DNA of 64,000 bases from a virus. Both the position numbers and the translations under genes were made by a program. Below, in pieces: positions 1-64,000 of this stretch. A model generated the notes under the pieces. The model made no database searches. It was not told the DNA's origin and saw only the letters and a program-made list of their open reading frames with translations. Where the stretch lies: IMG/VR virus record IMGVR_UViG_3300044633_000899, positions 23,306-87,305 of that record. The stretch is one strand, 5' to 3'. Each line of letters begins with the position of its first letter. Within the stretch, counting starts at the first letter, position 1.

Positions 1-1
1 A

Positions 2-676
2 GAAGAAACGTCGTTGATTGAAAAGAAACGGATTGAAGAGGAGTTAATACAAGGTAACCTACGTTTTGTTATCACCGTCGCAAAACAATATCAAAATCAA
101 GGTCTTGAATTACCAGACTTAATTGCCGAAGGAAATCTTGGTTTAATGAAAGCAATTAAACATTTTGATTGGACAAAAGATCTTAGATTTATATCATATG
201 CTGTTTGGTGGGTTAAACAATCAATAATACAATCACTAAATGATAATTCAAGAACAATACGACTACCAGTTAATGTTGTCCAGGATTTACAACGAGCAAA
301 AAAAGAAGTTGAACAGAACGGTAAAAAAATAGACGATAAATTCTCTGCATTACCATCAATTATCAACTTGGATATGAACATCAATGAAGAAGGTGATACG
401 TTAGTAGACATCATCCAGAACCATAACGCTGAAGCACCAGACGCATGTTTTGATACCAAAGATATTTTAAAACAAAAATTAATATCGTTATTGGACGTAT
501 TGGATGATCGTGAAAAAGTTATTGTTGAAGATTACTTTGGTTTAAGTGGAACACCAAGAACTTTAGAAGACATTGGATCCGATTTTAACTTAACGAAAGA
601 ACGCGTTAGACAGGTAAAGGAAAAAAGTTTAAGAAAGTTAAGAAACCATTGTTCTGAATTATTTGATTATTTATAA
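2..676 (+). CDS. RNA polymerase sigma-70 family factor (ORF open to window start; 5' end probably upstream)
   Basis: Region 2-like LRFVITVAKQY...GLMKAIKHFDW...FISYAVWWVKQSI and region 4 HTH LEDIGSDFNLTKERVRQVKEKSLRKLR. Confidence 0.85.
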   Translation, partial: EETSLIEKKRIEEELIQGNLRFVITVAKQYQNQGLELPDLIAEGNLGLMKAIKHFDWTKDLRFISYAVWWVKQSIIQSLNDNSRTIRLPVNVVQDLQRAKKEVEQNGKKIDDKFSALPSIINLDMNINEEGDTLVDIIQNHNAEAPDACFDTKDILKQKLISLLDVLDDREKVIVEDYFGLSGTPRTLEDIGSDFNLTKERVRQVKEKSLRKLRNHCSELFDYL

Positions 677-768
677 ATCAATATTGATTTGCTAAAATAT
701 GTTAAAAAAAATTTTTGTATTGAAAAATAACATACCTTTGTCTTGTTAATCATTTAAAAATATGTCTT

Positions 769-999
769 ATGTTGAATTTATGTAAAAAGGTTGAAAAGGA
801 TTTCCAAATCCTTAAAAGTGGTGTTAAGAATGACACGCTTACAATCAACGAGATTGATACTATGAGTTTTGAATTACTTGGTATTTTAGGAACATTGACA
901 CAAAACAATGTTGTTAACATCAACGGAAAGGAAACTGTTGATAAATACAAAGATCGTGTTTGGATGATTATTGAGAACGTAGGTTTATTGGCCGACTAA
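769..999 (+). CDS. hypothetical small protein (76 aa)
   Basis: ORF between sigma gene and terminator; no motif recognised. Confidence 0.35.
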   Translation: MLNLCKKVEKDFQILKSGVKNDTLTINEIDTMSFELLGILGTLTQNNVVNINGKETVDKYKDRVWMIIENVGLLAD

Positions 1000-1032
1000 A
1001 CTTGATAATTAATTTCTTGAAAATATTTGATT

Positions 1033-1059
1033 CCCACCGTAAATGGTGGGTTTTTTTTT
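1033..1059 (+). terminator. intrinsic terminator
   Basis: hairpin cccaccgtaaatggtggg followed by T9. Confidence 0.7.
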
Positions 1060-1105
1060 GATCATATCATTTGACATTAAAAAACGTTTCACCTATATTT
1101 CATCT

Positions 1106-1942
1106 ATGAATGTATTAAGTTTATTTGATGGATTATCTTGTGGTCAAATTGCCCTTAATAGAGTTGGAATTAAATACAACAAGTATTTTGCGTCAGAGAT
1201 TGACGAATACGCGATTAAAGTAACCCAACAGAATTATCCAGGAACAACCCAAATTGGTGATGTAACACAAGTTAAAGGATCTGAGTTACCACAAATTGAT
1301 CTTATCATTGGTGGATCACCTTGTCAAGGATTTTCATTTGCGGGAAAAGGTTTAAATTTTGACGATCCAAGAAGTGCTTTATTCTTTGAATTTGTTAGAT
1401 TAGTAAAAGAATGTAATCCGAAATACTTTTTACTTGAAAATGTTAAAATGAAAAAAGAACACGAAGATGTTATTACTGAACATATGGGGATTAAACCTAT
1501 TAAGATTAATAGTAAATTAGTATCAGCACAAAGTAGGGAAAGACTATATTGGACTAATATTCCGAACATAAAACAACCGGAAGATAAAGGTATTTTAGTT
1601 AAAGATATTTTAGATTATACCACCGAACATAAACTTTTAACTGAGAAGGGTATTAAATCACAAATCCATTATGCCAAAAATTACAAGTCAATAGGTAAAT
1701 CACCAACATTAACTAGTGAATTGGCGCACGGTTGGGGTAAGAACATCACACCCAAATGTTATATTGAAATAAAAGCAATTACTGGTGAGGATAGGTTATT
1801 CTCACCATTAGAATGTGAACGATTACAAACAGTTCCAGATAATTACACTTCAGTTGTATCAAATACACAAAGATATAAAATGTTGGGGAATGGATGGACA
1901 GTAGATGTAATCGCACATATATTTAAAAATATTGAAATATGA
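1106..1942 (+). CDS. DNA (cytosine-5)-methyltransferase, tandem paralog 1
   Basis: Motif I LSLFDGLSCGQ, motif IV GGSPCQGFSFAG (PCQ), ENV, C-terminal QRYKMLGNGWTVDVI; start moved to ATG 1106 (MNVLSLFDG) because the track start overlaps the terminator. Confidence 0.9.
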   Translation: MNVLSLFDGLSCGQIALNRVGIKYNKYFASEIDEYAIKVTQQNYPGTTQIGDVTQVKGSELPQIDLIIGGSPCQGFSFAGKGLNFDDPRSALFFEFVRLVKECNPKYFLLENVKMKKEHEDVITEHMGIKPIKINSKLVSAQSRERLYWTNIPNIKQPEDKGILVKDILDYTTEHKLLTEKGIKSQIHYAKNYKSIGKSPTLTSELAHGWGKNITPKCYIEIKAITGEDRLFSPLECERLQTVPDNYTSVVSNTQRYKMLGNGWTVDVIAHIFKNIEI

Positions 1943-2736
1943 ATGTATTAAGTTTATTTGACGGCATGTCAGTAGGACAAATTGCTCTTAATAGAGTTGG
2001 AATTAAGTATGACAAATATTTTGCATCAGAGATTGATAAATTTGCAATACAAGTAACACAATGTAATTATCCAGAAACAACCCAAATTGGGGATGTAACA
2101 CAAGTGAAAGGTTCCGATCTGCCACAAATTGATCTTATTATTGGTGGATCACCTTGTCAAGGATTTTCATTTGCTGGTAAACAATTGAATTTTGATGATC
2201 CAAGAAGTGCTTTATTCTTTGAGTTTGTTAGGTTAATTGAAGAATGTAAACCAAAGTATTTTCTACTTGAAAATGTTGTGATGAAAAAAGAATATGAAGA
2301 TATTATCACACAACATATGGGTGTAAAACCAATTCTCATAAATAGTAATCTTGTTTCAGCACAAAATAGAAAACGACTTTATTGGACCAACATTCCAAAC
2401 ATAGAACAACCAGAAGATTTAAATATAACTATGTCTGACATACTTTTAAGTGGTCAACATATACTTGTCTCAAAACAAAAAAAGGAACATAAACCTGGTG
2501 GTGATAAAACGGCAACATTACTTGCTAGAGACTATAAAGGATTTGGTAATCAACAAATGAGTGGTGCTATGGACAATGGTAATATTAGAATGTTTACACC
2601 TGTAGAATATGAAAGATTACAAACTGTTCCAGATAATTACACCTCTGTCGTCTCAAACACCCAAAGATATAAAATGCTTGGAAATGGATGGACTGTTGAT
2701 GTAATTGCACATATATTTAAAAATATAGAAATATGA
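1939..2736 (+). CDS. DNA (cytosine-5)-methyltransferase, tandem paralog 2 (different TRD)
   Basis: Same N- and C-terminal catalytic motifs as paralog 1; ATGA overlap with upstream gene; central ~70 aa unrelated. Confidence 0.9.
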   Translation: MNVLSLFDGMSVGQIALNRVGIKYDKYFASEIDKFAIQVTQCNYPETTQIGDVTQVKGSDLPQIDLIIGGSPCQGFSFAGKQLNFDDPRSALFFEFVRLIEECKPKYFLLENVVMKKEYEDIITQHMGVKPILINSNLVSAQNRKRLYWTNIPNIEQPEDLNITMSDILLSGQHILVSKQKKEHKPGGDKTATLLARDYKGFGNQQMSGAMDNGNIRMFTPVEYERLQTVPDNYTSVVSNTQRYKMLGNGWTVDVIAHIFKNIEI

Positions 2737-3641
2737 ATGTATTAAGTTTATTTGATGGGTTATCTTGCGGTCAAATCGCATTGAACCGTGCTGATATTAA
2801 ATATGAAAATTATTTTGCTTCCGAAATTGACAAACACGCAATCAAGGTAACGCAACACAATTACCCAAACACAATACAACTTGGAAGTGTTACAGAAATT
2901 AAAGGGTCTGATTTACCACAAATTGATCTTATCATTGGTGGATCACCGTGTCAAGGATTTTCATTCGCTGGTAAACAATTAAACTTTGATGATCCACGAA
3001 GTAAATTATTTTTTGAGTTTGTTAGACTAAAAAATGAGTTAAATCCAAAATACTTTTTACTTGAAAACGTTGTGATGAAACAAGAGTTCCAGGATGTAAT
3101 AACCGAGTATCTGGGTGTCAAACCAATTAAGATTAATAGTAAATTGGTATCAGCACAAACCAGAGAAAGATTATATTGGACTAATATACCAAATTTAAAA
3201 CAACCAGAGGATTGTGGAATAACATTAAATGATATCTTGGAGGATATTGGTATAAATGGTGAATCTTTTGATAAAACAAAATTAAATAAAGCGACAATAT
3301 TAGGTAGAAGATTAGATTCTCGTGGTAAACGGATGGATTATGACAAAACAATCCCAATTACACAATGTTTGGAGGTTAGAGCGACAAATAGAGATAAAAG
3401 TAATTGTTTAACAACGGTTGCAAAAGATAATGTTTTAACAACACTACCAATTGGTCGTCACGTTGACGCATTTAAAAAGAATTTACCATTCAGATATTTT
3501 ACAATAAAAGAACATTGTAGACTACAAACCGTACCAGATACTTATTTTGATGGTGTTGCGAGTGAAAATCAAATTAGAAAAATGTTAGGAAATGGGTGGA
3601 CAGTTGATGTTATTTCACATATTTTTAAAAATATTTTGTGA
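2733..3641 (+). CDS. DNA (cytosine-5)-methyltransferase, tandem paralog 3 (different TRD)
   Basis: MNVLSLFDGLSCGQ, GGSPCQGFSFAG, ENV, MLGNGWTVDVI; longer unrelated central region. Confidence 0.9.
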   Translation: MNVLSLFDGLSCGQIALNRADIKYENYFASEIDKHAIKVTQHNYPNTIQLGSVTEIKGSDLPQIDLIIGGSPCQGFSFAGKQLNFDDPRSKLFFEFVRLKNELNPKYFLLENVVMKQEFQDVITEYLGVKPIKINSKLVSAQTRERLYWTNIPNLKQPEDCGITLNDILEDIGINGESFDKTKLNKATILGRRLDSRGKRMDYDKTIPITQCLEVRATNRDKSNCLTTVAKDNVLTTLPIGRHVDAFKKNLPFRYFTIKEHCRLQTVPDTYFDGVASENQIRKMLGNGWTVDVISHIFKNIL

Positions 3642-3669
3642 AAGTTGTTATTTATTCAAAATAAAGTGT

Positions 3670-3677
3670 TACATTTG
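3670..3677 (+). promoter_or_regulatory. Bacteroidetes-type -7 promoter element TAcaTTTG
   Basis: tacatttg directly upstream of an ORF-free GC-enriched region; same motif precedes many CDS starts in the window. Confidence 0.45.
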
Positions 3678-3684
3678 TACTGTT

Positions 3685-3990
3685 GGATTAATCAACAACT
3701 TGTTTTTGGACTCCCAAGTATAGAAAAGGAGTTTATCACTTAACTCACGGGTTAGGTGGGGTGATTGAAAAAGATGGGAGATCCCCAAAATACACAGAAA
3801 CGTGGTAATTACCAGCCATCCCATATACGGCTAGATGGGCGTTAAGTCTTTACGAGATAAGGACAGAAAGGACGGGTTAAAAATCACAAATGAGCTCAAA
3901 GTGATGGTTTAAGTAGAAGTAGTTTGGGAAGAAACGAGCCCAGGCTGATAGGAAGATGGAAGACGATTAAGATACTAATATCCTATCCTA
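3685..3990 (+). ncRNA. candidate structured non-coding RNA (unclassified)
   Basis: About 300 nt with no ORF >60 aa on the plus strand; GC content clearly above the flanks; several short stem-loops (tgggg..cccca, cccat..atggg, atcac..gtgat); -7 motif upstream. Confidence 0.35.
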
Positions 3991-3991
3991 C

Positions 3992-4414
3992 TTAAGCAAC
4001 CCAAATTACAACTTGATTATCACCAACTCTAAAAGGATTTGAAGGTGATTCCCTAAATACAGTTGAAATTTCTAATCTCCAGTAAGTACCCCCAATATGT
4101 ATAGGGTTTATCGCTAACGCTAATTCCCGTTCAACTGATTTAACGACAAATGGTTTTTTGTTAAAAATTTCTCTATTAATAATTTTTTCGGCGATATCAC
4201 CCTTAACTAGTGAAATAAGTTCTTTAATTTCTCTATTTTCAATAGGGTTCTGATTATAATCTGTTCCATCAAGTTCTGGTCTTGTAGATCTATCAAAAGC
4301 ATGACTCCTCCTGTCAACTTCAAAATTAAATGAAACCTCAAGATTTGAAACAACTTGTGCTATTTTCTTTTCAAGTATTAAATGTTTTCTAATTGACTCT
4401 CTAAGTAGTGACAT
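3992..4414 (-). CDS. hypothetical protein (140 aa)
   Basis: Minus-strand ORF converging on the ncRNA candidate; no motif recognised. Confidence 0.5.
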   Translation of the reverse strand: MSLLRESIRKHLILEKKIAQVVSNLEVSFNFEVDRRSHAFDRSTRPELDGTDYNQNPIENREIKELISLVKGDIAEKIINREIFNKKPFVVKSVERELALAINPIHIGGTYWRLEISTVFRESPSNPFRVGDNQVVIWVA

Positions 4415-4462
4415 ATCTATTAAACTTTATTATAAGTATTTATTTGTTATATTTTAGTCATT

Positions 4463-5548
4463 ATGAAAGAAAAATTTTTACCTTGGTTTATGTTAGTGTG
4501 TGCGTTAGGTCTATCTGGTACCGCAGCATACTATAGTGTTATTGGATTATCCGTTGTGTTTATTAGTGTTGCAACACCAGTTATTATTATGGGATCATTC
4601 CTTGAGATCTCAAAAATCGCAATTGCGACCTATTTACACGACAAATGGAATGAAACATACGGAATGTTAAAGTTCTATATGACAACTGCCTTAATTACAT
4701 TATCAATAATTACATCAATTGGTATTTACGGACTTTTGAGTACTGGATTCCAGGGAAATATTGCCAAAATGGAAATCAATGAAAAACGAATTAAAAATAT
4801 TGAGGTTAAGAAGAATCGGTTTATAGAAATAAAAGATGAATTAATTGATGAGAAAACAATATTAAATGGTGATATAACAAAATTGAGAGATGGACTATCA
4901 AATAATACAACGACACAAACAGTTGACAGAAAAACAGGACAATTAATAACCAAGGCCAACGAGGGTAATAGGAAATCTTTTGAAACTCAATTACAACAAG
5001 CACAAGTCAGACGAGACGATATTTCAAAAAAGATTGACAATTGTAACGACAGTATTACCAATTTGGATGTTCAAATCTTAGATATGGAATCAGCAGAAAT
5101 TGAAGGTAGTGAACTTGGGGCTATAAAATACATTGGAGAAATATTAGATTGGGATATAAAAAAAGTTGCCAACTTATTTATATTGATATTAATTTTTGTT
5201 TTTGATCCGTTAGCGATAACATTAGTGATTGCAACAAATCAATTGTTTAAATCAAACAAGAAAAAGAATCCGACAACACAAAAAATTGAGACGGATAATA
5301 CCAAAATAGAAACAGAAAAAATTTGGGAAAAGGCAAACCAATTACGAGAAGAAGGTAAATTAGAACCACCAACCACAGAAGACATTATTAATGAACCAAC
5401 GGCTTTGGCCAATTCACAATACCGAAATGAATATAATATAGAACGGGAACCATTAAATCTGAACCAAGAGATAAATTGGGTTCAGACAAGTGAAGAAAAT
5501 AATGGTGAGGTTAATCAAAACATAAAAAGATTGATATATAAGAAATAA
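4463..5548 (+). CDS. membrane protein with three N-terminal TM helices and a long coiled-coil
   Basis: Hydrophobic N-terminus (FMLVCALGLSGTAAYYSVIGLSVVFISVATPVIIMGSF...), K/E-rich heptad-like middle, second hydrophobic stretch (LFILILIFVFDPLAITLVIA). Confidence 0.6.
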   Translation: MKEKFLPWFMLVCALGLSGTAAYYSVIGLSVVFISVATPVIIMGSFLEISKIAIATYLHDKWNETYGMLKFYMTTALITLSIITSIGIYGLLSTGFQGNIAKMEINEKRIKNIEVKKNRFIEIKDELIDEKTILNGDITKLRDGLSNNTTTQTVDRKTGQLITKANEGNRKSFETQLQQAQVRRDDISKKIDNCNDSITNLDVQILDMESAEIEGSELGAIKYIGEILDWDIKKVANLFILILIFVFDPLAITLVIATNQLFKSNKKKNPTTQKIETDNTKIETEKIWEKANQLREEGKLEPPTTEDIINEPTALANSQYRNEYNIEREPLNLNQEINWVQTSEENNGEVNQNIKRLIYKK

Positions 5549-6144
5549 TGACAAAAATTATTAAGTATGGAAAATTTGTTGGTCTTGGTATTAATGAAAA
5601 TAAACGACAAATTGTTTTAATTCATTCTGGTAGACCAAGTGATGAATATTTAACATCACTTAAATATCGTCTGAATGGTAATTACGAAAAAATACCTAAT
5701 TATTTTATAGATAAAGATGGTAAGATTTTACAATTATTACCAAAGGAGGAAACCTCAAAAAACTTTAATATTAGTGTTGTTGATAAGAACGCAATTGTTA
5801 TTTGTTTGGAAAATTTGGGTTGGTTAGAAAAAGAACCATTAAAAAATGGTTACATTAACTGGATTGGTAATATTTATAAAGGTAAGGTGTACGAAAAAAA
5901 ATGGAGAGACTACATTTTTTGGGATCCTTACACTGAAGAACAAACTAATTCAACGTTATTCTTGTGTAAGAAACTAATCGCACAAATGAATATTGACAAT
6001 AAGTTTGTTGGACATAACACTAAAATTAACGGTGCTGAAAAATTTTTTGGAGTACTAACAAGAAGTAATTTCTTTATGGAAACAACAGATTTAAATCCAT
6101 CGTTTAATTTTGAATATTTTTTAAAAAAAATTGAAGATGAATAG
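5548..6144 (+). CDS. putative N-acetylmuramoyl-L-alanine amidase (Amidase_2/PGRP-like)
   Basis: Blocks resembling T7-lysozyme-type amidases: QIVLIHSGR, YFIDKDGKIL, AIVICLENLGW, YTEEQTNSTLFLCKKLIAQ. Confidence 0.45.
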   Translation: MTKIIKYGKFVGLGINENKRQIVLIHSGRPSDEYLTSLKYRLNGNYEKIPNYFIDKDGKILQLLPKEETSKNFNISVVDKNAIVICLENLGWLEKEPLKNGYINWIGNIYKGKVYEKKWRDYIFWDPYTEEQTNSTLFLCKKLIAQMNIDNKFVGHNTKINGAEKFFGVLTRSNFFMETTDLNPSFNFEYFLKKIEDE

Positions 6145-6718
6145 ATATGACGAAATTAAATCACTTTTAAGTGCATCAAGAAAAGTACTTAAAAACACAT
6201 TAAATGAAAGTGAAATTTATAAAATTAAATCAACCCACGGATTACTAACGGAACAAGAGGATGTTGAAAAGGAATATGAAACTTTTGATGGTGAAGAAGA
6301 AGATGGTAATGAGGAAGAAACTGTAAATAAATCAGATAAAAAACGAGCATACAGAATTTCTGGTGGTGTATTTGTTATCCACAGTAAAGAACCTAAAAAT
6401 TTACAACTTACAACTGAAGACAAACGAGCATTCCAAGAAACAATGGATGAGTTTACCGCCGACGTATCTGAATTGGTTGATTTTGACAAGTTAAATTTAT
6501 ATGACAATAATGTTGAGTGGTCTGGTAAAATAAATGAATTGGATGTTGAGTTCTTTTTATCAATTGGTGAAAAGAATGGTATTTATATAAATGGGACTAT
6601 GACCAAGGTTGACGATGAGTATATGGAGTTTTTGACAAATTTAAAACAATATTACGATAAATTTAAAACTAAATGGTCACAAGTAATCTCATCAAGAAAA
6701 AAAACACCAATAGAATGA
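6131..6718 (+). CDS. hypothetical acidic protein
   Basis: ORF overlaps the upstream stop; E/D-rich. Confidence 0.5.
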   Translation: MKMNRYDEIKSLLSASRKVLKNTLNESEIYKIKSTHGLLTEQEDVEKEYETFDGEEEDGNEEETVNKSDKKRAYRISGGVFVIHSKEPKNLQLTTEDKRAFQETMDEFTADVSELVDFDKLNLYDNNVEWSGKINELDVEFFLSIGEKNGIYINGTMTKVDDEYMEFLTNLKQYYDKFKTKWSQVISSRKKTPIE

Positions 6719-7068
6719 AAGAATTTGTAATTAATAATTTTCAGTTTATAATTCAATCAATAGGTACAATATTGTTAATTGTATTATTAATTAGATCTTG
6801 TAGTCCAATTGAGGATAGATCAGAGTTATTGCAGTATAAATTAGACCAATTAGATACTAAAATTGAAGACTTAAATAAACAACAAAAAATGTTAAACGAT
6901 TCAATAATCGGTTATAAAAAGGATATATTAAAAATTGATTCAACAATATCAAAAATAAAAACCGATAGAAAAACAATTAACAATTATTATGAAGTACAGA
7001 GGGATATAATTCTAGGTTATACCGCTAAACAAATTGACTCCGCGTTAAGAATTAAATATAAATATTAA
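6715..7068 (+). CDS. membrane-anchored coiled-coil protein
   Basis: MKEFVINNFQFIIQSIGTILLIVLLI TM segment followed by a coiled-coil; start moved to ATG 6715. Confidence 0.5.
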   Translation: MKEFVINNFQFIIQSIGTILLIVLLIRSCSPIEDRSELLQYKLDQLDTKIEDLNKQQKMLNDSIIGYKKDILKIDSTISKIKTDRKTINNYYEVQRDIILGYTAKQIDSALRIKYKY

Positions 7069-7069
7069 A

Positions 7070-7480
7070 ATGAAAAACACACTTATTCTTTTTTTTATAT
7101 TATTAACCAATATTTCTTTTGGTCAAATAATTGAATCTGACACAACAACACTATTAATACCAGTTAATGTTGGAAAATCTATTTTGGTTGACTTGAATGA
7201 TTTAGAGCGATTGAAAAAACAAGAAGTGACGTATAAAAATGAAATACAACAACTAGAAAACAAAGTATTTAAAAACGAAAAGATAATAACTAGTTTAGAG
7301 GATAAGGATAAAAAAAACAATGAGATAATTGAATTAAAGGATTCAAAGTATAAATTAGTTGACGAGGAAAACAAACAATTACGTGATGATATTAAAAAAA
7401 TCAAAACTAAGAATGTAATTATTGAAATTGTTGGTGGATCAATTATAGCCGCATTAACTTATATTATAACCTTTAAATGA
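7070..7480 (+). CDS. exported coiled-coil protein (signal peptide, C-terminal TM)
   Basis: N-terminus MKNTLILFFILLTNISFGQ, K/E coiled-coil, C-terminal IVGGSIIAALTYIITF. Confidence 0.5.
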   Translation: MKNTLILFFILLTNISFGQIIESDTTTLLIPVNVGKSILVDLNDLERLKKQEVTYKNEIQQLENKVFKNEKIITSLEDKDKKNNEIIELKDSKYKLVDEENKQLRDDIKKIKTKNVIIEIVGGSIIAALTYIITFK

Positions 7481-8574
7481 TGGAAGACACTATTAAACAA
7501 GATATAACACAAATGGTTAACAGTTTAACGGCAGGAAATAATGACGCCAGAGTTGCTGCAAACAAATCCTTGAATGAAGATGGTAATGAAAGAAATCCTG
7601 AAGACTATTTAGTTGAACCCAACGATATGGTTATTATTTTAAATCTAGTTAAAAATAAAAAACTATCTGCGAATAAAATAAAACAAAAAATTAGAGAGTA
7701 TCTTAAAGATCCTAACACACTAAAAAGTTTCTTAAAATCAATAATTGACAGTAGAGGTAAAAAAGAAACAAAAGAAATGACTGGTACATCTTCAGCTGGG
7801 GGATATTCAGAACCGTTATTCACGAAAATGGAAACAAAAGAAGCGACAGGTTCATCCTCATCTGGTTCATATGAAACACCAAAGATATGGGCTAAAAGTA
7901 CGAATAAAAAAGACTGGAGAGGTAAATCAAAACCACAAATACCTGGTGGTAAGTTTGTTCAGGTTAAGAAAAAATGTAAAAAGTTTCCATATTGTAATCA
8001 AGGTGATATTAACGCCCTTAATATTTTTGAAGATAAAATGTTGATAAATGCGGTAAATAAGGTTTCGCAAAAATTTGGTATAAATAAAGATATAATCAAA
8101 GAAATAATTGAAGTTGAGATTAGTAATACAACAACCGAAAATCAATACAAACTAATTAAAGAAAATATTTCTTTAAAAGAAAAATTAAGGAACCTAATCA
8201 AAAAGATTGGTTTTGAATCTGTAACAAAGATTGTTGGATCTTTGGATAAAACTTTTGAAATCTTTGATATTAAAGAACCGATGGATTTCTTAAACTTGTT
8301 TAACGATCTGGATGTTGTTCAGAGTGAAGACCTTGACTCTTGGACGTTATATCGTTATAAAAAAGGTCATAATTTTATTGTTTACGATAGAGAAAGTGAT
8401 GAGATTTATATTAATTATTATGAAATTTGGTCGGTTTTGGAAGACAAATTTGGTCTTAAATACTCTGAAATACAGGAACTTACAAAGATATGGTTGGATG
8501 AGGTCTACAATTTAAGGGGTGTCACATCATTGATAATTGGTGTTGATGACAGTTGTATGAGGTCTACAATTTAA
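7477..8574 (+). CDS. repeat-associated family protein A (about 220-aa unique N-terminal part + conserved ~130-aa module)
   Basis: C-terminal 140 aa about 75% identical to ORFs 26575-26997, 53750-54148 and 55672-56121; contains internal TENQYKLIKENISLKEKL; the last codons are encoded by the 36-nt repeat. Confidence 0.7.
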   Translation: MMEDTIKQDITQMVNSLTAGNNDARVAANKSLNEDGNERNPEDYLVEPNDMVIILNLVKNKKLSANKIKQKIREYLKDPNTLKSFLKSIIDSRGKKETKEMTGTSSAGGYSEPLFTKMETKEATGSSSSGSYETPKIWAKSTNKKDWRGKSKPQIPGGKFVQVKKKCKKFPYCNQGDINALNIFEDKMLINAVNKVSQKFGINKDIIKEIIEVEISNTTTENQYKLIKENISLKEKLRNLIKKIGFESVTKIVGSLDKTFEIFDIKEPMDFLNLFNDLDVVQSEDLDSWTLYRYKKGHNFIVYDRESDEIYINYYEIWSVLEDKFGLKYSEIQELTKIWLDEVYNLRGVTSLIIGVDDSCMRSTI

Positions 8575-8656
8575 GGGGAGTCACACCCTTTCATATAACT
8601 TATGCAATTGACTTAGAGTAGTTGGATGAGGTCTACAATTTAAGATAGTTCATACT
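8493..8656 (+). CRISPR. CRISPR-like mini-array A: 36-nt repeat x3 (third copy degenerate in its 3' half), spacers 23 and 33 nt
   Basis: GTTGGATGAGGTCTACAATTTAAGGGG(A/T)GTCACA(C/T)C at 8493-8528, 8552-8587 and 8621-8656; unique intervening sequence. Confidence 0.4.
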
Positions 8657-8751
8657 TGAGTATACTAAGTTAACAAAACAAATAATGTTAACAAAAAATA
8701 AAATAATAAAATATTATTAAAATTTAAGATATTTATAATAAAACAAACAAA

Positions 8752-9897
8752 ATGAAAGACACACTAAAAAAACTAACAAATAAAATATTAAATGAGACTA
8801 TTGAATCAAAAGCAAATGATTTGATGGAAAAACTAAAACTTAATAAATCTGAAGAATTTGATTACGTTGAAGAAGGTGAAACTTGTGAGCAATGTGGTCG
8901 TGAGATGACTGAAGGTGAGTGTAACGAATGTGGTACAAAAAACGAAGAAATAATATACGAATTAGAAGTTGATGAAGAAGAGATGGATGAAAGTTCAGAG
9001 TTTACATATGCTGCGCTACAAGCAAAGAAAAAAGGAAAAAAAGAATTTGAATTAGATGGTAAAAAATTTCCAGTTAAAGAAAGTGTTTACTATAGTTTAA
9101 CAATTGATAATAAAAAAATATTAATGTCTGAATCACAATTTGAAACTTTAGTATTAAATATCGTGAAAAAAGAAAAATCAAAAATCACAGAATCTGATGT
9201 AAAATATAAACTTGAGATTGGTAACAAAGGTTATATCTTGAGTGAAGAAAAATTATTAGACATCATAGAACAAACAGTTATCGCTGAAGAGATGAAGTTT
9301 AAAAAAGGTGAAACACCAAAAGGTTATTCTGAATATGAAAAATCGGTTAAAAAATCAAAGAAAGAAAATGATGATTATTTAAAATCTGTTGGTAAAAAAA
9401 TGAAAGATTATTTAGAAGACGGATCCAAAGGTGAATATGATGAAAACCCGAAGTATTTCCCAAAAAATAATGGTCAGTTAGAAAAAATGACAAAAAAGGC
9501 ATATGTTATGTCAAATGATGGTAAGGACTTTATTGATGATTATTTACAACCAGGTATGGAAAATATTGTACCAGATGAAATTGAATACGATGAAAATTGG
9601 GTTTCCGACAATATAAAAGGATCGTCAAAAACTGGGAACAACCCAGAATGGGCAAATGGTGAAAAAACAGAACTTGGTGATAGACTATCAAAAAAAATGA
9701 AAGATAAAAAATACAACAAGGCTAAAATGTCTGCATACAGAAAGTCTAAACAACCAATAACAGATGGTACTGGTGAAAATTCAGGAAAGGGTATTGATAT
9801 TAAATTAGAAAGTATTGTTGAGAGAAAACAAGAAATATTATCTGAGGAGTTTAGTAAAATTCAAAATTTAATTAATTACGATCGGAAGACACAATAA
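8752..9897 (+). CDS. K/E-rich protein with N-terminal zinc ribbon
   Basis: CEQCGREMTEGECNECG four-Cys motif; low-complexity K/E-rich remainder. Confidence 0.55.
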   Translation: MKDTLKKLTNKILNETIESKANDLMEKLKLNKSEEFDYVEEGETCEQCGREMTEGECNECGTKNEEIIYELEVDEEEMDESSEFTYAALQAKKKGKKEFELDGKKFPVKESVYYSLTIDNKKILMSESQFETLVLNIVKKEKSKITESDVKYKLEIGNKGYILSEEKLLDIIEQTVIAEEMKFKKGETPKGYSEYEKSVKKSKKENDDYLKSVGKKMKDYLEDGSKGEYDENPKYFPKNNGQLEKMTKKAYVMSNDGKDFIDDYLQPGMENIVPDEIEYDENWVSDNIKGSSKTGNNPEWANGEKTELGDRLSKKMKDKKYNKAKMSAYRKSKQPITDGTGENSGKGIDIKLESIVERKQEILSEEFSKIQNLINYDRKTQ

Positions 9898-9938
9898 TTT
9901 ACTTACGTAAAAACCTTATTATTATTCTCCATAGACAA

Positions 9939-10421
9939 TTGTTTATGGAGAATAATTTTTTTAACTATATTACAAAACAACTACAACGAGAAGAAGTTGA
10001 TTTGTGGATGACGAGAAATAATATTTTCTCTGAGAAAATGGAGTTGTATTATGACTTTTGTAGATCGCTTTACATTAAATTATCAACCACTTTTTTAGGG
10101 GATGAAGATCTTACAGAAACCAAAATAGAAATGACCAACGAGGATAATCTAAAACATTTCAACTGGTGTTGGAAACAACTGATCAATGACTTCAAAAAAG
10201 AAAATATAATATTTGAAATAGAAGGTGAACACTACGAATATTTCCAGAACTTTTTTGATGAAATTTTTTATAAACAAAAAGATAAAAAAATCCGAGAATC
10301 AATTGATATGTTTTTTATGGATGTATTTGATTTTGAAAAAGCATTCACACAATCTGATTTAGATTTAATTTTAACAATATATAAGAACTTAGATAAAAAT
10401 ATGAGAATAAATATTTACTAA
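9939..10421 (+). CDS. hypothetical protein (160 aa)
   Basis: ORF in same-strand gene array. Confidence 0.5.
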   Translation: MFMENNFFNYITKQLQREEVDLWMTRNNIFSEKMELYYDFCRSLYIKLSTTFLGDEDLTETKIEMTNEDNLKHFNWCWKQLINDFKKENIIFEIEGEHYEYFQNFFDEIFYKQKDKKIRESIDMFFMDVFDFEKAFTQSDLDLILTIYKNLDKNMRINIY

Positions 10422-10472
10422 TTTTTGATGTAGTGATATTATTCTAATAATAAACATAAATAAAAAATAAAA

Positions 10473-10649
10473 ATGGAAACTTTAGAAAAAATAAAAGCGT
10501 TAGTTGAGACACTTTCTGACGAATCAACAAAATTTTATGAAAAAAATAATAAATCAGCAGGAACTAGAGCAAGAACTGCAGCACAAGAATTAAGAGAACT
10601 ATTAAAAACGTTTAGAGGTGAAATTTTAGAGGCTAGAAAGAATGGTTAA
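10473..10649 (+). CDS. small basic protein (58 aa, below the track cutoff)
   Basis: ATG 10473 to TAA 10649: METLEKIKALVETLSDESTKFYEKNNKSAGTRARTAAQELRELLKTFRGEILEARKNG. Confidence 0.35.
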   Translation: METLEKIKALVETLSDESTKFYEKNNKSAGTRARTAAQELRELLKTFRGEILEARKNG

Positions 10650-10834
10650 TATAGATACAATATTTTCTTTCGTATTCGTATTTTCGCTTTTATCGTCTTT
10701 GAGACTGGTTACTAAACTTCTTTTGTTATTATTAGAAAAGACACCTCAAAAATTAATTTTAAATAAAAGTGAATTATTTTTTTACGGGATAATGATATCA
10801 TACGCAATAACATACATAATGAAAAATTAATACT

Positions 10835-11278
10835 ATGAGTATCTATAATGAATTTAATGAATTGTATCCTTATATACAATCAATCCGAAAACTTAAAACC
10901 TATTTGAGTTTTGACATGTCATTTCCGAAAGATTGGAAATTACCTAAAAAATACGTACCACAAGATAGTGTTATTGAAAATAAGTCAACAGACCCAACAA
11001 TGAGGCTAATTTCTTTTGGTGTTGAATTTAATGAAGATACTGTCAATACAATTGTTGATAGTATTAAAAACGTAATCAAATATAATCGTGAAATTGAGGA
11101 AAAAGAACTTTTATTTGGTCTAAAAGTCCAGGAGTTAAAAAATATTTTTGAGAAACAAAACTTAATAACGTTACAAGATTTAAAATTTGACTTAGAGTCA
11201 AATAAACTTAAATTAGATGATGAATATGGTACAATTGAAAACAGAGACAGAGAAGAACATAGAGTGGTTGAAGAATGA
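10835..11278 (+). CDS. hypothetical protein (147 aa)
   Basis: ORF in same-strand gene array. Confidence 0.5.
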   Translation: MSIYNEFNELYPYIQSIRKLKTYLSFDMSFPKDWKLPKKYVPQDSVIENKSTDPTMRLISFGVEFNEDTVNTIVDSIKNVIKYNREIEEKELLFGLKVQELKNIFEKQNLITLQDLKFDLESNKLKLDDEYGTIENRDREEHRVVEE

Positions 11279-11386
11279 GATATTATTAGACCAACAACAA
11301 CTGGAACGTGAAAAAACACAGTTTATCCGGCAAATAAAAAATTTTAAGAGAGAAGAAATACTACCAAAAGAAGAGAAACAAACATT

Positions 11387-11782
11387 ATGGAAACGGTTCA
11401 AGAAAGTAATTATGGGGATTTAACAAATTTAGCGTTAATAACAGATGGTATACAAAAATTATTTCCAACAGGATTAGGTGTTTTGGTTTACGAATTAAAC
11501 GTGTATGATTTTTATAATATCAAAAAACAATTTCCAGAAATAGACGAAAACAAAAATCGTTTTAAAATTGATATTTCAGGTGTTGAAGTTGTTTTCATAC
11601 TTAAAGGTAGTCTTGAAAAAGAACTAACTAAACTAGAAGAACAAACTAAACTAGAAGAACAAACTAAACTAGAAGAACAAACTAAACTAGAAGAAGAAAC
11701 ATCAACGGAAGTTTTAGAACCAGTAATTAATGACTCATTTTTAAATAAACTTTTAAAATTATTCAGTAAAAAACGTAGTTGA
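11387..11782 (+). CDS. hypothetical protein with (EQTKLE)x4 repeat
   Basis: ORF encoding a perfect hexapeptide tandem repeat. Confidence 0.5.
   Translation: METVQESNYGDLTNLALITDGIQKLFPTGLGVLVYELNVYDFYNIKKQFPEIDENKNRFKIDISGVEVVFILKGSLEKELTKLEEQTKLEEQTKLEEQTKLEEETSTEVLEPVINDSFLNKLLKLFSKKRS
11624..11697. repeat. 18-bp direct tandem repeat x4 (aactaaactagaagaaca)
   Basis: Perfect tandem copies inside the CDS. Confidence 0.8.
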
Positions 11783-12391
11783 ATTTCTATATAAAAACGA
11801 TTTTGATATGCCTTTACTTTCTAATATTGAGTAAAGGTATTTTTTTTGTCGTATTGATGTGTCGTAAACCACAACACAGTCACTTCTTTTATTTTTATAT
11901 AACGTATCTTCAAGAATTTTTAAAAACCTATTACTATCACCATCGCTTTTTAACGAGAATAAGAAATAATTATCATCTTCTTGAACTAATAATTTGTTGT
12001 TTAATTTAGATATAAATTTAAGTCCTTTCACTTTTAAATATTTACTATAAAAGTGTTTGAATGAGATTTTATGTTTGGTTTGTAAATCATATAAGAACTC
12101 CTCAACTTTATATTTTGATATCTTAGTTATTTTATAATTAGGATCATCAATTTCAATTTTTATTTGACGACCTAATTCATCTCTGACATAAAAAGGTGTA
12201 AAGTCTTTAGAATCGTTTTCTAATATACCAAGTTCAAATTCACAACGTTTACCATTCTCAACCTCTTTGTTAAAAACAACATCATTGTTTAGTAATTTAT
12301 CAAAAAATTTTTCAGCCCTTTCTTTGGTTTTAAATTTTTTAATTATTTTCTTTCTTTCTTTATTTTTAAACAAAACTATTAGGTATTTCAT
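11759..12391 (-). CDS. hypothetical protein (210 aa)
   Basis: Minus-strand ORF; basic N-terminus. Confidence 0.55.
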   Translation of the reverse strand: MKYLIVLFKNKERKKIIKKFKTKERAEKFFDKLLNNDVVFNKEVENGKRCEFELGILENDSKDFTPFYVRDELGRQIKIEIDDPNYKITKISKYKVEEFLYDLQTKHKISFKHFYSKYLKVKGLKFISKLNNKLLVQEDDNYFLFSLKSDGDSNRFLKILEDTLYKNKRSDCVVVYDTSIRQKKYLYSILESKGISKSFLYRNSTTFFTE

Positions 12392-12401
12392 AAAAAATTA
12401 C

Positions 12402-12409
12402 TATATTTG
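12402..12409 (+). promoter_or_regulatory. -7 promoter element TAtaTTTG upstream of the DnaJ gene
   Basis: tatatttg 28 nt before the ATG. Confidence 0.4.
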
Positions 12410-12437
12410 CATTAAAGATATTAAAATTTAATAAAAA

Positions 12438-13373
12438 ATGAATACTGACAATTATTACACTATTTTAGGCGTCTCAGAAGACGCAACACAAGATGATATA
12501 AAAAAAGCGTATAGAAAGTTAGCGAAAGAAAATCATCCAGATAAAGGTGGTGATGAGGAAATTTTTAAAAACATATCAATTGCTTACGACGCTATTGGTA
12601 ATGAGGAAAGTCGTAAGAAATACGATTTTGAACGAAAAAACCCTTTCAGTGGAATTAAAGGTCAATATGGTGAAGCGTTCAGATCTGCCTTTAGAAATAT
12701 GCACAGAGGTCACGAATCACAAGAACATAGAGTCCACACAAAAACAATCACAATTGATATTACAGTGTTAGATTCTTTCCTATCAAAAGAAAAACAATTT
12801 GAGTTTAATCGGAAAATTAAATGTGAACCTTGTGGTGGTAAAGGTGGTGAAAGACAAACTTGTCAAATATGTTCAGGACAAGGGCAGGTCATACAACAGA
12901 TGGGTAGTGGTATGTTTATACAAATTGTTTCTATGATGTGTAACAATTGCTCTGGACGAGGTTATACGTTGGTAAATAAATGTAACGAATGTTTAGGAAA
13001 TGGTACAAAAAATGAAGCAAAAAAAGTTGAGGTAAAAATACCACACGGTATTGATAATGGGCAATTTTTAAGAATGAAAGGTGTTGGTGATTTTAATGAA
13101 GGTTTGTATGGTGATTTAATAATTAAGGTTAATTTACAAAATGAAAACGACTTTGATAAGTACGACAATAATTTAGTATATAACAAATACTTTAATATTA
13201 ATGATTTTAATGAAGAATCTTTTGAAGTACCACACCCTGACGGAACAATGAAAGTCAATTTTCCAAAAAATATTGACACATCCAAACCATTAAGAGTAAA
13301 AGGTAAGGGATTTAAATATAATGGTGTTGGTGATTTATTTATAAATCAATATTTAAAGTATGAAAAACTTTAA
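12438..13373 (+). CDS. DnaJ-like co-chaperone (J domain + CxxCxGxG zinc-finger region)
   Basis: DYYTILGVSEDATQDDIKKAYRKLAKENHPDKGG (HPD motif); CEPCGGKG, CQICSGQG, CNNCSGRG, CNECLGNG repeats. Confidence 0.85.
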   Translation: MNTDNYYTILGVSEDATQDDIKKAYRKLAKENHPDKGGDEEIFKNISIAYDAIGNEESRKKYDFERKNPFSGIKGQYGEAFRSAFRNMHRGHESQEHRVHTKTITIDITVLDSFLSKEKQFEFNRKIKCEPCGGKGGERQTCQICSGQGQVIQQMGSGMFIQIVSMMCNNCSGRGYTLVNKCNECLGNGTKNEAKKVEVKIPHGIDNGQFLRMKGVGDFNEGLYGDLIIKVNLQNENDFDKYDNNLVYNKYFNINDFNEESFEVPHPDGTMKVNFPKNIDTSKPLRVKGKGFKYNGVGDLFINQYLKYEKL

Positions 13374-13634
13374 AAAAAATTAATCATGTCATAAATAAAT
13401 GATATAATACCATATATTGCAAAGGCGAACATAATGCCGCCAAACCAAAATAAAAAATTCTGAGTCTGTTTAACACCTTTATTTGTTTTACAGGCGCTAC
13501 AGCCTACTTTTGTTGCTTCTTTCGTTTCCATACATAAAATATAAATAAAGTGTGACGAATTGGAAAGGTTATTTTAACACGTTGGTGAATTTTATATGTT
13601 TAGTGATATTTATAATTAACAAAAAAAAAGAAAT

Positions 13635-15575
13635 ATGGAATTAGTAAATATATTATCAAAAGTAGTTAAAGAAAATTTAACGACTAAAAAAATATTATTA
13701 GAATACCCTGAATCTACGGTTAAAAAATTATTAGATAAGTTTACAAAAGAAACTGATGAAACTGAAGATGTTATACGTAAAACAATCTCTGATTTTGAAC
13801 GATTTAAAAGTTCGTTAAGTAATGAAGATAAAGATATTTTTAAACATTCATATGAAAAAATAAAAAGTTTGATTAAAGATAAATCAACACAACAAAAAAC
13901 TAAAAAAGATTTAGATGGTTTAGTCCAGGATTATATCGCAAAAAATAAAGGTGCTGATTTACAATTAACAAAGAACAACATTAAAAAATTCTTTGAGATT
14001 AAAACAAATTTACCTCAAGCGAGAGAATTTAAATCAGACGTTACAAATATTAATCCCTCTGAGTTAAATAGTTTGGTTCAACGGTACTTTACAAAGTTCA
14101 ATAACCAAGGTGTCAATGAACTTATAGTAGCAATAGCACAAAAATTTCACGATGAAAATCCAGATGAAGATGTTATGACTGCAATCTTACCTAGGGTTAA
14201 ACGTTTTGTAAAACACTACGATTTAGTTCCACTAAATGCTAAGTTGAGTAAATTAATGAATTTTATTGAATTTGAACATATTGTTGATGGATACACACCA
14301 ATGGAAGAGAGTGAGTATACAGTACCAGAAGTTGACACTAGTGATGTTGATATTGCATATGAAGATGATGATATTTTAATTTTTGCACCAGACCAAAAAC
14401 ATAAATGTATTAACATTAGAAAGAAATTCGCACCAGATAGAAGATGGTGTACTTCTTGGGAGGGATCCTCAAATTATTATTACAATTATCGTTTAAATCA
14501 AAATTTAACATTATATTATGTTATTCAGAAAAATTTACCAGAGACTGATTTAAATTACGCAACCGTTGTCCTTGTTGATAAATATGGTAGTATGAGATTA
14601 GCCGATGGATCAAACTCTGGACGATACGCTGGTGGTAATGAATTACCTTGGAGTGAAATTGTTTCTAAAGTTCCCGCACTTAAAGGTAAGGAACAATACT
14701 TAGAAGCAAAACCATACGATGGTGAAGATGAGGCAAAATTAAAAAAATATAAATCTTACAATTTAAATACAACAGATCCTATTTCAGAATTAGGTAGTTT
14801 AGAAGAAGTTGAATTATGGTTAGAATTAAGAAGTCCCGATCTTAAATCAACACCAAGAGGTGATGAGATTTTTGGGAATTTTCCGGAAGAATTACAAAAA
14901 AAATACATTGGTTTAGGGAACGAATTATCCGCTGGGATGGTTAGAGCATTAACACCTAGTGCAATGGGTTACTATATTTCAAAGAAACGTGAAAAATTAT
15001 TACAAAAGACACTTAAAGATTTAAATGAAAATGATATGGAAATCATATTAAGTAAAGAAATGAGACCATATTATAAAAGTTTAAAGGAAAAATTTGCTAA
15101 CGAACTTAATAATCAATTTGGTGATATTATACAAATTAAATACCCTTCAGATACTAGCGCAAAATATATTAGAATGTTTGGTATGAATGAGTTATTAGAT
15201 AGTATACCAGACACAACAATACTTTTTGAGGTTGATAACACATCAAACGACAAAGTAATCTTTGACATTCCAGATTCAATTGGTAAATTAACTAATTTAC
15301 AAACATTAGTTTTTAATAATTGTATTAATAAATTACCAGAAACAGTAGGTAATCTTACTAATTTACAATTTTTAACTTTAACTAATAATGAGGAATTGAC
15401 GACATTCCCAAATAGTGTTGTTGATTTAAGATGTTTATTGTTTATCTCTGTTGAAAATTCACCAATTGATATTGAAACATTACCAGAAGAGTTTAAAAGA
15501 TATGTTGACACAAGTGCTGACACATTTTGGCCAGTTAACTATCCTGATGAGATGAAAGGCGACTGTTTACTTTAA
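13635..15575 (+). CDS. large protein with central WCT-motif domain and C-terminal leucine-rich repeats
   Basis: LRR units (IGKLTNLQTLVFNNCINKLPETVGNLTNLQFLTLTNN); central segment DDDILIFAPDQ...DRRWCTSWEG shared with ORFs 24948 and 49065(-). Confidence 0.6.
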   Translation: MELVNILSKVVKENLTTKKILLEYPESTVKKLLDKFTKETDETEDVIRKTISDFERFKSSLSNEDKDIFKHSYEKIKSLIKDKSTQQKTKKDLDGLVQDYIAKNKGADLQLTKNNIKKFFEIKTNLPQAREFKSDVTNINPSELNSLVQRYFTKFNNQGVNELIVAIAQKFHDENPDEDVMTAILPRVKRFVKHYDLVPLNAKLSKLMNFIEFEHIVDGYTPMEESEYTVPEVDTSDVDIAYEDDDILIFAPDQKHKCINIRKKFAPDRRWCTSWEGSSNYYYNYRLNQNLTLYYVIQKNLPETDLNYATVVLVDKYGSMRLADGSNSGRYAGGNELPWSEIVSKVPALKGKEQYLEAKPYDGEDEAKLKKYKSYNLNTTDPISELGSLEEVELWLELRSPDLKSTPRGDEIFGNFPEELQKKYIGLGNELSAGMVRALTPSAMGYYISKKREKLLQKTLKDLNENDMEIILSKEMRPYYKSLKEKFANELNNQFGDIIQIKYPSDTSAKYIRMFGMNELLDSIPDTTILFEVDNTSNDKVIFDIPDSIGKLTNLQTLVFNNCINKLPETVGNLTNLQFLTLTNNEELTTFPNSVVDLRCLLFISVENSPIDIETLPEEFKRYVDTSADTFWPVNYPDEMKGDCLL

Positions 15576-15588
15576 TTATAACTACAAT

Positions 15589-15879
15589 ATGAAAAATGTT
15601 GATATTGAAATTTATTTGAATCAAGTTATTACTTTTTTTGAAAAAAACCCAAATGATCTAATGGATTTAATTGGTGAATTACAAAAAGATGAGTTTTATT
15701 TAAAACTTCGTCAACAATGTGAAAAAAATGTTGAAGAAGGGAAAGATATTACCTTAACTAAAGAACAAATGATAAATATTATTGTTGATTTAAAAATACC
15801 AGATATTGTTGATAAACAGGAAGTTGTGGTAAACAATATCGTCCAAAAAACAAAGTTTGGTGAAATATTTTTAAATTAA
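15589..15879 (+). CDS. hypothetical protein (96 aa)
   Basis: ORF. Confidence 0.5.
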   Translation: MKNVDIEIYLNQVITFFEKNPNDLMDLIGELQKDEFYLKLRQQCEKNVEEGKDITLTKEQMINIIVDLKIPDIVDKQEVVVNNIVQKTKFGEIFLN

Positions 15880-15914
15880 TTTTAAAAAATGTTTGGATAT
15901 TAAGAAAATATTTA

Positions 15915-15922
15915 TACCTTTG
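15915..15922 (+). promoter_or_regulatory. -7 promoter element TAccTTTG
   Basis: tacctttg upstream of an ORF-free GC-enriched region. Confidence 0.4.
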
Positions 15923-15929
15923 TATAGTT

Positions 15930-16083
15930 AAATGATTAACGAAAAATCTTAACCGAAAAGACTGAGCATAAATCTTGAGTTTGTGTAGGAATACATCTAA
16001 AGATGGTGGTTAAGTGGGTCTCTTGGATATACCCAACCAAGCGTAAGGTGACAACACGTGAGGGAAGGCTGTCACAACATTAA
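15930..16083 (+). ncRNA. candidate small RNA between promoter motif and intrinsic terminator
   Basis: No ORF >27 aa; GC-enriched; stem tgaca..tgtca; ends in a strong terminator. Confidence 0.4.
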
Positions 16084-16112
16084 CCCCCAAATTATTGGGG
16101 GTTTTGTTTTTT
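16084..16112 (+). terminator. intrinsic terminator
   Basis: cccccaaattattggggg hairpin followed by ttttgtttttt. Confidence 0.75.
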
Positions 16113-16695
16113 AATTTAATGGGTTATATGTTTTAATAATTTTTGTTTCTCTATTAAAATGTTTACCATTACCTTTCATTTGGTTATATAATGTTATATC
16201 ATATATTGGTAATTTATCTAATTTACCGAGAGTATTTAAACTGACTAAAATTTCATAATTAACCCCATTTATACTTTTTAATCTCAACACATCTTTATAA
16301 CCTAATTTCTGTAAAGAAATCATTTTCCATATATTATCTATATTTACTTTTACAATATTAATCCCCTCATCAATTTTAGGGTTAACAAAATTAGGATCAC
16401 TTGGGAATGTCTGTTCTCTAAAATTCCTTTCTGAAAAATGAGGATTAATTTTAATATTAAAATAGGCTTTTTTAACTTGATTTGTTTTTTTATCTGTATA
16501 TTGACCTAATAAAGGACTTATTTCTTTAGCTAAAATTTTTTGTGTAATATATGTTTGTTTGATTAACTTTAAAATTTCATCATCTATATGTTCGTAGTTA
16601 GTACCCTCATTCAATGGTTTACGACCAAGGTATTGAATACTCACAATATGATATACAATCTCCTCTCTCAAAATTTTTTTAATAATTTTTTTCAT
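16111..16695 (-). CDS. leader-peptide family protein (N-terminus MKKIIKKILREEI)
   Basis: Shares its N-terminal ~12 aa with ORFs 50020(-), 49065(-), 45564(-) and 20038(+). Confidence 0.6.
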   Translation of the reverse strand: MKKIIKKILREEIVYHIVSIQYLGRKPLNEGTNYEHIDDEILKLIKQTYITQKILAKEISPLLGQYTDKKTNQVKKAYFNIKINPHFSERNFREQTFPSDPNFVNPKIDEGINIVKVNIDNIWKMISLQKLGYKDVLRLKSINGVNYEILVSLNTLGKLDKLPIYDITLYNQMKGNGKHFNRETKIIKTYNPLN

Positions 16696-16766
16696 ATTTA
16701 TATAAATATCTAAAAAAAAGTATTATCTTAGCACAGAATTAGTTATTAACCTATAAAAAAAATAAG

Positions 16767-16877
16767 ATGAAAACAATTGAAATTACAATGCAGGAGATAT
16801 GGTCAGCGACAAAACCAATAGTTTACAAGAGTAAAAAACAATACACTCGTAAAGAAAAACACAAAAACAACTATTGA
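16767..16877 (+). CDS. small basic ORF (36 aa) followed by a terminator
   Basis: MKTIEITMQEIWSATKPIVYKSKKQYTRKEKHKNNY; hairpin aagtggtgga..ctaccactt + T-run at 16887-16915. Confidence 0.3.
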   Translation: MKTIEITMQEIWSATKPIVYKSKKQYTRKEKHKNNY

Positions 16878-16886
16878 TTACGATAA

Positions 16887-16915
16887 AGTGGTGGATTTTT
16901 CTACCACTTTTTTTA
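16887..16915 (+). terminator. intrinsic terminator
   Basis: agtggtgg..ctaccact stem + T7. Confidence 0.6.
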
Positions 16916-16926
16916 TATTTTAAAAT

Positions 16927-17274
16927 ATGGAACGAAAGGAATTTTTTGAGAAAGAAAGTGATATTTTAAAATGGATATATGAACAAGAGGGAATGTTATT
17001 ATCAAAATGTGCTGTTGATGGTAAATTAAATATAACACCAGAGTTATTATTAACTAAAAATTTTTTATTAATATATAGTGACAGTGTTATATTTGATAAT
17101 GGGTTTTTGTATTATGATGCTTTTTTTAAGAATAAATCAGACCTTTATATATATTTATCAAAGAAGGATATTCGTGATTCGGAATATAAAATAACAATAT
17201 ATTTTGAGCCAAAAAACATAGAAGAAACAAAGTTCTTCATAAAAAATTTAATGAAATTAAAAGATGGAAATTAG
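16927..17274 (+). CDS. hypothetical protein (115 aa)
   Basis: ORF. Confidence 0.5.
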   Translation: MERKEFFEKESDILKWIYEQEGMLLSKCAVDGKLNITPELLLTKNFLLIYSDSVIFDNGFLYYDAFFKNKSDLYIYLSKKDIRDSEYKITIYFEPKNIEETKFFIKNLMKLKDGN

Positions 17275-17578
17275 TAGTGTAGAATTACAAGAAAAAATTA
17301 ATAAAGGTGAGAAAATAATTCTGAAGTTAGGTGCATTGTGGTGTGGTCCGTGCAAAATGTTAAAACCAATATTTGAAAAAGTGGCAAACGAGAATACAAC
17401 CGACGTTCAAATGTATACACTTGATGTTGATTTAAACAGAGAAATCGCGATGTCATTAGGTGTTAGGAGTGTACCAACAATAAAAATGTTTAATGCTGGT
17501 GAGGTCATTGACACAAAAGTTGGTATTCAATCAGAAACCCAATTAAACGATATGATAAACACATTGATAAATGGATAA
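17264..17578 (+). CDS. thioredoxin
   Basis: WCGPCK active site; thioredoxin-sized (104 aa). Confidence 0.85.
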   Translation: MEISSVELQEKINKGEKIILKLGALWCGPCKMLKPIFEKVANENTTDVQMYTLDVDLNREIAMSLGVRSVPTIKMFNAGEVIDTKVGIQSETQLNDMINTLING

Positions 17579-17858
17579 AGCGGTTGTATTGTTCACAATG
17601 AAAAGTTGTCCTTTTTGTGTTGAACTAAAAGAAATGTTGGATAAATCAAATATCCAGTTTGTTGATAGAGATATTGACGAATACGAAGAAGAATATAATA
17701 TGTTTGTTAATATTACTGAAAATGATTATGTACCAGCATTTATGTTAATTGAGGATCCAGAAACTGAAGAACCATTAACAGAGTTGTTTGCACCAGATCG
17801 TGATTTTGACGACATTAACGAAGGTTTTGAGATTATTAAATCATTTATAATTGATTAA
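17571..17858 (+). CDS. glutaredoxin-like protein
   Basis: N-terminal MKSCPFCVELK (CPFC), about 95 aa, acidic tail. Confidence 0.6.
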   Translation: MDKAVVLFTMKSCPFCVELKEMLDKSNIQFVDRDIDEYEEEYNMFVNITENDYVPAFMLIEDPETEEPLTELFAPDRDFDDINEGFEIIKSFIID

Positions 17859-17893
17859 AAAAAATCCCACCTTAGTAGTGGGATTTTCGTTTT
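17855..17893. terminator. bidirectional intrinsic terminator between convergent genes
   Basis: A-run, cccac-cttagta-gtggg hairpin, T-run. Confidence 0.7.
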
Positions 17894-18587
17894 AAAACAA
17901 TATAATATGTTCTAATAAATCTTGTTTTGTATAGGGTTTATCTTTGACAGGGTTTAAAATATCTTCAAGAACGTTATAATCATTGATTTTACCTTTAAAG
18001 TCTTTTAAATCAAACGAAAACACGTCTAAAATTAATGACGTTATGTCTTTTAAATTTTGTTTTGTGTCACAAATTATTTTTATTTTGAAATCTTCAGAAT
18101 CATCAGTTTCTTTAGTGAAGTAAAATTCCACCTCATCGGTATTTAATAAACTATATAAATGGTTAAAAATGTAGTGAGAATAATACACCATCAATCTACC
18201 GCAGTTTAGACTATACCCATAAGGAAATTCGGACGTTATCGATAATTCGTGAATAGGGTCAACATCATCGGTAAAAATGTTTTTATTTACAGTGATCCAA
18301 CCTTTTTCAATGTTATTGATTTCTTGGTCATATCTAATAACGTCAATGGTATTTATTTTCTCAATACCAATACTACTTAATTCATCTTTAAACAAAACAT
18401 AAAATTCTGATTTGACCTCCTCAAGATCTAATATTGTTTTTGATGTTGTTTGGCCGTGAACAACCATAAACGATTCACAGTCTGTAATTTGAATAATCGT
18501 GTTCTCGTTTTTATCTATTTTGGTTAATATGAAATCGGTAAATAGATTTACGATACCTCTTTTTGAATTTTTATTAATTTTTTTCAT
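17892..18587 (-). CDS. hypothetical protein (231 aa)
   Basis: Minus-strand ORF. Confidence 0.55.
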   Translation of the reverse strand: MKKINKNSKRGIVNLFTDFILTKIDKNENTIIQITDCESFMVVHGQTTSKTILDLEEVKSEFYVLFKDELSSIGIEKINTIDVIRYDQEINNIEKGWITVNKNIFTDDVDPIHELSITSEFPYGYSLNCGRLMVYYSHYIFNHLYSLLNTDEVEFYFTKETDDSEDFKIKIICDTKQNLKDITSLILDVFSFDLKDFKGKINDYNVLEDILNPVKDKPYTKQDLLEHIILF

Positions 18588-18646
18588 ATACTATTTTTGT
18601 TAATAGATATGAATTTTATTTGGATAGTTAAATAGTTAATGATTTA

Positions 18647-19753
18647 TTATATGTAATCACCAAAGTAATCATTTATGTTTTTTCGGATATCATCCCAATC
18701 TGCATATTCTGGTATACGAAAACTAATCTGATCGTAAGTACCCTCATCAAGTAGTTTACCCATCATACCGACATATGAACCAAAATGTTCTAATAGTGAG
18801 TCGTTATAAGTATAACCTTTATTTTCATTGACAAATACAGATACGTTACTTCCAAAGTCACGTATTCTAATATAGTTACGATATTTTGTATTACCACCAG
18901 TTTCAAAAGATTCTTCAACAATTTTTGACTCAAAAAATTCATAAAGACCGTCGTTTACCAAATCATAACATTCACTTTCATAAGCATTATTATAAGCACT
19001 ATTATGAACTGAATATAATTCAGATTTAAGATCGTCCAGATCTCCATTTAACAACTCATTCATTGCTTTTTCATTGGAAATAAGTTCCATCACGTTTTCA
19101 CTAGTAATTGTAAAAAACCCTTCAGTTCCTTGTTCTTCTGAAAACTCATTAAACAACTCAGAATCATATTCATCAAGTGATAATTCTTGATTTCCGATTT
19201 GTTTAACGATATAATGTGATAATCTGTATTTATTTTCATCATTTAAGTCATCAATTACATCGCGATAAACATCATCAGTTGTGTCCCAAAAGCGTTCAAA
19301 AAAATCATCCTCAGTAAAAATTGCTTTTGCTAAGTCTTGAGGTGATGTCTCACGACTATAGGATTCAAAAAAAACACTTAACTCATCTTTATCTCTCAAA
19401 TATAACCAATATTGACCACTTCTATTTTCAACATCAGTTAAAAGGTTGTTACAAATATATTGAAGTGCACTATCTTCATCGTTTTCTAACCACCATTCTA
19501 AATAGTAGTTTTTAATTTCATCATCAAAACCTTCATAGTCAACATCAACCAAAAACCCGTTTTTTGATAAAAAATCAAATAGACCAGGATTTGCACCAAA
19601 GTCATCACCTTCTAACATTTCAAGGTTAATCTCAGATTGTCGGTTCGCCCTAGCGACCATTGTTAAAAATGCTGTCAACCTAACAAAAACGGATTTAACA
19701 GTTCCAACGAAACCATCTTCATTGTATTCTTCAATAAAATTATTTAGTGCCAT
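18647..19753 (-). CDS. highly acidic protein (368 aa)
   Basis: Very D/E-rich throughout (e.g. DDEDSALQ, YDSELFNEFSEEQGTEGFF). Confidence 0.55.
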   Translation of the reverse strand: MALNNFIEEYNEDGFVGTVKSVFVRLTAFLTMVARANRQSEINLEMLEGDDFGANPGLFDFLSKNGFLVDVDYEGFDDEIKNYYLEWWLENDEDSALQYICNNLLTDVENRSGQYWLYLRDKDELSVFFESYSRETSPQDLAKAIFTEDDFFERFWDTTDDVYRDVIDDLNDENKYRLSHYIVKQIGNQELSLDEYDSELFNEFSEEQGTEGFFTITSENVMELISNEKAMNELLNGDLDDLKSELYSVHNSAYNNAYESECYDLVNDGLYEFFESKIVEESFETGGNTKYRNYIRIRDFGSNVSVFVNENKGYTYNDSLLEHFGSYVGMMGKLLDEGTYDQISFRIPEYADWDDIRKNINDYFGDYI

Positions 19754-20037
19754 ATTATATAAATATAAAAAAGGTGATAAAATATACTTACCACCTTAAA
19801 TTTTAGTTACCCAAAGGAATTATTTTTTATTGTAGTATTTCTCAACAATTTTTTTAACTGACTCTTGTACACTTGCACTTTTTTGTTCTTGAGTTTGTTT
19901 TACGGTTTGTTCCGCTTGTTGTTGGTTTCCTTTGTTTTTACATCCACATCCCATAATTGATTGATTTTATAGTGTTTATTTATTAATAAATATTGGAATA
20001 TAGATTAATTTGTAAAGAATTATATATTTATTATTGT

Positions 20038-21570
20038 ATGAAAAAGACATTTAAAATAACAGAATCAAAATTAATAACCTTAATTAAGGATATTATTAGA
20101 GAACAAGAAATGGAGGAGGTTGTAATAACACCAGAACAATATTATGACTTAATGAGAAAAGTGTTTTATAAAACAGAAGCAATACCATCATTACCACCTT
20201 TTAAAAATAAAACATTAGTGGTTTCTGGTGATTTAAAATTAACAGACCCAAAAATTAAAAAATTAGGTAAACTTAAAATTTTAGGAAAGTTAGACATTTC
20301 GCGTTCAAATATATCATCATTAGATGGTGTTGAAGTTACTGGTTATGTTAGTGATTGGAATACACCACTATATAATATTAAACAACAAAGAATATTAAAC
20401 GCAAAAATTAGTGAACAAGAAAGTCTTAGAGAAGATGATGAATGGAACTTGAATAATACTGATGAGGTTGGTGAAATGGCACATGCGGCATTTGAATATG
20501 CGAATAATCGTTCTGATATTACTGCGTTAACGGATGACGAACTTGAACGAGTTAATGAAATTAGAAAAACAATACAAGAATTAGAAGAAGAACAGGAAAA
20601 TTTAGACACAGGACTTGAAAATTGGAATGAGTTAGATGATGATATTACAGATCGTATTGGTGAGTTAGAAGATGAACTTAATGAATTAACAGATGATAAA
20701 TCAGATGTTTATGATTTTTACCCGTCTGGTCGTCATTATGATTTACACGAATATGAGTGTTTAACAGAAAATATGAAATTCGCAGTTGGAACAACTGAAG
20801 AGGCTGATAGTTCATTAAGAGTTTATTTTGAAGAATGGATTGACAACCCATTAGAATATCTTGGACCAGATCGTATATCACACTATGTTGATGCCGATAT
20901 GGTTGTAGATGCTTTTGAGGATGGCGAACGAGAGTATATAGAAGAAAACCCCGAAGATTACAATATTAGTAGAGATTTGAGTTATAAACAAGAAGAAGAA
21001 ATTCAAGATTACGAAAAACAAAAATTAGGGTTAGAAGTTGAACGATTTTTAATTGAAAAGGGAGGAAGAACACCATTAATTGAAGATGTGATTGATAGTG
21101 CAAAATATTTTAAATTTAAAGATTATTTGGATAATATTTTTGTTGTTGAGTTTTCAGACAAATGGGAATTATATCAAAATGGGAAAAAAGTTGAAACAAT
21201 AATATATTCTGATGAGGAATTTGAAGAACAAGAAACCGATAATCAAACACGTTTGGATGAGATTGTGAGTGAAATCAGTGATATTGAGTACGAAATAGAA
21301 GAAATAAATGAAAACCCTGACGGTGATTTTAATCAGGATGAAATTTTTGAAAAGGTTGAGTCTATGTTAGAAGATATTAGATACGATCCATATGACTGGT
21401 TAAAGGATAGAGGTTATGAGAATGAGACAATTGTTAAATTTATAGACACAGATGCTATGCTGGATGACCTAGTCCGTGACGCGGATTACGGTTCATTAAA
21501 TGGTTATGATAACTATTACGACGAAGTAAATATTAACGACACATATTATGTTGTTATGAGGATTGATTAA
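20038..21570 (+). CDS. large highly acidic protein with leader-like N-terminus (MKKTFKITESKLITLIKDIIREQE)
   Basis: Start moved to ATG 20038 (track start was an alternative TTG); D/E-rich coiled-coil stretches. Confidence 0.55.
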   Translation: MKKTFKITESKLITLIKDIIREQEMEEVVITPEQYYDLMRKVFYKTEAIPSLPPFKNKTLVVSGDLKLTDPKIKKLGKLKILGKLDISRSNISSLDGVEVTGYVSDWNTPLYNIKQQRILNAKISEQESLREDDEWNLNNTDEVGEMAHAAFEYANNRSDITALTDDELERVNEIRKTIQELEEEQENLDTGLENWNELDDDITDRIGELEDELNELTDDKSDVYDFYPSGRHYDLHEYECLTENMKFAVGTTEEADSSLRVYFEEWIDNPLEYLGPDRISHYVDADMVVDAFEDGEREYIEENPEDYNISRDLSYKQEEEIQDYEKQKLGLEVERFLIEKGGRTPLIEDVIDSAKYFKFKDYLDNIFVVEFSDKWELYQNGKKVETIIYSDEEFEEQETDNQTRLDEIVSEISDIEYEIEEINENPDGDFNQDEIFEKVESMLEDIRYDPYDWLKDRGYENETIVKFIDTDAMLDDLVRDADYGSLNGYDNYYDEVNINDTYYVVMRID

Positions 21571-21598
21571 TCTATAAATTATTAATATTATTAGTGAG

Positions 21599-22378
21599 AT
21601 GGGTAGGAAAAAAAAGGTAATGTTTTTGATGGAGACAGATTGGATGTTTGACAAACCAATTGACCAAGAACATAAAGAGTATGTGTTATTATCCTATTTT
21701 CAAAAAATGGGTGAAAAATTAGATAAATTAGAATTATACCCAGGATTTATTGAGTTATCATTACATCTCGCAAATGCGCAAACGTTAATTAAAGATAAGA
21801 AAATTTTATATACGGATAAAAAATTTAAAACTGTTGATGACGAATTATTGGTTATGGATTTAAAAATTAAAGATCTACCCCCAATGACAAGTGATGAACA
21901 TGCAGAATTTATTAAGATTTTATCATATAGTACACCAAAATTACACGAATATTTTGATATTGCAAAATCTGTATGGGAAACAGTATTTGACAATGTTGTT
22001 GTTAAAGTTAAAAAAAATATTGATAATATAACATTAAAAACTGGTTATTTTTATTATGAAAATAATAACACTAATGTTTTATATGTTTGGGAATATGAGA
22101 AAAAACCAGCAGCAAAAGGATCCCCTGAAAATAAATTAATTATAAATTTAATTTATTCAGATGAAAAAAAGGATTTGACTATTACAAAAATAATTGATAT
22201 GTTTAGTAATGTTGATAGTGAGAAACAAAAAACACTACCGATTGTTGAAATGACAGTTAATGGTGAGTTCCCGTTAGAAGAAACATTATTACCACTATTT
22301 AAACGAAAATTGATTAGTTACATCGTACAGAAAAAAGGAATTGAGGATTACAAAAAAACAAAGGAACAATTAAAATAA
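21599..22378 (+). CDS. hypothetical protein (259 aa)
   Basis: ORF. Confidence 0.5.
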   Translation: MGRKKKVMFLMETDWMFDKPIDQEHKEYVLLSYFQKMGEKLDKLELYPGFIELSLHLANAQTLIKDKKILYTDKKFKTVDDELLVMDLKIKDLPPMTSDEHAEFIKILSYSTPKLHEYFDIAKSVWETVFDNVVVKVKKNIDNITLKTGYFYYENNNTNVLYVWEYEKKPAAKGSPENKLIINLIYSDEKKDLTITKIIDMFSNVDSEKQKTLPIVEMTVNGEFPLEETLLPLFKRKLISYIVQKKGIEDYKKTKEQLK

Positions 22379-22383
22379 ATAAT

Positions 22384-22587
22384 ATGAAAACAAGAACACT
22401 TAATGAATTAAGACAAGAGAAAGAGTTTGGTTACAAAAATCCTGTATCACAGAAAAATAATCAACAAGAAATTGATTTAGTAAAAACTTACAAAACAATT
22501 CAGGATTTGGCAAACGAATTCCCGAACGACGCAGATCTTGGTCGTAAAACGAGAACACTTTTAATTAGTTTAGGTCTGTATCAATAA
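22384..22587 (+). CDS. hypothetical small protein (67 aa)
   Basis: ORF. Confidence 0.4.
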   Translation: MKTRTLNELRQEKEFGYKNPVSQKNNQQEIDLVKTYKTIQDLANEFPNDADLGRKTRTLLISLGLYQ

Positions 22588-22599
22588 AAAACGCTTAAT

Positions 22600-22827
22600 A
22601 TGTTAGGAAAAGAAATGGTTAACCACCCAGAACATTATGGTGGTTCAGAGAATAAATACGAAGCGATTAAAGTGATTGACGCTTGGGATCTTGGGTTTAG
22701 TTTAGGAAATACCGTAAAGTATATTTCAAGAGCCGGAAAAAAAGATAAAGATAAGGAAATACAAGATCTGAAAAAAGCGGCTTGGTATTTACAACATCAT
22801 ATTGAAAACTTAGAAACTAATCGTTAA
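22600..22827 (+). CDS. DUF3310-like small phage protein
   Basis: NHPEHYGG...IKVIDAW...NTVKYISRAGKK pattern typical of the DUF3310 family. Confidence 0.45.
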   Translation: MLGKEMVNHPEHYGGSENKYEAIKVIDAWDLGFSLGNTVKYISRAGKKDKDKEIQDLKKAAWYLQHHIENLETNR

Positions 22828-23209
22828 TAACAACGATATCGTTTTCTTGGATATCATATAGATCAGAAGAGCCACCCTTTATTTCAAGAACCATATCACC
22901 AAAACCTTTGTAACGTAAACAATTATTACCTTTACACGGTTTACAATTTTTATGTATTTTTGTTATAGTGTTATTGTTGATAAAGATAATATCAAGATTG
23001 ACGATACAATCTTTCATCCAAAAGGAATGTTCACCATCGGTTAAAATAAATAACATACCATTAAATTGGTTATCAAATTTTTTACCCATCATTCCATTTT
23101 GGATATCTTTGGGTGTAATCATTGTTTTTACAGTAAAGGAATTGTTATTTATTAATAGTTCCATAGTAATAAATATCATAAAATATTGAATTAATTTGGT
23201 TTTTAACAA
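22817..23209 (-). CDS. hypothetical protein (130 aa)
   Basis: Minus-strand ORF. Confidence 0.4.
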   Translation of the reverse strand: MLKTKLIQYFMIFITMELLINNNSFTVKTMITPKDIQNGMMGKKFDNQFNGMLFILTDGEHSFWMKDCIVNLDIIFINNNTITKIHKNCKPCKGNNCLRYKGFGDMVLEIKGGSSDLYDIQENDIVVIND

Positions 23210-23329
23210 TTTTGTAGATATTTATGAAATACAAAAAAACACACACCCACCCTTTCTGTTGGTAAAACATAAAATCTCAAAAAATTAAAATATTTTTTTG
23301 AGATTTTTGTTTTTATAATAATTTTTTTA

Positions 23330-23337
23330 TATATTTG
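23330..23337 (+). promoter_or_regulatory. -7 promoter element TAtaTTTG
   Basis: tatatttg 4 nt before ATG 23342 (leaderless-type arrangement). Confidence 0.4.
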
Positions 23338-23341
23338 TACT

Positions 23342-23614
23342 ATGAAAACAGGATTTAACATTAGAATATTACACGAAACGTTTGGTGAGTTACTAAACGA
23401 AACATTTGTTGATCAAATACAATTTAAATTGTTTTTAAAAATGATTCATACTAGTGTTGAATTAAAACAAAATTTATCATTTTATAATGGTGATACATTT
23501 TACATTAATATACCTAGTAAAACTTTGGTTGATTGTATTATTGTCACCAACACAAATGAATTATCTTTAACAGAACAGGTTAGAAGTAAGATTGAAGCAC
23601 TGGTAACAAAATAA
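23342..23614 (+). CDS. hypothetical protein (90 aa)
   Basis: ORF. Confidence 0.5.
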   Translation: MKTGFNIRILHETFGELLNETFVDQIQFKLFLKMIHTSVELKQNLSFYNGDTFYINIPSKTLVDCIIVTNTNELSLTEQVRSKIEALVTK

Positions 23615-23663
23615 ATTGGGTTTTTTCATTTTCCTATGTCCAAAAAATGAAATGGTGGAGTCA

Positions 23664-23694
23664 ATGGGTTGTTAATTAAATTTAACAACCCATT
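23664..23694. terminator. bidirectional terminator hairpin between convergent genes
   Basis: aatgggttgttaa-ttaaa-tttaacaacccatt, perfect 13-bp stem. Confidence 0.65.
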
Positions 23695-24514
23695 ATTTTA
23701 ATTTTAAAATTTGACCAGGTTTAAGTTCTGTTGATTTTAAATCGTTTAGTTTAATTATGGAATCAACGGTTACTGATTTGTCATATTTGGAAGCAATTCC
23801 AGATAATGTTTCACCTGGTTTTACAACATATAGTTTAAAGACACTCGGAGAAAGACCACCACCACCAATTTGTGGTTTAGGTTTTTGTGTCTTAGTTTTT
23901 TGTTGTTTAACTTTCGGTTCAACTGGTTTAGATAATTCTTCGGCATATTTTAAGAACGCCCTTTGGTTGTTTTTCATTCGTTCGGCAACAGTTCCTTTTT
24001 TTCTTGGGTCGTCAACATTTGAAAAGTCAATATTCCAACCTTCAAGATATTGTTTAGCACCCAAAGACCAATTATCATCATTTAAACTTTTAACCCATTT
24101 ATAACCACTTTTAACTTCACCACGATATGTCGCATTAACCAATGCTCTTTGAACATACACTGGGTATTTATCAAATTTTGGAAAAACTTTTTTAGCAATC
24201 TCTTCGTGTTTTTTAATATCATCAGTTAATAATTGTTCGGCTTCTCTATTTGATATAATCATACCTGGTTTTACTGATGGTCCGGTATGACCCCACCCAA
24301 TTGTTAACACACCACCATAAGGTGATTTTTTACGAATGAATGTTTTTTTATTGTTTGGTGGTAATTTCGGATCCTTATCATCAAACACGTAATGTTGGTT
24401 CTTACTATTAACAACGGTTGATTCATAACCTTTAATTAAATTCCTAAATTCTGTGTCACTAACAACACTTTCAATTAACATTTTATGTTGATTTTCAGTT
24501 ATTACGATTTTCAT
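23693..24514 (-). CDS. lysozyme (GH24-like) with C-terminal LysM domain and leader-like N-terminus
   Basis: GGVLTIGWGHTG...PVYVQRALVNATYRG (T4-lysozyme-like core); LysM LSGIASKYDKSVTVDSIIKLNDL..GQILKL; start set at MKIVITENQHKMLIE (ATG 24514). Confidence 0.6.
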   Translation of the reverse strand: MKIVITENQHKMLIESVVSDTEFRNLIKGYESTVVNSKNQHYVFDDKDPKLPPNNKKTFIRKKSPYGGVLTIGWGHTGPSVKPGMIISNREAEQLLTDDIKKHEEIAKKVFPKFDKYPVYVQRALVNATYRGEVKSGYKWVKSLNDDNWSLGAKQYLEGWNIDFSNVDDPRKKGTVAERMKNNQRAFLKYAEELSKPVEPKVKQQKTKTQKPKPQIGGGGLSPSVFKLYVVKPGETLSGIASKYDKSVTVDSIIKLNDLKSTELKPGQILKLK

Positions 24515-24549
24515 AATGATAAATAGTTGTGTAATTAAAAAAAAATATC

Positions 24550-24557
24550 TATATTTG
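24550..24557 (+). promoter_or_regulatory. -7 promoter element TAtaTTTG
   Basis: tatatttg 4 nt before ATG 24562. Confidence 0.4.
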
Positions 24558-24561
24558 CTAT

Positions 24562-24951
24562 ATGGAAAAAACAATATACATCGTAAGAGGATGTCCGGGA
24601 TCAGGGAAATCAACATTTGCTAAAACACTGGGTGGAATACACATTGAGGCGGATCAATACTTTGTTGATGCTGATGGTAATTACAATTTTGATGGTAGTA
24701 AAATTAAAAATGCTCACGCTTGGTGTTTAGATAGGGTTAAAACGAATATGGCGACAGGTAGAGATAAAATAGTTGTCTCAAATACCTTTACACAAGAATG
24801 GGAATTCCAACCATACCTTGAACTTGCAAAAGAATATGGTTACAAAACTTTCACTATTATAGTTGAAAATTATCACGGAGGTATAAATCAACACAATGTT
24901 CCAGAAGACAAAATAGAACAAATGAAAAACAGATTTAGTATAAATTTATGA
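24562..24951 (+). CDS. P-loop polynucleotide-kinase-like protein (kinase domain only)
   Basis: IYIVRGCPGSGKSTFA Walker A at the extreme N-terminus, as in T4 Pnk; 129 aa. Confidence 0.5.
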   Translation: MEKTIYIVRGCPGSGKSTFAKTLGGIHIEADQYFVDADGNYNFDGSKIKNAHAWCLDRVKTNMATGRDKIVVSNTFTQEWEFQPYLELAKEYGYKTFTIIVENYHGGINQHNVPEDKIEQMKNRFSINL

Positions 24952-25904
24952 ATAGATTAGACAAACTTAAAGAACAACATCCGGATTTAAATGTATCATT
25001 AATTGATATCATAACATCATTGGACCCAACTGGTACTTACAAGTATACCGAGTTTTTAATTAAAAACTTTAAAAGGGATAACCAATATTATAGCCCAAAT
25101 TTGGATGAACTTAAAGGTTATCTGGGAGTATTTTTGTTCGGTTCAAATGAAATTGAAGTTTTAAATGAATTTGAAAGACACTCAAGATCTAATAGAATAA
25201 AAGAAAAAGACATTAGTAAATATAAAAATTTTCTTGAGTTAAACGAACAAGTTAAGATTGCTGAAGATATTGAAAAACAAAAAGAAGTTGAAAAACAAAT
25301 TTTGAAAATACACGAAGATGACACCTGGTTAGTATTAACACCTTTAAGTTTTGAGGCGTCAAGGGTTTACGGATCAAATACAAAATGGTGTACAACACAA
25401 GAAAAATATTGGGATAGATATCTAAAAACACATAGGTTAGTTTATTGTATTAATAAAAAAATTGATACTAAAGTTGCGTTTTCAAGAGATTACGGTGATG
25501 ATAAATTCCAAGCTTGGACCGCAGACGATAGTGAGGTTAGTCCAATGTTTATAGATTGGATTCCGGATGAAATCTTTTTAAAGATTAGAAAAGAATTACA
25601 AAAAAATGAAAGAACCATTGATTTAATTTATGGTGAAACCAGAAATAAACCAGTTTCTATTTCAGATATAATTAATATTCACCAAGGTAATAGTGAAACA
25701 ACTAATTATCCAATCATACTTGACAGAATAAGAAGTTTAATGGATACTAATCGTTATAATAGTAATTGGACATCTGAACAGTATAGGATACCAGTAGTAG
25801 GACCAAACGATGATTTACCAAACCAAGGTGAATATGAAGTAACAAGAAGAATCAGTGATTACCCAAGAATAAGTGTTAATTATACTGGTGATGTTTTACC
25901 TTAA
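24948..25904 (+). CDS. WCT-motif domain protein
   Basis: DTWLVLTPLSFEASRVYGSNTKWCTTQEKYW, paralogous to 49065(-) and to the central part of 13635. Confidence 0.5.
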   Translation: MNRLDKLKEQHPDLNVSLIDIITSLDPTGTYKYTEFLIKNFKRDNQYYSPNLDELKGYLGVFLFGSNEIEVLNEFERHSRSNRIKEKDISKYKNFLELNEQVKIAEDIEKQKEVEKQILKIHEDDTWLVLTPLSFEASRVYGSNTKWCTTQEKYWDRYLKTHRLVYCINKKIDTKVAFSRDYGDDKFQAWTADDSEVSPMFIDWIPDEIFLKIRKELQKNERTIDLIYGETRNKPVSISDIINIHQGNSETTNYPIILDRIRSLMDTNRYNSNWTSEQYRIPVVGPNDDLPNQGEYEVTRRISDYPRISVNYTGDVLP

Positions 25905-25916
25905 AAAATAAAAAGT

Positions 25917-26570
25917 ATGAACTTTAAAAAAATATTAACAACAGGAAAAGTATTCATAACATCGGATACACATTACGGACACAAAAATATTGTACGAGGT
26001 GTAACAAACTGGAGAACCCAGGATGGTGAAATACCTATTGATTCAGTTAGGGATTTTGGAACAATTGATGAAATGAATGAAAGATTGGTTTATGGTATTA
26101 ACAATATGGTTGGTCAAGACGACACACTAATAATGTTGGGTGATGTTTCATTTGGGGGATTTGATAATATTGGAATTTTTCTTGATAGATTGGTATGTCA
26201 AAACATTCATCTTATATTAGGAAATCACGATATGCACATCCAGAACAATCGTGGAAACATACAGAGTAGATTTTTAAGTGTTAATCACTATTTGGAAGTG
26301 AATATTGAAGGAAAAAATTTTGTGTTATGTCATTATCCATTACAAAGTTGGCATGGACTAAATAAAGGCGTTATCCAACTTCACGGGCATGTACACCTTA
26401 GTCCAGACAAAAAATTTGGTAAAGGTAAAAAAATGGACGTTGGTATGGACGGTAATAACTTAAACCCATATAGTATTGGTGAAATCATTAAGATTATGGA
26501 TAAAAGACCAATATTTTCAGATATGGATAATGATCATCATCTGGATGATTTAGTTGGTATTATTGGTTAA
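25917..26570 (+). CDS. calcineurin-like metallophosphoesterase
   Basis: SDTHYGH, GDVSFGG, LGNHD, CHYPL, GHVH motif series. Confidence 0.8.
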   Translation: MNFKKILTTGKVFITSDTHYGHKNIVRGVTNWRTQDGEIPIDSVRDFGTIDEMNERLVYGINNMVGQDDTLIMLGDVSFGGFDNIGIFLDRLVCQNIHLILGNHDMHIQNNRGNIQSRFLSVNHYLEVNIEGKNFVLCHYPLQSWHGLNKGVIQLHGHVHLSPDKKFGKGKKMDVGMDGNNLNPYSIGEIIKIMDKRPIFSDMDNDHHLDDLVGIIG

Positions 26571-26574
26571 TAAT

Positions 26575-26997
26575 ATGGAAGACAAAATAAAAGAAAAATT
26601 AAAGGATTTAATCAAAAATGTTGGATTTAAATCAACGATAAGAGTTGTCGGATCCTTGGATAAAACATTTGAGATCTTTGATATTAAAGAACCAATGGAT
26701 TTCTTAAATTTATTTAATGATTTGGAATCGGTTCAGAGTGAAGAACGTGAAGATTGGACGTTATATCGTTATAAAAAAGGACATAATTTTATAATTTACA
26801 ATAGAAAAAATGATTATGTTCATATCAATTATGATGAAATTTGGTCAGTTTTAGAAGACAATTTTGGACTTAACTACTCTGAAACACAAGAACTTACACA
26901 GAGATGGTTGGATGAGGTCTACAATTTAAGGGGAGTCACACCATATATTCAACTTTTTGAAAATCAGCAATATAGTTGGATGAGGTCTACAATTTAA
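26575..26997 (+). CDS. repeat-associated family protein B
   Basis: About 75% identical to the modules in 7477, 53750 and 55672; ends ...WLDEVYNLRGVTP + spacer-encoded YIQLFENQQYS + WMRSTI (second repeat copy read in a different frame). Confidence 0.7.
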   Translation: MEDKIKEKLKDLIKNVGFKSTIRVVGSLDKTFEIFDIKEPMDFLNLFNDLESVQSEEREDWTLYRYKKGHNFIIYNRKNDYVHINYDEIWSVLEDNFGLNYSETQELTQRWLDEVYNLRGVTPYIQLFENQQYSWMRSTI

Positions 26998-27073
26998 GGG
27001 GAGTCATACCAACACCCCCTTCCAACTTTTAGTAAACATTGGATGATATCAACAATTTAATATATTTATTTTT
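26907..27073 (+). CRISPR. CRISPR-like mini-array B: 36-nt repeat x2 plus a degenerate third copy, spacers 32 and 27 nt
   Basis: Repeats at 26907-26942 and 26975-27010 (1 mismatch), degenerate copy about 27038-27073 (attggatgatatcaacaatttaa). Confidence 0.4.
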
Positions 27074-27526
27074 ATGAAGATCATAATAACCGAAGAACAA
27101 TATAACCTACTACAAGATATTGATGATGGGTTAATAACCTACTCAAGTATATTTAAACCTAAGATTAAGATTTTAGTTATATTTAAAAATAATGAAAATT
27201 ACGAAAATCTTATAACGATATTCAATGAGTATGGTTATGGTTTTTATGTACCAAACCAAGAATTAATAATTATTAATGGTGAAATATTTTTAAATTCTAA
27301 CGATTTAACAATGGACGATTTAAGGTTTATTGAGGCTCACGAAATTAGTCACTTACTTTTAAATCACGATGGACCAAGATCCGAGAAAGACGAAATGGAT
27401 GCCGACATAGGTGCGTACATATTATTAACAAGACATAATATTTCAACAGAACGATTAGTGGATGAATTTGAATTTAGACATAATGTTAAATTTGATGAAA
27501 AACTAACTAAAAATTTTGATATTTAA
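27074..27526 (+). CDS. ImmA/IrrE-like HExxH metallopeptidase with leader-like N-terminus (MKIIITEEQYNLL)
   Basis: FIEAHEISHLLLNHDG closely matches the ImmA/IrrE (COG2856) zinc-peptidase motif. Confidence 0.55.
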   Translation: MKIIITEEQYNLLQDIDDGLITYSSIFKPKIKILVIFKNNENYENLITIFNEYGYGFYVPNQELIIINGEIFLNSNDLTMDDLRFIEAHEISHLLLNHDGPRSEKDEMDADIGAYILLTRHNISTERLVDEFEFRHNVKFDEKLTKNFDI

Positions 27527-27550
27527 TTTTCTTTTACTAAATTTAGTTAT

Positions 27551-28105
27551 ATGAAGAAAGCGATTTTATTTTTGGATAACGACGGTGTAATATGCCTTTC
27601 CAACAATTGGGGTGGTAGATTTAAGAAAAAAGGATTTGATTCTAATCCCCAAACACCAATGGATATTAGAATGGATGATTTTGATACTAAAGCGGTTAAA
27701 GTTTTAAATGAGATTATTAAGGAAACTGGTTGTGATATTGTGATGTCATCTGACTGGAAGAGACACGGTACTTTGGAACAAATACAAGAAATGTATGAAA
27801 TCCGAGGAATTAAAAAACCAATTGATTTAACACCATTCTTTACTGACTTAGCGGTTAAACAATTATTACCAAAAGATTTTATTTTACCGTATTTTGATCG
27901 TATAGAAATTGAACGACATATTGAAATCCTACATTGGTTAAAAGAACACCCAGAAGTAACACACTGGGTAGCAGTAGATGATTTAGATATGGGAATACAA
28001 GATGGTTGGGGTTTAACAAATTTTGTTCACTGTCAACGACCACATAATGAGGGAATAAAACAATCAGGAATTAAGGATAAGATTATAAAATTTTTAAATA
28101 GTTAA
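27551..28105 (+). CDS. HAD-superfamily hydrolase-like protein
   Basis: Motif I FLDNDGVI near the N-terminus. Confidence 0.45.
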   Translation: MKKAILFLDNDGVICLSNNWGGRFKKKGFDSNPQTPMDIRMDDFDTKAVKVLNEIIKETGCDIVMSSDWKRHGTLEQIQEMYEIRGIKKPIDLTPFFTDLAVKQLLPKDFILPYFDRIEIERHIEILHWLKEHPEVTHWVAVDDLDMGIQDGWGLTNFVHCQRPHNEGIKQSGIKDKIIKFLNS

Positions 28106-28164
28106 AGGTTAACTTCAATTAAAAATATAGTTACTTATCATAATAAAAAATAAGACAATATAAA

Positions 28165-28470
28165 ATGGTAAAAAAATTAAAATTATTTATGGTTGATGAA
28201 TCACCATATATGGTATCATTAGATCCGATTGAACTCGGTGATAAAGCGATTGTTACTGTTGGAGGACAATACCCTAGTATCGTTGAGTGTTCAACAAATC
28301 AAGTAATAATGTTAATCACTCAATCTAAATTAAAATCAACACAAGCGTATAAAGTTTTTTTAAATCCAGACAACGTTAAATTGACAACAGAACAGATAGA
28401 TAAAATTATAGAAAATTCCAATGAATTTGAAGTTGAAATAAATGGTAGTGAGATAACATACAATATATGA
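28165..28470 (+). CDS. hypothetical protein (101 aa)
   Basis: ORF. Confidence 0.45.
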   Translation: MVKKLKLFMVDESPYMVSLDPIELGDKAIVTVGGQYPSIVECSTNQVIMLITQSKLKSTQAYKVFLNPDNVKLTTEQIDKIIENSNEFEVEINGSEITYNI

Positions 28471-28561
28471 TTTTAGAATCAATATTAATTGTAACCTCAA
28501 CAATAATAATCACACTAATGATTACCTACGAATTATATCGTAGATTTAAAAACAAAAACTA

Positions 28562-29194
28562 ATGGGATATATTGAACATAATTTTTTCCCACTCAAAGTT
28601 TGGCTTAGGAATGAATATCTTTACCAAAATAAAAAGGGTCACGGTGAATTTACACCTGGTGTCATAATATCTGTAAGATGTATGCCAGGACAAGCAGCAT
28701 TATTCCAGGTTCTTTTAGAAAATGGTGTAATGCGAGACAAATTACCATCACATGCGTTATTAACGGAACCACAAACACCAAATCCAGATTTACCATTTCA
28801 TTATTTACAGTTATGGAATTGTTTCTCATATAATTTTACATTAACACATTTGTCTTATGTCTATGATACCAAAGTTGAGGTGTATATGAAAGATAAAAAA
28901 TGGTACACCGGAAGTTATTACGCAACAATAAATTGGGGTTCAAATGATCTTAATACAGATTTGTCATTAGCGGAAGATCCTATGGAACATAAGTCACACC
29001 ATATTATTTTACTTGATAACGGACAAATCGCACTTCAACCGAACAATAGAATTAAATGGTCAGAACCATCGTTTGTTACAAAACCATTTCCAGAAAGACC
29101 TGATTATTTGGTAAATAAAGATTGGTATAATTGCGAGGGTTTTGACAAATGGCACACAGAAGATAATGAAAAAATGTTTTATGACAATGAATAA
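28562..29194 (+). CDS. hypothetical protein (210 aa)
   Basis: ORF. Confidence 0.5.
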   Translation: MGYIEHNFFPLKVWLRNEYLYQNKKGHGEFTPGVIISVRCMPGQAALFQVLLENGVMRDKLPSHALLTEPQTPNPDLPFHYLQLWNCFSYNFTLTHLSYVYDTKVEVYMKDKKWYTGSYYATINWGSNDLNTDLSLAEDPMEHKSHHIILLDNGQIALQPNNRIKWSEPSFVTKPFPERPDYLVNKDWYNCEGFDKWHTEDNEKMFYDNE

Positions 29195-29598
29195 ACTATT
29201 AATGATAACAACACCTAAAGGAAATGGTGTAATTGAAAAAATATATAAGTCTGAATTAGATTTTTTAATGTTGAGGATTGATAATTTAGACGGGACTTAC
29301 ACAACATATAACTTAGGTAAGTATGATCCAGATAATAATATCTTTACAACAATAATAAATAATGAAAACACTGGATCTACACGGGATTAAACATTCTGAA
29401 GTACAAAGAGTTGTTGATGTTTTTCTTTGGGATAATATCCAGAAAAAAGAAAAAGAGGTTGAAATTATAACAGGGATTAGTGAACAAATGAAATTCATAG
29501 TTAAGAACTGTATAAAGGATTATAATATGGAATGTAATGATGATTTGTTAAATTTTGGAAAAATCATAGTAAAACTTGTCTAATTAAAAAAAAAGTTA

Positions 29599-29606
29599 TA
29601 TATTTG
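29599..29606 (+). promoter_or_regulatory. -7 promoter element TAtaTTTG
   Basis: tatatttg 35 nt upstream of ATG 29641. Confidence 0.35.
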
Positions 29607-29640
29607 TCAATATAAATTAAAACTATTAAATAACTTTAAA

Positions 29641-30216
29641 ATGTTACATATAATAACACCTTTATATCGTCCTACTAATTTACCAAAAGTTTACGCATCA
29701 ATATTTAAAAATGATGATATTATTTGGCATATTTCTAAATCATCTAAAGTTCCTGATCCAGAATATGATTTTCTAAAAAACGACAAACAAATCAAATTAT
29801 ATAATGTTGATTGTGAAGATTCGGATACAACCTCAAAAAGAAATTTTGTATTAGAAAAAATTAAAACTGGGTATTTTTGTTTTTTAGATGATGATACCAT
29901 CTTACACGAAAATATATATATAAAATATCTTGAGTGTAAAGAATATAATTTTATAGGGATGTTAGTTGGAGAACAAATAGATAATAATGGTAAATTACGA
30001 TTAATCGCTAGTAAACCAGTTTTTGGTAGAATTGATACTGGTAATGTAATTGCACATCATAAATGTTTAGAAGTGTGTAAATGGCCAACTCACAACCAAC
30101 CAGGTGTTAATCAAAAAGATTTTCTTTTTTGGGAGTCTGTTTATAATTACTATGGTAATAAATGTGGGATATGGAATCAAACTATAAGTTATTACAATAA
30201 AATAAAAGTTAATTAA
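29641..30216 (+). CDS. hypothetical protein (possible DxD-type glycosyltransferase-like)
   Basis: CFLDDDTI motif; weak. Confidence 0.3.
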   Translation: MLHIITPLYRPTNLPKVYASIFKNDDIIWHISKSSKVPDPEYDFLKNDKQIKLYNVDCEDSDTTSKRNFVLEKIKTGYFCFLDDDTILHENIYIKYLECKEYNFIGMLVGEQIDNNGKLRLIASKPVFGRIDTGNVIAHHKCLEVCKWPTHNQPGVNQKDFLFWESVYNYYGNKCGIWNQTISYYNKIKVN

Positions 30217-30217
30217 T

Positions 30218-30481
30218 ATGAAAAAACTATTTTTAACAATTCTAATGGGCATTATGGTAACATCTTGTACGGAAAATGAAAGAGTAAAACAATGGGGGGG
30301 AGAAGGAAACATTAAACTACCAAAGGGTCGTAAATTAGTTAATGTAACCTGGAAAGAAACTCAAGTTTGGTATTTAACACGACCAATGAACTCAAACGAC
30401 GTTGCGGAAACATATCAATTCCAGGAAGAATCATCTTGGGGTGTAATGGAAGGAACATATAACATTATTGAAACAAAATAA
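30218..30481 (+). CDS. small lipoprotein
   Basis: MKKLFLTILMGIMVTSC signal peptide with lipobox Cys. Confidence 0.5.
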   Translation: MKKLFLTILMGIMVTSCTENERVKQWGGEGNIKLPKGRKLVNVTWKETQVWYLTRPMNSNDVAETYQFQEESSWGVMEGTYNIIETK

Positions 30482-30483
30482 TT

Positions 30484-30732
30484 ATGACTGAAAGAGAGTT
30501 AATAACTTTAGGTTTTTTAAGTGAGGAAATAAGAGAACACGATGAAGATGATGCTTATTACTACGCCTTAGATGTTGTTGATGGAATAACATTTATAACA
30601 ACAACTAATGATGAAATCAAAGATGATGAGTGGTACGTAGAAATTTTCAATACGGATCCCATTATTAGATTTTATGATTTTCAAGAAGTCCAAGGGCTGA
30701 TAAACACATTAAAAAATAGGATTGTAAAATGA
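30484..30732 (+). CDS. hypothetical acidic small protein
   Basis: ORF. Confidence 0.4.
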   Translation: MTERELITLGFLSEEIREHDEDDAYYYALDVVDGITFITTTNDEIKDDEWYVEIFNTDPIIRFYDFQEVQGLINTLKNRIVK

Positions 30733-30923
30733 CAAACAAACAAGTTATTTATGAAACATTATTAAATGAACATAGATTAATTACAAATCAAATTTCGGAC
30801 ATCAAAGCAAATAGTTATGATTTAAATGAATCCGAAAAAAATAAAGTAGTAGAATTACAAAAAAGACAAGTTGAATTAATGAATAGAATGAAAACATTAT
30901 TCAACGGAAATTTCGGAAAATAA
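30729..30923 (+). CDS. hypothetical small protein
   Basis: ORF overlapping the upstream stop. Confidence 0.4.
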   Translation: MTNKQVIYETLLNEHRLITNQISDIKANSYDLNESEKNKVVELQKRQVELMNRMKTLFNGNFGK

Positions 30924-30928
30924 GAGTT

Positions 30929-31291
30929 ATGGGAATGTTTGATAGTTTATATTTTGATAAAGAAATATTACCGTTATCGGATGATATTTTAAAGGATTTT
31001 CCAAATGATATTGAGTGGCAAACAAAATCATTAGAATGTGTTCTTGATAGATTGACAATTAAAGATGGTGAATTACTTGTACAAAGGTATGAAACAGAAT
31101 TAACACCTGAAAACGAAAGACCATACCCAAATGACTCCAGACTTAGTTTTATTGGAATGTACCGAAAAATTAACGAAAGGTTTGAGAAATATGAACACAC
31201 TGGATCAATTATGTTTTATTCATTTGTTAATGATGTCTGGTACGAATTTTTTGGGGAGTTCCAGGATGGTAAATTAATTAAAATAACCTAA
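30929..31291 (+). CDS. hypothetical protein (120 aa)
   Basis: ORF. Confidence 0.45.
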   Translation: MGMFDSLYFDKEILPLSDDILKDFPNDIEWQTKSLECVLDRLTIKDGELLVQRYETELTPENERPYPNDSRLSFIGMYRKINERFEKYEHTGSIMFYSFVNDVWYEFFGEFQDGKLIKIT

Positions 31292-31342
31292 CAAATAATT
31301 TGATTATTTAAAAATAAATGATTAATTTTACCAAAAAAAGAT

Positions 31343-31522
31343 ATGAAGTATTTTAAATTATTTTTGATGTGGTGTGGATTTATAACAATCACGTCAATGT
31401 TCGCTGAATATATTATCAGCAGAGAATTAAACGGATTCCTCCAATTGTTAAGTTTCGTTGGATTGGTTGGGATTTTTATTTTTACAATATACGAAACAGT
31501 AAATTTATTTAAAAACAATTAA
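31343..31522 (+). CDS. small two-TM membrane protein (59 aa), possible NfeD-like partner of the SPFH protein
   Basis: MKYFKLFLMWCGFITITSMF...LLSFVGLVGIFIFTIY, immediately upstream of the SPFH gene; preferred over the antisense track ORF 31288-31518. Confidence 0.4.
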   Translation: MKYFKLFLMWCGFITITSMFAEYIISRELNGFLQLLSFVGLVGIFIFTIYETVNLFKNN

Positions 31523-31534
31523 AAAAAAAGAAAA

Positions 31535-32482
31535 ATGATTGGACTATTAATTTTTATTTTAGGATTAGCAATTGCTGGAGTTATTGCTTACACAACACGA
31601 GAACAAATGTTTGAAATTGTTGAATCACGTTATGGTAATTCAGAAGAATTCAAACCATCCTGGGTGGTTAAACCATTATCAGTTTTATTATTAACAATGT
31701 TGATTGGTATGGTACAACCATTCGCGATTGAAAAAATTGATGCTGGAAACAAAGGGTTAAAAGTTAACTTAGTAGGTAACCAAAGAGGAGTATCAAGTTA
31801 TCAATACAAAACTGGTTGGGTAGTTTATAACACCTGGACAGAACAGATTTTAGAGTTTCCAATTTATCAACAACACATTGAATACGATGATCAAATTGTT
31901 ATATTAAAAGGTGGATTCTCAGCAACAATTAAACCAACATTTAATTATTCATTAAAAGAAAATGCTATTGGAGATATGTTTGTGAATTTAAGGAAACCAA
32001 TCACAGATATTGAACAGTTTTGGCTTAAAAATGCAATCGTTGGTGCCGTTAATGATGAGGCCAATAAATGGGAAGTTGATAGTATATTTAATCACAGACA
32101 AGCGTTTGAAGCAGCAATTGTAGTTGAATGTAACGCAAGACTTTCTAAGTGGTTCAATGTATCACAATTAAGAACAAACATTACACCACCAGAGGCGTTA
32201 CAAGAATCAATTATTGCCAAAACAAAATCAATCCAACAAGCACAAGCGTCAGAACAACAAGCGTTAGCCGCAATTGCTGATGGTAAAAGAAAAATCGCGG
32301 TAGCAAGGGCTGATAGTGCTGAAACAGTAATCAACGCATCCGCAAAGGCAAAAGCAATGGATCTTACACAACAAAAATTAACATCACTTTATGTTGAATA
32401 TAAGAAAGTTGAAAAATGGGACGGAAAATTACCAACAACAGTTGCTGGTGGATCTGGGACATTTCTAAATATAAAACAATAA
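31535..32482 (+). CDS. SPFH/band-7 (stomatin/prohibitin-like) membrane protein
   Basis: N-terminal TM, SPFH core, C-terminal AQASEQQALAAIADGKRKIAVARADSAE coiled region typical of HflK/C and stomatin. Confidence 0.7.
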   Translation: MIGLLIFILGLAIAGVIAYTTREQMFEIVESRYGNSEEFKPSWVVKPLSVLLLTMLIGMVQPFAIEKIDAGNKGLKVNLVGNQRGVSSYQYKTGWVVYNTWTEQILEFPIYQQHIEYDDQIVILKGGFSATIKPTFNYSLKENAIGDMFVNLRKPITDIEQFWLKNAIVGAVNDEANKWEVDSIFNHRQAFEAAIVVECNARLSKWFNVSQLRTNITPPEALQESIIAKTKSIQQAQASEQQALAAIADGKRKIAVARADSAETVINASAKAKAMDLTQQKLTSLYVEYKKVEKWDGKLPTTVAGGSGTFLNIKQ

Positions 32483-32507
32483 AGTTTTATATTAATATAT
32501 AAAGAAT

Positions 32508-32547
32508 CCCCCCAGGTAAAAAAATATCTTGGGGGGTTTGTTTTTTT
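32508..32547 (+). terminator. intrinsic terminator
   Basis: cccccc aggtaaaaaaatatctt gggggg + T-run. Confidence 0.75.
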
Positions 32548-32584
32548 AAAAAAAATGTTGTACATTTGTATAAAATATAAACAA

Positions 32585-32824
32585 ATGAAAATAGAAACAA
32601 ATGACGATGTTATCTTCTTGAAAGAAGTATATAACACAATAATATTAAAAACCAATGAAGGTAAATGTCTATACCTTTGTATGAGAGATGGTGGATTTGA
32701 AATGTCATTAGATAATAAAAATTGGCACATTATTCATAGTGATGATGACTTTACAAAACCTAGTTTAACTAACCCAAGAAATCTTCAATTGGATGATGAT
32801 ATCCCACAATCAAATAAATCATAA
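32585..32824 (+). CDS. hypothetical protein (start moved to MKIETND)
   Basis: -7 motif tacatttg at 32561-32568 lies inside the track ORF start, so the downstream ATG 32585 is used. Confidence 0.45.
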   Translation: MKIETNDDVIFLKEVYNTIILKTNEGKCLYLCMRDGGFEMSLDNKNWHIIHSDDDFTKPSLTNPRNLQLDDDIPQSNKS

Positions 32825-33024
32825 TAAGATGATACAAGAACAAGGAGAAAAAAATAATAATATATTCCAACGTATAAAAGTAGCGTATCGGAGATATAAG
32901 TCAGATGTGTATTTTGTTAAAAACAAGAATAAATTCTGGAAACAGAGACCTTATAGATGGGGTATAACCCACATTTCAATAGCAAAACATGCTATCTATT
33001 GGGAAATAATTAAATCAGAATAAG

Positions 33025-33276
33025 ATGACAGCAGTAGAAGTAATGATAAATGAATTTCAAAAAGAACTTGAAGTGTCTACCCAAATTGGAAATGAAGATA
33101 AAATTAGAATGATTAAACATCTAATTAATATCGCAGGTCAGTATTTACCAAAGGAGAAAGAGCAACACAATGAAACCTGGGACATTGCACACCAAGCGGG
33201 TAGATTTGAAGGTAAAGGGATTGCTGAAGAAAATTGGCAAACATTTGAAACACATTGGGAAGAAACATTTAAATAA
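33025..33276 (+). CDS. hypothetical protein (83 aa)
   Basis: ORF. Confidence 0.4.
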   Translation: MTAVEVMINEFQKELEVSTQIGNEDKIRMIKHLINIAGQYLPKEKEQHNETWDIAHQAGRFEGKGIAEENWQTFETHWEETFK

Positions 33277-33283
33277 TAATAAA

Positions 33284-33694
33284 ATGGAAAAAGAATTTGT
33301 ACCTTATGAGTTGGCAGTTAAACTTAAAGAATTAGGATTTGATGAACCTTGTTTTGGATGTTACACTAAAGAGGGTCAATTATCGTATGACTTTTCAGAT
33401 AACCGAGGAATAGGACATTATTTTCAAAGTTGTGTAGCACCAACATTCTCACAATGTTTTAAATGGTTTAGAGAGAAATACCAGATATTTCCCGAAGTGT
33501 TAACCGATTGTACTACAGAACCGAAATTTGTTTTTACCTATAACACATTTTATGGAAACCCAAAAGATTTAACTGAACAAGAGTGGGGTTGGGAAAATAA
33601 TATAGGTCAATATTCTGATATATATAGAACCTATGAAGATGCAGAATTGGAATGTTTGAAAAAATTAATTGAAATTGTGGAATCTAAATCATAA
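33284..33694 (+). CDS. MEKEFVPY-family protein (paralog of 39348)
   Basis: N-terminus MEKEFVPYELAVKLKELGFDEPCFGCY vs MEKEFVPYNIAVRLKELGFNDECFGSY. Confidence 0.55.
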   Translation: MEKEFVPYELAVKLKELGFDEPCFGCYTKEGQLSYDFSDNRGIGHYFQSCVAPTFSQCFKWFREKYQIFPEVLTDCTTEPKFVFTYNTFYGNPKDLTEQEWGWENNIGQYSDIYRTYEDAELECLKKLIEIVESKS

Positions 33695-33711
33695 TAAGAT
33701 ACAAAACAATT

Positions 33712-34083
33712 ATGACAAATTTAGAAATATTTACGAAGGAATACGAAACACTTAAAGGTCAATTTGTTTTGGTTGATACTGAGGCGATACGTTTGATTGG
33801 GATTGCTGAAGATGAAATTGACTATTACTATGTGTTATATAATGGTAGAACGTTACGATTAACAAGTTGTGTAATACGATTGACACCACTTAAAGGATTC
33901 ATACAGGATGATCATTATAATGATATGGTTAGAATCGCAAAATTAAATCATTATGATCAAGTAACACTTTGGGGATCCAAGGATGACGAACTAATTGGTT
34001 TTAATGAAAAACACAAAGAAGAGTTAATAAATGGGTGGAATGACACAAAATTTATACTTGGACCTTACTGGGATCTAAATTAA
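33712..34083 (+). CDS. hypothetical protein (123 aa)
   Basis: ORF. Confidence 0.5.
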   Translation: MTNLEIFTKEYETLKGQFVLVDTEAIRLIGIAEDEIDYYYVLYNGRTLRLTSCVIRLTPLKGFIQDDHYNDMVRIAKLNHYDQVTLWGSKDDELIGFNEKHKEELINGWNDTKFILGPYWDLN

Positions 34084-34134
34084 TTTGGATATTAAATAAA
34101 TAATAGTTATTTTTGTTGTTATAAAATAAATAAT

Positions 34135-34374
34135 ATGGAAAAAAGAAGTATACACTACGGAGACGTAGCAAAATGGATTGAGAAAGTAATTGATTCTTGT
34201 GAAACACATAATCAATTAATTACGGCTAGAAACCTAGTTTCTAATTTTAGAAAACGACTATCTTCAGATAATCTTTATCACTCAAAATACCACTATAGTG
34301 TTATAATACCACTTGACAATCGTATCACATATAAGCGTGATAATTTAAGGATGATAAGGTTAACACACCAATAA
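34135..34374 (+). CDS. hypothetical protein (79 aa)
   Basis: ORF. Confidence 0.4.
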   Translation: MEKRSIHYGDVAKWIEKVIDSCETHNQLITARNLVSNFRKRLSSDNLYHSKYHYSVIIPLDNRITYKRDNLRMIRLTHQ

Positions 34375-34726
34375 TATGGAAGAAACAAAAATTACTGAAA
34401 AAGAAAATAGTGGTGTTGAAATACTCAAAGATTACTTACCTGGGTTTATAGAACAATTTGGTGATGGTCCTCTTGGTGAATTGAATCCAGATGATTGGGA
34501 CGCACTTAATTTTTTAATGTGGTTAGAACTTAATAATTACAAAATAGTAAAAAAATGATTACAAACAAAGAAGTTGAAATTGTAGCATTGAATGGGTATC
34601 TTGAAGGGTTAAATTATAGACATACCTCTCTTGTAAGTATAAGTAAAAATCCACTTTATAAATCTGATTTGAAAGAAGAGATAGAAAAAGTGTTAAATGA
34701 GATTAAAGAAGTTAAAAACAAATTAA

Positions 34727-35329
34727 ATGATTGATAACATAGAACTTATAAAACCTTTATTAAATTTTTCTGAACCTGGAGATTTTTATATGTTATATAT
34801 TTTTATACGTAAAAAAGATCAACCCGAAGGAGAAAGAGATAATCACCAATCAGTTAGAACAATAAAAACTTATTGTGTTGATTCTATCCCATACCTTGAA
34901 AAAAGATATGATGAGATAAAACAACTATGTGAGATGTTTAAAGCGCGTGCGTACATTCACGTCCAAAAACAAAATCATAGAGATGTATCGTTAAATATGA
35001 TGGTCGCGTTGGCACAGAAAATCCAGAACGGTAATCATAAACAACAAGGATTGTTTGATTCTGTTGTTGGGCAAATTAAAACATATGAAAAAAATTGGGT
35101 TGTGGATATTGATTTAAAAGACAGGTTGTTTTGTGAAGAGGTTGCAGAATTTATTAACACACTTAAACCTGAAGGTGATAAAATTAAAACGGCTATACCA
35201 ACCAAAAATGGTTATCATTTAATCACTAAAAGATTTGATGTTAAAACATTCTCTGAAATATACCCAGAAATCCAAATACAAAAAAAGAACCCAACGCTTC
35301 TTTTTTTACCCAAATCGTTAGAACTGTAA
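34727..35329 (+). CDS. hypothetical protein (200 aa)
   Basis: ORF. Confidence 0.5.
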   Translation: MIDNIELIKPLLNFSEPGDFYMLYIFIRKKDQPEGERDNHQSVRTIKTYCVDSIPYLEKRYDEIKQLCEMFKARAYIHVQKQNHRDVSLNMMVALAQKIQNGNHKQQGLFDSVVGQIKTYEKNWVVDIDLKDRLFCEEVAEFINTLKPEGDKIKTAIPTKNGYHLITKRFDVKTFSEIYPEIQIQKKNPTLLFLPKSLEL

Positions 35330-35349
35330 ATAATATAAAATAAATAAAG

Positions 35350-35616
35350 ATGGAAAAAGTAATTAAAATGAATTTAGGAATTGGGATGAATATGTTATTT
35401 CCAGAACCAGTAACTATCGTAATTGAATCTTTTGAAGAAAGATATGAGAAATATCGTGAATTTTGCAAAACAATTGAAGAACCTGATTATGATTTTTTGG
35501 TGGATGATCCAAACCAAAATAAAGTTAGAATATTAACGTTAGATGAATTTATAGATACGTGGCATACAAGTACAACATTTCAAGAAAAATTTAAAATTAA
35601 TGAAGATGAAATATAA
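35350..35616 (+). CDS. hypothetical protein (88 aa)
   Basis: ORF. Confidence 0.45.
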   Translation: MEKVIKMNLGIGMNMLFPEPVTIVIESFEERYEKYREFCKTIEEPDYDFLVDDPNQNKVRILTLDEFIDTWHTSTTFQEKFKINEDEI

Positions 35617-35824
35617 AATAATTAAATGGTTTGAATTGAATATCGGTTGGTTTTTCGTTAATGGTAGAAAACAAGATAAGTACATTGAATATTTAAAAAA
35701 TAAATATGAAAATAATTGAATGTACTGATTACGACAGTATGGGTAATCACGGACGATTTCCGTTAAAGAAAAAAACAAAGTCAATCCGACAAAAACTGAT
35801 TGACATTTACAACAGATTTAAAAG

Positions 35825-36175
35825 ATGACAAACATAAATAATTTATTGATCGGAATAATATTCGGGGTTTTAGCACAAATACTAACGTTTTTTCAATTAC
35901 AAGGTCAAATGAAATTTGAATGGGTAAAAGAAAACTACTGGTTAACAGTTTTAGTTGGGATTCCGATATCAATGTTGTTTATGTTTTCGGTAAAAAATAT
36001 GATAATTGCTTTTAATGGTGAAATGTGGCCATCAAGATTGTTTGGTTTTAGTATTGGTGCAATTGTGTTTACCATATTGAGTTGGTTAGTCTTTAGTGAA
36101 CCACTAACAACTAAAACTTACGTTTGTCTGTTTTTAGCCTTGTTAATATTGTTGATTCAATTATTTTGGAAGTAA
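35825..36175 (+). CDS. integral membrane protein (4 predicted TM helices)
   Basis: Hydrophobic stretches LLIGIIFGVLAQILTFF, WLTVLVGIPISMLFMF, FGFSIGAIVFTILSWLVF, VCLFLALLILLIQLF. Confidence 0.55.
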   Translation: MTNINNLLIGIIFGVLAQILTFFQLQGQMKFEWVKENYWLTVLVGIPISMLFMFSVKNMIIAFNGEMWPSRLFGFSIGAIVFTILSWLVFSEPLTTKTYVCLFLALLILLIQLFWK

Positions 36176-36245
36176 TGAAAAGAAAACTACAAAAATTATT
36201 ACTTTGGTTAAGTTATAAATTTCCAAAGAAAAAAAGAAAATCAAT

Positions 36246-36518
36246 TTGGGAATTATGATGGAAGAAAATAATTATGATCCGTATTGTCCAGTATGTGGAT
36301 CCTGTGGTGAAGATGGATGCTGCCCAGCAACATCGTGTAAACAACATCCAGATGGTCATTATTGTCAAACATATCTTGCCGAATTAAAATTCGGATATTT
36401 GATGTATCACAAATTACTTGAATTAATTGATGGTGATGAAAAATATAAGGAACAAGTTGATGAGATTTGGGATAAGTTATATGATCAAATTTTTTATGAT
36501 GACAAAGAAGATAAATAA
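36246..36518 (+). CDS. Cys-rich small protein (putative zinc-binding)
   Basis: CPVCGSCGEDGCCPATSC cluster. Confidence 0.45.
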   Translation: MGIMMEENNYDPYCPVCGSCGEDGCCPATSCKQHPDGHYCQTYLAELKFGYLMYHKLLELIDGDEKYKEQVDEIWDKLYDQIFYDDKEDK

Positions 36519-36560
36519 ACAAATAGGAATAACAAGTAATATACATTTAATTTAAAACAT

Positions 36561-36908
36561 ATGGAAAATTGGTTATTAAATTGGTCAGGGTGGTTAACAA
36601 TGAATACACACGCTGAAATTGATGGGTTCAACTTTGAAGATGGACCAGATTGGTATTATGCTGCGTTTAAGGCTTGGCAAAAAAACTCAATGTATGGTCA
36701 AGATTATGAAAGACATAAAACGGCATTTTCTTTAAGTGAATCACAACAAAATAAGTTGGATGAATGGAAGGGTCATATTAAGGCTGTATTTGGTGAATAT
36801 GGTGATTATGACTTCATATTTAAACCAAATGGTATTGGTATGTCTGTTTCCGTTTATAGTGAATTAGCGGACAGAGAATTGGATTTAACAGAAATAGAAA
36901 ATTGGTAG
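36561..36908 (+). CDS. hypothetical protein (115 aa)
   Basis: ORF. Confidence 0.45.
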   Translation: MENWLLNWSGWLTMNTHAEIDGFNFEDGPDWYYAAFKAWQKNSMYGQDYERHKTAFSLSESQQNKLDEWKGHIKAVFGEYGDYDFIFKPNGIGMSVSVYSELADRELDLTEIENW

Positions 36909-37294
36909 TTATGGGTGAAATAAATAATATGGATTGGAGAACGACATACCATACAGAAAGTACTGATGGGAAAACAGAACACATTATTTGTGAATTATGG
37001 ATTAATTTCCCAAATTCAATATGGAATCCAAAGGTGGAAAGTCCAATAATAAAACTACATTATCACGACAGAAAAGGTAAAATATTTTGGCCAGAAACTA
37101 ATTATGTTATTGAACCAAATAAATCATGCACAATTGAGTTTAATTATTTCCAAAGACAACCTAACAAAGGGTTATATTCAGGTATAAATGGTTCACCAGC
37201 GTATGATGATTTTAATTTAGATTACTGTAAAGATTATGCGGTTAAATTAATATCTGAAAGATTAAATGATGTTGTAAATCAATTAAAAAAATAA
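36902..37294 (+). CDS. hypothetical protein (130 aa)
   Basis: ORF. Confidence 0.45.
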   Translation: MVVMGEINNMDWRTTYHTESTDGKTEHIICELWINFPNSIWNPKVESPIIKLHYHDRKGKIFWPETNYVIEPNKSCTIEFNYFQRQPNKGLYSGINGSPAYDDFNLDYCKDYAVKLISERLNDVVNQLKK

Positions 37295-37295
37295 T

Positions 37296-37565
37296 ATGGA
37301 AAAAACTGATAATATGTTGAGATATGAAAAGGCTCACGATGATGTAAGAAAAATTTTTGAGAGTGATAAATCACTTGATGAAAGATTAAATGAGTTTAAT
37401 GATTATTTAAAAGGTTATGTGAATAATATTGATGAAGAAGATAATGGAATGATTAGAACTTTATTAGTTATTGGTAAGTCTTTTAAAACCAACCCAATTG
37501 TTAAGGATAATCTTGATTATTTGGTAACCACATTAAAGACAAGGTTAAACGTTAATTTTATTTAA
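37296..37565 (+). CDS. hypothetical protein (89 aa)
   Basis: ORF. Confidence 0.4.
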   Translation: MEKTDNMLRYEKAHDDVRKIFESDKSLDERLNEFNDYLKGYVNNIDEEDNGMIRTLLVIGKSFKTNPIVKDNLDYLVTTLKTRLNVNFI

Positions 37566-37660
37566 AATAATTGACTGATGAAAAAAATTTACATATTTTT
37601 TTGGTGGTTATGTTACTATCCAGAAATAGTCTGGATTAAATTTAAAACATATTTTAAAAG

Positions 37661-38023
37661 ATGATGAATAAAGAAAAATACAACGAGATTATTGATGAGG
37701 TGTATGACAAATACACAACCAAGTATGTAGGTTATGACGATGTACCATCAAAAGAATTGTTTTTGTTTGAGATTAGAACAAATAAAGAATTCTCTGAAAA
37801 GTGGGGATTAAAGATTGAGGAACGAGAGTTGAGTTTGGAAGAGAGATATGAACTTTGTAAAGAAAATACAAATAAAAACCCATTAAAGTATTCAGATGAA
37901 AATGGTAACTATCCCGAACATATACAAAAACCTATATTAAAATGGATGGAAAGTGAAAATATCCCAACCAAACTAATCACAATAACATATAACAACGAAA
38001 CAATAGAAAATTATGAATATTAA
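37661..38023 (+). CDS. FSEKWGLKIEER-family protein (tandem paralog of 38212)
   Basis: Shared block FSEKWGLKIEERELSLEERYEL / FSEKWGLKIEERSLSYSEREEL. Confidence 0.5.
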   Translation: MMNKEKYNEIIDEVYDKYTTKYVGYDDVPSKELFLFEIRTNKEFSEKWGLKIEERELSLEERYELCKENTNKNPLKYSDENGNYPEHIQKPILKWMESENIPTKLITITYNNETIENYEY

Positions 38024-38211
38024 AATTGATGGAAATGATTTACTCAAAAATATGATGTTTTGGAGTGAGAAAACGGATGATGATTGTGTTGAAATGGCAA
38101 CTGTTGAAGGTAAACTAGATGCTGAACAAGCACTTATTAACATGATAGAAAGAGATTTTGCCTTAGAGTTTAATAAGGAAGTTATTGAAGGATTAAAAAA
38201 CTTAGGAACAG

Positions 38212-38583
38212 ATGAATAAAGAACAACAAGAATTATTGAATGATGCTTATGAGAATTATTCAAAGGAATATGAAAAGGATAATTCTATTGGGATGTGTCT
38301 TTTAGTTGCACGAATGGATGGTAAAAAAACCTATCGTAAACCCAACAAAGAAATGTTTGTTGGTTTATGTACTTCCGATAAAACATTCTCTGAAAAGTGG
38401 GGATTAAAGATTGAGGAGAGGAGTTTAAGTTACTCTGAAAGAGAGGAGTTATTCAACCAAAACAGAATTGTTATTCTAACAAAAGGTGAAAAAATAGATG
38501 AACAAGATTTTGATGATGAAGAGATTCCATCAAAATTAACCACACTTGAATATAACGGAATAAAAACAGAAAGTTATGAGTAA
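38212..38583 (+). CDS. FSEKWGLKIEER-family protein (tandem paralog of 37661)
   Basis: See 37661. Confidence 0.5.
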   Translation: MNKEQQELLNDAYENYSKEYEKDNSIGMCLLVARMDGKKTYRKPNKEMFVGLCTSDKTFSEKWGLKIEERSLSYSEREELFNQNRIVILTKGEKIDEQDFDDEEIPSKLTTLEYNGIKTESYE

Positions 38584-38878
38584 AAGAGTTAAGTTTGATG
38601 GTATATACGGTGAACCTATTGATTTTTCAAAATTTTGGGGTGATTCAATTAAAAGAAAAGAAGATGAAGAAGAAGTCAAAAGAAAAGAGGAAGAATTAGA
38701 AAGGGAACGAATTAACAAAATTGAATGTCCACTTTGTAAGTCAACCGATAAAATTCATCATATTAAAATAAATAATAATGGTATTATCGGTTCAGGGTAT
38801 TCTTCCTGGGTGACAGATGAATACTTAATTTGTAAAAGTTGTGGAATACATTATAGTGATAAAACAAAGTTAAAATAG
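38576..38878 (+). CDS. zinc-ribbon protein
   Basis: CPLCKS...CKSCG four-Cys arrangement. Confidence 0.45.
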   Translation: MSKRVKFDGIYGEPIDFSKFWGDSIKRKEDEEEVKRKEEELERERINKIECPLCKSTDKIHHIKINNNGIIGSGYSSWVTDEYLICKSCGIHYSDKTKLK

Positions 38879-38880
38879 AT

Positions 38881-39309
38881 ATGGAAGGTTTAAACGTTAA
38901 AGATTTAAGATTTGGTAATTTAGTTAAAACAGTTTTGACCGATGAATATCATATACTTGATATATACGATTTAAGAGTTATTTCAGAAGGTAATTATCAA
39001 AATTCTTATAATCCAGATATTAAAGTTTTCAAACCGATTAGATTAAATAGAGATTATCTATTAAATTTAGGTTTTGAACAATGTGGTTATGATTTGTTAT
39101 ATTGGAGACATCCAAGGTTATATAATATTGAGTTTGTTGGAATTAATTGGGCTGATGAGGAATTTCCAGAATATCAATTTTTAAATGCTGAGATTTATGG
39201 TAATTTAATTAAAATTGATTATGTTCACCAAATTCAAAACTTTTTTAATATATTGACTGACGAAGAATTGGATATATCATTATTTTCTGTTGATGATTTA
39301 GATAATTAA
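38881..39309 (+). CDS. hypothetical protein (142 aa)
   Basis: ORF. Confidence 0.45.
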   Translation: MEGLNVKDLRFGNLVKTVLTDEYHILDIYDLRVISEGNYQNSYNPDIKVFKPIRLNRDYLLNLGFEQCGYDLLYWRHPRLYNIEFVGINWADEEFPEYQFLNAEIYGNLIKIDYVHQIQNFFNILTDEELDISLFSVDDLDN

Positions 39310-39320
39310 AATAATATTCA

Positions 39321-39328
39321 TATATTTG
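39321..39328 (+). promoter_or_regulatory. -7 promoter element TAtaTTTG
   Basis: tatatttg 19 nt before ATG 39348. Confidence 0.4.
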
Positions 39329-39347
39329 CAAAACAAAAATTAGTAAA

Positions 39348-40256
39348 ATGGAAAAAGAATTTGTACCATATAATATTGCCGTTAGATTAAAAGAACTTGG
39401 GTTTAATGATGAATGTTTTGGTTCTTATTATTTAGATAAAGATGAAAATCACCAGGAAGGTAAATTTGATTATAGAGGTGAACTTAATATTGAATATTCA
39501 ATATATAAAGAAAATACATATTACATTTTAGCACCAATTTACCAACAAGCATTTTCATTTCTAATCCCACTTCAAGATGAATTTAAAGTTTGTCTAGATG
39601 AAAATGGTTGGTACATATATAATCTGGAAAGTCAAACATATTCAAGTAACGCATTAGAAAAACTATTATCAACAGTTGAGTTAAACCTGATAGTAAAACC
39701 CGATATTGATATAGTGATTGAAAATAAATCAGATTATTTTGAATATTTTATTTATCAATTGTTAACCAAATATAACAAAACTGAAGATAACGATTTTAGC
39801 CGAGTAAAAACATTGTTATTATTAACCTTTTTGGTTCATACAGACTCTGGTAGGGATGAATCAAATAAACTTATAAAAATATTATTTAATAATATTGGCG
39901 CAAGACCACACGGTGCTTATGATTTTAATATCAGCAAAATAATGAACGAAAATAAACTAAAATATTTGGATATATCAACATCAAAAACAACAATAGCAAA
40001 AACTCCAGATTTTAGTGATTTAAATGTTGAATTAAAAAGAATAATTGATAAATCAATAGAGAAGTTATTAAATTATAACCCAGAGATTCTTGATTATAAC
40101 GTTAATCTGTTAATGGAAGTAAACAAGGACCATCGTTATTGGGATAGAAATTATCACCAAAATAGGGAAGTTTGGGACTTTGATAAACCGATTCCAATTA
40201 AAGAAATAATTGAATCTGAAAAATATTATAAATACAACATTTTTAAACTAATATAA
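39348..40256 (+). CDS. MEKEFVPY-family protein (302 aa)
   Basis: N-terminal domain paralogous to 33284. Confidence 0.55.
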   Translation: MEKEFVPYNIAVRLKELGFNDECFGSYYLDKDENHQEGKFDYRGELNIEYSIYKENTYYILAPIYQQAFSFLIPLQDEFKVCLDENGWYIYNLESQTYSSNALEKLLSTVELNLIVKPDIDIVIENKSDYFEYFIYQLLTKYNKTEDNDFSRVKTLLLLTFLVHTDSGRDESNKLIKILFNNIGARPHGAYDFNISKIMNENKLKYLDISTSKTTIAKTPDFSDLNVELKRIIDKSIEKLLNYNPEILDYNVNLLMEVNKDHRYWDRNYHQNREVWDFDKPIPIKEIIESEKYYKYNIFKLI

Positions 40257-40262
40257 AACAAT

Positions 40263-41339
40263 ATGAACAACAATTTAGATAAACAATACACAGATTTATT
40301 ACAGGATATTTTAGAGAATGGTACAAAAAAAGAAACTAGAAATGGTGGAACACTTTCAGTATTCGGAAGACAAATACGTCACAATATGAAAGATGGGTTT
40401 CCAGCCATTACTACCAAAAAAATGGTATTTAAGACAATGGTAACCGAATTGTTATGGTTCTTACGTGGTAGTTCAGATATTAGGTTTTTATGGGAAAACA
40501 ATTGTAAAATCTGGGATGGTGATTGGGAAAAAAATTACAAAACTACTTGTTCAGAACCATATACAATAGAAGAAGTTAAACAAAAAGTAAAAGATGGTAA
40601 CCACCATTTTAACGATTCAATGTTTGATATGGGATTAATTTACGGTAAGCAGTGGAGAAGTTGGAGAGGAAAAAATGGTATGATTGGCGAGAAAGATGAA
40701 GATGGGGTAAGAGTAATTAATTGGGAGAAAATAGATCAAATTGCAAACCTAATCAACGACCTTAAAACAAACCCAGATTCACGTAGGTTACTTGTGTCAG
40801 CGTGGAATCCCGCAGATTTACCACATCAAGTCCTTCCACCTTGTCATTATGGATTTCAAGTTTATACAAGAGAGTTGAGTGAGAAAGAAAGGTATAATCT
40901 TTTAAAAAATTACAAAGGGTTATTATGTTATGATGGTATAGGAAATGTTATGGAATATTATGATTCTATTAATATTCCTAAACGAGCAATCTCATTAATG
41001 TATAATTGCAGAAGCCAGGACGTACCATTAGGAACCCCATTTAATTTAGCATCTTACGGATTGTTATTAGAAATCATTGCAAAAACCGTTAATATGGTTC
41101 CTGACGAATTGATTACAAATATGGGTGATTGTCATATCTATCTAAATCAAATTGATGGTGTTAAAGAACAATTAACAAGAGAACCTTATCCACTACCAAC
41201 CCTAAAACATATGAAAACTGATGAGTTTTATAAATCATTAGGTGAGGATTTATCATTGTTATCACATTTAACAGTTGATGATTTTGTTTTGGAAAACTAT
41301 AAGTCACACCCAAAAATTTATTTTCCGCTTTCAAATTAA
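40263..41339 (+). CDS. thyA: thymidylate synthase (ThyA family, dUMP-type active site; long form with insertions)
   Basis: LLVSAWNPADL, PPCHYGFQVY (catalytic Cys), CRSQDVPLGTPFNLASYGLL (Asn of the dUMP-specific D..N pair), GDCHIYLNQ. Confidence 0.85.
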   Translation: MNNNLDKQYTDLLQDILENGTKKETRNGGTLSVFGRQIRHNMKDGFPAITTKKMVFKTMVTELLWFLRGSSDIRFLWENNCKIWDGDWEKNYKTTCSEPYTIEEVKQKVKDGNHHFNDSMFDMGLIYGKQWRSWRGKNGMIGEKDEDGVRVINWEKIDQIANLINDLKTNPDSRRLLVSAWNPADLPHQVLPPCHYGFQVYTRELSEKERYNLLKNYKGLLCYDGIGNVMEYYDSINIPKRAISLMYNCRSQDVPLGTPFNLASYGLLLEIIAKTVNMVPDELITNMGDCHIYLNQIDGVKEQLTREPYPLPTLKHMKTDEFYKSLGEDLSLLSHLTVDDFVLENYKSHPKIYFPLSN

Positions 41340-41342
41340 ATT

Positions 41343-42167
41343 ATGACTAAATTTATTACAATATTTAAACAGTATAAGCGAGAACTAACATGGGTATACT
41401 TATTTATGCTACTTGCCGAACTATCTATACTATCAACACCGTTTTTACTTGGTAAAAGTATTGACGGATTGATTTCTGGTAATTGGTATTGGATATGTCT
41501 ATTAGGTTTGTCGTATTGTATATCCAATTTTTTCATATATAAAAGAATGGTATATGATACAAAAATATACAGTAAAATTTATAACGGTATAGTATTACCT
41601 TTTCTTGAAAAGACTAACGTGGATGTTTCAACTAAAATTGCTAGAACCGATATGGCGCATGATGTTGTTGGTGTGTTGGAAGGACACGTTCATTATTATA
41701 TCGCAACAATTGTTACGATTATTGGTTCACTAGTTTTTATATATACAGAAAACTGGAAAGTGGGATTGTTAGTTAGTATTTCAACAGTCTTTATTATAGG
41801 AGCAGTATTTATACTATACAAAAAAATAAAACAAGTAATCATTGTAAGAAATAATCAACATGAAAAAAAATCTAAGTCTATAGAAGGTGGATATTCAAGT
41901 TCAGAAACATTTTTTAAGAGAAAAAGACGTATTGAAATTTATGACTCAACAATACAAGGTAAAAATTGGTTTCTAGTAAATAGTATTAAATATCTATTTC
42001 TTTTATTATCAATCATATTATTAGTTACCACCACAAAAAATATCACAATAGGTAGTGTAATTACTGTCTACTCTTACGTTAATAATTTTCTCATATCTAT
42101 GATGTCAGCACCTGTTATAGTTGAGATGTATTTACGTATGACTGACATATTAAATAGATTAGATTAA
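41343..42167 (+). CDS. polytopic membrane protein (274 aa)
   Basis: At least 5 hydrophobic helices. Confidence 0.5.
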   Translation: MTKFITIFKQYKRELTWVYLFMLLAELSILSTPFLLGKSIDGLISGNWYWICLLGLSYCISNFFIYKRMVYDTKIYSKIYNGIVLPFLEKTNVDVSTKIARTDMAHDVVGVLEGHVHYYIATIVTIIGSLVFIYTENWKVGLLVSISTVFIIGAVFILYKKIKQVIIVRNNQHEKKSKSIEGGYSSSETFFKRKRRIEIYDSTIQGKNWFLVNSIKYLFLLLSIILLVTTTKNITIGSVITVYSYVNNFLISMMSAPVIVEMYLRMTDILNRLD

Positions 42168-42186
42168 AATTTTAAAAAATTAAGTT

Positions 42187-42555
42187 ATGGCAACATTAAC
42201 AACACAATATAAAAATTATCTTAAAGATAATCATAAAACATCTGACGATCTATCATATAATGATTGGGTAACAAATGTGTTTTTACCAAAATTTACAGGG
42301 ATTGAAACTATGTTTATAGATATTGAAACGGAACACTTAACATTAAAACCAGATGGTAAAAACAGATATTTGGTTTATTTCAAACAGAATATGAAATGTC
42401 TAGGTGCGTTCTCAATGGATGTTGACGGGTATTATTATTTTTGGTCAAATAATGATAGTGGTTGTTGGGGTTCGTATGAATTAAGAATGATAGCAGATGC
42501 TTTGGACAAAGTTAATAAACCTTATGACGATCACATTAAAGAAAATTTGAAATGA
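42187..42555 (+). CDS. hypothetical protein (122 aa)
   Basis: ORF. Confidence 0.45.
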   Translation: MATLTTQYKNYLKDNHKTSDDLSYNDWVTNVFLPKFTGIETMFIDIETEHLTLKPDGKNRYLVYFKQNMKCLGAFSMDVDGYYYFWSNNDSGCWGSYELRMIADALDKVNKPYDDHIKENLK

Positions 42556-42634
42556 TAGAAGAAACCTTGAGTTTAGCCATTGGACTTTTTGCGGCAACAA
42601 TGGTATTATTAATATTAATAACAGATTTTGAATA

Positions 42635-43435
42635 ATGATTGAAACCCCCTTTAATTACACAGGATCCAAGTATAAATTACTGGATCAGATATTACCCCAC
42701 TTTAATTATAATAAATCAAATTTTGTTGATGTGTTTTGTGGTGGTGGATCCGTATATACCAATGTTTTGGGCAAATACGAGAAAATTATAATCAACGATA
42801 TTATTTCCGACTTGATTGGAATTCATTGTGGTTTAATGGTTGACGATAATATTATTGAGTTAACAAAGGGATTATGTCCAGGTAAAGAAAACCCAGAAGG
42901 TTATTCAATTTTAAGGACTGATTATAATGAAATGCCGACACCAGAAAAACTATGGGCATTAATGTTGAGTTGTACTAATAATATGATGAGGTTTAATCAA
43001 AAATTTAAGTTTAATCAGACGTACGGGAATAGAGGTTGGAATCAAAATACAGATAAAAAAGTTAATAATTTCATTAACCACATTAGGGAATATAAGAACA
43101 AGATTGAATATTCATCAACACATTTTGAAAATTTGAACTTTAATGAAAATCATATGTTATATGTTGATCCACCATATTCAAATACGGAAGCAGGATATAA
43201 CGCTTTTTGGAAAAAAGATGATGATCTTAAACTGTATGACTGGTTAGTTGATAATGATAAAAATGGCTTATCATTTGTTGTGTCAGGAACATTAATCCAC
43301 GATGGTAAATCTTGTGTGTTACTTGACAAGTTAATTTCAGATGGTTATAATTTGGTTGAGTTAGATTTTGATTACAATAAAGTTTCAAGAAAGGGTGACA
43401 AAATAACAAAAGAAATATTAATTAAAAATTATTGA
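42635..43435 (+). CDS. Dam-like DNA N6-adenine methyltransferase
   Basis: NYTGSKYKLLDQILP (KxxLL), FVDVFCGGGSV (AdoMet binding), DPPY catalytic motif. Confidence 0.8.
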   Translation: MIETPFNYTGSKYKLLDQILPHFNYNKSNFVDVFCGGGSVYTNVLGKYEKIIINDIISDLIGIHCGLMVDDNIIELTKGLCPGKENPEGYSILRTDYNEMPTPEKLWALMLSCTNNMMRFNQKFKFNQTYGNRGWNQNTDKKVNNFINHIREYKNKIEYSSTHFENLNFNENHMLYVDPPYSNTEAGYNAFWKKDDDLKLYDWLVDNDKNGLSFVVSGTLIHDGKSCVLLDKLISDGYNLVELDFDYNKVSRKGDKITKEILIKNY

Positions 43436-43644
43436 TTATGGAAAAAAAATTAACTGGTAGACTAATGATTCAGTTTGGTGATAACGAACCAACAAAGGTT
43501 AAAGATGTTTACAATTATGAATGTGTTGATTTTGGGATAAAACAAAGTCCAATTTTAAATGATGATATGCAAAGGAAGTTAACAAGAAAAGAATTTAAGG
43601 ACAATTCTGGTAATTCGGTCGTATTTTTTATTGAGAATATATGA
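43432..43644 (+). CDS. hypothetical small protein
   Basis: ORF. Confidence 0.4.
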   Translation: MIMEKKLTGRLMIQFGDNEPTKVKDVYNYECVDFGIKQSPILNDDMQRKLTRKEFKDNSGNSVVFFIENI

Positions 43645-43913
43645 GAAAATTAAACGCACTTAAAAATACATTTCCGGATATTATTAAACAATGGGACGAC
43701 CTCAAAGTGGTAGACAACTCAAACAAACCCAATATAGCAGAATTAATGGGAAGTGAAGCCGGTAAACTTTTAAAAGAAGAGTTTAACCAACTTGATGATT
43801 TGAATGACTATTTGAGAATGTTGGCCGATATGGATAAGATTGGAATTAGAAGAAAGATTGTTCTTATTGAAGGATATATAGATAATTTAAAAAAAAATAA
43901 ACAAGTAAAATAA
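43641..43913 (+). CDS. hypothetical small protein
   Basis: ORF. Confidence 0.4.
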   Translation: MRKLNALKNTFPDIIKQWDDLKVVDNSNKPNIAELMGSEAGKLLKEEFNQLDDLNDYLRMLADMDKIGIRRKIVLIEGYIDNLKKNKQVK

Positions 43914-43917
43914 AGAA

Positions 43918-44550
43918 ATGAAATTAGAAGAATTTGTTACAAAACTTTGTGATGAAAAAACTGCGTTAAACCAAAAAAATGAGGAATCAACGATTGATTA
44001 CCTTAAAGGTATTGTTCCAATCTTAAATTCAAAAGTACTTGAAGAAGTTAAAGATGAACTATTAAAACTTGACGTGTTTTCAGAATGTGAGGATTTGGAA
44101 ATAGTACATATTCCAACATTTGTATTGGAAGATGGTAAACCAGTATTGGTACAAAGTTTTAAGTATGGAGAAGGAATGAAACTCAAAGGTAAGTGTTATT
44201 TGTATTCAATATCTCTAACACCCGAAATGTATGATCCAATAAAGGCGTTTGAACCGGTTAAAAATGGGGCATCAATATCACGAACAATATATGACCCAAT
44301 GACATTTGAACCAAGAAAACATATTTTATTAACTTGGTCACCAGAAATGGCTCAAGATTTAAGAGGATCTAATGATGAAAAAACATTAAGAAACGATATT
44401 CACAAATTATTGGATGATGTGTTAGATAATCCTGAAGAGTATAGGACCAAAGGAACTAGACACGTTTTAATAAGAGGTGTGTTTGAAACCGTTGAGAACA
44501 AAAGACGTGAACCAAGTTATTTGGTTGGTGAAGAACTTAAATCCGAATAA
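43918..44550 (+). CDS. hypothetical protein (210 aa)
   Basis: ORF. Confidence 0.5.
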   Translation: MKLEEFVTKLCDEKTALNQKNEESTIDYLKGIVPILNSKVLEEVKDELLKLDVFSECEDLEIVHIPTFVLEDGKPVLVQSFKYGEGMKLKGKCYLYSISLTPEMYDPIKAFEPVKNGASISRTIYDPMTFEPRKHILLTWSPEMAQDLRGSNDEKTLRNDIHKLLDDVLDNPEEYRTKGTRHVLIRGVFETVENKRREPSYLVGEELKSE

Positions 44551-44584
44551 TAAAGTAAAATAGTTTTTACAAAAACTGATTAAT

Positions 44585-44818
44585 ATGAAAACAAGGATTC
44601 ACGTAAACCAGCACCACGTTAGATCTAACAAAACCAAAGATACTGATCTTCCTGTTATAACCATTAAACAAGGTAGGAAGAACACCTATTGTAATGAAGT
44701 AGAAATACTTGGACCAAGTAAAATAAAGTATTGTGGGAGTGGGGATAAAAAACCAATTCTTAGTTGTGGAGCAAGAGTGGTTATTGAAACAGAAAGTGAA
44801 ATAAAGATTATAAGTTAA
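44585..44818 (+). CDS. hypothetical small basic protein
   Basis: ORF. Confidence 0.4.
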   Translation: MKTRIHVNQHHVRSNKTKDTDLPVITIKQGRKNTYCNEVEILGPSKIKYCGSGDKKPILSCGARVVIETESEIKIIS

Positions 44819-44827
44819 ATTAAATAT

Positions 44828-45562
44828 ATGAATTACGGAAAAGAATTTAAAAGTTTTGCAAAGAGCGAAGGAATTTCATCATTAACGATGGATTATTATC
44901 AAAAACATATTGAGAACTCATTGACACCATACATTTTGGAAGAACGTGAATTACGAGCAACACAGATGGATATTTTCTCAAGATTAATCTTGGATAGGAT
45001 TGTTTGGGCATCAGGTACCGTTGATTCAAAAATGGGAGACATTATACAAGCACAATTAATATTTTTGGACACAACAGATAAAAAGGACATTAATTTATAT
45101 CTTAACACTGGTGGTGGATCCGTTATGGTTGGATTGGGAATTCGTGATGTAATGAATTATATTAATTCGGATGTTGCAACGACAAACCTCGGAATGTGTG
45201 CGTCAATGGGATCAATATTATTATCATCTGGGACAAAGGGAAAACGAAGTTCGTTATTATCATCCAAAGTTATGACACACTTTGTTAGTCACGGAACAAG
45301 TGGTAACATACAAGATACAAGAATTAATCAATTAGAGGCCGAAAAATACAATTATATGTTATTTAAAATTTTGGCCGAAAACTCTGGAAAAACTTTTGAT
45401 GAAATATATGAATTGTCTAGACGAGACTGTTGGTTTAACTCAGATGAATCAAAAGAGATTGGTTTAATTGACAATATTATTGGTCTTGAAAAAGATAAGT
45501 CAATAACCAATTATTTGGAAGGATTTGAAGAATATTACGCTAAAGAAGTTTTTAAATCTTAA
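44828..45562 (+). CDS. ClpP-family (S14) serine peptidase, possibly a prohead maturation protease
   Basis: NTGGGSVMVGLGIRDVMNYI and GMCASMGSILLSSG (catalytic Ser context), His in MTHFVSHG. Confidence 0.55.
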   Translation: MNYGKEFKSFAKSEGISSLTMDYYQKHIENSLTPYILEERELRATQMDIFSRLILDRIVWASGTVDSKMGDIIQAQLIFLDTTDKKDINLYLNTGGGSVMVGLGIRDVMNYINSDVATTNLGMCASMGSILLSSGTKGKRSSLLSSKVMTHFVSHGTSGNIQDTRINQLEAEKYNYMLFKILAENSGKTFDEIYELSRRDCWFNSDESKEIGLIDNIIGLEKDKSITNYLEGFEEYYAKEVFKS

Positions 45563-45563
45563 A

Positions 45564-45944
45564 TTATTTGTTTTTGATGATTATATCAGATATTAGGTCG
45601 TAATACATATCCGCGACAACATCTTCATCCATATCTTCATCTTTAACTTCGTTAAAACCAATTGCGTATAATAGGTTAATAATATCAAAATAATAGAATG
45701 GTAAATCAACAACACTAGGTAGCCCTTGAAGCCATTCTATTATTGCTTTTTTCTCACCCATTCTGTTAATCGCCCAACCGTACTCACTTTGGAATATATT
45801 ATATAACGAACCAAATTTATCACTTGAATTTTCGTATTCATCATAACCAGTTAAATCAATACCTTCTTCAACAAAGGACTCCAATTCTTCAAAAGGTGTT
45901 TTTTCAATATATTCCAATAATATTCTTTTTATAATTTTTTTCAT
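45564..45944 (-). CDS. leader-peptide family protein (MKKIIKRILLEYIE)
   Basis: N-terminal motif shared with 16111(-) and 50020(-); acidic. Confidence 0.5.
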   Translation of the reverse strand: MKKIIKRILLEYIEKTPFEELESFVEEGIDLTGYDEYENSSDKFGSLYNIFQSEYGWAINRMGEKKAIIEWLQGLPSVVDLPFYYFDIINLLYAIGFNEVKDEDMDEDVVADMYYDLISDIIIKNK

Positions 45945-45955
45945 ATCAATAAATA

Positions 45956-46777
45956 TTATCCAACTAACAAATTGTGATATTTTTTAAACTTTTCTAATCT
46001 ATCGTCAATACCATTTTCACCACCATTGATACGTTTAGTAAGTTTTTTAACAACCTCATCTGTTGAACCAAGATCACATATTGACCAAAGTTTGTTTGAC
46101 TCAAAGAAAAACCCAGCGGAAGCCAAAGGGTATTTTGTTGCAACAAGATCTGGATTAGCAACACAATCTTCACCAATAAAGTCAGAAAATTTTTTATAAT
46201 TGGACTTACCGGTCGCTTGTAGGTAACCTCGCCCACGAAATTTATATCCCTCTTTAGATACTTCATCTCCGTTATCCATACGGTTAGCATAAACCCTTGA
46301 CGCAATCTTTTCTGGTTGTTTAGCATATGATTCAGCCAAGTTACCAGGAAAGTATTTACCAAACGTTCTTTTTAATCCGTCAACAGAATAATTTAAATTT
46401 TCTGATACTACTTTAAAATTACCTGACTCGTGGGCACATTGTGATAAAAAGTGAGCAAGTCTGAGATTTGTTGTGATATTAAATTTATTAGCGGCTTCTG
46501 GTATTTGGTTTAATACAACATCAGGGATATGACCCTTTAGTTTCTCAATGTTTAGTCCTGTTACTGGTTTGATTACTACATCTTCTTTAATTACAATCGG
46601 AAACATTTTGTTCCACGTTATACTACCAACAACACCGTCATCTTTTAGTCCGTTTTCTTTTTGCCAAGACTTAATAGCACTTTCAGTTTTTGAACCAAAA
46701 CTACCGTCAGCAACTAGTCCTAATTTTTTTTGGATTTTTTTTACATCATCACCTTTTGAACCAATTTTAATTTCCAT
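45956..46777 (-). CDS. endolysin: N-terminal peptidoglycan-binding domain + GH19 lysozyme/chitinase-like domain
   Basis: PG_binding_1-like GSKGDDVKKIQKKLGLVADGSFGSKTESAIKSWQK; GH19 signatures LAHFLSQCAHESGNF and GRGYLQATGKSNY. Confidence 0.75.
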   Translation of the reverse strand: MEIKIGSKGDDVKKIQKKLGLVADGSFGSKTESAIKSWQKENGLKDDGVVGSITWNKMFPIVIKEDVVIKPVTGLNIEKLKGHIPDVVLNQIPEAANKFNITTNLRLAHFLSQCAHESGNFKVVSENLNYSVDGLKRTFGKYFPGNLAESYAKQPEKIASRVYANRMDNGDEVSKEGYKFRGRGYLQATGKSNYKKFSDFIGEDCVANPDLVATKYPLASAGFFFESNKLWSICDLGSTDEVVKKLTKRINGGENGIDDRLEKFKKYHNLLVG

Positions 46778-46816
46778 AATATTTCTTTAGTTATAAATAT
46801 TTATAAATAAAGAATT

Positions 46817-47425
46817 ATGAGTTATAGTAGAGAACAAATTGAAACGGCAGTTAAAGCCAAAGGATATAAGTGGTTTGAAGACGCTTCAAATAAAACTTAT
46901 GATGTAAACATTGTTGGAATAAGAAATAACACATCAACTGTTGCTGATAAAGTAACAAATGTATTTGACGATTTCATTACAATATCGTTTAAAAATGAGA
47001 AAGGTTTTTGGGAATTTTATTGTTGGAACGCAACTACAGATCCAGGTAAAAAAGGTGTTGAAAAATTTACAAATAAAAATGGCGTTGCTAGATTAGTACC
47101 AAATCAATACAGAGGTGTTTGGATGATTGATAAACATCAAGGTAAATATGACGCATTATGTCAAAGATTAGATAACGTGACTGTATTTCGTGATGCTAAC
47201 AAGGATATGACATATGATGAAAAAGTTACAGACACTGGTATGTTTGGTATTAACATACACAAGGCCGGTCAAGATTCCACATGGGTTGACGATTGGAGTC
47301 ACGGATGTCAAGTGTTTAAAAGGGTTAAAGATTTTGATGTGTTTATGAAAATTTGTAAAAAAGCGGCTAAGATACACGGTAATAAATTCAGTTATACATT
47401 ATTAGAAAGTACTGATATTATTTGA
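46817..47425 (+). CDS. YkuD-like (L,D-transpeptidase fold) protein
   Basis: INIHKAGQDS...WSHGCQVF resembles the His...S-H-G-C catalytic motif of YkuD domains. Confidence 0.4.
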   Translation: MSYSREQIETAVKAKGYKWFEDASNKTYDVNIVGIRNNTSTVADKVTNVFDDFITISFKNEKGFWEFYCWNATTDPGKKGVEKFTNKNGVARLVPNQYRGVWMIDKHQGKYDALCQRLDNVTVFRDANKDMTYDEKVTDTGMFGINIHKAGQDSTWVDDWSHGCQVFKRVKDFDVFMKICKKAAKIHGNKFSYTLLESTDII

Positions 47426-47444
47426 TATTTAAAATCTTTTTTAT

Positions 47445-47452
47445 TACATTTG
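47445..47452 (+). promoter_or_regulatory. -7 promoter element TAcaTTTG
   Basis: tacatttg 4 nt before ATG 47457. Confidence 0.4.
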
Positions 47453-47456
47453 TGGT

Positions 47457-48155
47457 ATGAAAAAAAGATTGACATTTATTTCGGATACACACACCAAACA
47501 CGACAAACTAAATGGTTTCTTACCTAGTGGTGATATTTTATTGTGTGCCGGAGACATATCTAGTCGTGGATCTATAACTGAACTTGAAAATTTTTTCAAG
47601 TGGTTTGATGGTATTGACAATTATGATACCAAAGTATTTATTGCGGGTAATCACGACTTTGGTTTTCAAGATGAGAACGAAAAAATAAAAGGATTACTTA
47701 CTGGATATAAAACCATAGAATATCTTCAAGACGAAAGGTTGGATCTTTTTGATGAAGAAGATCAACAATTAGTAATTTATGGTTCGCCTTGGCAACCAGA
47801 ATTTAATAATTGGGCATTTAATTTACCTCGTGGTGAAAAGATAAAAGAAAAGTGGGATTTAATCCCAAATGATGTTGATATCTTAATAACGCATGGTCCA
47901 CCATTTAGTAAATTGGATTATGTACCGTACAATAATATCAATGTTGGTTGTGAAGAATTATTATTAAAAGTTCAGGGAATTAAACCTAAAATTCACCTCT
48001 TTGGCCATATTCACGAGGGTTCTGGATATGTTTTTGATGGAAATACCCACTATATCAATGCTGCCGTTTTAAATGGTCGTTACGAATTTAGAAACAAACC
48101 AATAACTGTTGATTTTGATTTTGAAACCAATGAGATTGATTTCATTGATATTTAA
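47457..48155 (+). CDS. calcineurin-like metallophosphoesterase
   Basis: ISDTHTKH, AGDISSRGS, AGNHD, ITHGPP, GHIHEG. Confidence 0.8.
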   Translation: MKKRLTFISDTHTKHDKLNGFLPSGDILLCAGDISSRGSITELENFFKWFDGIDNYDTKVFIAGNHDFGFQDENEKIKGLLTGYKTIEYLQDERLDLFDEEDQQLVIYGSPWQPEFNNWAFNLPRGEKIKEKWDLIPNDVDILITHGPPFSKLDYVPYNNINVGCEELLLKVQGIKPKIHLFGHIHEGSGYVFDGNTHYINAAVLNGRYEFRNKPITVDFDFETNEIDFIDI

Positions 48156-48200
48156 TTCACTTTTTTCTAAAAGTTCATAATATTTATATAAAAAAATATT

Positions 48201-48734
48201 ATGGGAAAAAATGTAGATTTAACTGAACAATTGTATGAAGAGTTAAAAAAAAGAAATATGCTTGAACAAGAAGAAATTGAAGATCAGGATGACACGGATG
48301 AAGAAGAAGAGACTATTTCTGATGAAGATAATGATGAAGATGACGATAATGAAGATGAGGTAGAATCAAATGATGATTTTTGTGAAATGGTTTGTAATAT
48401 ATTACACTCAAGAAATCAAGCGCATGTGTTTCACCTTCAGACACAATCATTCGCTGAACACAAAGCATTAAACGATTATTATGACGGTGTTGTTGATTTA
48501 TTTGATGGTATCATAGAGTCTTACCAAGGTAAGTATGGTATTATTAAAAATTTTAAAACTTTTAAAATTAATCAATACAAAAATAAAAATAAAACAATTT
48601 CATATTTTGAAAGTTTATTAGATATCATTGAAAATAATAGAGATTCTGTTGATGATACATATATTCAGAATCAAATAGATACTGTCCAGGAATTAATTAA
48701 TTCAACAATATATAAATTAAAATATCTTAAATAA
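48201..48734 (+). CDS. acidic N-terminal tail + possible ferritin/Dps-like helical domain
   Basis: DEDDDNEDE tract; HSRNQAHVFHLQTQSFAEHKALNDYYD loosely Dps-like. Confidence 0.35.
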   Translation: MGKNVDLTEQLYEELKKRNMLEQEEIEDQDDTDEEEETISDEDNDEDDDNEDEVESNDDFCEMVCNILHSRNQAHVFHLQTQSFAEHKALNDYYDGVVDLFDGIIESYQGKYGIIKNFKTFKINQYKNKNKTISYFESLLDIIENNRDSVDDTYIQNQIDTVQELINSTIYKLKYLK

Positions 48735-49063
48735 TGAGACAAAAAAACAACGAGAATCAACAAAACAATAAAGATTGTGAAATTGATTCTCGTGTTTTTA
48801 ATTTTTTGATACGTAGATTAAACACTGAAGAAAAAATACATTTTTCAGATTTGAGAGTTGTTACCTATTCTTTTGAAGGTTACCCAAATTATGGGTTTAC
48901 TAATTTTATGAATAAAAAACAAATGGAATCAAGAATTATTTTGTTATTGAGTGAAAACGATATTGTTGATATTGATTTATATTCCAGTTTTAAAAAATTC
49001 AATCCTGAAATACAAAAAATAATTAGAACTGTTCGGGTATTTTTAAATTCTATTTTGAGATAA
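48734..49063 (+). CDS. hypothetical protein (109 aa)
   Basis: ORF. Confidence 0.4.
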   Translation: MRQKNNENQQNNKDCEIDSRVFNFLIRRLNTEEKIHFSDLRVVTYSFEGYPNYGFTNFMNKKQMESRIILLLSENDIVDIDLYSSFKKFNPEIQKIIRTVRVFLNSILR

Positions 49064-49064
49064 T

Positions 49065-50051
49065 CTACCAAGTAACATTACAACCAGACATAGGTAAACC
49101 ACTTTTATTACCAAAATCAATAACAAAACTACTAATAGTGTTCTCAATATAGTCTCTAAATTCAAAAGATTCTTCGAAATCATCAAATGGTGATTGTGTA
49201 CTACTAAATCTAAGAGGTTCATCGTTTTCATCATAAACAACACCTTCGGTCACTGTTGCGTCAACGTAACAATATATTTTACCATCTTCATCATCAAAAC
49301 GGATAGAATCTATAGTAAACCTAAGTTTACCTTCAAACCAATCATCAGAAAAATCATTTTCAGTGAAAACTTGATCCTCAAGTAATTCTTTAATAATTTG
49401 TGCGCGACTATTGATATCACTATATTCGGCATAAAACTCCATAATATTTTTTAGTTTTGATTTTAAACCCATTCTTTTAATATCATTATAATTTAATTTA
49501 ACTTCTAAACCACTTTCTTTTTGTTTATCCCAAAGATTAAATAAGAACACTTTAAAAGGGTCATTATTTGTCTCAACAATTCTATTTTTTTTACGTAAAG
49601 TTTTTGACTCGTAATATTGATTAAATTTGTTTAACATTTTATAATATTGTTGTAACAAATCGTACCTATCAAATTTATTTGATAACCAGTTTTCACCATT
49701 TCTATATTCGTTATTTTGGTCATCAAAAGTTATAAAGTTATTTGGGTTGTTACCATATAAACGATAAATAGCAAAAGCATTACTACCAAGTTTTTCTTTT
49801 ATTTCTTTATTTCTAATTACGATATAACCTAAAACGCCCAATTTTATATGTTTATTAAAATCTTTATCACAATCTCGTTTTGTTGTACACCATTTTGTGT
49901 CGGATCCATATTTTCTTGAAGCACTATGTGTTAACGGAATTGTTAATATAAAGTCATCGTCACGATACAACTCAACGGATTCGTCGGTTGAAACTTTATG
50001 TACTTCTTTTAAAATTTTTTTAATAATCGTCTTCATCATCAAATTCTTCAA
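49065..50051 (-). CDS. leader-peptide + WCT-motif domain protein
   Basis: MKTIIKKILKE N-terminus; SRKYGSDTKWCTTKRD block shared with 24948 and 13635. Confidence 0.55.
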   Translation of the reverse strand: MKNLMMKTIIKKILKEVHKVSTDESVELYRDDDFILTIPLTHSASRKYGSDTKWCTTKRDCDKDFNKHIKLGVLGYIVIRNKEIKEKLGSNAFAIYRLYGNNPNNFITFDDQNNEYRNGENWLSNKFDRYDLLQQYYKMLNKFNQYYESKTLRKKNRIVETNNDPFKVFLFNLWDKQKESGLEVKLNYNDIKRMGLKSKLKNIMEFYAEYSDINSRAQIIKELLEDQVFTENDFSDDWFEGKLRFTIDSIRFDDEDGKIYCYVDATVTEGVVYDENDEPLRFSSTQSPFDDFEESFEFRDYIENTISSFVIDFGNKSGLPMSGCNVTW

Positions 50052-50655
50052 TATCGTAAGTGTAATTTTGTTGAAACTCTATAATCCATATTGTGTCAAA
50101 ATATTTATTTAATTGTTCGTCAGTTAAATCAACAATTGGTATATTTTCACCATCAATATACGCCATAGTACGACCAACAGATTTAAACCATTCAATTTTT
50201 TGTTCTCTATTGTAATTCGGTATCTTTTTTTGAATTTCAGATTTACATAAACCACCTTTAAAATTATAAGGTGCAACACGATCAACATCAGTTAATGAAA
50301 GTTTTGAACGACTATTAAAATCATCAAGATATGTCTCTTCAATGTAATCACCTATCATTTCAGTAACTAAACCCTTTCTAATTTTAAAATACTTACTAAC
50401 CTCATTGATTATTTTATCATCTATTAATATTTCAACATCTTTATCGGTACCCATAAATAGACCAATTTCTTTACCATTAGAACAAAATTCAACACGATAG
50501 TCACCGTATGTTTGATCTTCAGTATAATGGTCTAAAGTATATCTCTTAAACACTAAGTTAATATACTTCATAATTATTGAATATAACTCTGGTGTTACTT
50601 TATTATAACGTTTTTTTATTTCTTCCCTTAAAATTTTTTTAATAATTGATCGCAT
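50020..50655 (-). CDS. leader-peptide family protein (MRSIIKKILREEIKK)
   Basis: N-terminal motif; overlaps the downstream gene by 32 nt. Confidence 0.55.
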   Translation of the reverse strand: MRSIIKKILREEIKKRYNKVTPELYSIIMKYINLVFKRYTLDHYTEDQTYGDYRVEFCSNGKEIGLFMGTDKDVEILIDDKIINEVSKYFKIRKGLVTEMIGDYIEETYLDDFNSRSKLSLTDVDRVAPYNFKGGLCKSEIQKKIPNYNREQKIEWFKSVGRTMAYIDGENIPIVDLTDEQLNKYFDTIWIIEFQQNYTYDIEEFDDEDDY

Positions 50656-50692
50656 ATTTTTATAAATAGTGGTATTATTTGTAAATTTTTAT

Positions 50693-50700
50693 TATATTTG
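50693..50700 (+). promoter_or_regulatory. -7 promoter element TAtaTTTG
   Basis: tatatttg 11 nt before ATG 50712. Confidence 0.4.
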
Positions 50701-50711
50701 TAAAAAAAACT

Positions 50712-51065
50712 ATGGCACATCCATTAATTCATGCAAAAAGTTCTGTCAAGAAAAATGGTGGTAAAATAGAAGATTATATTGATATCCATAATTGGTTTGA
50801 TGAAACTAAAGCCTGGGTTGGTAATAGTACTCACAGAATGTTTAGACATCATTCTGAGGGGATTTTTGAGTGTGAGAGAATATTTGGAACGTCTTTTGAA
50901 AATAGTGACGGGAAAACCGTTTATACTAGGTATATTGGAGAACAACACGTTAAAGAGGATTGCTTCAACTATATCCCAACGGCTAAAGAATGGATTATAG
51001 CGTTGGAATCAAAAGAAAAACCATTATGGATGATACGAACTTTGGAGTTAAAATTTGACGATTAG
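50712..51065 (+). CDS. hypothetical protein (117 aa)
   Basis: ORF. Confidence 0.5.
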   Translation: MAHPLIHAKSSVKKNGGKIEDYIDIHNWFDETKAWVGNSTHRMFRHHSEGIFECERIFGTSFENSDGKTVYTRYIGEQHVKEDCFNYIPTAKEWIIALESKEKPLWMIRTLELKFDD

Positions 51066-51080
51066 TCTATATTTATTTAT

Positions 51081-51722
51081 ATGAAACAAAAATTTAAAAT
51101 ATTACTAACATATTTAAAACCAATAAAAAAACCGATATCTGTTACTTGGTTTGTGTATGATGCAGAACCAGATTGGTTTGCACTATTAATATCGGACAAT
51201 TTAACTATACAACAAAATATATTAAATATAATAATTGAAATCGCTGAGGATAATTGGGAGGATGTGTTAGATAATGTTTATTCAGATATAAATAACTATC
51301 AATACATCTTAACAATTGATCCTATTAATAATGAAATTAGATTAAACTGTTTGGTTGAAGAAGATGTTGATTCTGACGATTATAGAACATATCAGATTAA
51401 TGATGATGTGTTTTTAAAATATATGAAAGATAATAATATTACTGAAATTACTTGTGGGTATAATGGTAGTGGTGATGACGGATCAATAAATGATATTATA
51501 GTTAATGGTGAAAAATCAGATGATACCAAGATTGATGAATTTTTATATAATCAATTAGAAAAAACATTTTTAGGTTGGGAAATGGATTCAGGTTCATATG
51601 GTGATATAACAATTGATAATGAAGGGTTAATAACATTTAATCATATGTGGATGGAGAGAGATTGGTTTGAAGACGATTGGGAAAAAACATTAACGATAAA
51701 TAATATTGACGATGAGAGATAA
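51081..51722 (+). CDS. acidic protein (tandem paralog of 51706)
   Basis: WEMDSGSYGDITIDNEGLITFNHMW vs WNESGGYSGDIRIWGDDIILNCVKH. Confidence 0.5.
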   Translation: MKQKFKILLTYLKPIKKPISVTWFVYDAEPDWFALLISDNLTIQQNILNIIIEIAEDNWEDVLDNVYSDINNYQYILTIDPINNEIRLNCLVEEDVDSDDYRTYQINDDVFLKYMKDNNITEITCGYNGSGDDGSINDIIVNGEKSDDTKIDEFLYNQLEKTFLGWEMDSGSYGDITIDNEGLITFNHMWMERDWFEDDWEKTLTINNIDDER

Positions 51723-52413
51723 ACTGAGAATGTTATTTGCCTATTTTAGAGGTTTTAAAAGTCAAACTGTAACAACTTCAATACTAATTGATGACGCTGA
51801 TAATGAGATTTTTGATTGGGATCAAAATTATTTTTTTGAACCTGATAAAAGATACACACCCATTCAACCGATAAATGATACAATTGAAAAACTTATCAAA
51901 ATTTATTATGATGAATTAACCAAACATAATACATATGAATGGGATACTTTATGGTCTTTAGATATAACAATATCACCATTTGAGAATAAAATATTATTTG
52001 AAAGTGAATGTAAACAACCGCACGATATTGATATTGATAGAATGTTTGAGATTAAAGATATGAACTCAACTAGAAAACAACCAGTATTAGATTTCCAATC
52101 AAAGGTTGAAGCGACAATTATAGACATTCAGTTCTTTGGGAGTTATGATAGTGGTGAAGTTACAAATTTAGAGTTTGATAACCGAGAAAAACCTATTAAT
52201 GGACCAGATTGGGACGAAGACGATCTCCTTAATGTTGTTGATTCAATAATGACTTCGTTTGATAGTAGATATTGGAATGAAAGTGGGGGTTACAGTGGTG
52301 ACATTAGAATATGGGGTGATGATATAATATTGAATTGTGTTAAGCATGAATTAGAGTATTCACCAACAGGATTGAATTTAGTAGTAACACCTGAAAATGT
52401 AAAAGATGAATAA
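51706..52413 (+). CDS. acidic protein (tandem paralog of 51081)
   Basis: See 51081. Confidence 0.5.
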   Translation: MTMRDKLRMLFAYFRGFKSQTVTTSILIDDADNEIFDWDQNYFFEPDKRYTPIQPINDTIEKLIKIYYDELTKHNTYEWDTLWSLDITISPFENKILFESECKQPHDIDIDRMFEIKDMNSTRKQPVLDFQSKVEATIIDIQFFGSYDSGEVTNLEFDNREKPINGPDWDEDDLLNVVDSIMTSFDSRYWNESGGYSGDIRIWGDDIILNCVKHELEYSPTGLNLVVTPENVKDE

Positions 52414-53257
52414 TGATCAAATAATTAGTGAAGTTAGAAACGAGTCAATGTTAAATAAAAAACAAGATCGTATAATAACGATTGATGACACAATAATTAA
52501 AAAATACATCAATATTAACGTATATGGTTACGATAATGATTATAATAATTTAAATATTGATTATATCTCCAAACATAGAGGTTTTCCAAATTTAATTAAT
52601 AGGTTATTATATGAGGTTTATGTTGATTATTTAAATGATAATGAAGATAAAACAATGACTGGTATTGTAGGTATTTTTACACCAAATGAATATACCAATT
52701 GGTCAATACTTAATTATTTTGGTGGACATAAATTTGTTAAAGACATTTTAATCCAGGAGTTTAAAAACGATAAAACAACACAAAAAACGCCAAAAGAATT
52801 TTACCGTTGGTTAATAACCAATAAGAGTATGTTGTTTGGTGAAAAATCACAGATTTTAAAAAAGTTGGTTAGAACAAACCTAAATACTTTTAATAAAGGA
52901 ACAAAAACGGAATTATTTTTAACAAAAGTACTTAAAGAATCTGGATTTGATGTTAAGTACTTTCCGCCAGGTTCAACATATGATAGAAAATATGGTATTG
53001 ATTTAATTATAAATAACACCTCATACCAAATTAAAGAATTAGTTGGGATTGAGGAATTAAATGATGGGTATTATTTAAAAACACCATTACCTAAAGAATA
53101 TAAAAACCTTAATGTTAAACGAATAATGTTAGTTGATATCAATAATGGTGAGTTTGTATCGTTTCCGAATAAAGATTATGTTGTTAGTCAGAAAGATAAT
53201 GCTTTTATTGTTGATAAATCTACTAAACTAAAAGTTGGAAATATATTTAAACTATGA
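52406..53257 (+). CDS. hypothetical protein (283 aa)
   Basis: ORF. Confidence 0.5.
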   Translation: MNNDQIISEVRNESMLNKKQDRIITIDDTIIKKYININVYGYDNDYNNLNIDYISKHRGFPNLINRLLYEVYVDYLNDNEDKTMTGIVGIFTPNEYTNWSILNYFGGHKFVKDILIQEFKNDKTTQKTPKEFYRWLITNKSMLFGEKSQILKKLVRTNLNTFNKGTKTELFLTKVLKESGFDVKYFPPGSTYDRKYGIDLIINNTSYQIKELVGIEELNDGYYLKTPLPKEYKNLNVKRIMLVDINNGEFVSFPNKDYVVSQKDNAFIVDKSTKLKVGNIFKL

Positions 53258-53760
53258 AAATAATTATAACCGAAAGCCAATATAAATTCTTAACTGAAAA
53301 TTTTGATTCTGTTTTGGATATATACTCAAAGAAAAATAAAGGTGAAACATTAAAACCTTCCGAATTGGATGTGTTAAAAGTTTTTAATGATTATGTAAAA
53401 AAAGGTGGCACACCAGAAGAATTTGTTTTTAATCAAGACGATGTTTATGGATTTGATGAGAGAGAAGGTATGTTATTTAATTATAATCTAAAAGGTCGGC
53501 CATTACAATTTGAGTTCACTGAAGAAACTGAAACCGAAAATGATATTGACTATTTTGGTGAAATAACATTTGATGGTGATGAATACCTCGGCGTTATTGT
53601 AACGGATAAAAATGGTTATTTAATTGATTATGATTTTTACTCAACGTTAACAAAAGGTGATGTTAGATTACAGGAATTATTAATTGTTGATAATAGTGAT
53701 GCAGAATTTAGAAATTTTTTACAAGAAATGGTTATTAACGTTTTAATAAATGAAAAATAA
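53254..53760 (+). CDS. leader-peptide family protein (MKIIITESQYKFL)
   Basis: N-terminal motif shared with 27074 and 55672. Confidence 0.5.
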   Translation: MKIIITESQYKFLTENFDSVLDIYSKKNKGETLKPSELDVLKVFNDYVKKGGTPEEFVFNQDDVYGFDEREGMLFNYNLKGRPLQFEFTEETETENDIDYFGEITFDGDEYLGVIVTDKNGYLIDYDFYSTLTKGDVRLQELLIVDNSDAEFRNFLQEMVINVLINEK

Positions 53761-54148
53761 TTTAAAAGAAAAATTAAAGGACTTAATCAAAAAGGTTGGT
53801 TTTGAATCAACGATAAGAGTTGTCGGATCCTTGGATAAAACTTTTGAAATTTTTGACATTAAAAAGCCAATGGATTTCTTAAATTTATTTAATGACCTAG
53901 AATCAGTTCAGAGTGAAGAACGTCAAGAGTGGACATTGTATAGATATAAAAAGGGACATAATTTAATGGTTTACAATAGAGAAAATGATTATGTTTATAT
54001 CAATTATGATGAAATTTGGTCAGTTTTGGGAGATAAATTCGGTCTTAACTACTCTGAAATACAGGATCTTACAAAGAGATGGTTGGATGAGGTCTACAAT
54101 TTAAGGGGAGTCACACCTAACGAAGTATACTATTACGTTTGGTGCTAG
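53750..54148 (+). CDS. repeat-associated family protein C
   Basis: MKNNLKEKLKDLIKKVGFESTIRVVGSLDKTFEIFD...WLDEVYNLRGVTP then spacer-encoded NEVYYYVWC stop. Confidence 0.7.
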   Translation: MKNNLKEKLKDLIKKVGFESTIRVVGSLDKTFEIFDIKKPMDFLNLFNDLESVQSEERQEWTLYRYKKGHNLMVYNRENDYVYINYDEIWSVLGDKFGLNYSEIQDLTKRWLDEVYNLRGVTPNEVYYYVWC

Positions 54149-54183
54149 TTGGATGAGGTCTACAATTTAAGGGGAGTCACACC
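54082..54183 (+). CRISPR. CRISPR-like mini-array C: two perfect 36-nt repeats, one 30-nt spacer
   Basis: GTTGGATGAGGTCTACAATTTAAGGGGAGTCACACC at 54082-54117 and 54148-54183. Confidence 0.4.
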
Positions 54184-54231
54184 TAATACTAAATATTTAA
54201 ATTCTTATGATATTTATAAATAAATAATATT

Positions 54232-55668
54232 GTGAAAATTTTATTAAACGAGAAACAATTCAAAAATATTGTAGTTCTATTATCTGAAGATGACGATAAA
54301 AAAATAAACGTAATGTTTGTTGGTGACAGCCATAGTGATGGCCAAGGGTACACCTGGAATTATGATTTAGAGAAACAACATCCAGAATGGAATGTAACAC
54401 ATATTGTAAAAGGTGGTAAAACAACAGAGTGGATGTTAGAAAATATGTTACCAGAATTATCAAAAAAACATTATGATTTAGTTTTCATATTAGGTGGTAC
54501 AAATGATGTTATGTCACCATTACCAATAGAGACACCAATCAACAATATTCAAAAAATGGTTAATGCAGTCAACACCCAAGGTGGAAAAGCAATTGTTGTT
54601 ATCGGATTTGATAGTGAATCTATTATGGATGTAAATAAATTACGAACAACGAAATATTGTGACAAAGAATGTTTAAAAAAGTTTAAACCAAAAAGAGTTG
54701 AATTCCAACGTAAATTAGAAAGTTCAATCCAAAACGCAACAATAGTACCACCACTTGTTGGTGATTACACTTGGGCAAATGATGGTATACACGTCGGCGG
54801 ATCAAAACACAAACTATTATCAAGTACCGTTGAAAATTATATAACAAAAGGTGAGGTTAAAAACCAAAAAAAATCACTAATTAATCAACTATTAGACAAG
54901 TATACAGAAGTAATCCAAAACAAAAGTACAATTGACGCAATAAGTCCAAGAAAAGAGATTAAATTATTACAAATACTTTTTTCAATTGCTGAAGGTCAAA
55001 AGAACAGAAATTTTTCTGGTACATTAGATTCTGACACCATTACTAGACTTAAAAAATATCAAACAACTAATAATTTACCGAATACAGGTATTTTTGATTA
55101 TCAAACAATTTATAGTATAAACAACAAGATAAGCCCAAAATTAAATAAAGTTTTAAAACCAGAAATGGCAAAAGAAACAATATCAGATCCTGGATCCTCA
55201 ATTGTTAGTACGAGTAAATTAGTTAATGATTTAAAATCATTTGGTTTAACTGAAAATGCTGCAAAAGGTTTGACAGCAAACGCATATGGTGAAAGTGGTT
55301 TAAATTATAAAGCGAAAGGTGATTCGGGTTCCTATGCGAAGAACACTACAAAATCAATTGATATTGGTGGTAAAAAATATTGTTCATTTGGTTTATGGCA
55401 ATTTAATGTGTGTGGTGGGTTAGGTATTGAGTTTTTAAAAAAATACAATACACTTAACAGTGGTAATACGGATAAAATAGAAACTCTGTTTGATTATAAT
55501 AAACAATTAGAGATTATGGGTTCTAAGATAATGAAAGAACAATCTAAAGGTGATAAGAGTGTTAAAACTTGGATTGACTGGATTGTTGATAATGTTGAAC
55601 GACCTGCTGACAAATCTGGTGCAAAACAAAAACGACAAAATTTTGCTAAACAACAAGGTTGGATATAA
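54232..55668 (+). CDS. three-domain cell-wall hydrolase: SGNH/GDSL esterase + PG-binding domain + phage tail-lysozyme-like domain
   Basis: VMFVGDSHSDG and ILGGTNDV (SGNH blocks I and III); LDSDTITRLKKYQTTNNLPNTGIFDYQT (PG_binding_1-like); C-terminal GLWQFN-containing domain. Confidence 0.55.
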   Translation: MKILLNEKQFKNIVVLLSEDDDKKINVMFVGDSHSDGQGYTWNYDLEKQHPEWNVTHIVKGGKTTEWMLENMLPELSKKHYDLVFILGGTNDVMSPLPIETPINNIQKMVNAVNTQGGKAIVVIGFDSESIMDVNKLRTTKYCDKECLKKFKPKRVEFQRKLESSIQNATIVPPLVGDYTWANDGIHVGGSKHKLLSSTVENYITKGEVKNQKKSLINQLLDKYTEVIQNKSTIDAISPRKEIKLLQILFSIAEGQKNRNFSGTLDSDTITRLKKYQTTNNLPNTGIFDYQTIYSINNKISPKLNKVLKPEMAKETISDPGSSIVSTSKLVNDLKSFGLTENAAKGLTANAYGESGLNYKAKGDSGSYAKNTTKSIDIGGKKYCSFGLWQFNVCGGLGIEFLKKYNTLNSGNTDKIETLFDYNKQLEIMGSKIMKEQSKGDKSVKTWIDWIVDNVERPADKSGAKQKRQNFAKQQGWI

Positions 55669-55671
55669 GTG

Positions 55672-56121
55672 ATGAAAATAATAATAACTGAAAATCAATA
55701 TAAATTGATTAAAGAAAATATTTCTTTAAAAGAAAAATTATTGGGTTTAATCAAAAAAGTTGGATTTAAATCTGTTGTAAAAATTGTCGGATCTTTGGAT
55801 AAAACATTTGAAATTTTTGATATCAAAAAACCAATGGATTTCTTAAACTTGTATAATGATTTGGAATCAGTTCAGAGTGAGGAACAACCTGATTGGACTT
55901 TATTTCGTTATGAAAAACACAAAAATTTAATGATTTACCATAGAAAAAATGACTACGTTTACATCAATTATGATGAAATTTGGTCAGTTTTGGAAGATAA
56001 ATTTGGTCTTAACTACTCTGAAATACAAAAACTTACAGAGAGGTGGTTGGATGAGGTATACAATTTAAGGGGAGTCACACCAACGGAAGGAAATTGGAAC
56101 CAAAAAGATTGGGTTGGATGA
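55672..56121 (+). CDS. repeat-associated family protein D with leader MKIIITENQYKLIKENISLKEKL
   Basis: Module about 75% identical to A-C; stop codon lies inside the second repeat copy. Confidence 0.7.
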   Translation: MKIIITENQYKLIKENISLKEKLLGLIKKVGFKSVVKIVGSLDKTFEIFDIKKPMDFLNLYNDLESVQSEEQPDWTLFRYEKHKNLMIYHRKNDYVYINYDEIWSVLEDKFGLNYSEIQKLTERWLDEVYNLRGVTPTEGNWNQKDWVG

Positions 56122-56148
56122 GGTCTACAATTAAAATAGCCACACAAA
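56046..56148 (+). CRISPR. CRISPR-like mini-array D: 36-nt repeat + 31-nt spacer + 3'-degenerate repeat
   Basis: Repeat at 56046-56081 (1 mismatch), second copy 56113-56148 diverges after about nt 20. Confidence 0.4.
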
Positions 56149-56213
56149 TAACAATAATATAATTTGTTAATATCAAATTATATTATTATTTTTTTAATCA
56201 AAAGTTAATCATT

Positions 56214-56600
56214 ATGAATGAAAATAATAAATTATATTGTACTGACTGTAAAAAAATAACAAACCACATACCAAAATTATCAGCACTTATGGATGGTTGT
56301 ATGGTCTGTGATAATTGTTCAAAGATGAATGGTTTTTGTTCTTTAATTAAAGTCGGTGACGATAATTTTCAAAAACATTCTAAAGAAGTACGTTGGGTTG
56401 AATTTAATGAAGAGGGTAAAGGTAAAGAACTACGTGATAAAGTCGTAGTCGGTTCTAGTTTAATTATGAGTCCATTTAATGAATCTTTCACCTGGATGAC
56501 AACAATAGTTACTGAGATCGTAGAAGAACGTGATAATTACGTACATTTCAAAACAGAAAATACTGAATACAAACTATACTATAACATACAAAATGTTTAG
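56214..56600 (+). CDS. zinc-ribbon protein
   Basis: CTDCKK...CMVCDNC. Confidence 0.45.
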   Translation: MNENNKLYCTDCKKITNHIPKLSALMDGCMVCDNCSKMNGFCSLIKVGDDNFQKHSKEVRWVEFNEEGKGKELRDKVVVGSSLIMSPFNESFTWMTTIVTEIVEERDNYVHFKTENTEYKLYYNIQNV

Positions 56601-56669
56601 ATTTTCTTGGTTTGATATAAAATAATTAATTTTTTTTTTAAAAATGTTTTGTGGTTTGAAAAAAATGAT

Positions 56670-56677
56670 TACATTTG
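56670..56677 (+). promoter_or_regulatory. -7 promoter element TAcaTTTG
   Basis: tacatttg; the track ORF start at 56675 lies inside it, so the start was moved to 56702. Confidence 0.4.
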
Positions 56678-56701
56678 TACTGTAATCTTAAATTAATTAT
56701 T

Positions 56702-57073
56702 ATGTCAAGAACAAAAACATTAGGTCTTCACGAGTGGTCAAAGGAAGACACAATCATTACTTTGTATTTCGCAAAGTTCGGTACTTTTGGGTTATATTTA
56801 AAAACCGAAAAAGCGCTTGCCGATTTTATTGGTACGTCAGTTTCATCGTTTAAGATGCAAGTGGCAAACGTTAGGACGTTGTTGGGTAAACACGAAGCAA
56901 CATTATCCGATTATTCAAAACTACAAGAAGATGTTTTTTCTGAATTTAATCGTGTGTCACAACTTTCTTTGATGAATAAAGTACGATCCATTATTAATCA
57001 CGATGAAAATGAGTTAAGAGAAATTTTCAGTAAGATGGGTAAGGACTTTAGTAAGATGAGGAAAATCTCGTGA
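56702..57073 (+). CDS. hypothetical protein (MSRTKTLG...)
   Basis: ORF downstream of the promoter motif. Confidence 0.5.
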   Translation: MSRTKTLGLHEWSKEDTIITLYFAKFGTFGLYLKTEKALADFIGTSVSSFKMQVANVRTLLGKHEATLSDYSKLQEDVFSEFNRVSQLSLMNKVRSIINHDENELREIFSKMGKDFSKMRKIS

Positions 57074-57333
57074 TGACTATCAGAAACTGGTGTATTATGA
57101 ATATGACTGATTTTAGAGAGTCCGAAAAGTTTTTATTATCCTTGAACGTTGGTGAGGGTTATAATGATATTATTGTAACCAAAAAAACAAAAAAAAGGAT
57201 CCATTTATCAAACGGAAAAATTGTTACAATTAAAAATGGTGGTAATTTTTTATATTTGGACTCTGCTAAAAACGGTATCAATCAAATCCTAAGAGATATT
57301 CAAGGGTTTTTAATTTATAAAATTCATTGCTAA
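57070..57333 (+). CDS. hypothetical protein (87 aa)
   Basis: ORF. Confidence 0.4.
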   Translation: MMTIRNWCIMNMTDFRESEKFLLSLNVGEGYNDIIVTKKTKKRIHLSNGKIVTIKNGGNFLYLDSAKNGINQILRDIQGFLIYKIHC

Positions 57334-57528
57334 ATGAAAAAACCTTGTAAAGAATGTCCCCACTTTAATAGAAATCGTCATAACGATATGATTGTTGGTT
57401 TTGCTGAGAGAATTGGTAAGAAACACAATTGTCATATGACTGAAGGAAAAAAAGATTTGTGGAATGTTACAGATAATAAAATAGAGTGTTATGGATCAAG
57501 AAAAAATAAATTGGATTATATTATCTGA
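57334..57528 (+). CDS. Cys/His-rich small protein
   Basis: CKECPHF...HNCH...ECYG. Confidence 0.4.
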   Translation: MKKPCKECPHFNRNRHNDMIVGFAERIGKKHNCHMTEGKKDLWNVTDNKIECYGSRKNKLDYII

Positions 57529-58336
57529 CCCTTTAAACACACCACCTCATCACGGGGGACCACTGATATTACACTATATATCAAAAAAACTTTTAGAGTT
57601 TGGTGATAGAGTATGTATGAATCATCCGTTTTATGAGGGGTGTGAAAAAATAACTAAAGATTTTTTAAAAACTTTAAATACTAAAGAGTGGGTGCTTATA
57701 ACAACAGAAAACGATTTTAGGTTGGAAGATTTTAAATTTAAAACAGTTAGACTCATATTATTTACAGGAAAAAATATGGAAAAATACGGGAGTGATGAAT
57801 TAATATTTCAGTATGGTAAATCGTTTACTGTTGGAACTAAATATGAAAACGCTTTATCTATAAGACCGATTGTAACAAATATAAGTTTTTGGAAAGATTT
57901 AGAATGTCAGAGATCTGAAACACCACTAATACTACTTAAAAAGGGTGTTATATCTAAAGACGATAAAATTATTGAAGGTCGGTTAATTGATGAAGTAATT
58001 AATATGAATGACACAAGGGAAGTCATTGATTTTGAATTACTAAAACTTTTTAATACACATAAGACTTTTATTACATATGATAACAATACATTCCATTCAA
58101 CACAGGCAGCATTATGTGGTGCAATATCTATTGTTATCCCCGATGGTAAATTAAATGAAAAAGAGTGGAGAAGGTCTACAAAAAGAGAATATGGTATAGC
58201 ATACGGGAATAATAAAGAACAAATTGATTTTGCTTTAAATACTATTGATAATTTAAAAGAATTAATTAAATCTGAATTAAATAGAAGTCACGAAGAAATT
58301 TCTTTTCTTAGAGAAAAAGTTTTATTAAGTTTTTAA
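57491..58336 (+). CDS. possible glycosyltransferase (GT-B C-terminal-like)
   Basis: TYDNNTFHSTQAALCGAISIVIPDG resembles the GT1 E..G.PVI block; weak. Confidence 0.3.
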   Translation: MDQEKINWIILSDPLNTPPHHGGPLILHYISKKLLEFGDRVCMNHPFYEGCEKITKDFLKTLNTKEWVLITTENDFRLEDFKFKTVRLILFTGKNMEKYGSDELIFQYGKSFTVGTKYENALSIRPIVTNISFWKDLECQRSETPLILLKKGVISKDDKIIEGRLIDEVINMNDTREVIDFELLKLFNTHKTFITYDNNTFHSTQAALCGAISIVIPDGKLNEKEWRRSTKREYGIAYGNNKEQIDFALNTIDNLKELIKSELNRSHEEISFLREKVLLSF

Positions 58337-58350
58337 TACTTATATTATAT

Positions 58351-59175
58351 ATGAAGAAGATAATTAATTTTACCCCCACTGGTACTCAAACTACCAGAGA
58401 AAACTCATACGCACCACTTGAACCTAATGAGATTGTTGATTCGGTAATTGAAGCCAATGAATTAGGTATAACATTAGTTCATTTACATGCACGTGACGAA
58501 AATCTTAAAAACACTTATGAAGTTAAACATTTTTCAAAAATTGTGGATGGTATTAGGAAGTATTGTCCAGAACTTGTCATATGTGTTTCAATGTCGGGTA
58601 GGAATTTCCCCGAAGTTGAAAAAAGAACGGAAGTTCTCCAACTTATGCCAGATATGGCTTCACTCACACTATCTTCACTTAATTTCCAAACAGGGGCTTC
58701 TATAAATGAACCTGATGTTATTATACAATTAATTAAAGAGATGGATAAGTGGGGGGTCATCCCTGAATTAGAATGTTTTGATACAGGTATGATAAATATG
58801 ACAAATAATTTAATTTCAAAAAACATTTTAAAACCACCATTTTATTTTAATGTTATTTTAGGTAATCTATATAATAGTCAATCAGATATTCTTTCTGTTG
58901 CCAATATGAAACACCAAATACCAAAAAACGCTATAACAACAATTGGTGGTATTGCGAGTCAACAATTAAAGAGTAATATTTACGGACTTATTGATTTTGA
59001 TGGGATCAGGATTGGTTTAGAAGATAATTTGATGTTTAGAAAAGGTGAGAAGGCAACAAATTCTGAATTAATAAAAAGAATACACCGAATTATGACAGAA
59101 CTAGATTTAGGTGTTATGAGTTCAAACGAATTTAGAAAATTAGGATATGAAAACAGAAACATTAATAATAGGTAA
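58351..59175 (+). CDS. beta-keto acid cleavage enzyme family protein (BKACE/DUF849, 3-keto-5-aminohexanoate cleavage enzyme-like)
   Basis: NFTPTGT, LVHLHARDE, PELECFDTGM, GIRIGLEDNL, ATNSELI blocks co-linear with Kce-family enzymes. Confidence 0.7.
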   Translation: MKKIINFTPTGTQTTRENSYAPLEPNEIVDSVIEANELGITLVHLHARDENLKNTYEVKHFSKIVDGIRKYCPELVICVSMSGRNFPEVEKRTEVLQLMPDMASLTLSSLNFQTGASINEPDVIIQLIKEMDKWGVIPELECFDTGMINMTNNLISKNILKPPFYFNVILGNLYNSQSDILSVANMKHQIPKNAITTIGGIASQQLKSNIYGLIDFDGIRIGLEDNLMFRKGEKATNSELIKRIHRIMTELDLGVMSSNEFRKLGYENRNINNR

Positions 59176-59779
59176 AGGTGATGATATCATAACAATGATA
59201 TTAGATAACCTAAGTTCTGAAAATGAGACAGGTAAAATTACAATCTATAATAATTTAGATTTACCAATCAATAGTGATTTTTCTCATTCCGAATTTGAAA
59301 TTAATCTGTTAAATGAATTAGAACTTTCTGATTATAACAAATGGGTTTTGGGGATTTACAAACCAAGTTTAAAAAAGAAAATTATTGATGGTTTAGAGAT
59401 ATATGGTCATATCAATTTTATTAATTGTATACATAAAGGTCTTGACATATCTAAAACCACAAAAGTCGGTGTAGGTTGTTTAATAAATTCTAAAGTTTCA
59501 ATTGCTGCTCACACAATTATAAAAAACTATGTTTCCATTAATAGACATACGTCAATTGGTCACCACACAATTATTGAAGATTATGCCTCAATAAATCCAG
59601 GATGTAATATTGCGGGTCATTGTCATATTGGGGAAGGGACAACAATCGGTATAGGATCTCAAATATTAGATGGTATAACAATTGGGAAAAACACAATTAT
59701 TGGTGCCGGTTCGGTTGTTACGAGAGATATACCAGATGGTGTTGTTGCCTGGGGGAGTCCTTGTAAAATTAAAAACTAA
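59147..59779 (+). CDS. hexapeptide-repeat acetyltransferase (NeuD/PglD-like)
   Basis: N-terminal Rossmann-like IGKGDDII segment + left-handed beta-helix repeats (IGEGTTIGIGSQI, IGKNTIIGAGSVV) + VAWGSPCKI tail. Confidence 0.7.
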   Translation: MKTETLIIGKGDDIITMILDNLSSENETGKITIYNNLDLPINSDFSHSEFEINLLNELELSDYNKWVLGIYKPSLKKKIIDGLEIYGHINFINCIHKGLDISKTTKVGVGCLINSKVSIAAHTIIKNYVSINRHTSIGHHTIIEDYASINPGCNIAGHCHIGEGTTIGIGSQILDGITIGKNTIIGAGSVVTRDIPDGVVAWGSPCKIKN

Positions 59780-59781
59780 TT

Positions 59782-60429
59782 ATGGCTGAAGGTGTTCACA
59801 AAATAACTCAATCATTTGAGGAAGAAATTTCTAAATATACGGGCGCTAAATATACCGTTGCTTTAGACAATATGAGTAACGCGTTATTTTTGGCTCTCTA
59901 TTATGAAAATAAAATCAAAAATAACACATCTGAAACAATAAGTATTCCTTGTAGAACCTACCCTTCTGTTCCGTGTGAAATTATACATGCCGGTTTAAAA
60001 GTTAATTTTTATGAAGTTAATGGTGATACAATCAAAGGGGCTTATCAACTGATAGGAAGTAAGGTATGGGATTCCGCTTTGAGGTTTACAAATGATATGT
60101 ATTTACCAAATACACATATGTGTTTATCGTTTACTGGGCCATATAAACAACTTAAATTAAGTAAAGGTGGTGCAATTTTAACCGACGACTATGACGCTTA
60201 TAAATGGTTTAAAAAGGCAAGATTTAGTGGTAGAGATGAATGTTCTTACCATATTGATAATTTTGACTTAAATCCTATTATTGGTTGGAATTTTTATATG
60301 ATGCCTGAAATATCCGCTAGAGGTTTATTACTTATGAGTCAATTTTATAATATGGATGGAAGTAAAAAACAAAATGAAGATTTGGAATTATCTTATCCAG
60401 ATTTATCCAAGTTTGAAATTTGGAGGTAA
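59782..60429 (+). CDS. DegT/DnrJ/EryC1-like protein (short form, 215 aa)
   Basis: FEEEISKYTGAKYTVALDN, ISIPCRTYPSVPCEI, LSFTGPYKQL...GGAILTDD resemble aminotransferase blocks, but the protein is about 60% of normal length and lacks SGT. Confidence 0.4.
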   Translation: MAEGVHKITQSFEEEISKYTGAKYTVALDNMSNALFLALYYENKIKNNTSETISIPCRTYPSVPCEIIHAGLKVNFYEVNGDTIKGAYQLIGSKVWDSALRFTNDMYLPNTHMCLSFTGPYKQLKLSKGGAILTDDYDAYKWFKKARFSGRDECSYHIDNFDLNPIIGWNFYMMPEISARGLLLMSQFYNMDGSKKQNEDLELSYPDLSKFEIWR

Positions 60430-60531
60430 CGAAACTTAAAAAAATAACTATTATATTCGTTTTTAATAAGTCAAATCTTAATCAAAGGTAATTTATTTAT
60501 TTAATTTTTTGTTTTATTCAAAAACATTACA

Positions 60532-60539
60532 TATCTTTG
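60532..60539 (+). promoter_or_regulatory. -7 promoter element TAtcTTTG
   Basis: tatctttg 4 nt before ATG 60544. Confidence 0.4.
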
Positions 60540-60543
60540 CAAT

Positions 60544-61155
60544 ATGAAAACTGAATTGACATACGAAGAAAGAATCGCATGGTTTGTTGAAAACTATTAT
60601 GAGAGTGGTATGGAATACCAAAGTCTTTTAGTTACAATGAAGGAGGAGGATTTAGATAATTTTAAATGGTACGATGATTTCATATCAATACCAAAACACA
60701 AAGTAGAATCAAAATTTGGAACATATATGGAAACAGAAAGTACAACAAAATTAACCAGTGATAAGATCACAAGGTTTGTTGAAAGGTTGAAAAAAATTGG
60801 AATTGATGTGAAACTAATAGGAAACTTTCCTTGGGTTTATATTGATGAGATCTGTGGGATCAGAGTTACTGAAAGTTTTGCTGCGAACCACGGATTTACT
60901 TTGATATTCCTTCCTGGTAGAAACGATAGTCCTGTGTCTGAATTTACAGACATTGAAGAGATTTTCAAACTTATACGAAAGTACGTTAAAGAAGCAAAAT
61001 TTAGACAAATTGAAAAGTTAAAGGCTCAGATTGAAGTATTAGAAAGTATTTGTGATAATACTATGGAACAAGACGATGCAACTAAATACTTTGTGTTGTG
61101 TAAGTTATCTGATTTAAAAATAAAACTAAAAGAAATAAAAAATGAAAATCAATAA
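60544..61155 (+). CDS. hypothetical protein (203 aa)
   Basis: ORF. Confidence 0.5.
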   Translation: MKTELTYEERIAWFVENYYESGMEYQSLLVTMKEEDLDNFKWYDDFISIPKHKVESKFGTYMETESTTKLTSDKITRFVERLKKIGIDVKLIGNFPWVYIDEICGIRVTESFAANHGFTLIFLPGRNDSPVSEFTDIEEIFKLIRKYVKEAKFRQIEKLKAQIEVLESICDNTMEQDDATKYFVLCKLSDLKIKLKEIKNENQ

Positions 61156-61555
61156 ATTATTTTTAGATGACGTAAGAATCCCAAAAGATGCGATAGGATT
61201 AATTCCGGATAAACATAATCAGTTTTACTTCTCTAACGATTGGGAGATAGTAACAAACTATGATGATTTCGTTCAACACATTGAACTTAACGGAGTTCCT
61301 AACTTTGTATCATTTGATCACGACCTGGGTGATACCGCAATGGATGAGTATTTTAGAAATGTTGCAACCAATGGAACTTTGGATTATGAAAACATAGAAG
61401 AAAAAACTGGTCTTGACTGTGCAAAATTTCTTGTGGAATATTGTGTAGATAAAAACCAACCATTACCAGAGTATTTGGTTCATAGTGCAAACCCAGTTGG
61501 AAAAAGAAATATTGAAGGATTTTTAGAAAACGCAAAAAAACATTTAAGTATATAA
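61142..61555 (+). CDS. hypothetical protein (137 aa)
   Basis: ORF. Confidence 0.5.
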   Translation: MKINKLFLDDVRIPKDAIGLIPDKHNQFYFSNDWEIVTNYDDFVQHIELNGVPNFVSFDHDLGDTAMDEYFRNVATNGTLDYENIEEKTGLDCAKFLVEYCVDKNQPLPEYLVHSANPVGKRNIEGFLENAKKHLSI

Positions 61556-61558
61556 ATT

Positions 61559-61852
61559 ATGGAAGACATTACATTAAAAAGAGTTTGGACAATAGAAGGA
61601 CATAAATTTGAAATAACCAGTTATTTAAAAAAATATGGTTTAACTATAACACATATTATTAAATATGAGGAAAAATCTGGGTACGCTAGCGGATTTCAAA
61701 TGAATCATCATTATATTAACCTTGAAAATTTATCAGAAAATTATGATCAAATATTTGAAAAATGTGAGGCAATTGCTGAAAGATTATCCGGATGGAAAAA
61801 TGTGATAGATAAGTTATCAGAAGATGGATTTGAAATTATAGAAAATATATAA
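61559..61852 (+). CDS. hypothetical protein (97 aa)
   Basis: ORF. Confidence 0.45.
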   Translation: MEDITLKRVWTIEGHKFEITSYLKKYGLTITHIIKYEEKSGYASGFQMNHHYINLENLSENYDQIFEKCEAIAERLSGWKNVIDKLSEDGFEIIENI

Positions 61853-61855
61853 ATT

Positions 61856-62380
61856 ATGGATCTTACTAAATTAACAATGGACGAACTTATTTCATTACGA
61901 AATAAAATTGAATATAAAATAAATTCTTATGAAGATGGATATTTGTATATCTGTTCTGTCCGTCAGTTCGGTAGTGTCTGGGAAGAAAGACCAAGTAGTT
62001 TATATGGTTTAAAAGAACTTTGTGATTCATATAATGGAGACAATGGTATTGTTGATGTCTATACCAACAACCCAAACTTAGAATTTCCCGAAATGGAGTT
62101 TGAAAACTATGGTGATGTTATGTTTATTAAATCTGAAGATGATTACAGAGAGTGGATTAAACACACTAAGGCTAAAAACCTTATTGAAGATGTAACACAA
62201 CGACTTGATGAGTGGGATGAAAGTAAAGATTTACCATTTAAGTATCGTCCTTCTTTTGCCCCACATTGGACAAGGGAACAAGTTAGTGAATGGGTTACAG
62301 AGTTTGAAAGTAAGAAGTGGGATTTTGTTGAACCAAGATCAATGAAAGTAAATTATTTTGAAGAAGATAGTGACGAATAG
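61856..62380 (+). CDS. hypothetical protein (174 aa)
   Basis: ORF. Confidence 0.5.
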   Translation: MDLTKLTMDELISLRNKIEYKINSYEDGYLYICSVRQFGSVWEERPSSLYGLKELCDSYNGDNGIVDVYTNNPNLEFPEMEFENYGDVMFIKSEDDYREWIKHTKAKNLIEDVTQRLDEWDESKDLPFKYRPSFAPHWTREQVSEWVTEFESKKWDFVEPRSMKVNYFEEDSDE

Positions 62381-62392
62381 AAAAATAATTAA

Positions 62393-62400
62393 TATATTTG
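62393..62400 (+). promoter_or_regulatory. -7 promoter element TAtaTTTG
   Basis: tatatttg 4 nt before ATG 62405. Confidence 0.4.
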
Positions 62401-62404
62401 CATT

Positions 62405-62653
62405 ATGGAAAATCAAACATTAGGTCAAATATTGGGTGCTAAGTCTAGTGGAATATTCATTAATGATAAACACGAGTATTGTTCGGTATATTCGTATTAC
62501 ATCAGTAATAAACGGAAATTCCAGATAATCTTTTCAAAAGGGCTTACAAGTATTGCAACAAGACCAGCAATAAACTCAACATCAGAAAAAAAAATATTAA
62601 AGTTTTTGAGTTCTGAAAATTTTGTAATAGTAAAAACTGAAAATAATATATAA
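62405..62653 (+). CDS. hypothetical protein (82 aa)
   Basis: ORF. Confidence 0.45.
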   Translation: MENQTLGQILGAKSSGIFINDKHEYCSVYSYYISNKRKFQIIFSKGLTSIATRPAINSTSEKKILKFLSSENFVIVKTENNI

Positions 62654-62654
62654 T

Positions 62655-63770
62655 ATGGAAAATCAAAATAGCGTAGCATACGTAGGAAAAATAGGTTCAG
62701 TATCTGAAATACCAGGCGCTGACAACATAGAATTAGTAACGATTGGTGGTTGGACTGCAATAACCAAAAAAGGTGAATATCGTATAGGATCTTTAGTAGT
62801 TGTTGCTACAACGGATGCTATAATACCACAGAAACTTTCTGATGGAATAGGTGTCACTAATTATTTAAGAAAGGGTCAAAGAGTAAGAACAGTTAAGTTA
62901 CGTGGGGTTTATTCAGAATGTTTAATTATTCCAATATCAAATGTTCCCGATTCATATCGTTATGATGGATGTGACTGTATGGAATTGTTAGGTATAAACA
63001 AGTATGAACCACCAGTTAAAACAATCACCTTATCATCTGGTGGTCGTAAGTTTAAATACCACCAAAACCCAAATTTCCACATTTACCATAAGTTTCCAAA
63101 CCAAAAGAACGTACCAGATATGTTCAATGAGGACGATGCGGTTGTAATAACTCGTAAGTTACACGGAACTAATGCCAGATTCGGAATAATCAGAAAGAAT
63201 AAACTTTCTTTATGGGATCGTGTTAAAATGTTCTTTGGTGATAAATGGGCCGGATTTGAATACGTCGCGGGCAGTCACAACGTAGAGAAAGGATCCGACT
63301 CGCAAGGTTTTTATGATACAAATGTTTGGTTTGAAATCGCTGATAAATACAATATCAAATCAAAACTCTTGGAACACGTAAAAGACACATATGAATATCT
63401 TGAAAGTGGTTTTATTGTGTATGGTGAAATATATGGCGCTGGAATACAAAAAAACTATGACTATGGTTTAACTGAAATAAAGTTTGCTGGATTTGATGTT
63501 GAGGTTGATGGAAAATACGAACCATATATGAGAGAAAAGGTACACTTTGAAGTAATGGATCTACCACAGGTTGAGGTATTATATAGTGGTAACTGGAATA
63601 AAGAAATGCAAGATAGTTTTGTGTTTGATAATTTCATAGAAGGAACAAAAGTTCCACACGAGGGTGTTGTTGTGAAAACTGTAACTGGTGTTCGTAGTAA
63701 AGTTTCAAAATGTATAAATCCTATGTATTTAATCTACGGAGAAAAACATAACGTTGGTGATTCACATTAA
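62655..63770 (+). CDS. Rnl2-family RNA ligase (nucleotidyltransferase) with N-terminal OB-like extension
   Basis: Motif I KLHGTN (lysine-adenylate site), YGEIYGAGIQKNYDY resembling Rnl2 motif IV (FGEFAGPGIQKNVDY in T4 Rnl2). Confidence 0.6.
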   Translation: MENQNSVAYVGKIGSVSEIPGADNIELVTIGGWTAITKKGEYRIGSLVVVATTDAIIPQKLSDGIGVTNYLRKGQRVRTVKLRGVYSECLIIPISNVPDSYRYDGCDCMELLGINKYEPPVKTITLSSGGRKFKYHQNPNFHIYHKFPNQKNVPDMFNEDDAVVITRKLHGTNARFGIIRKNKLSLWDRVKMFFGDKWAGFEYVAGSHNVEKGSDSQGFYDTNVWFEIADKYNIKSKLLEHVKDTYEYLESGFIVYGEIYGAGIQKNYDYGLTEIKFAGFDVEVDGKYEPYMREKVHFEVMDLPQVEVLYSGNWNKEMQDSFVFDNFIEGTKVPHEGVVVKTVTGVRSKVSKCINPMYLIYGEKHNVGDSH

Positions 63771-63783
63771 AATAAATTAAAAT

Positions 63784-64000
63784 ATGAGTTATATTAGAAT
63801 TGATGTTGATTTAAGTAACATCTACGATGAAATGGATCGTAATGACAAACAAGTTATTACTGAATGGTTATATGAAGATGGGATAATCCAATCACACTCA
63901 AATCCAGAAATAAGAAGTCTAGTTAAAGGTACAGACGAATCAAATGGTGAAAAAGAATTGAGAGACGCTCTTACAAAATTATGGAATTCATATTACCGAT
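63784..64000 (+). CDS. hypothetical protein (3' end outside window)
   Basis: ATG 63784, open to the window end. Confidence 0.4.
   Translation, partial: MSYIRIDVDLSNIYDEMDRNDKQVITEWLYEDGIIQSHSNPEIRSLVKGTDESNGEKELRDALTKLWNSYYR

Follow-up and report, generated by a model that had tools for sequence, protein, structure and literature searches.

Trautner, Noyer-Weidner, Guenthert, and colleagues reportedly described multispecific C5-cytosine methyltransferases in the Bacillus phages SPR, phi3T, rho11s, SPbeta, and H2. These enzymes, which lack a partner nuclease, combine one catalytic framework with interchangeable target recognition domains (TRDs), several of them in one polypeptide, and so cover several specificities. 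Chloroviruses, which infect eukaryotic algae, carry many dispersed DNA methyltransferase genes, some paired with site-specific endonucleases. Methylomes have been described for giant viruses (PMC7253447). Orphan methyltransferases guard phages against restriction (PMC4190342) and, among known genes, are those most often found in phage flexible islands (PMC7468147). Lactococcal 936 phages (PMC4190342) and metagenomic islands of cryoconite phages (PMC7468147) have accessory methyltransferase genes at a variable site within a syntenic backbone, with an anti-restriction role presumed or shown. Metaviromes have yielded phage C5-methyltransferases of GpC(C/T) specificity that feed phage TET dioxygenases (PMC8256090); by description, they resemble the enzymes reported here in being small, metagenomic in origin, and divided into clades that differ chiefly in the TRD.

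Here, we analyzed a 64-kb stretch of DNA (the window) from a contig of at least 187 kb and 29% G+C that belongs to a large, uncultivated phage. Both the window and the source contig have phage-type content, including lysozymes, an amidase, DnaJ, and a sigma factor. Close to the start of the window lie three overlapping C5-methyltransferase genes (M1, M2, and M3; Table 1). We think it likely that the three genes form a translationally coupled operon encoding functional, monospecific orphan enzymes that serve anti-restriction, with specificities, activity, and role predicted from sequence. It resembles the Bacillus phage enzymes in its common framework, its differing TRDs, and the lack of a nuclease, but here each complete gene of a coupled array has a single TRD (56-93 aa), and M1-M3 (265-302 aa each) contain no contiguous multiple TRDs or internal TRD repeats of the SPR/phi3T type. 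To our knowledge, TRDs of this length are among the shortest. Whereas the 936 and cryoconite cases are mostly single genes for N6-adenine enzymes, up to four or five C5 paralogues stand head to tail here.

Table 1. Features of the methyltransferase array and its surroundings, in window positions
Feature	Position	Strand	Evidence or remark
Sigma-70-family gene, 3' part (cut by window start); backbone gene, left edge of island	14..676	+	Sigma70_r2 E = 1e-16, Sigma70_r4 E = 2.4e-13 (Pfam)
76-aa ORF between sigma gene and array	769..999	+	No Pfam or PADLOC match
Intrinsic-terminator-like hairpin, 7 pairs (5 G-C), then T9; ends sigma/orf76 unit	1033..1050	+	Sequence CCCACCGTAAATGGTGGGTTTTTTTTT
Sigma-70-type promoter-like site, TTGACA-17-TATATT, 11/12	1071..1099	+	Best in 1-6500; consensus match, may not be the host's promoter type
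M1, C5-cytosine DNA methyltransferase, 278 aa, M1-type TRD (T2)	1106..1942	+	PF00145 E = 6.7e-51; M.HhaI alignment
TRD of M1, aa 161-229 (69 aa)	1586..1792	+	Edges from paralogue alignment, BLASTP
M2, C5-cytosine DNA methyltransferase, 265 aa, M2-type TRD (T3)	1939..2736	+	PF00145 E = 1.3e-49
TRD of M2, aa 161-216 (56 aa)	2419..2586	+	Edges from paralogue comparison, BLASTP
M3, C5-cytosine DNA methyltransferase, 302 aa, M3-type TRD	2733..3641	+	PF00145 E = 2.9e-43
TRD of M3, aa 161-253 (93 aa)	3213..3491	+	Edges from paralogue comparison, BLASTP
140-aa convergent ORF (orf140); backbone gene, right edge of island	3992..4414	-	No Pfam or PADLOC match
361-aa membrane/coiled-coil protein and 198-aa Amidase_2 protein; conserved right flank	4463..6144	+	Amidase_2 E = 4.8e-10
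D12-class (Dam-like) N6-adenine DNA methyltransferase, 266 aa; fourth methyltransferase of the window	42635..43435	+	PF02086 E = 7.5e-30

The first-pass annotation had given the three ORFs the same boundaries, with ATGA overlaps, and re-examination matched it exactly: the M1/M2 and M2/M3 junctions both read ...ATATGAATG..., with each stop codon overlapping the next start. M1 probably does not start at 1043, where a longer ORF begins, because the ATG there sits in the terminator-like hairpin and because all paralogues and orthologues begin with MN(V/I)L(S/G)LFDG. Against a PF00145 cutoff of 22 bits, M1, M2, and M3 scored 174.1, 169.8, and 149.0 bits, with M1 and M3 covering profile positions 1-322 of 324. 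Alignment to M.HhaI recovered motifs I, IV (PCQ), VI (ENV), VIII (QSRER in M1), IX, and X. Specifically, the AdoMet-binding motif I, LFDG(L/M)S(C/V)G, aligns with LFAGLGG of HhaI; the segments GGSPCQGFS, LLENV, and Q(S/N/T)R(E/K)R, common to all three proteins and in canonical order, align with PCQ, ENV, and QKRER; and motif X (GN...), KMLGNGWTVDVI, aligns with KQFGNSVVINVL. Residues P72, C73 (the catalytic cysteine), E111, N112, V113, R144, and R146 are invariant in the trio. Motifs I-VIII occupy the first 160 aa and motifs IX-X the last 49 aa, and each protein has one variable segment, flanked by these conserved blocks, between motifs VIII and IX. Together, these features support M1-M3 as intact C5-methyltransferases with a common scaffold and unrelated TRDs, which we predict to be enzymatically active and to differ in specificity.

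The monospecific type II enzymes M.HhaI and M.HaeIII (PF00145, about 327-330 aa) share the fold family and motif order (E = 3.7e-27 and 1.9e-22), but the phage enzymes are shorter (265-302 aa), are arranged in tandem, and have no adjacent endonuclease family match. The catalytic domain of DNMT3A/3B aligns end to end (query 2-275 to DNMT3A 10-279, E = 6e-27) and has the same LFDG-type motif I and a similarly short variable region. However, the phage enzymes lack the PWWP and ADD regulatory domains and come from a prokaryotic virus, and the likeness is at the family level only. Many orthologues have been automatically named "DNMT3A" by JGI.

The N-terminal 160 aa of M1-M3 align without gaps at 79-86% amino acid identity and 75-83% DNA identity. 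In the C-terminal 49 aa, M1 and M2 share 92% of residues, and M3 matches each of them at 65-67%. Synonymous sites of the N-domain are near saturation between paralogues (pS 0.53-0.66, dS 1.0-1.6; dN/dS about 0.1). The ends are thus shared, as had been claimed, but with this N-domain identity and dS, calling them near-identical was an overstatement; the C-terminal segment previously quoted as common to the three also does not hold for M3, which reads QIRKMLGNGWTVDVIS and not QRYKMLGNGWTVDVIA. That the central regions are mutually unrelated was borne out: the three variable regions (69, 56, and 93 aa) had no BLASTP match to one another, and hhalign gave probabilities below 1% after a common 10-residue lead was trimmed.

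Shared ends around unrelated centers might reflect an array that is actively shuffling, with TRD modules exchanged between near-identical frames, or with frames homogenized by gene conversion, yielding new specificities on short time scales. The conserved gene ends do form direct repeats (three 300-nt copies, 80-85% identical, and three 57-nt copies, 86-88% identical), and the first 23 nt are identical in all three genes. Moreover, in a 54-nt block spanning nt 184-237 of the genes, the window copies show only 2 or 3 differences, versus 7-12 in orthologues and in the paralogues of locus L088. A run test on this block gave a weak result (p = 0.015-0.13, uncorrected, for a block picked post hoc), and we rejected gene conversion among the copies, for which this was the only signal. 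Neither did the locus resemble a shufflon or phase-variable hsdS-type system, as the repeats are direct, with every copy on the same strand, and no recombinase family occurs in the neighborhood.

The phylogeny of the N-domains makes active shuffling quite unlikely. N-domains grouped across phages by TRD type (M2-type in 436/500 bootstraps, M3-type in 497/500, T4 in 500/500), and the three window copies came together in 0/500, although M1-type N-domains are paraphyletic, with the M2-type nested within them. Within a type, TRD identity (64-93%) tracks N-domain identity (72-94%), whereas between types TRD identity is at noise (about 20%) despite N-domains that are 79-86% identical. Given synonymous saturation and clustering by TRD type rather than by genome, we conclude that the copies represent old, stable paralogous lineages. 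These alignments and trees show that M1-M3 are old paralogues and that orthologues of each TRD type form a conserved lineage with an N-domain clade of their own. The earlier suggestion of recent or ongoing modular TRD swapping is contradicted by these N-domain groupings and by the saturated synonymous sites; most likely, the TRD types arose by ancient replacement of the TRD segment.

Orthologue comparisons also showed long-term purifying selection on every copy, TRDs included. Full-length M1 orthologues occur in more than 120 clusters (77-100% identity), and their TRDs are 64-93% identical with dN/dS of 0.05-0.13. M2 has orthologues at L088:6836-7651 and L001:8001-8816 (N-domain 89-92%, TRD 89-91%; TRD dN/dS 0.10-0.16, pS 0.30-0.32), and M3 has orthologues in L088, L176, L177, and L178 (TRD 78-79%) and at L041:8147-9064 (TRD 65%), with TRD dN/dS of 0.07-0.19. 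For the M1 and M3 TRDs, pS was 0.64-0.75, at or near synonymous saturation. Such strong constraint on all three copies argues against the idea that the array provides fewer than three protective specificities, be it because two enzymes each methylate one strand of a shared asymmetric site, because motifs are nested or overlapping, or because one copy is inactive. We consider that idea unlikely. M2, of 265 aa including a variable region of 56 aa, is very small for a C5-methyltransferase, no TRD resembles a characterized enzyme from which a specificity could be assigned, and paired strand-specific C5-methyltransferases, which occur in type IIS systems such as HgaI, offer a possible parallel. Yet the TRD types also occur independently of one another in relatives (L086; L176-L178; L001).

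These relatives place the array in a variable island bounded on the left by the sigma-factor gene, which in full encodes 266 aa (L082:7938-8738 on the source contig, L082), and on the right by the membrane-protein/amidase pair, both members of which are kept in syntenic relatives. Using sigma homologues with 63-85% identity as anchors of syntenic loci, we found 0, 1, 2, or 4 C5-methyltransferase genes per relative at the island, in differing combinations. About 20 sigma-anchored relatives have no such gene in the corresponding interval. The carriers all belong to one subclade (sigma 83-85% identical) and have at least 8 combinations of at least 5 TRD types, including M1-type alone (L086), M1 and M3 without M2 (L176-L178), and M2 without M3 (L001). 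Relatives differ through whole genes that were gained, lost, or reordered. Beyond the window, tblastn detected the 76-aa ORF in L081 and L082 and nowhere else; it is specific to this phage.

On a broader reading, the sigma-proximal island would be a combinatorial methylase-cassette site, where at least five TRD-defined C5-methyltransferase types and occasional nuclease-like genes (NlaIII/IceA-like and others) are assorted as whole genes between large phages whose genomes otherwise keep their synteny. Conserved coding ends (the 23-nt starts, 57-nt ends, and repeated ATGA junctions) would serve as handles for homologous recombination, and the phage population would be matched to local host restriction repertoires, alongside lineage-specific purging of other 4-bp palindromes. 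We put this forward tentatively and with considerable doubt; if true, the island would achieve with an array of genes what the multispecific Bacillus phage enzymes do within one polypeptide.

The number of promoter-like sites overall equaled the shuffle expectation, and therefore only the quality and position of the site at 1071-1099 count. Its -10 element ends 6 nt upstream of the M1 ATG, so M1 may be leaderless; no Shine-Dalgarno-like sequence lies upstream of 1106. The first-pass annotation had the array directly downstream of the sigma factor. This holds in relatives, where the array abuts the sigma gene, but in the window the two are separated by the 76-aa ORF, the terminator-like hairpin, and the promoter-like site, and the array thus looks like a separate unit. 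It is probably expressed early.

Anti-restriction is the most plausible role for the array. Each enzyme would use the common AdoMet-binding and catalytic scaffold, and its own TRD would direct it to a different DNA motif. Expression would be early, from the array's own consensus promoter in this phage and jointly with the sigma gene in relatives. Replicating phage DNA would become methylated at three motifs, such that host type II enzymes of those specificities could not cut it, while other 4-bp sites (TCGA, AGCT, and CATG) would be handled by near-total avoidance instead. The TRD types are old, and each gene now acts as a complete cassette, subject to gain, loss, and reordering in the variable island beside the sigma gene. 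Most likely, then, the locus is an unusually tidy version of a well-known phage strategy, the shielding of phage DNA against several restriction enzymes of the host. It would be a clean example rather than a new principle, and current concepts are unchanged.

Restriction endonucleases are often undetectable by sequence. Pfam and PADLOC found no nuclease family in the window or in the 8 kb upstream (about 72 kb of the contig of at least 187 kb). To this extent, the earlier description of the genes as orphans with no cognate endonuclease nearby stands, but relatives carry nuclease genes at or near the island. In L089, an ICEA/NlaIII-family gene (L089:6892-7497, E = 3e-41) lies between two such methyltransferases, with its 3' end overlapping the start of the downstream one, and in L088 a TaqI-family gene (RE_TaqI; L088:3922-4620, E = 5e-29) occupies a neighboring variable slot. 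The matching sites are purged at these loci (CATG, 3 observed versus 28 expected in L089; TCGA, 0 versus 12 in L088). Accordingly, the array could be the modification half of phage-borne restriction-modification modules, mainly protecting the phage from its own nucleases, solitary or paired restriction-type endonucleases that would break down host DNA in the manner of chloroviruses. Such nuclease genes are a chlorovirus-like trait, but the overlapping array of paralogues is unlike chloroviruses. We see only a small chance that this is the main role: tblastn with both nucleases found no copy in the window, most carriers have the array without a recognizable nuclease, and TCGA and CATG are here protected by avoidance, not methylation. 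As a hidden endonuclease partner we also considered orf140, and rejected it since homologues are present in L103 and L121, which have no methyltransferase at the site; others occur in L089 and L045.

It is highly improbable that 5-methylcytosine is an intermediate for hypermodification (e.g., TET-type oxidation or glycosylation) rather than the final protective mark, although the TET-coupled metavirome enzymes provide a precedent (PMC8256090). Unlike them, the array has no TET/JBP or DNA glycosyltransferase family among its neighbors in the Pfam scan of the window. In addition, the thymidylate synthase homologue retains the Asn in PFNLASY, which we take to be the dUMP-type residue known from ThyA, and thus there is no sign of wholesale cytosine replacement.

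The methylated motifs would be set by the TRDs. In GenBank phages, the array has no near relatives at the DNA level and only family-level matches at the protein level (at most 60% identity over most of the protein). TRD-only searches against PDB returned nothing for any of the three, even at an E value of 10, and the M1 TRD had no match in PDB, GenBank phages, or GTDB genomes. The sole matches of the M2 TRD, at about 50% identity, are the TRD regions of methylases from Pelagibacter phages HTVC134P/HTVC309P. The M3 TRD has about 47-49% identity over 63-73 aa with TRDs of phi92-like Escherichia phage and Vibrio phage C5-methyltransferases, and 63-76% identity with four MAG contigs; the BASEL paper gives no specificity. 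We inspected two of the MAG loci and found no nuclease family beside the M3-type gene; in one of them (L173, unrelated), a terminase, the only one seen in the analysis, and an MT-A70 methylase lie close by. Because no TRD resembles a characterized enzyme, the TRDs are candidates for new methylation specificities, which could be useful as tools. Should the three specificities differ, the array would be a natural side-by-side test of a fixed C5-methyltransferase scaffold accepting unrelated small TRDs.

Motif depletion across 13 carrier loci had no clean association with TRD type: CCGG is unpurged in carriers without an M1-type gene (L045 and L001), and ACGT purging does not follow the M2-type. 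The sites TCGA, AGCT, and CATG are extremely purged in this phage. The array itself, with 0 TCGA, 0 AGCT, and 1 CATG, obeys this purge, which points to long residence in the genome. We rejected 5-methylcytosine deamination at targets of the three enzymes as the cause of depletion: L088 has all three orthologues with AGCT at expectation, and TCGA and CATG are depleted in relatives without the array. Depletion of GpC (rho = 0.50) was likewise rejected as a methyltransferase footprint, being lineage-wide irrespective of the island.

With 0-4 cassettes on one backbone, phage-specific purging of 4-bp sites, and nuclease genes whose sites are purged, the lineage is suited to studying the trade-off between methylation and avoidance. 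At several sites, methylation seems to substitute for avoidance. Pooled observed/expected ratios were 0.86 in carriers versus 0.10 in noncarriers for GCGC (p = 2e-6) and 1.00 versus 0.45 for CCGG (p = 1e-7), comparisons that are confounded by phylogeny and host. The Dam-like gene noted in the first-pass annotation was confirmed as a D12-class N6-adenine methyltransferase (Table 1). In this phage, which carries it, GATC is only mildly depleted (148 observed versus 218 expected); in many relatives, GATC is found 0 times of 30-60 expected.

Three C5-cytosine methyltransferase (MTase) genes, M1, M2, and M3, stand in tandem in the window. ORF calls and junction reading bore out the boundaries given in the first-pass annotation: both junctions read ATATGAATG, and the stop of one gene overlaps the start of the next as ATGA. 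All three products matched the C-5 cytosine DNA methylase family (PF00145), and the best solved-structure matches were M.HhaI (E = 3.7e-27), the catalytic domains of DNMT3A/3B (E ~6e-27, end to end), and M.HaeIII. Alignment to M.HhaI located every catalytic motif, each invariant or conservative across M1 to M3: I (LFDGxSxG), IV (GGSPCQGFS, with the catalytic cysteine), VI (ENV), VIII (QxRxR), IX (RxF(S/T)PxExERLQTVPD), and X (KMLGNGWTVDVI). A longer M1 ORF starting at 1043 is unlikely, since its ATG falls within a terminator hairpin and all paralogues and orthologues begin MN(V/I)L(S/G)LFDG.

Features of the window and of related loci (L-numbers are metagenome or virus contig loci; L082 is the source contig)
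Feature	Coordinates	Strand	Remarks
Sigma-70-family gene, 3' part	14-676		upstream of array
76-aa ORF	769-999		no assigned function; between sigma gene and hairpin
Intrinsic-terminator-like hairpin	1033-1050		strong, T9 tail; 3' of 76-aa ORF
Sigma-70-type promoter match	1071-1099		TTGACA-17-TATATT; region's best; consensus match only
M1 C5-MTase	1106-1942	+	278 aa; PF00145 E 6.7e-51
M2 C5-MTase	1939-2736	+	265 aa; PF00145 E 1.3e-49
M3 C5-MTase	2733-3641	+	302 aa; PF00145 E 2.9e-43
54-nt blocks	1289-1342, 2122-2175, 2916-2969		nt 184-237 of each MTase gene
140-aa ORF	3992-4414	convergent	downstream of array
361-aa membrane/coiled-coil protein; Amidase_2 protein			downstream of array, beyond 140-aa ORF
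~110-aa domain ORFs	7477-8574, 26554-26997, 53750-54148, 55669-56121
MKIIITExQY ORFs	27074, 53254, 55669		short N-terminal motif
Hc1 histone-like protein	10473-10649		cell-like accessory gene
Full DnaJ	12438-13373		cell-like accessory gene
646-aa leucine-rich-repeat protein	13635-15575		cell-like accessory gene
SPFH/Band-7 protein	31535-32482		cell-like accessory gene
Thymidylate synthase homologue	40263-41339		358 aa; PF00303 E 1e-86
D12-class (Dam-like) N6-adenine MTase	42635-43435		E 7.5e-30
ClpP protease	44828-45562		cell-like accessory gene
RNA ligase	62655-63770		cell-like accessory gene
177-aa ORF, second slot	L082:6788-7321		no assigned function
Second-slot loci in relatives	L086:2280-3644, L088:3922-4620, L085:2976-3746, L180:6074-7742
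TaqI-family gene	L088:3922-4620		second slot; E 5e-29
ICEA/NlaIII-family gene	L089:6892-7497		between two C5-MTases; E 3e-41
DUF723 304-aa protein	L086:5090-6004, L087:3830-4744, L179:9090-10004
L041 array	3828-9064		five C5-MTases
L044 array	8001-10503		three C5-MTases
L024 array	1-2606		three C5-MTases

The same annotation had described near-identical gene ends around unrelated centers, where the target-recognition region (TRD) lies. That pattern is correct. The N-terminal 160 aa align without gaps at 79 to 86% identity. In the C-terminal 49 aa, M1 and M2 share 92% identity, and M3 shares 65 to 67% with either of them. The central segments (69, 56, and 93 aa in M1, M2, and M3) gave no mutual BLASTP match, and profile-profile comparison of TRD-type alignments returned a probability below 1% after the common 10-residue lead (xGIxxxDIL) was trimmed. 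"Near-identical" nevertheless overstates the likeness, because N-domain DNA is only 75 to 83% identical among the copies, with a synonymous difference proportion of 0.53 to 0.66 (dS 1.0 to 1.6) and a dN of 0.08 to 0.16. By these measures M1 to M3 are old copies under purifying selection (dN/dS ~0.1), not recent duplicates. Around the PCQ motif the window copies share a 54-nt block that hardly varies at synonymous sites (2 to 3 differences); 7 to 12 positions differ there in orthologues and in the paralogues of L088, a related phage. This block, spotted post hoc (run test, p = 0.015 to 0.13), is a weak hint of intragenomic exchange and may be a short gene-conversion tract.

We grouped the MTase genes of related phages by TRD into M1-type, M2-type, M3-type, T4, and T5. 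Within a type, N-domains are 72 to 94% identical and TRDs 64 to 93% identical; on these figures each type is a conserved lineage. In a neighbor-joining tree of 32 N-domains (500 bootstrap replicates), M2-type sequences grouped in 436 replicates, M3-type sequences (window and L088) in 497, and T4 in all 500, whereas neither the window trio nor its three L088 orthologues ever grouped together (0/500 each). Catalytic domains in this tree follow TRD type, not genome, which rules out recent duplication, concerted evolution, and current TRD shuffling within the array. Together with the high synonymous divergence, this leaves the earlier reading of modular TRD swapping, if taken as recent or ongoing, unsupported. 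Between orthologues, TRD dN/dS is 0.05 to 0.19, with M1 and M3 at or near synonymous saturation; purifying selection this strong speaks for function, and for a stable specificity, in each of the three enzymes. The best account of how the TRD types arose would be ancient TRD replacement, because N-domain identities of 79 to 86% predict ~70% TRD identity on the within-type trend, the observed value is ~20% with unequal lengths, and M2-type N-domains are nested among paraphyletic M1-type ones. The conserved gene ends are direct repeats, and we hypothesize that they could mediate gain and loss of cassettes.

Phages sharing a syntenic backbone (~790-aa protein, variable slot, DUF6576 protein, sigma gene, island, membrane protein, amidase) are common in metagenomes. 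An identical M2 protein is encoded on metagenome contig JBFDRA010000416.1 of GCA_043538635.1 (187 kb) and on a JGI contig (48 kb). No C5-MTase was found in the sigma-to-amidase interval of about 20 relatives, which were retrieved by the sigma gene alone and are therefore unbiased regarding MTases. In the closest subclade (sigma 83 to 85% identical), islands differ in gene set. The window's M1, M2, and M3 recur in the same order in L088 with one extra gene, T4; other islands hold M1 and M3 (L176/L177, L178), T4 and M1 (L085, L180/L181), M1, an ICEA-family gene, and T5 (L089), a DUF723 protein, M1, and T5 (L179), a DUF723 protein and M1 (L086/L087), M2 and a truncated second gene (L001), or T5, another type, and T4 (L045). 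The locus is best filed as an old array of paralogues, apparently coupled in translation, within a variable island. Head-to-tail arrays of the same subfamily, every gene with a different TRD, also occur in phage contigs L041, L044, and L024, where the backbone sigma, amidase, and membrane-protein genes were not detected. Most of these arrays show ATGA-type overlaps; in L041 and L044 the start of a gene overlaps the stop before it. At least two genes of the subfamily are present in 9 of the best 80 IMG/VR loci.

In three relatives, the gene of the DUF723 protein, which also matches a treble-clef zinc finger, immediately precedes an M1-type gene and overlaps its start. The protein is possibly a nuclease-like or DNA-binding partner. 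A second variable slot follows the ~790-aa SbcC-like protein and precedes the DUF6576 gene. It holds a 177-aa ORF in this phage; relatives have N6_N4 MTases, a TaqI-family gene, or further uncharacterised ORFs there.

The array had been placed directly downstream of a sigma factor. The sigma gene is indeed upstream, but a 76-aa ORF, a terminator, and a promoter match intervene. Because of the hairpin and the promoter match, the array in this phage appears to be transcribed as a separate unit and not simply as the end of a sigma operon. The −10 element ends 6 nt upstream of the M1 ATG, and M1 is perhaps leaderless. The convergent 140-aa ORF was rejected as a hidden MTase partner; it is a backbone gene, since L103 and L121, relatives that have no MTase, carry it too. 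As previously proposed, no endonuclease was detected nearby. Restriction-enzyme families were absent from the array neighbors by Pfam and PADLOC, and by Pfam from the 8 kb of source contig upstream of the window, from five individually scanned ORFs (13635-15575, 40263-41339, 42635-43435, 54232-55668, and 62655-63770), and from most window ORFs of at least 55 aa up to ~60.4 kb, the last as concatenated translations without C-terminal-domain paralogues, some small ORFs, and those at 59782-62380. The Dam-like MTase named in the annotation was likewise recovered, as a D12-class enzyme.

Against second-order Markov expectations for window 1-64000, three 4-bp palindromes proved unexpectedly and extremely scarce: TCGA (2 observed, 93 expected), AGCT (4, 44.5), and CATG (24, 163). 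Counts of GCGC, GGCC, CCGG, and GATC are close to expectation or fall moderately short of it. The MTase array obeys this purge (0 TCGA, 0 AGCT, 1 CATG), which points to long residence in the lineage. Erosion of these palindromes as M1 to M3 targets by 5mC deamination was rejected, because L088 has all three orthologues and normal AGCT, and TCGA and CATG are depleted without the array too. Each relative (L085-L122, L176-L181) has its own almost fully purged set (observed/expected): GATC 0/61, TCGA 0/24, and CCGG 0/12 in L095, CATG 0/37 in L104, ACGT 1/21 in L179, and, in a further example, ACGT 1/14. GATC is at 0 against 30 to 60 expected in many relative loci and at an observed/expected ratio of 0.68 in the window, which suggests an active Dam-like enzyme that has relaxed the avoidance of GATC. 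Phages with a C5-MTase in the island (carriers) had higher pooled ratios than non-carriers for GCGC (0.86 versus 0.10, p = 2e-6) and CCGG (1.00 versus 0.45, p = 1e-7), a contrast confounded by host differences because carriers form one subclade. The contrast agrees with methylation standing in for avoidance at G+C-rich sites, as one would expect with m5C enzymes, and so does the retention of GATC in this phage with its Dam-like gene. Palindrome counts in carrier loci tied no motif to a single TRD type.

Two relatives have restriction-endonuclease-family genes with matching sites nearly absent (observed/expected): CATG 3/28 for the ICEA/NlaIII-family gene of L089 and TCGA 0/12 for the TaqI-family gene of L088, which has no adenine MTase beside it. 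These are possibly phage-borne nucleases kept safe through site avoidance. Lineage-wide, GpC dinucleotides are strongly depleted (rho 0.42 to 0.68; window 0.50), independently of the MTase island.

The M1 to M3 TRDs showed no similarity to solved structures, and TRD homology assigned no specificity to any of them. Searches of GenBank phages and of GTDB genomes (one per species) gave no match to the M1 TRD; the M2 TRD resembles only Pelagibacter-phage methylases. For the M3 TRD, similar methylases come from phi92-like coliphages, Vibrio phages, and MAG contigs, none of them with a known motif or adjacent nuclease. One such MAG contig has a terminase nearby.

Phages with several MTases are commonplace. 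Protection against restriction by phage orphan MTases is well established (PMC4190342), and of the genes that can be identified in the flexible islands of phages, those for such enzymes are the commonest (PMC7468147). M1 to M3 are likely orphan C5-MTases of this known, anti-restriction kind, as new members with uncharacterised TRDs; the original observation is confirmed and its interpretation in part supported. Closest in concept are the Bacillus phages SPR, phi3T, rho11s, and H2, whose multispecific C5-MTases carry several TRDs per polypeptide (work cited in PMC8936443 and PMC12707154). The logic is alike, but the window has one complete gene per TRD and so is not of the multispecific type. 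Metavirome C5-MTs coupled to TET (PMC8256090) are a further neighbor, but the Pfam scan of the window revealed no TET or glycosyltransferase family. In a limited literature search, no account of phage C5-MTase paralogues in overlapping arrays came up.

Elsewhere in the window, a ~110-aa domain (…VGSLDKTFEIFDIK(E/K)PMDFLNL(F/Y)NDL…YNLRGVT…) recurs in four ORFs and an MKIIITExQY motif in three; by these likenesses the ORFs are a dispersed paralogue family with no assigned function. The thymidylate synthase homologue has ~90 residues more than the 266-position profile. It is probably a true ThyA, not a dCMP-modifying enzyme, since it keeps the Asn in PFNLASY, which we take to be of the dUMP type.

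Follow-up and report, generated by a model that had tools for sequence, protein, structure and literature searches.

Al-Shayeb et al. (2020) are said to have described huge phages with cas-less or compact CRISPR arrays, and Nivala et al. (2018) reportedly observed that Cas1-Cas2 can integrate spacers off target, at sites in the genome that resemble repeats ('neo-CRISPR'). Such huge-phage arrays are summarised in PMC11656645, and off-target spacer integration is discussed in PMC6698737. Virus-borne CRISPR mini-arrays carry repeats identical to those of the host's CRISPR, and most of their spacers match related viruses (PMC11656645). In Flavobacterium columnare, a type VI-B array of 36-bp repeats and 30-bp spacers that lacks cas1 and cas2 is filled in trans by a type II-C module (PMC8092290), and type II Cas1-Cas2 requires only ~10 bp of leader and the repeat borders (PMC6895254). 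Phages are also known to carry repeat-mimic RNAs that inhibit Cas complexes (Racrs; PMC10651486).

The window, meaning the whole 64,000-nucleotide stretch analysed here, holds a 36-bp repeat at four loci. With up to 3 mismatches allowed, the 36-mer occurs 7 times, all on the + strand, against a chance expectation of 0, and degenerate copies at 8621 and 56113 bring the repeat family (D3) to 9 copies, or to 10 when a truncated copy at 27038-27060, found by eye and by an array-walking script, is counted. The sequence-only reading had described 9 perfectly conserved copies at four loci; the number and the loci held, whereas the conservation proved imperfect, with only three exact copies (26907, 54082, 54148), four with 1-2 mismatches and two truncated. 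The repeat unit measures exactly 36 bp and is sharply bounded; the flanking bases on both sides are variable. The unique segments of 23-33 nt reported between copies were confirmed: locus 1 has segments of 23 and 33 nt, locus 2 of 32 and 27 nt, and loci 3 and 4 have one each, of 30 and 31 nt respectively. The degeneration of the copy farthest from the gene was borne out at loci 1, 2 and 4, where about the first 23 nt and no more are kept, and not at locus 3, where that copy is intact. All downstream copies in the window are out of frame or lie past a stop codon.

8493..8528, + strand: locus 1 repeat 1, coding copy for (W)LDEVYNLRGVTS, differing from the consensus at 2 positions
8529..8551, + strand: locus 1 spacer 1, 23 nt, an unusually low length
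8552..8587, + strand: locus 1 repeat 2, 1 mismatch, out of frame, source of the stop codon
8588..8620, + strand: locus 1 spacer 2, 33 nt
8621..8656, + strand: locus 1 terminal repeat, nt 1-23 intact (23/23), decayed in nt 24-36
26907..26942, + strand: locus 2 repeat 1, exact match, coding
26943..26974, + strand: locus 2 spacer 1, 32 nt
26975..27010, + strand: locus 2 repeat 2, 1 mismatch
27011..27037, + strand: locus 2 spacer 2, 27 nt
27038..27060, + strand: locus 2 terminal repeat, truncated, ATTGGATGATATCAACAATTTAA, 19/23, with the start of the following gene at 27074
54082..54117, + strand: locus 3 repeat 1, exact match, coding
54118..54147, + strand: locus 3 spacer 1, 30 nt, with 2 different spacers at orthologous loci of other strains
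54148..54183, + strand: locus 3 repeat 2, exact match, the intact terminal repeat of this locus
56046..56081, + strand: locus 4 repeat 1, coding, 1 mismatch
56082..56112, + strand: locus 4 spacer 1, 31 nt
56113..56148, + strand: locus 4 terminal repeat, 21-22/23 over the first 23 nt in the identical copies L037/L038, remainder decayed

At each of the four loci the first repeat copy is coding and makes up the 3' end, WLDEVYNLRGVT[P/S], of one of a set of paralogous genes. It corresponds to the last 13 codons (WLDEVYNLRGVTP) of a four-member gene family and forms the last 36 bp of the gene, from the third base of a Trp codon through ...RGVTP. Family-gene coding sequence thereby stands in place of a leader: repeat 1 and everything upstream of it are coding, and a non-coding A/T-rich leader beside the first repeat is absent. 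We know of no precedent for a coding 'leader'. The sequence-only reading did not mention that the first copy is coding. The four genes are listed below.

7477..8574, + strand: family gene 1, 365-aa ORF, with the family domain in the C-terminal ~125 aa and a D1 copy at 8144-8443; the ORF as called runs through spacer 1 into repeat 2
26554..26997, + strand: family gene 2, ORF as listed, true start probably the ATG at ~26575
53750..54148, + strand: family gene 3, 132 aa, identical to database protein P0001
55669..56121, + strand: family gene 4, 150 aa

The family protein had no match in Pfam, PHROGs or PDB sequences, and neither the locus nor the protein showed a relative among 50,697 genomes of isolated phages by blastn and tblastn; a 'Tako8' match was spurious, with no passing stretch. 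A first AlphaFold model (pLDDT 60) was too poor for use. The second, built from a more diverse alignment, was confident (pLDDT 92.8) and gave weak fold matches only; its N-terminal helices show a weak likeness to a homeodomain-type DNA-binding bundle. Conservation of the RGVT(P/T) tail is 90% or higher, yet its last three residues (121-123) have a pLDDT below 50 within this confident model, which suggests that the constraint acts on the DNA or RNA and not on the protein. A synonymous-conservation test on the coding repeat was biased, the loci having been picked by repeat match, and was set aside. The usual ORF tail in the family is the out-of-frame reading WMRSTI*, and in P0006, P0131 and P0167 the downstream copies are read in frame and the peptide is repeated.

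Another 84 public contigs of large T4-like phages (35 viral, 48 metagenome and 1 MAG) carry the same repeat, and every array on them starts within a member of the gene family. The pooled data comprise 90 distinct arrays of up to 7 repeats, 57 of them with 2-3 repeats by consensus count, and 124 unique spacers, 88% of which are 29-31 nt long (mode 30). Distant family members (~50% identity) have their own repeat variant, likewise duplicated downstream. The linkage of gene and array occurs in hundreds of uncultured large aquatic phages and is conserved in hundreds of genes of divergent lineages. The terminal repeat lacks nt 24-36 in 63 of 82 arrays, while its 5' 23 nt match at 19 or more positions in 76 of 82; the minimum seen in every member is a repeat, a spacer and a 23-nt partial repeat. 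One genome carries many such loci, with four within 64 kb here and three in tandem in L098. Neighbouring genes differ at every array locus, and no candidate integrase or effector recurs beside the arrays. A tyrosine recombinase was seen at one related locus only (L094, 3.4 kb from the array), and a TnpB gene beside one family gene (L078) is a single case that was treated as an IS insertion.

Comparison of strains revealed how the arrays change. Orthologous loci with flanks 95-100% identical carry unrelated spacer sets, and in three pairs of strains the difference is a single spacer next to the gene, either added or replaced. L005 shares its distal spacers with L003/L035, and L009 with L010/L027, the proximal spacer being different in both cases, and L074 equals L083 plus one gene-proximal spacer. 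The repeat added in L074 is an exact copy of its own coding repeat, private variants included. Internal repeats are ~35/36 identical to the first repeat of their own array, and where first repeats depart from the consensus, the variant is also present in the second repeat at 56 of 84 positions. Judged by these sequence comparisons, the spacer differences at the gene-proximal end and the copying of the coding repeat indicate that spacer gain or turnover is a polar acquisition of the CRISPR type. The CRISPR-like architecture proposed earlier, with a constant 36-bp repeat, ~30-bp unique spacers of near-constant length and a decayed distal repeat, was thus upheld and is joined by hypervariable spacer content with polar gain.

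The 124 spacers are mutually unrelated, inherited copies excepted. Their GC content is 35.0% versus 29.8% for the phage DNA, and their base composition is strand-symmetric whereas the phage coding strand is A-rich; this departure from phage DNA suggests a foreign origin. Spacer lengths showed no enrichment for multiples of 3, indicating no coding constraint. No protospacer was found for the 124 spacers in 725 kb of related phage DNA (no significant match) or in INPHARED, and exact scans with 4 spacers against IMG/VR and 1 against metagenomes found none either, so the spacer comparison that the sequence-only reading had asked for returned no target in any of these sets. The sole matches were those of one palindromic, terminator-like spacer to generic hairpins of phages of Firmicutes. 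For most natural spacers no match is known.

The arrays share with viral mini-arrays (PMC11656645; archaeal SPV1/SPV2) their shortness, their 1-2 spacers, the lack of cas genes nearby and a Cas machinery presumed to act in trans. They differ from them in that a host array with the repeat was not found and 0 of 124 spacers match the 725 kb of related phage DNA, in that the first repeat lies within the coding region of genes from one conserved family, and in their dispersal over many loci per genome. Like the huge-phage arrays, they lie in large metagenomic phage genomes, sometimes without adaptation or interference genes, but those arrays are free-standing, non-coding and usually one per genome, and no fusion to a gene family has been reported for them. 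As in neo-CRISPR, a spacer is inserted outside a canonical cas-linked array and the adjacent sequence is duplicated; those events, however, are rare accidents, whereas the present arrangement is conserved in hundreds of genes of divergent phages. New here is a variant of the virus-borne mini-array that is fused to a gene family, and its nature could be more autonomous.

The resemblance to Bacteroidetes class 2 repeats that had been suggested is borne out statistically. The repeat is identical at 21-25 of 36 positions to two published Flavobacterium VI-B repeats (PMC5395568), with z of 3.5-7.5. VI-B direct repeats have GUUG...CAAC ends and an internal hairpin with a U-rich loop, and this hairpin is lacking here. 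As in the Flavobacterium VI-B arrays (PMC8092290), 36-bp repeats alternate with ~30-bp spacers in an array that lacks cas1/cas2, spacers are gained in a polar manner at the leader end, and transcription would run from leader to array in the GTTGG... orientation. The 5' GTTG is shared, and many phage variants have GTTG...CACAAC ends, whereas the repeat of the window ends in CACACC and the 3' CAAC is absent there. Further differences are the missing internal CCCUU/AAGGG hairpin, a cas13b that was not found, the gene in the position of the leader, and the truncated terminal repeat, which would leave the last spacer without a full 36-nt direct repeat.

The earlier statement that the window contains no cas gene was corroborated, as no Cas family was found among its ~90 ORFs by Pfam or among the PADLOC matches listed; no cas13b was found beside the arrays in the window, and the largest ORF encodes a 646-aa LRR protein. 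The ~150 kb of Pfam-annotated flanks of related genomes yielded no cas gene, and for 114 large ORFs of related loci, searched with PADLOC and NCBIfam, methyltransferases and sugar enzymes dominate among the matches listed. Comparison with host CRISPR loci, also proposed earlier, found no locus with the repeat in 185,579 species representatives (one genome per species), where a degenerate repeat pattern matched only a phage fragment, and in a metagenome scan all 48 of 48 loci were gene-linked phage arrays, with no host array. A permissive Rfam search with a 6-repeat array found no CRISPR-DR or other family. The repeat RNA is predicted to be unstructured (MFE -2.1 kcal/mol, weaker than 198 of 200 shuffles). 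For a tracrRNA-like anti-repeat in the transcribed orientation, the best duplex outside the arrays of the window (-22.2 kcal/mol) was at the shuffled level; one site in the reverse orientation at ~24290 (-27.9 versus ~-22 in only 3 shuffles) is probably due to chance. A tracrRNA might also be encoded by the host. Promoter-like sites were rarer than in shuffles. With no cas gene found, the loading of a host effector, as proposed by the sequence-only reading, is an inference.

On balance we favour, with modest confidence, genuine gene-anchored arrays of the CRISPR type, with an integrase supplied in trans and a putative effector. The comparisons show that pieces of foreign DNA of ~30 bp enter right after the first repeat, with duplication of that repeat, so that the conserved protein end is kept and only the short tail is altered. 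The array grows from the gene-proximal side, and its oldest, distal repeat decays in its last 13 nt. The putative integrase would be of the Cas1-Cas2 type, most likely from the adaptation module of a Bacteroidota host. Since a terminator scan found no terminator-like site between family gene and array, the array may be co-transcribed as the 3' UTR of the gene. Candidate crRNA-like units, each a spacer with 23 nt or more from the start of the following repeat, could then occupy or redirect an effector, either one of the host or an undiscovered one of the phage, and may act as guides attacking competitors or as mere decoys.

It is also conceivable, if rather unlikely, that the recording is autonomous to the phage, with family protein, coding repeat and array served by machinery elsewhere in the ~260-310 kb phage genome, of which about a quarter is in view for any one phage. 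This machinery might consist of true Cas homologues, or of an integrase and an effector unrelated to them, and the family protein might bind the repeat or leader; the homeodomain similarity is weak, however, and the family has no invariant acidic or histidine residues suggestive of catalysis. In its favour, the repeat was seen only in linkage with the gene and in no case as a host array, every member retains repeat, spacer and 23-nt partial repeat, and the linkage holds across fresh- and marine-water lineages with ~50% protein identity and a repeat that appears highly similar. In a biased sample the repeat also appears more conserved than the protein across phage lineages, which fits a phage-inherited partner better than a patchy, fast-evolving host CRISPR-Cas. 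Against this, no integrase or effector candidate recurs by the arrays, whose neighbours differ per locus, and we know of no T4-like phage that has an adaptation module of its own. We regard as doubtful a self-contained adaptive module of T4-like jumbo phages that, with a putative integrase and effector of the phage, captures ~30-bp foreign DNA without host CRISPR-Cas, be it a CRISPR analogue or a hitherto unseen phage-borne CRISPR type with a coding leader.

Quite improbable in our view is a decoy in which the end of the gene imitates a repeat, or the junction of leader and repeat. Its many copies in each replicating genome would soak up Cas1-Cas2 integration events or effector proteins of the host, with the arrays as a by-product and the spacers functionless. 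Many loci per genome and mostly short arrays would suit a decoy, as would spacers that match nothing, relatives included, unlike those of classical viral mini-arrays, and whose composition, unlike phage DNA, is consistent with capture of any DNA in the infected cell. The Racrs (PMC10651486) offer a precedent, being repeat-like phage sequences without cas genes, and the present repeat could likewise bind host Cas proteins; yet Racrs are solitary mimics of a known host repeat, whereas these arrays hold true spacers with turnover and the mimicked host repeat was not found. Moreover, a solitary repeat would suffice as a sponge, but spacer and repeat parts are kept by every member, and the 5' 23 nt of the terminal repeat are maintained.

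Highly improbable, finally, are C-terminal cassette recombination sites, coding tandem repeats or gene-conversion scars between paralogs, for although the coding first copy and the multi-copy family provide homology for recombination and three members repeat the peptide in frame, spacer lengths peak at 29-31 nt without preference for multiples of 3, downstream copies in the window are out of frame or after a stop and ORF tails usually read WMRSTI*, the spacers are unrelated, the added repeat reproduces the first one exactly, and recombination between paralogs is unable to make new 30-bp segments of uniform length. Both alternatives raised by the sequence-only reading fall with this: cassette exchange is rejected because the lengths of the spacers do not follow multiples of 3 and the distal copies mostly stand out of frame or behind stop codons, and homing-element scars because the spacers all differ. 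Other candidates were discarded as well, namely a diversity-generating retroelement (repeats too short, no adenine-specific variation, no reverse transcriptase among the Pfam families listed for the window), a shufflon or invertase (inverted repeats needed), replication slippage (spacers would be duplicated) and an integron cassette array (repeat not palindromic, whereas attC sites are imperfect palindromes, and a tyrosine recombinase seen only at L094).

Standard CRISPR finders miss arrays of this kind because they have only 2-3 repeats and overlap a gene. If host Cas1-Cas2 fills them, as in the reading we favour, the adaptation machinery of the host is routinely exploited by lytic T4-like phages, or leaves its marks on them, at many loci. 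The spacers would be a natural record of DNA in infected cells, from which phage-host and phage-phage encounters in lakes and oceans could be read. If the machinery is instead phage-borne, it would be a new adaptive system and would show the birth of an array from, or its fusion to, coding sequence. On either reading, the 36 bp and their coding 'leader' offer a concrete substrate for defining the minimal sequence needs of a Cas1-Cas2 integrase.

In a conserved family of phage genes, the 3' end of the gene also serves as the first repeat of a CRISPR-type array, and these arrays gain spacers at their gene-proximal end. The sequence-only reading had called the four loci of the window CRISPR-like mini-arrays; absent from it was the fact that every locus starts within a gene. 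The four ORFs are paralogs with 77-87% identity across 300 nt in the alignment (repeat family D1), and the first repeat codes for the final residues of their proteins, (W)LDEVYNLRGVT(P/S). The 36-mer GTTGGATGAGGTCTACAATTTAAGGGGAGTCACACC gave seven window matches at ≤3 mismatches, all on the plus strand, with none expected in shuffled sequence, and two degenerate copies added by the repeat finder (family D3) bring the number to the nine copies at four loci claimed earlier, besides a tenth, truncated one. Only three copies are exact, so the description of the repeat as perfectly conserved was overstated; the segments between copies are indeed unique, at 23, 33, 32, 27, 30 and 31 nt against the claimed 23-33 nt.

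Repeat-spacer arrays (repeat family D3) and family ORFs in the window
8493-8656, plus strand: array, locus 1; family ORF 7477-8574
26907-27010, plus strand: array, locus 2; family ORF 26554-26997
27038-27060: truncated tenth repeat copy, locus 2
54082-54183, plus strand: array, locus 3; family ORF 53750-54148
56046-56148, plus strand: array, locus 4; family ORF 55669-56121

The later window copies are out of frame or lie past a stop codon. With a start-to-start spacing of 67 nt (3n+1) the next repeat translates as WMRSTI-stop, with 59, 65 or 68 nt (3n+2) the reading frame enters GTT GGA TGA, and the locus 3 spacer has TAG as its own last three bases. None of the downstream copies is thus a protein-coding repeat, and that explanation was rejected for the window. 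In a distant lineage, the 760-aa family protein P0167 comprises five domain copies and repeat-spacer units in one long ORF, an indication that some arrays remain in frame and might be translated.

The exact 24-nt core of the repeat was found on 35 IMG/VR contigs and its 3'-half pattern on 48 lake and marine metagenome contigs. At all new loci the upstream translation terminates in ...W[LV]x[ED]xYxLRG[VI]T[TP], and the metagenome pattern scan revealed no free-standing array among them. The family comprises 472 close homologs and 502 clusters at 50% identity. In distant members the C-terminal peptide recurs about 10 residues further on in the translation, and their DNA carries lineage-specific repeat variants duplicated downstream of the gene (for example GGTGGATGAATCATACAATTTAAAGGGAGTCACAAC at locus L042, with 30-nt spacers). 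On contig L098 (9038-10542), three tandem family genes are each followed by a mini-array, and one of these arrays has its truncated terminal repeat directly against the start codon of the gene that follows. Neither the repeat nor the peptide motif occurred in the literature searched.

Counted as copies matching the global consensus, 90 distinct arrays contained one (17 arrays), two (36), three (21), four (9), five (3), six (3) or seven (1) repeats, and nearly all of the single-repeat arrays also held a spacer and a truncated copy when re-walked with their own first repeat. Spacers of 29 (24), 30 (44) and 31 nt (41) made up 88% of the 124 unique ones, with no excess of multiples of three. Their GC content was 35.0%, compared with 29.8% in the surrounding phage DNA, and that of the first 54 spacers exceeded random window 30-mers by ~4.5 standard deviations; strand composition was symmetric (A 0.318, T 0.332), and the phage coding strand is A-rich (0.39 vs 0.32). 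Internal repeats matched the first repeat of the array they belong to at ~35 of 36 positions. Nt 1-23 persisted in the terminal copy, with 19 or more of the 23 matching in 76 of 82 arrays, and over nt 24-36 at most 6 of 13 positions matched in 63 of 82. One spacer among loci L046-L093, TAAACCCGTCGAATTCGACGGGTTTAAAATT, is a perfect terminator-like palindrome; its weak matches in Staphylococcus and Lactobacillus phages are generic to such a palindrome and were rejected as protospacers.

Grouping the arrays by downstream flank gave orthologous loci with 95-100% identical flanks and unrelated spacers, including five other spacer sets at the position of window locus 2 and three at that of locus 3. 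Polarity was seen in three pairs of arrays. L005 and L003/L035 have 100% identical flanks and three distal spacers in common with a different gene-proximal spacer, and L009 and L010/L027 likewise have the distal spacer in common and a different proximal one. In the third pair, L083 reads R1-Sa-R2-Sb-Rt and L074 reads R1-Snew-R2-Sa-R3-Sb-Rt (R1, coding repeat; S, spacer; Rt, terminal repeat); the new R2 of L074 is a copy of its R1, private variants included, and the older repeat lacks those variants. This is exactly what an insertion beside the first repeat should leave if that repeat is duplicated, and it fits the mechanism described for type II Cas1-Cas2 (PMC6895254). Recombination between paralogs cannot make new 30-mers and was rejected, as was replication slippage, which would copy spacers. 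We know of no other mechanism for precise fixed-length repeat duplication with unrelated inserts of uniform length.

The family protein had no sequence match in Pfam, PHROG or PDB. An AlphaFold model built from a diverse alignment was confident (pLDDT 92.8, pTM 0.86) and predicted four N-terminal helices, a four-stranded sheet and two C-terminal helices, with the repeat coding for the end of the last helix and the RGVT(P/T) tail. Residues 121-123 had pLDDT <50 in a tail that is nonetheless conserved at 90% or more, which we read as a constraint acting on the nucleic acid. No catalytic-looking residue is invariant across the family, which is unlikely to be the integrase. The N-terminal motif MKIIITE(N/S/E)QY is common to otherwise unrelated neighbouring ORFs (window 27074-27120, 53254-53300 and 55669-55720, and internally at ~8140 in ORF 7477-8574); many distant family members begin with it or with M..L.E.IRRILKEE, and it may act as a shared signal for targeting or assembly, or as a recombination module.

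The sequence-only reading had likened the repeat to class 2 repeats of Bacteroidetes such as type VI-B. Compared with published Flavobacterium repeats (PMC5395568 Table 4), it was 21-25/36 identical to two VI-B repeats (z 3.5-7.5), both orientations scoring alike because VI-B repeats are near-palindromic. It also aligned with the 46-nt F. psychrophilum II-C repeat (z about 4-5), and pairwise comparison gave no resemblance to the F. columnare II-C repeat or to a V-A repeat. Many phage repeat variants terminate in CACAAC. A F. columnare VI-B array lacking cas1/2 has 36-bp repeats, is transcribed from its leader and acquires spacers through a II-C module despite differing leaders and repeats (PMC8092290), and its spacers are 30 nt long (PMC5395568 Table 4). 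The phage arrays parallel it in 36/30 geometry, leader-then-GTTGG... orientation and lack of own adaptation genes, but they differ in having no hairpin, no cas13b found and a truncated terminal copy. As RNA, the repeat had almost no structure in either orientation (-2.1 and -2.5 kcal/mol, not stronger than shuffled sequence), and it matched no Rfam family. The terminal copy, being truncated, is unable to supply a full 36-nt direct repeat; the retention of just the first ~23 nt after the last spacer would better suit a type-II-like 3' handle, but no anti-repeat was found in the window. The segment ACAATTGGGTGGGGTCATACC (minus strand, ~24270-24300, inside ORF 23693-24616) resembles repeat nt 16-36, probably by chance, and its duplex with the reverse-complement repeat reached -27.9 kcal/mol, where three shuffled sequences gave about -22.

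Pfam gave no Cas family among ~90 window ORFs, in agreement with the earlier reading, and precomputed Pfam annotation listed none in ~150 kb of sequence around family genes from five related genomes. The matches listed for 114 further large ORFs included one TnpB beside a family gene, an IS200/IS605-type RNA-guided nuclease (L078 3289-4500, minus strand; NCBIfam E 2.6e-130) 67 nt upstream of the gene and array with a GIY-YIG-like ORF alongside, at this single locus. Separately, L094, part of a 310-kb genome, encodes a tyrosine recombinase whose best match is integron-integrase-like (L094 13910-14707), 3.4 kb downstream of the window locus 3 ortholog and absent from the window. Comparison with host CRISPR loci and phage sequences, as proposed earlier, gave no bacterial array when a degenerate repeat pattern was run over 185,579 species representatives, and no spacer match in related phage DNA, isolate phages, IMG/VR (four spacers, exact) or metagenome contigs (one spacer, exact).

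The window has 29% GC and ~114 ORFs, the majority on one strand. Related contigs on which the repeat recurs carry genes for a T4-type major capsid protein (Gp23), baseplate J protein, ribonucleotide reductase and a Gp20 portal with an intein (split gene at L027 1989-5081), and family-bearing contigs reach 259-310 kb. The lineage is one of T4-like jumbo phages known from metagenomes only, with no relative of locus or protein among 50,697 isolate genomes. The capsid protein shares ~43% identity with its counterparts in Flavobacterium phage 'immuto' and a Microcystis phage, and one 1.8-kb array-bearing fragment sits in a Flavobacterium MAG bin, weak hints at Flavobacteriia as host. The window also carries three tandem paralogous C-5 cytosine DNA methyltransferase genes (1043-3641; PF00145; 80-85% identity across 300 nt), a D12 adenine methyltransferase gene, an 18-nt coding tandem repeat, AAGAACAAACTAAACTAG, of ~5 copies (11619-11708, ORF 11387-11782), and an A/T-rich motif, TTTTTTTAATAATTTTTTTCAT (plus-strand reading), conserved at minus-strand gene starts (16664-16695, 45913-45944, 50005-50036, 50624-50655), probably a common promoter and ribosome-binding region. 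RNA-repair-type genes (27551-28105, 61142-61555, 62655-63770) encode a 'Swiss Army Knife' RNA repair HAD domain, a cyclic-phosphate-processing receiver domain and an RNA ligase, and could work against host RNases, among them RNA-targeting defence systems with collateral RNase activity.

Unlike known virus-borne mini-arrays, these have a coding first repeat and 'leader', many loci per genome, no known matching host repeat and no spacer that matches the related phage DNA searched. A Cas1-Cas2-type integrase would act on them in trans, most simply supplied by a II-C-type module of a Bacteroidota host. The partner machinery may instead be phage-borne, in keeping with the apparently strong conservation of the repeat across phage lineages in a sample that is not unbiased. 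The array would be co-transcribed with the family gene, since the terminator scan gave no terminator-like site between them, and its RNAs would engage an effector, as guides or merely by occupying Cas proteins.

Follow-up and report, generated by a model that had tools for sequence, protein, structure and literature searches.

A family of short N-terminal leader peptides is shared by unrelated proteins encoded in the window, by which we mean the whole 64-kb stretch of viral DNA that was analysed, and this sharing is not due to chance: the leader is N-terminal, modular, swappable between classes and maintained at the level of the peptide. Judging from sequence and gene context, we hold it rather probable that these leaders are head-targeting propeptides, comparable to the capsid-targeting sequence (CTS) of phage T4, which would be removed by a gp21-type protease and would mark proteins that are packaged in the head and ejected from it. 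The original prediction of a T4-type capsid-targeting leader ending in L-x-E keeps its core, sustained by a T4-like lineage, a gp21 protease, the position of leader genes in the head module, a promoter-like element and the tripeptides at the putative cleavage sites, while it loses ClpP as the processing enzyme, the separateness of its two motifs and its 'WCT' cargo.

Leader copies in the window

Profiles (HMMs) of the leaders, named A and B, were built from IMG/VR sequences only, from other contigs, to avoid circularity. They match the window at four B and three A leaders, with i-Evalues from 1e-10 to 0.02: profile B retrieves the genes at 53254, 55672, 27074 and 24514(-), profile A those at 16695(-), 50655(-) and 50036(-), and each match begins at the initiator Met. 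In a six-frame scan of the window nothing beyond these seven rises above noise except a remnant at 8134. A composite profile, none of whose seeds came from the window, retrieves the gene at 20038(+), with E = 3e-8 in the fourth iteration and 7.5e-7 once converged. Where at least ten unrelated leader-bearing proteins had been announced, the tally for the window is eight robust copies, two weak ones (45944, 54232) and one internal remnant (8134). The genes and elements concerned are the following.

16111..16695 (-): focal gene, 194 aa; leader A MKKIIKKILREE, encoded at 16660-16695, matched by profile A
16702..16708 (-): TATTTAT promoter-like element of the focal gene, 6 nt before its ATG
50020..50655 (-): acidic protein of 211 aa; leader A MRSIIKKILREE at 50620-50655, 17.9 bits; TATTTAT at 50662-50668
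49065..50036 (-): protein of 323 aa, N-terminus MKTIIKKILKEV; leader A variant MKTIIKKILKE at 50004-50036, 9.6 bits, i-Evalue 0.019
45564..45944 (-): protein of 126 aa, pI 4.2, MKKIIKRILLEY; degenerate A-like start MKKIIKRILLE; TATTTAT at 45949-45955
20038..21570 (+): acidic protein of 510 aa, N-terminus MKKTFKITESKLITLIKDIIREQE; full composite leader MKKTFKITESKLITLIKDIIREQ at 20038-20106; TATTTAT at 20025-20031
27074..27526 (+): HExxH zincin, borderline Peptidase_M78, N-terminus MKIIITEEQYNLL; leader B MKIIITEEQYNLLQDI at 27074-27121, 21 bits; TATTTAT at 27063-27069
53254..53760 (+): protein of 168 aa, pI 4.2, N-terminus MKIIITESQYKFL; leader B MKIIITESQYKFLTEN at 53254-53301, 35.6 bits
55672..56121 (+): protein of 149 aa, VGSLDKTFEIFD family, N-terminus MKIIITENQYKLI; leader B MKIIITENQYKLIKEN at 55672-55719, 30.5 bits
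23693..24514 (-): GH24 lysozyme with LysM, N-terminus MKIVITENQHKML; leader B MKIVITENQHKMLIES at 24467-24514, 17 bits; TATTTAT at 24519-24525
54232..55668 (+): GDSL hydrolase with PG_binding_1 and tail-lysozyme domains; weak B-like start VKILLNEKQFKNIV, GTG start codon
8134..8574 (+): internal copy of the VGSLDKTFEIFD family; leader truncated to ..TENQYKLIKENIS, 13.6 bits
26554..26997 (+): leaderless paralogue of the VGSLDKTFEIFD family, starting ..MEDKIKEKLKDLIKNVGF
53750..54148 (+): second leaderless paralogue of the VGSLDKTFEIFD family, starting MKNNLKEKLKDLIKKVGF..

All the N-termini that had been listed beforehand are present where they were placed, with one start to be moved: the gene given as 49065-50051(-) does not begin at the TTG at 50051, its true start being the ATG at 50036. 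This gene is the next one downstream of the 50655(-) gene on the minus strand, the two overlapping, and a homologue of its cargo elsewhere has a B leader instead of A. The leader of 45944(-) stays below significance with the narrow A profile and is visible by eye; likewise, the start of 54232(+) is recognisable by eye and not significant in the A and B profile searches. The copy at 8134 is joined in frame to the upstream portion of ORF 7477-8574. Because a leaderless member of the VGSLDKTFEIFD family, at 26554..26997, exists in the same window, the leader can be understood as an optional add-on.

The cargoes are diverse. That of the focal gene is a basic alpha/beta domain (pI 9.5), and several others are very acidic (pI 4.1-4.8), as had been noticed. 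The lysozyme announced at 24514(-) is indeed a GH24 lysozyme with LysM, and the peptidase at 27074 has its HExxH motif, HEISH, at residue 89, with a match to Peptidase_M78 that is borderline. The supposed WCT-domain proteins, on the other hand, come down to a lone WCT tripeptide in one protein, for which Pfam gives no domain at that place. Further annotated cargoes, besides the lysozyme, combine an M23 peptidase, a SleB-like hydrolase, or a GDSL hydrolase and a tail lysozyme, with PG_binding_1; there are also a DHH phosphoesterase, several HExxH zincins and one weak match to an RNase-like fold. Most carriers receive no function from PHROG or Pfam.

Synonymous codons vary from copy to copy in the window, and at T6, E7, Q9, Y10 and K11 the codons used by 33 independent carrier families follow the genomic background. 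In these families codon 2 is invariably AAA and ATA is enriched among the Ile codons (69%, against 36% in the background), with an extra A-rich bias at codons 2-5 of the leaders. Since synonymous codons vary and their usage matches the background, we may take it that selection acts on the peptide, with an A-rich start bias superimposed. Conservation of leader B stops near residue 16, and orthologues retain the leader at identities as low as 59%. In AF2 models of two different cargoes, one of them the lysozyme of 24514(-), the leader is a low-confidence appendage.

Classes, modularity and scale

The two related motifs listed at the outset are not separate signals. Each corresponds to a half, or to a variant, of a single composite leader of about 23 residues, MKKIIRLTESDLTRIVKRVIKEQ, which gene 20038 has in full, and to which a third class (MNLQESIRRILKEE / MNLQENIDRIKEMMGLIxE) must be added. 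Many proteins of related contigs start with this longer module, for example MKKIIRLTESDLTRIVRRVIKEQ; leader B is its first half and leader A its second. The composite leader came to light among N-termini that had been picked as 'controls'. A profile seeded with six sequences, none from the window, gave at convergence 345 N-terminal candidates, including 20038 and the four B genes of the window, against 0-1 in reversed controls. Profile A did not formally reach the composite set in profile searches; the link from A to the composite is drawn from the alignment of orthologues in the '..YMFFSNLEQ..' family, where leader A (MRNLDRIIKKVLREEE) stands opposite the second half of the composite (MKRIVKLTEQDLVKIVKKIVNEK).

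A census of about 2.6 Mb of related contigs counted 394 ORFs with a leader. Their cargoes form 156 unrelated clusters, and in 11 of these the leader class differs among homologues. The back-translated pattern MKIIITExQYK occurs in at least 114 stretches of viral contigs, and among the matches listed the contigs have a G+C content of 0.27-0.34 and sizes from 4 to 322 kb; IIKKILREE matched 20 such stretches. Once their leader is trimmed, the B carriers group into at least 33 clusters unrelated to one another, and leader A lies at a variable distance from the Met (MKK.., MRNLDR.., MMKRN..). Composite leaders are also found on contigs that were selected by their major capsid protein (MCP) and binned with gut and rumen Bacteroidales MAGs.

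Lineage and head module

The window is densely coding, with 27-32% G+C, promoter-like sites of the Bacteroidota type (TAnnTTTG) and no visible Shine-Dalgarno sequences. It is an accessory region, encoding a sigma-70 factor, three tandem C5 methylases, DnaJ, ClpP, thioredoxin, glutaredoxin, an SPFH protein, an RNA ligase, a Dam methylase and five cell-wall hydrolases. Structural or head genes, tRNAs and Rfam matches were not found within its 64 kb, and the Dam methylase was the sole match when T4 ORFs (82 kb of the T4 genome) were compared with it. Megablast and tblastn with the window and carrier proteins returned no match among deposited phages and no close cultured relative. Window proteins recur with identical sequence on a 187-kb NCBI contig (JBFDRA010000416.1, GCA_043538635.1) and on contigs of the JGI metagenome 3300042384.

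It is on related contigs that the lineage becomes legible. In phmmer searches with T4 proteins, homologues of gp18, gp20, gp21 and gp23 appear on many leader-bearing contigs, and the leader-bearing lineage is a T4-like, uncultured group of phages of Bacteroidota, with an MCP 28% identical to T4 gp23. Its gp21-type prohead protease, encoded for example at 6609-7334 of L039, belongs to PF03420, with H85, S140 and D168 invariant in the family. The conserved proteins of the head module include two of 238 and 155 residues, and the order of the head module, from precomputed Pfam annotation, is Terminase_6N, Portal_T4, ..., Peptidase_S77, DUF4494, an acidic ORF of about 500 residues at the scaffold position, and Gp23. 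The interval between portal and protease, which in T4 houses the core genes gp67 and gp68, is occupied by leader-B genes of the 55672 family, one or two per locus, in L039, L117, L042, L030, L037, L094 and L264, where L264 and L030 are the same contig. At 80 sister head-module loci there is no leader B, which counts against a CTS-like role.

The window's own genome is tied to a gp21-encoding genome circumstantially, through the metagenome, shared gene families and matching size classes. The source of L264 is metagenome 3300042384, where contigs with identical window proteins occur as well; the gp21 of L264 is found in addition on one NCBI-sourced contig in the 50-200 kb class, a pattern that the window proteins share. 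Two genes of the window, at 3992-4414 (47-57% identity) and 50712-51065 (74%), are shared with the MCP-selected head-module contigs. Cultured relatives are distant even at their nearest: in Flavobacterium phage immuto (vB_FspM_immuto) the MCP matches at 43% identity, over its C-terminal 40%. This phage has the same head-module synteny, it contains TATTTATA elements, and some of its N-termini are related to the leaders: MKKSQIVKAVQEVLEE, on a gene between portal and protease, and also GIITESQFNEEL.

Putative cleavage sites and the protease

The T4 CTS, MKTYQEFIAE, is removed by gp21 (PMC8442874); it directs unrelated internal proteins before being cleaved by this protease (PMC8442874, PMC3012670, PMC9026906). 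Every internal protein of the T4 head uses it, and the sites at which Alt is cleaved are ITE-6 and LTE-619 (PMC5694885). Its targeting determinants lie in the N-terminal part and its processing determinants at the end (PMC9026906). The residues lost number 10 for gp24, 9 for gp21 and 65 for gp23 (PMC9958956; also PMC9026906), which, placed on the T4 sequences, correspond to LRE-10 (MAKINELLRE|S), LIE-9 and LTE-65. The invariant tripeptides of the leaders, I-T-E in B, L-T-E in the composite and L-R-E in A, are, as far as sequence can tell, the same as tripeptides mapped as gp21 cleavage sites in T4.

Conservation around these positions is consistent with processing. In the lysozyme family all 105 leader-bearing homologue clusters have [LIVM]xE with its Glu at position 15 or 16, including the six in which E7 is missing, and the next residue is mostly A, S or G; the homologue search seeds on shared words, those of the leader among them, so that the fraction of leaderless homologues cannot be derived from these counts. 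In independent B families the site is present in 25 of 33, against 20% of control N-termini. The MCP of the lineage has FLINE|AT at the place of T4 FLTE|AE. The scaffold-position protein, for its part, shows a weak enrichment of [LI]xE, with z values of 1.0-2.6, compared with 5.0 for T4 gp22.

When the leaders are set against what defines the T4 system, an extreme N-terminal peptide common to unrelated proteins of one phage is found, and so is an ending in the gp21 motif L/I-x-E; a gp21-family protease within a gp20-gp21-gp22-gp23 module is found in the leader-bearing relatives and circumstantially for the window's own genome. Direct comparison with MKTYQEFIAE yields a pattern (an M-K start, an aromatic residue, [LI]xE) and no homology. 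Because there is no alignment beyond this pattern, the leader should be called a CTS analogue, or a very distant variant, and not a member of the CTS family by sequence.

As for the processing enzyme, the ClpP-family protein at 44828-45562 had been put forward. It is a canonical Clp protease (PF00574, 1e-46) located outside any head module, and the head modules of the lineage have Peptidase_S77 and not a ClpP-like protease. The natural candidate would be the gp21/Peptidase_S77 homologue, and ClpP is unlikely. The neighbours of this ClpP (S14), considered and rejected as a prohead protease, are small unannotated ORFs, a leader gene and a GH19 endolysin-like gene.

A promoter-like element

Of the 10 leader genes of the window, 6 have the heptamer TATTTAT at 9-20 nt upstream, against 5 of the 105 other genes (Fisher p = 3e-5), and where the heptamer is present a mere 4-6 nt separate it from the ATG. 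It also occurs in 53 of 60 distinct regions upstream of gp21 genes; the region before the MCP gene, which follows gp21 in the same direction, is just A-rich. In immuto it precedes terminase, portal, tail-fibre and 'virion structural protein' genes, and it was seen at none of the eight listed non-structural genes upstream of the structural module. Because it stands before gp21 and the structural genes of immuto, we read it from this gene context as a putative late or structural promoter.

A proposed pathway and its alternatives

The head-targeting reading can be laid out as a succession of steps. Genes placed behind TATTTAT would be expressed late, along with the head-assembly genes. The leader, of some 12-23 residues, would then dock its cargo to the scaffolding core of the prohead; this leader consists of a short hydrophobic stretch, [IL]-T-E, and then an amphipathic basic helix running to [LI]-x-E. 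After closure of the shell, the gp21-type protease (Peptidase S77/U9) would cleave after the Glu of [LI]-x-E, L13-x-E15/16 in leader B and L-R-E in leader A being probably the obligatory sites, with I-T-E7 or L-T-E9 as extra ones. In T4, changing the Glu of such sites to Asp blocks the cut. The mature cargo would be kept in the head, to leave it with the DNA on ejection. Core binding, cleavage, retention and ejection are all conjectural here, and two features of the cargo sit uneasily with them: many carriers are acidic whereas T4 internal proteins are basic, and several bear LysM or PG_binding_1 wall-binding domains, which would be unusual inside the head of a myovirus.

These same wall-binding hydrolases, being typical of a tail or a baseplate, are what gives some weight to the idea of a leader that is never cleaved and serves as a tag for docking or assembly with a late partner other than the head core (tail or baseplate, chaperone, membrane complex), [LI]-x-E being merely part of its amphipathic helix. 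Tail-sheath genes do occur on some leader-bearing contigs, and [LI]xE is common in AT-rich proteomes, at 1.7% per position and in 20-31% of control N-termini; such a tag would nonetheless not account for a Glu at 15 or 16 in every lysozyme-family leader with a small residue next to it, for tripeptides that coincide with mapped gp21 sites, or for a leader gene between portal and protease, and we judge it unlikely. Somewhat less likely still is a signal borne by the nucleic acid with a functionless peptide, either a start convention for near-leaderless late mRNAs in a Bacteroidota host that does without Shine-Dalgarno sequences, or a recombining cassette made of a promoter and a 5' end. The proximity of TATTTAT to the ATG, which implies very short 5' untranslated regions, the constant AAA at codon 2, the ATA-enriched Ile codons and the lack of visible Shine-Dalgarno sequences in the window would all suit it. 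The peptide tells another story: the choice of synonymous codons for T, E, Q, Y and K11 is that of the background, substitutions conserve the nature of the residue (Y/F/L/H at position 10, I/V/L elsewhere), conservation reaches residues 16-23 and leader A is found at variable offsets from the Met; moreover, several leader genes do without TATTTAT and most late genes do without a leader.

The phage ClpP invites a further thought, that of an N-terminal degron by which this ClpP (44828-45562) and a host unfoldase would degrade toxic late proteins on schedule, thereby limiting them. One class of N-terminal signals of E. coli ClpX is made of Met, a basic residue and three hydrophobic ones, and MKIII resembles it; the window encodes both a canonical ClpP and DnaJ. 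This would leave the head-module position, the conserved [LI]xE and the match to gp21 sites without explanation, and we find it very improbable. Least probable of all, in our estimate, is an export or membrane-targeting signal that takes cell-wall hydrolases to the periplasm. That at least five types of carrier are peptidoglycan hydrolases with wall-binding domains speaks for it, but on inspection the leader is charged and amphipathic, with a hydrophobic core of at most 3-4 residues, true lipoprotein or transmembrane starts in the window look different (for example MKKLFLTILMGIMVTSC at 30218), and most cargo is unrelated to the wall, as witnessed by the DHH phosphoesterase, the zincins, the weak RNase-like fold and the acidic proteins. 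Reading MKIIITESQYK and MKKIIKKILREE directly for a Sec, lipoprotein or SAR signal, we found no hydrophobic core of about seven or more residues after a basic N-region, and rejected this candidate.

Comparison with known systems

Head targeting by a removable propeptide, the reading we prefer, has its closest counterpart in the CTS that T4 puts on its internal proteins IPI-III, together with the propeptides that gp21 removes from Alt, gp24 and gp21 itself. There, as here, a short N-terminal peptide is common to unrelated proteins, it ends in L/I-x-E, head genes of the gp20/gp21/gp23 type are present, cargo loci are variable, and leader genes have the promoter-like element of structural genes; the ITE, LTE and LRE of the leaders equal Alt ITE-6, Alt LTE-619 and gp24 LRE-10. 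The leaders differ from the T4 CTS in having no significant similarity to MKTYQEFIAE, in being longer (12-23 residues) and in forming at least three swappable classes. Their cargo is far broader (156 clusters sampled) and includes acidic proteins and cell-wall hydrolases, not only small basic proteins; their hosts are Bacteroidota, and they are known to date from sequence alone. We found no prior description of such leaders in literature searched for the motif string and for CTS-like leaders outside the T-even phages. On this reading the leader system would be a new version of the known CTS principle, and one with predictive use.

The giant phages phiKZ, 201phi2-1 and SPN3US offer a second likeness. 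Their head and ejection proteins carry N-terminal propeptides cut after Glu by a gp21-related S80 protease, as proposed here, these propeptides often have several sites, and SPN3US gp53 and gp54 are paralogues with identical N-terminal 15 residues. Their sites are, however, A/S/G-x-E and not L/I-x-E, the protease here is of the T4 type (PF03420), and their shared leaders are confined to paralogues instead of extending to more than 100 unrelated families.

Should the head-targeting reading be true, one could tell from N-termini alone which proteins the phages of a large uncultured lineage inject, and the cargo, mostly dark matter, would become a catalogue of candidate effectors of host takeover, anti-defence and wall penetration. 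For phages of Bacteroidota, those of Bacteroidales from gut and rumen included, the leader would also provide a short packaging tag for foreign proteins like the one that the T4 CTS already offers for E. coli, and the CTS principle would appear ancient and widespread in gp21-type phages and not as a peculiarity of the T-evens. A bolder proposition, which we put forward as doubtful, is that the leaders form an interchangeable address code of at least three classes, making of the heads of this globally distributed lineage effector-delivery devices of a breadth similar to that of polymorphic toxins; more than 150 cargo families, including at least four classes of cell-wall hydrolases, zincins and RNase-like folds, would then be loaded and injected, and the classes might specify a location within the capsid or an order of ejection.

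Two families of systems show how such addressing operates in other settings. In the T6SS MIX, T7SS LXG and CDI systems a conserved N-terminal trafficking module is likewise followed by variable enzymatic cargo at the C-terminus, such as hydrolases, peptidases and nuclease-like folds, and modules are swapped between loci; the vehicle here would be a phage head instead, and the address, of about 20 residues, would probably be cleaved off. Encapsulin cargo-loading peptides resemble the leaders as short terminal peptides sufficient to address diverse cargo into a shell of the HK97 fold. They differ in binding the shell protein directly and in not being removed, with no protease, DNA packaging or ejection involved, and their sequences are unrelated to those of the leaders.

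Leaders inside longer reading frames and possible ones in huge phages

Leader peptides of the kind proposed to act like a capsid targeting sequence (CTS) are also found inside longer reading frames. The window ORF 7477-8574 looks like an in-frame fusion of an unrelated 215-aa N-terminal part with a copy of the VGSLDKTFEIFD family (that of the leader-B gene 55672-56121), in which the leader is present without MKIII (..TTTENQYKLIKENIS..); gene calling on two independent contigs, L142 and L143, gives this 365-aa ORF as well. Downstream of the major capsid protein gene in contig L205, a 432-aa ORF (7702-8997) combines an A-type leader at its start with a complete composite leader, ..MTSYKPRKKTNENMKTIRLTESELVRIVKKILNEE.., at about residue 340. 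The second part of this ORF is a separate gene in other contigs, and the whole would be the product of a gene fusion or else a polyprotein that the head protease cuts.

CTS-like N-termini may also exist in the huge phages LR745206 and LR756502 (634-642 kb), since their DHH-phosphoesterase homologues (L137:19995-21983 and L138:19992-22265) begin with MISKYNQFINEE or MLRKYGQFINEE, with the same Y-x-x-F-I-x-E spacing as the T4 CTS (MKTYQEFIAE).

Head modules of related contigs

In a marine sub-lineage the portal (gp20) reaches 987-1031 aa, against about 600-640 aa in sister lineages. It appears to contain an intein, as the L264 gene has a precomputed Pfam match to Intein_splicing. Between portal and protease, at roughly the same place as the leader-B gene of the marine lineage, the head modules of freshwater sister lineages contain a gene for ribosomal protein S21, encoded on the opposite strand.

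Portal and S21 genes
L039:1772-4735, long portal
L117:1989-5084, long portal
L264:5101-8196, long portal
L250:9244-9429, opposite strand, S21
L256:9236-9421, opposite strand, S21 (likewise in L251-L263)

Spacing of the promoter-like element

In six leader genes of the window only 4-6 nt separate the promoter-like element TATTTAT from the ATG (element and spacer at 16696-16708, 20025-20037, 24515-24525, 27063-27073, 45945-45955 and 50656-50668), which implies that their late mRNAs would be leaderless or nearly so at the 5′ end, in a group of hosts that do without Shine-Dalgarno sequences.

Other genes of the window

Five cell-wall-hydrolase genes lie within the 64 kb, only two of them with a leader. 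The phage also encodes ClpP, DnaJ, a sigma-70-type factor and an Hc1-like protein, which suggests that host proteostasis and transcription are extensively remodelled.

Hydrolase and host-remodelling genes
5548-6144, Amidase_2
23693-24514, GH24 and LysM
45956-46777, PG_binding and GH19, without leader, matching endolysin families
46817-47425, phrog_3000 protein, weaker endolysin-family match
54232-55668, GDSL, PG_binding and tail lysozyme
44828-45562, canonical ClpP
12438-13373, full-length DnaJ
14-676, sigma-70-type factor
10473-10649, Hc1-like histone-like protein

Three C5 DNA-methyltransferase paralogues (PF00145) stand in tandem at 1043-3641, with near-identical N-termini (MNVLSLFDG[LM]S.GQIALNR); the second and third genes also have near-identical upstream sequences, cacatatatttaaaaatat.gaaat. 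Neither a tRNA nor any Rfam match, with a threshold as loose as E <= 1, was obtained for the gap of about 300 nt at 3680-3990, judged non-coding and higher in G+C than its surroundings, and its folding gives a z-score of only -1.3. Upstream of the gap lies a Bacteroidota-type TACATTTG promoter-like site. The gap is conserved in part in other contigs (L105, L121), and it is possibly an undescribed RNA or the remnant of one.
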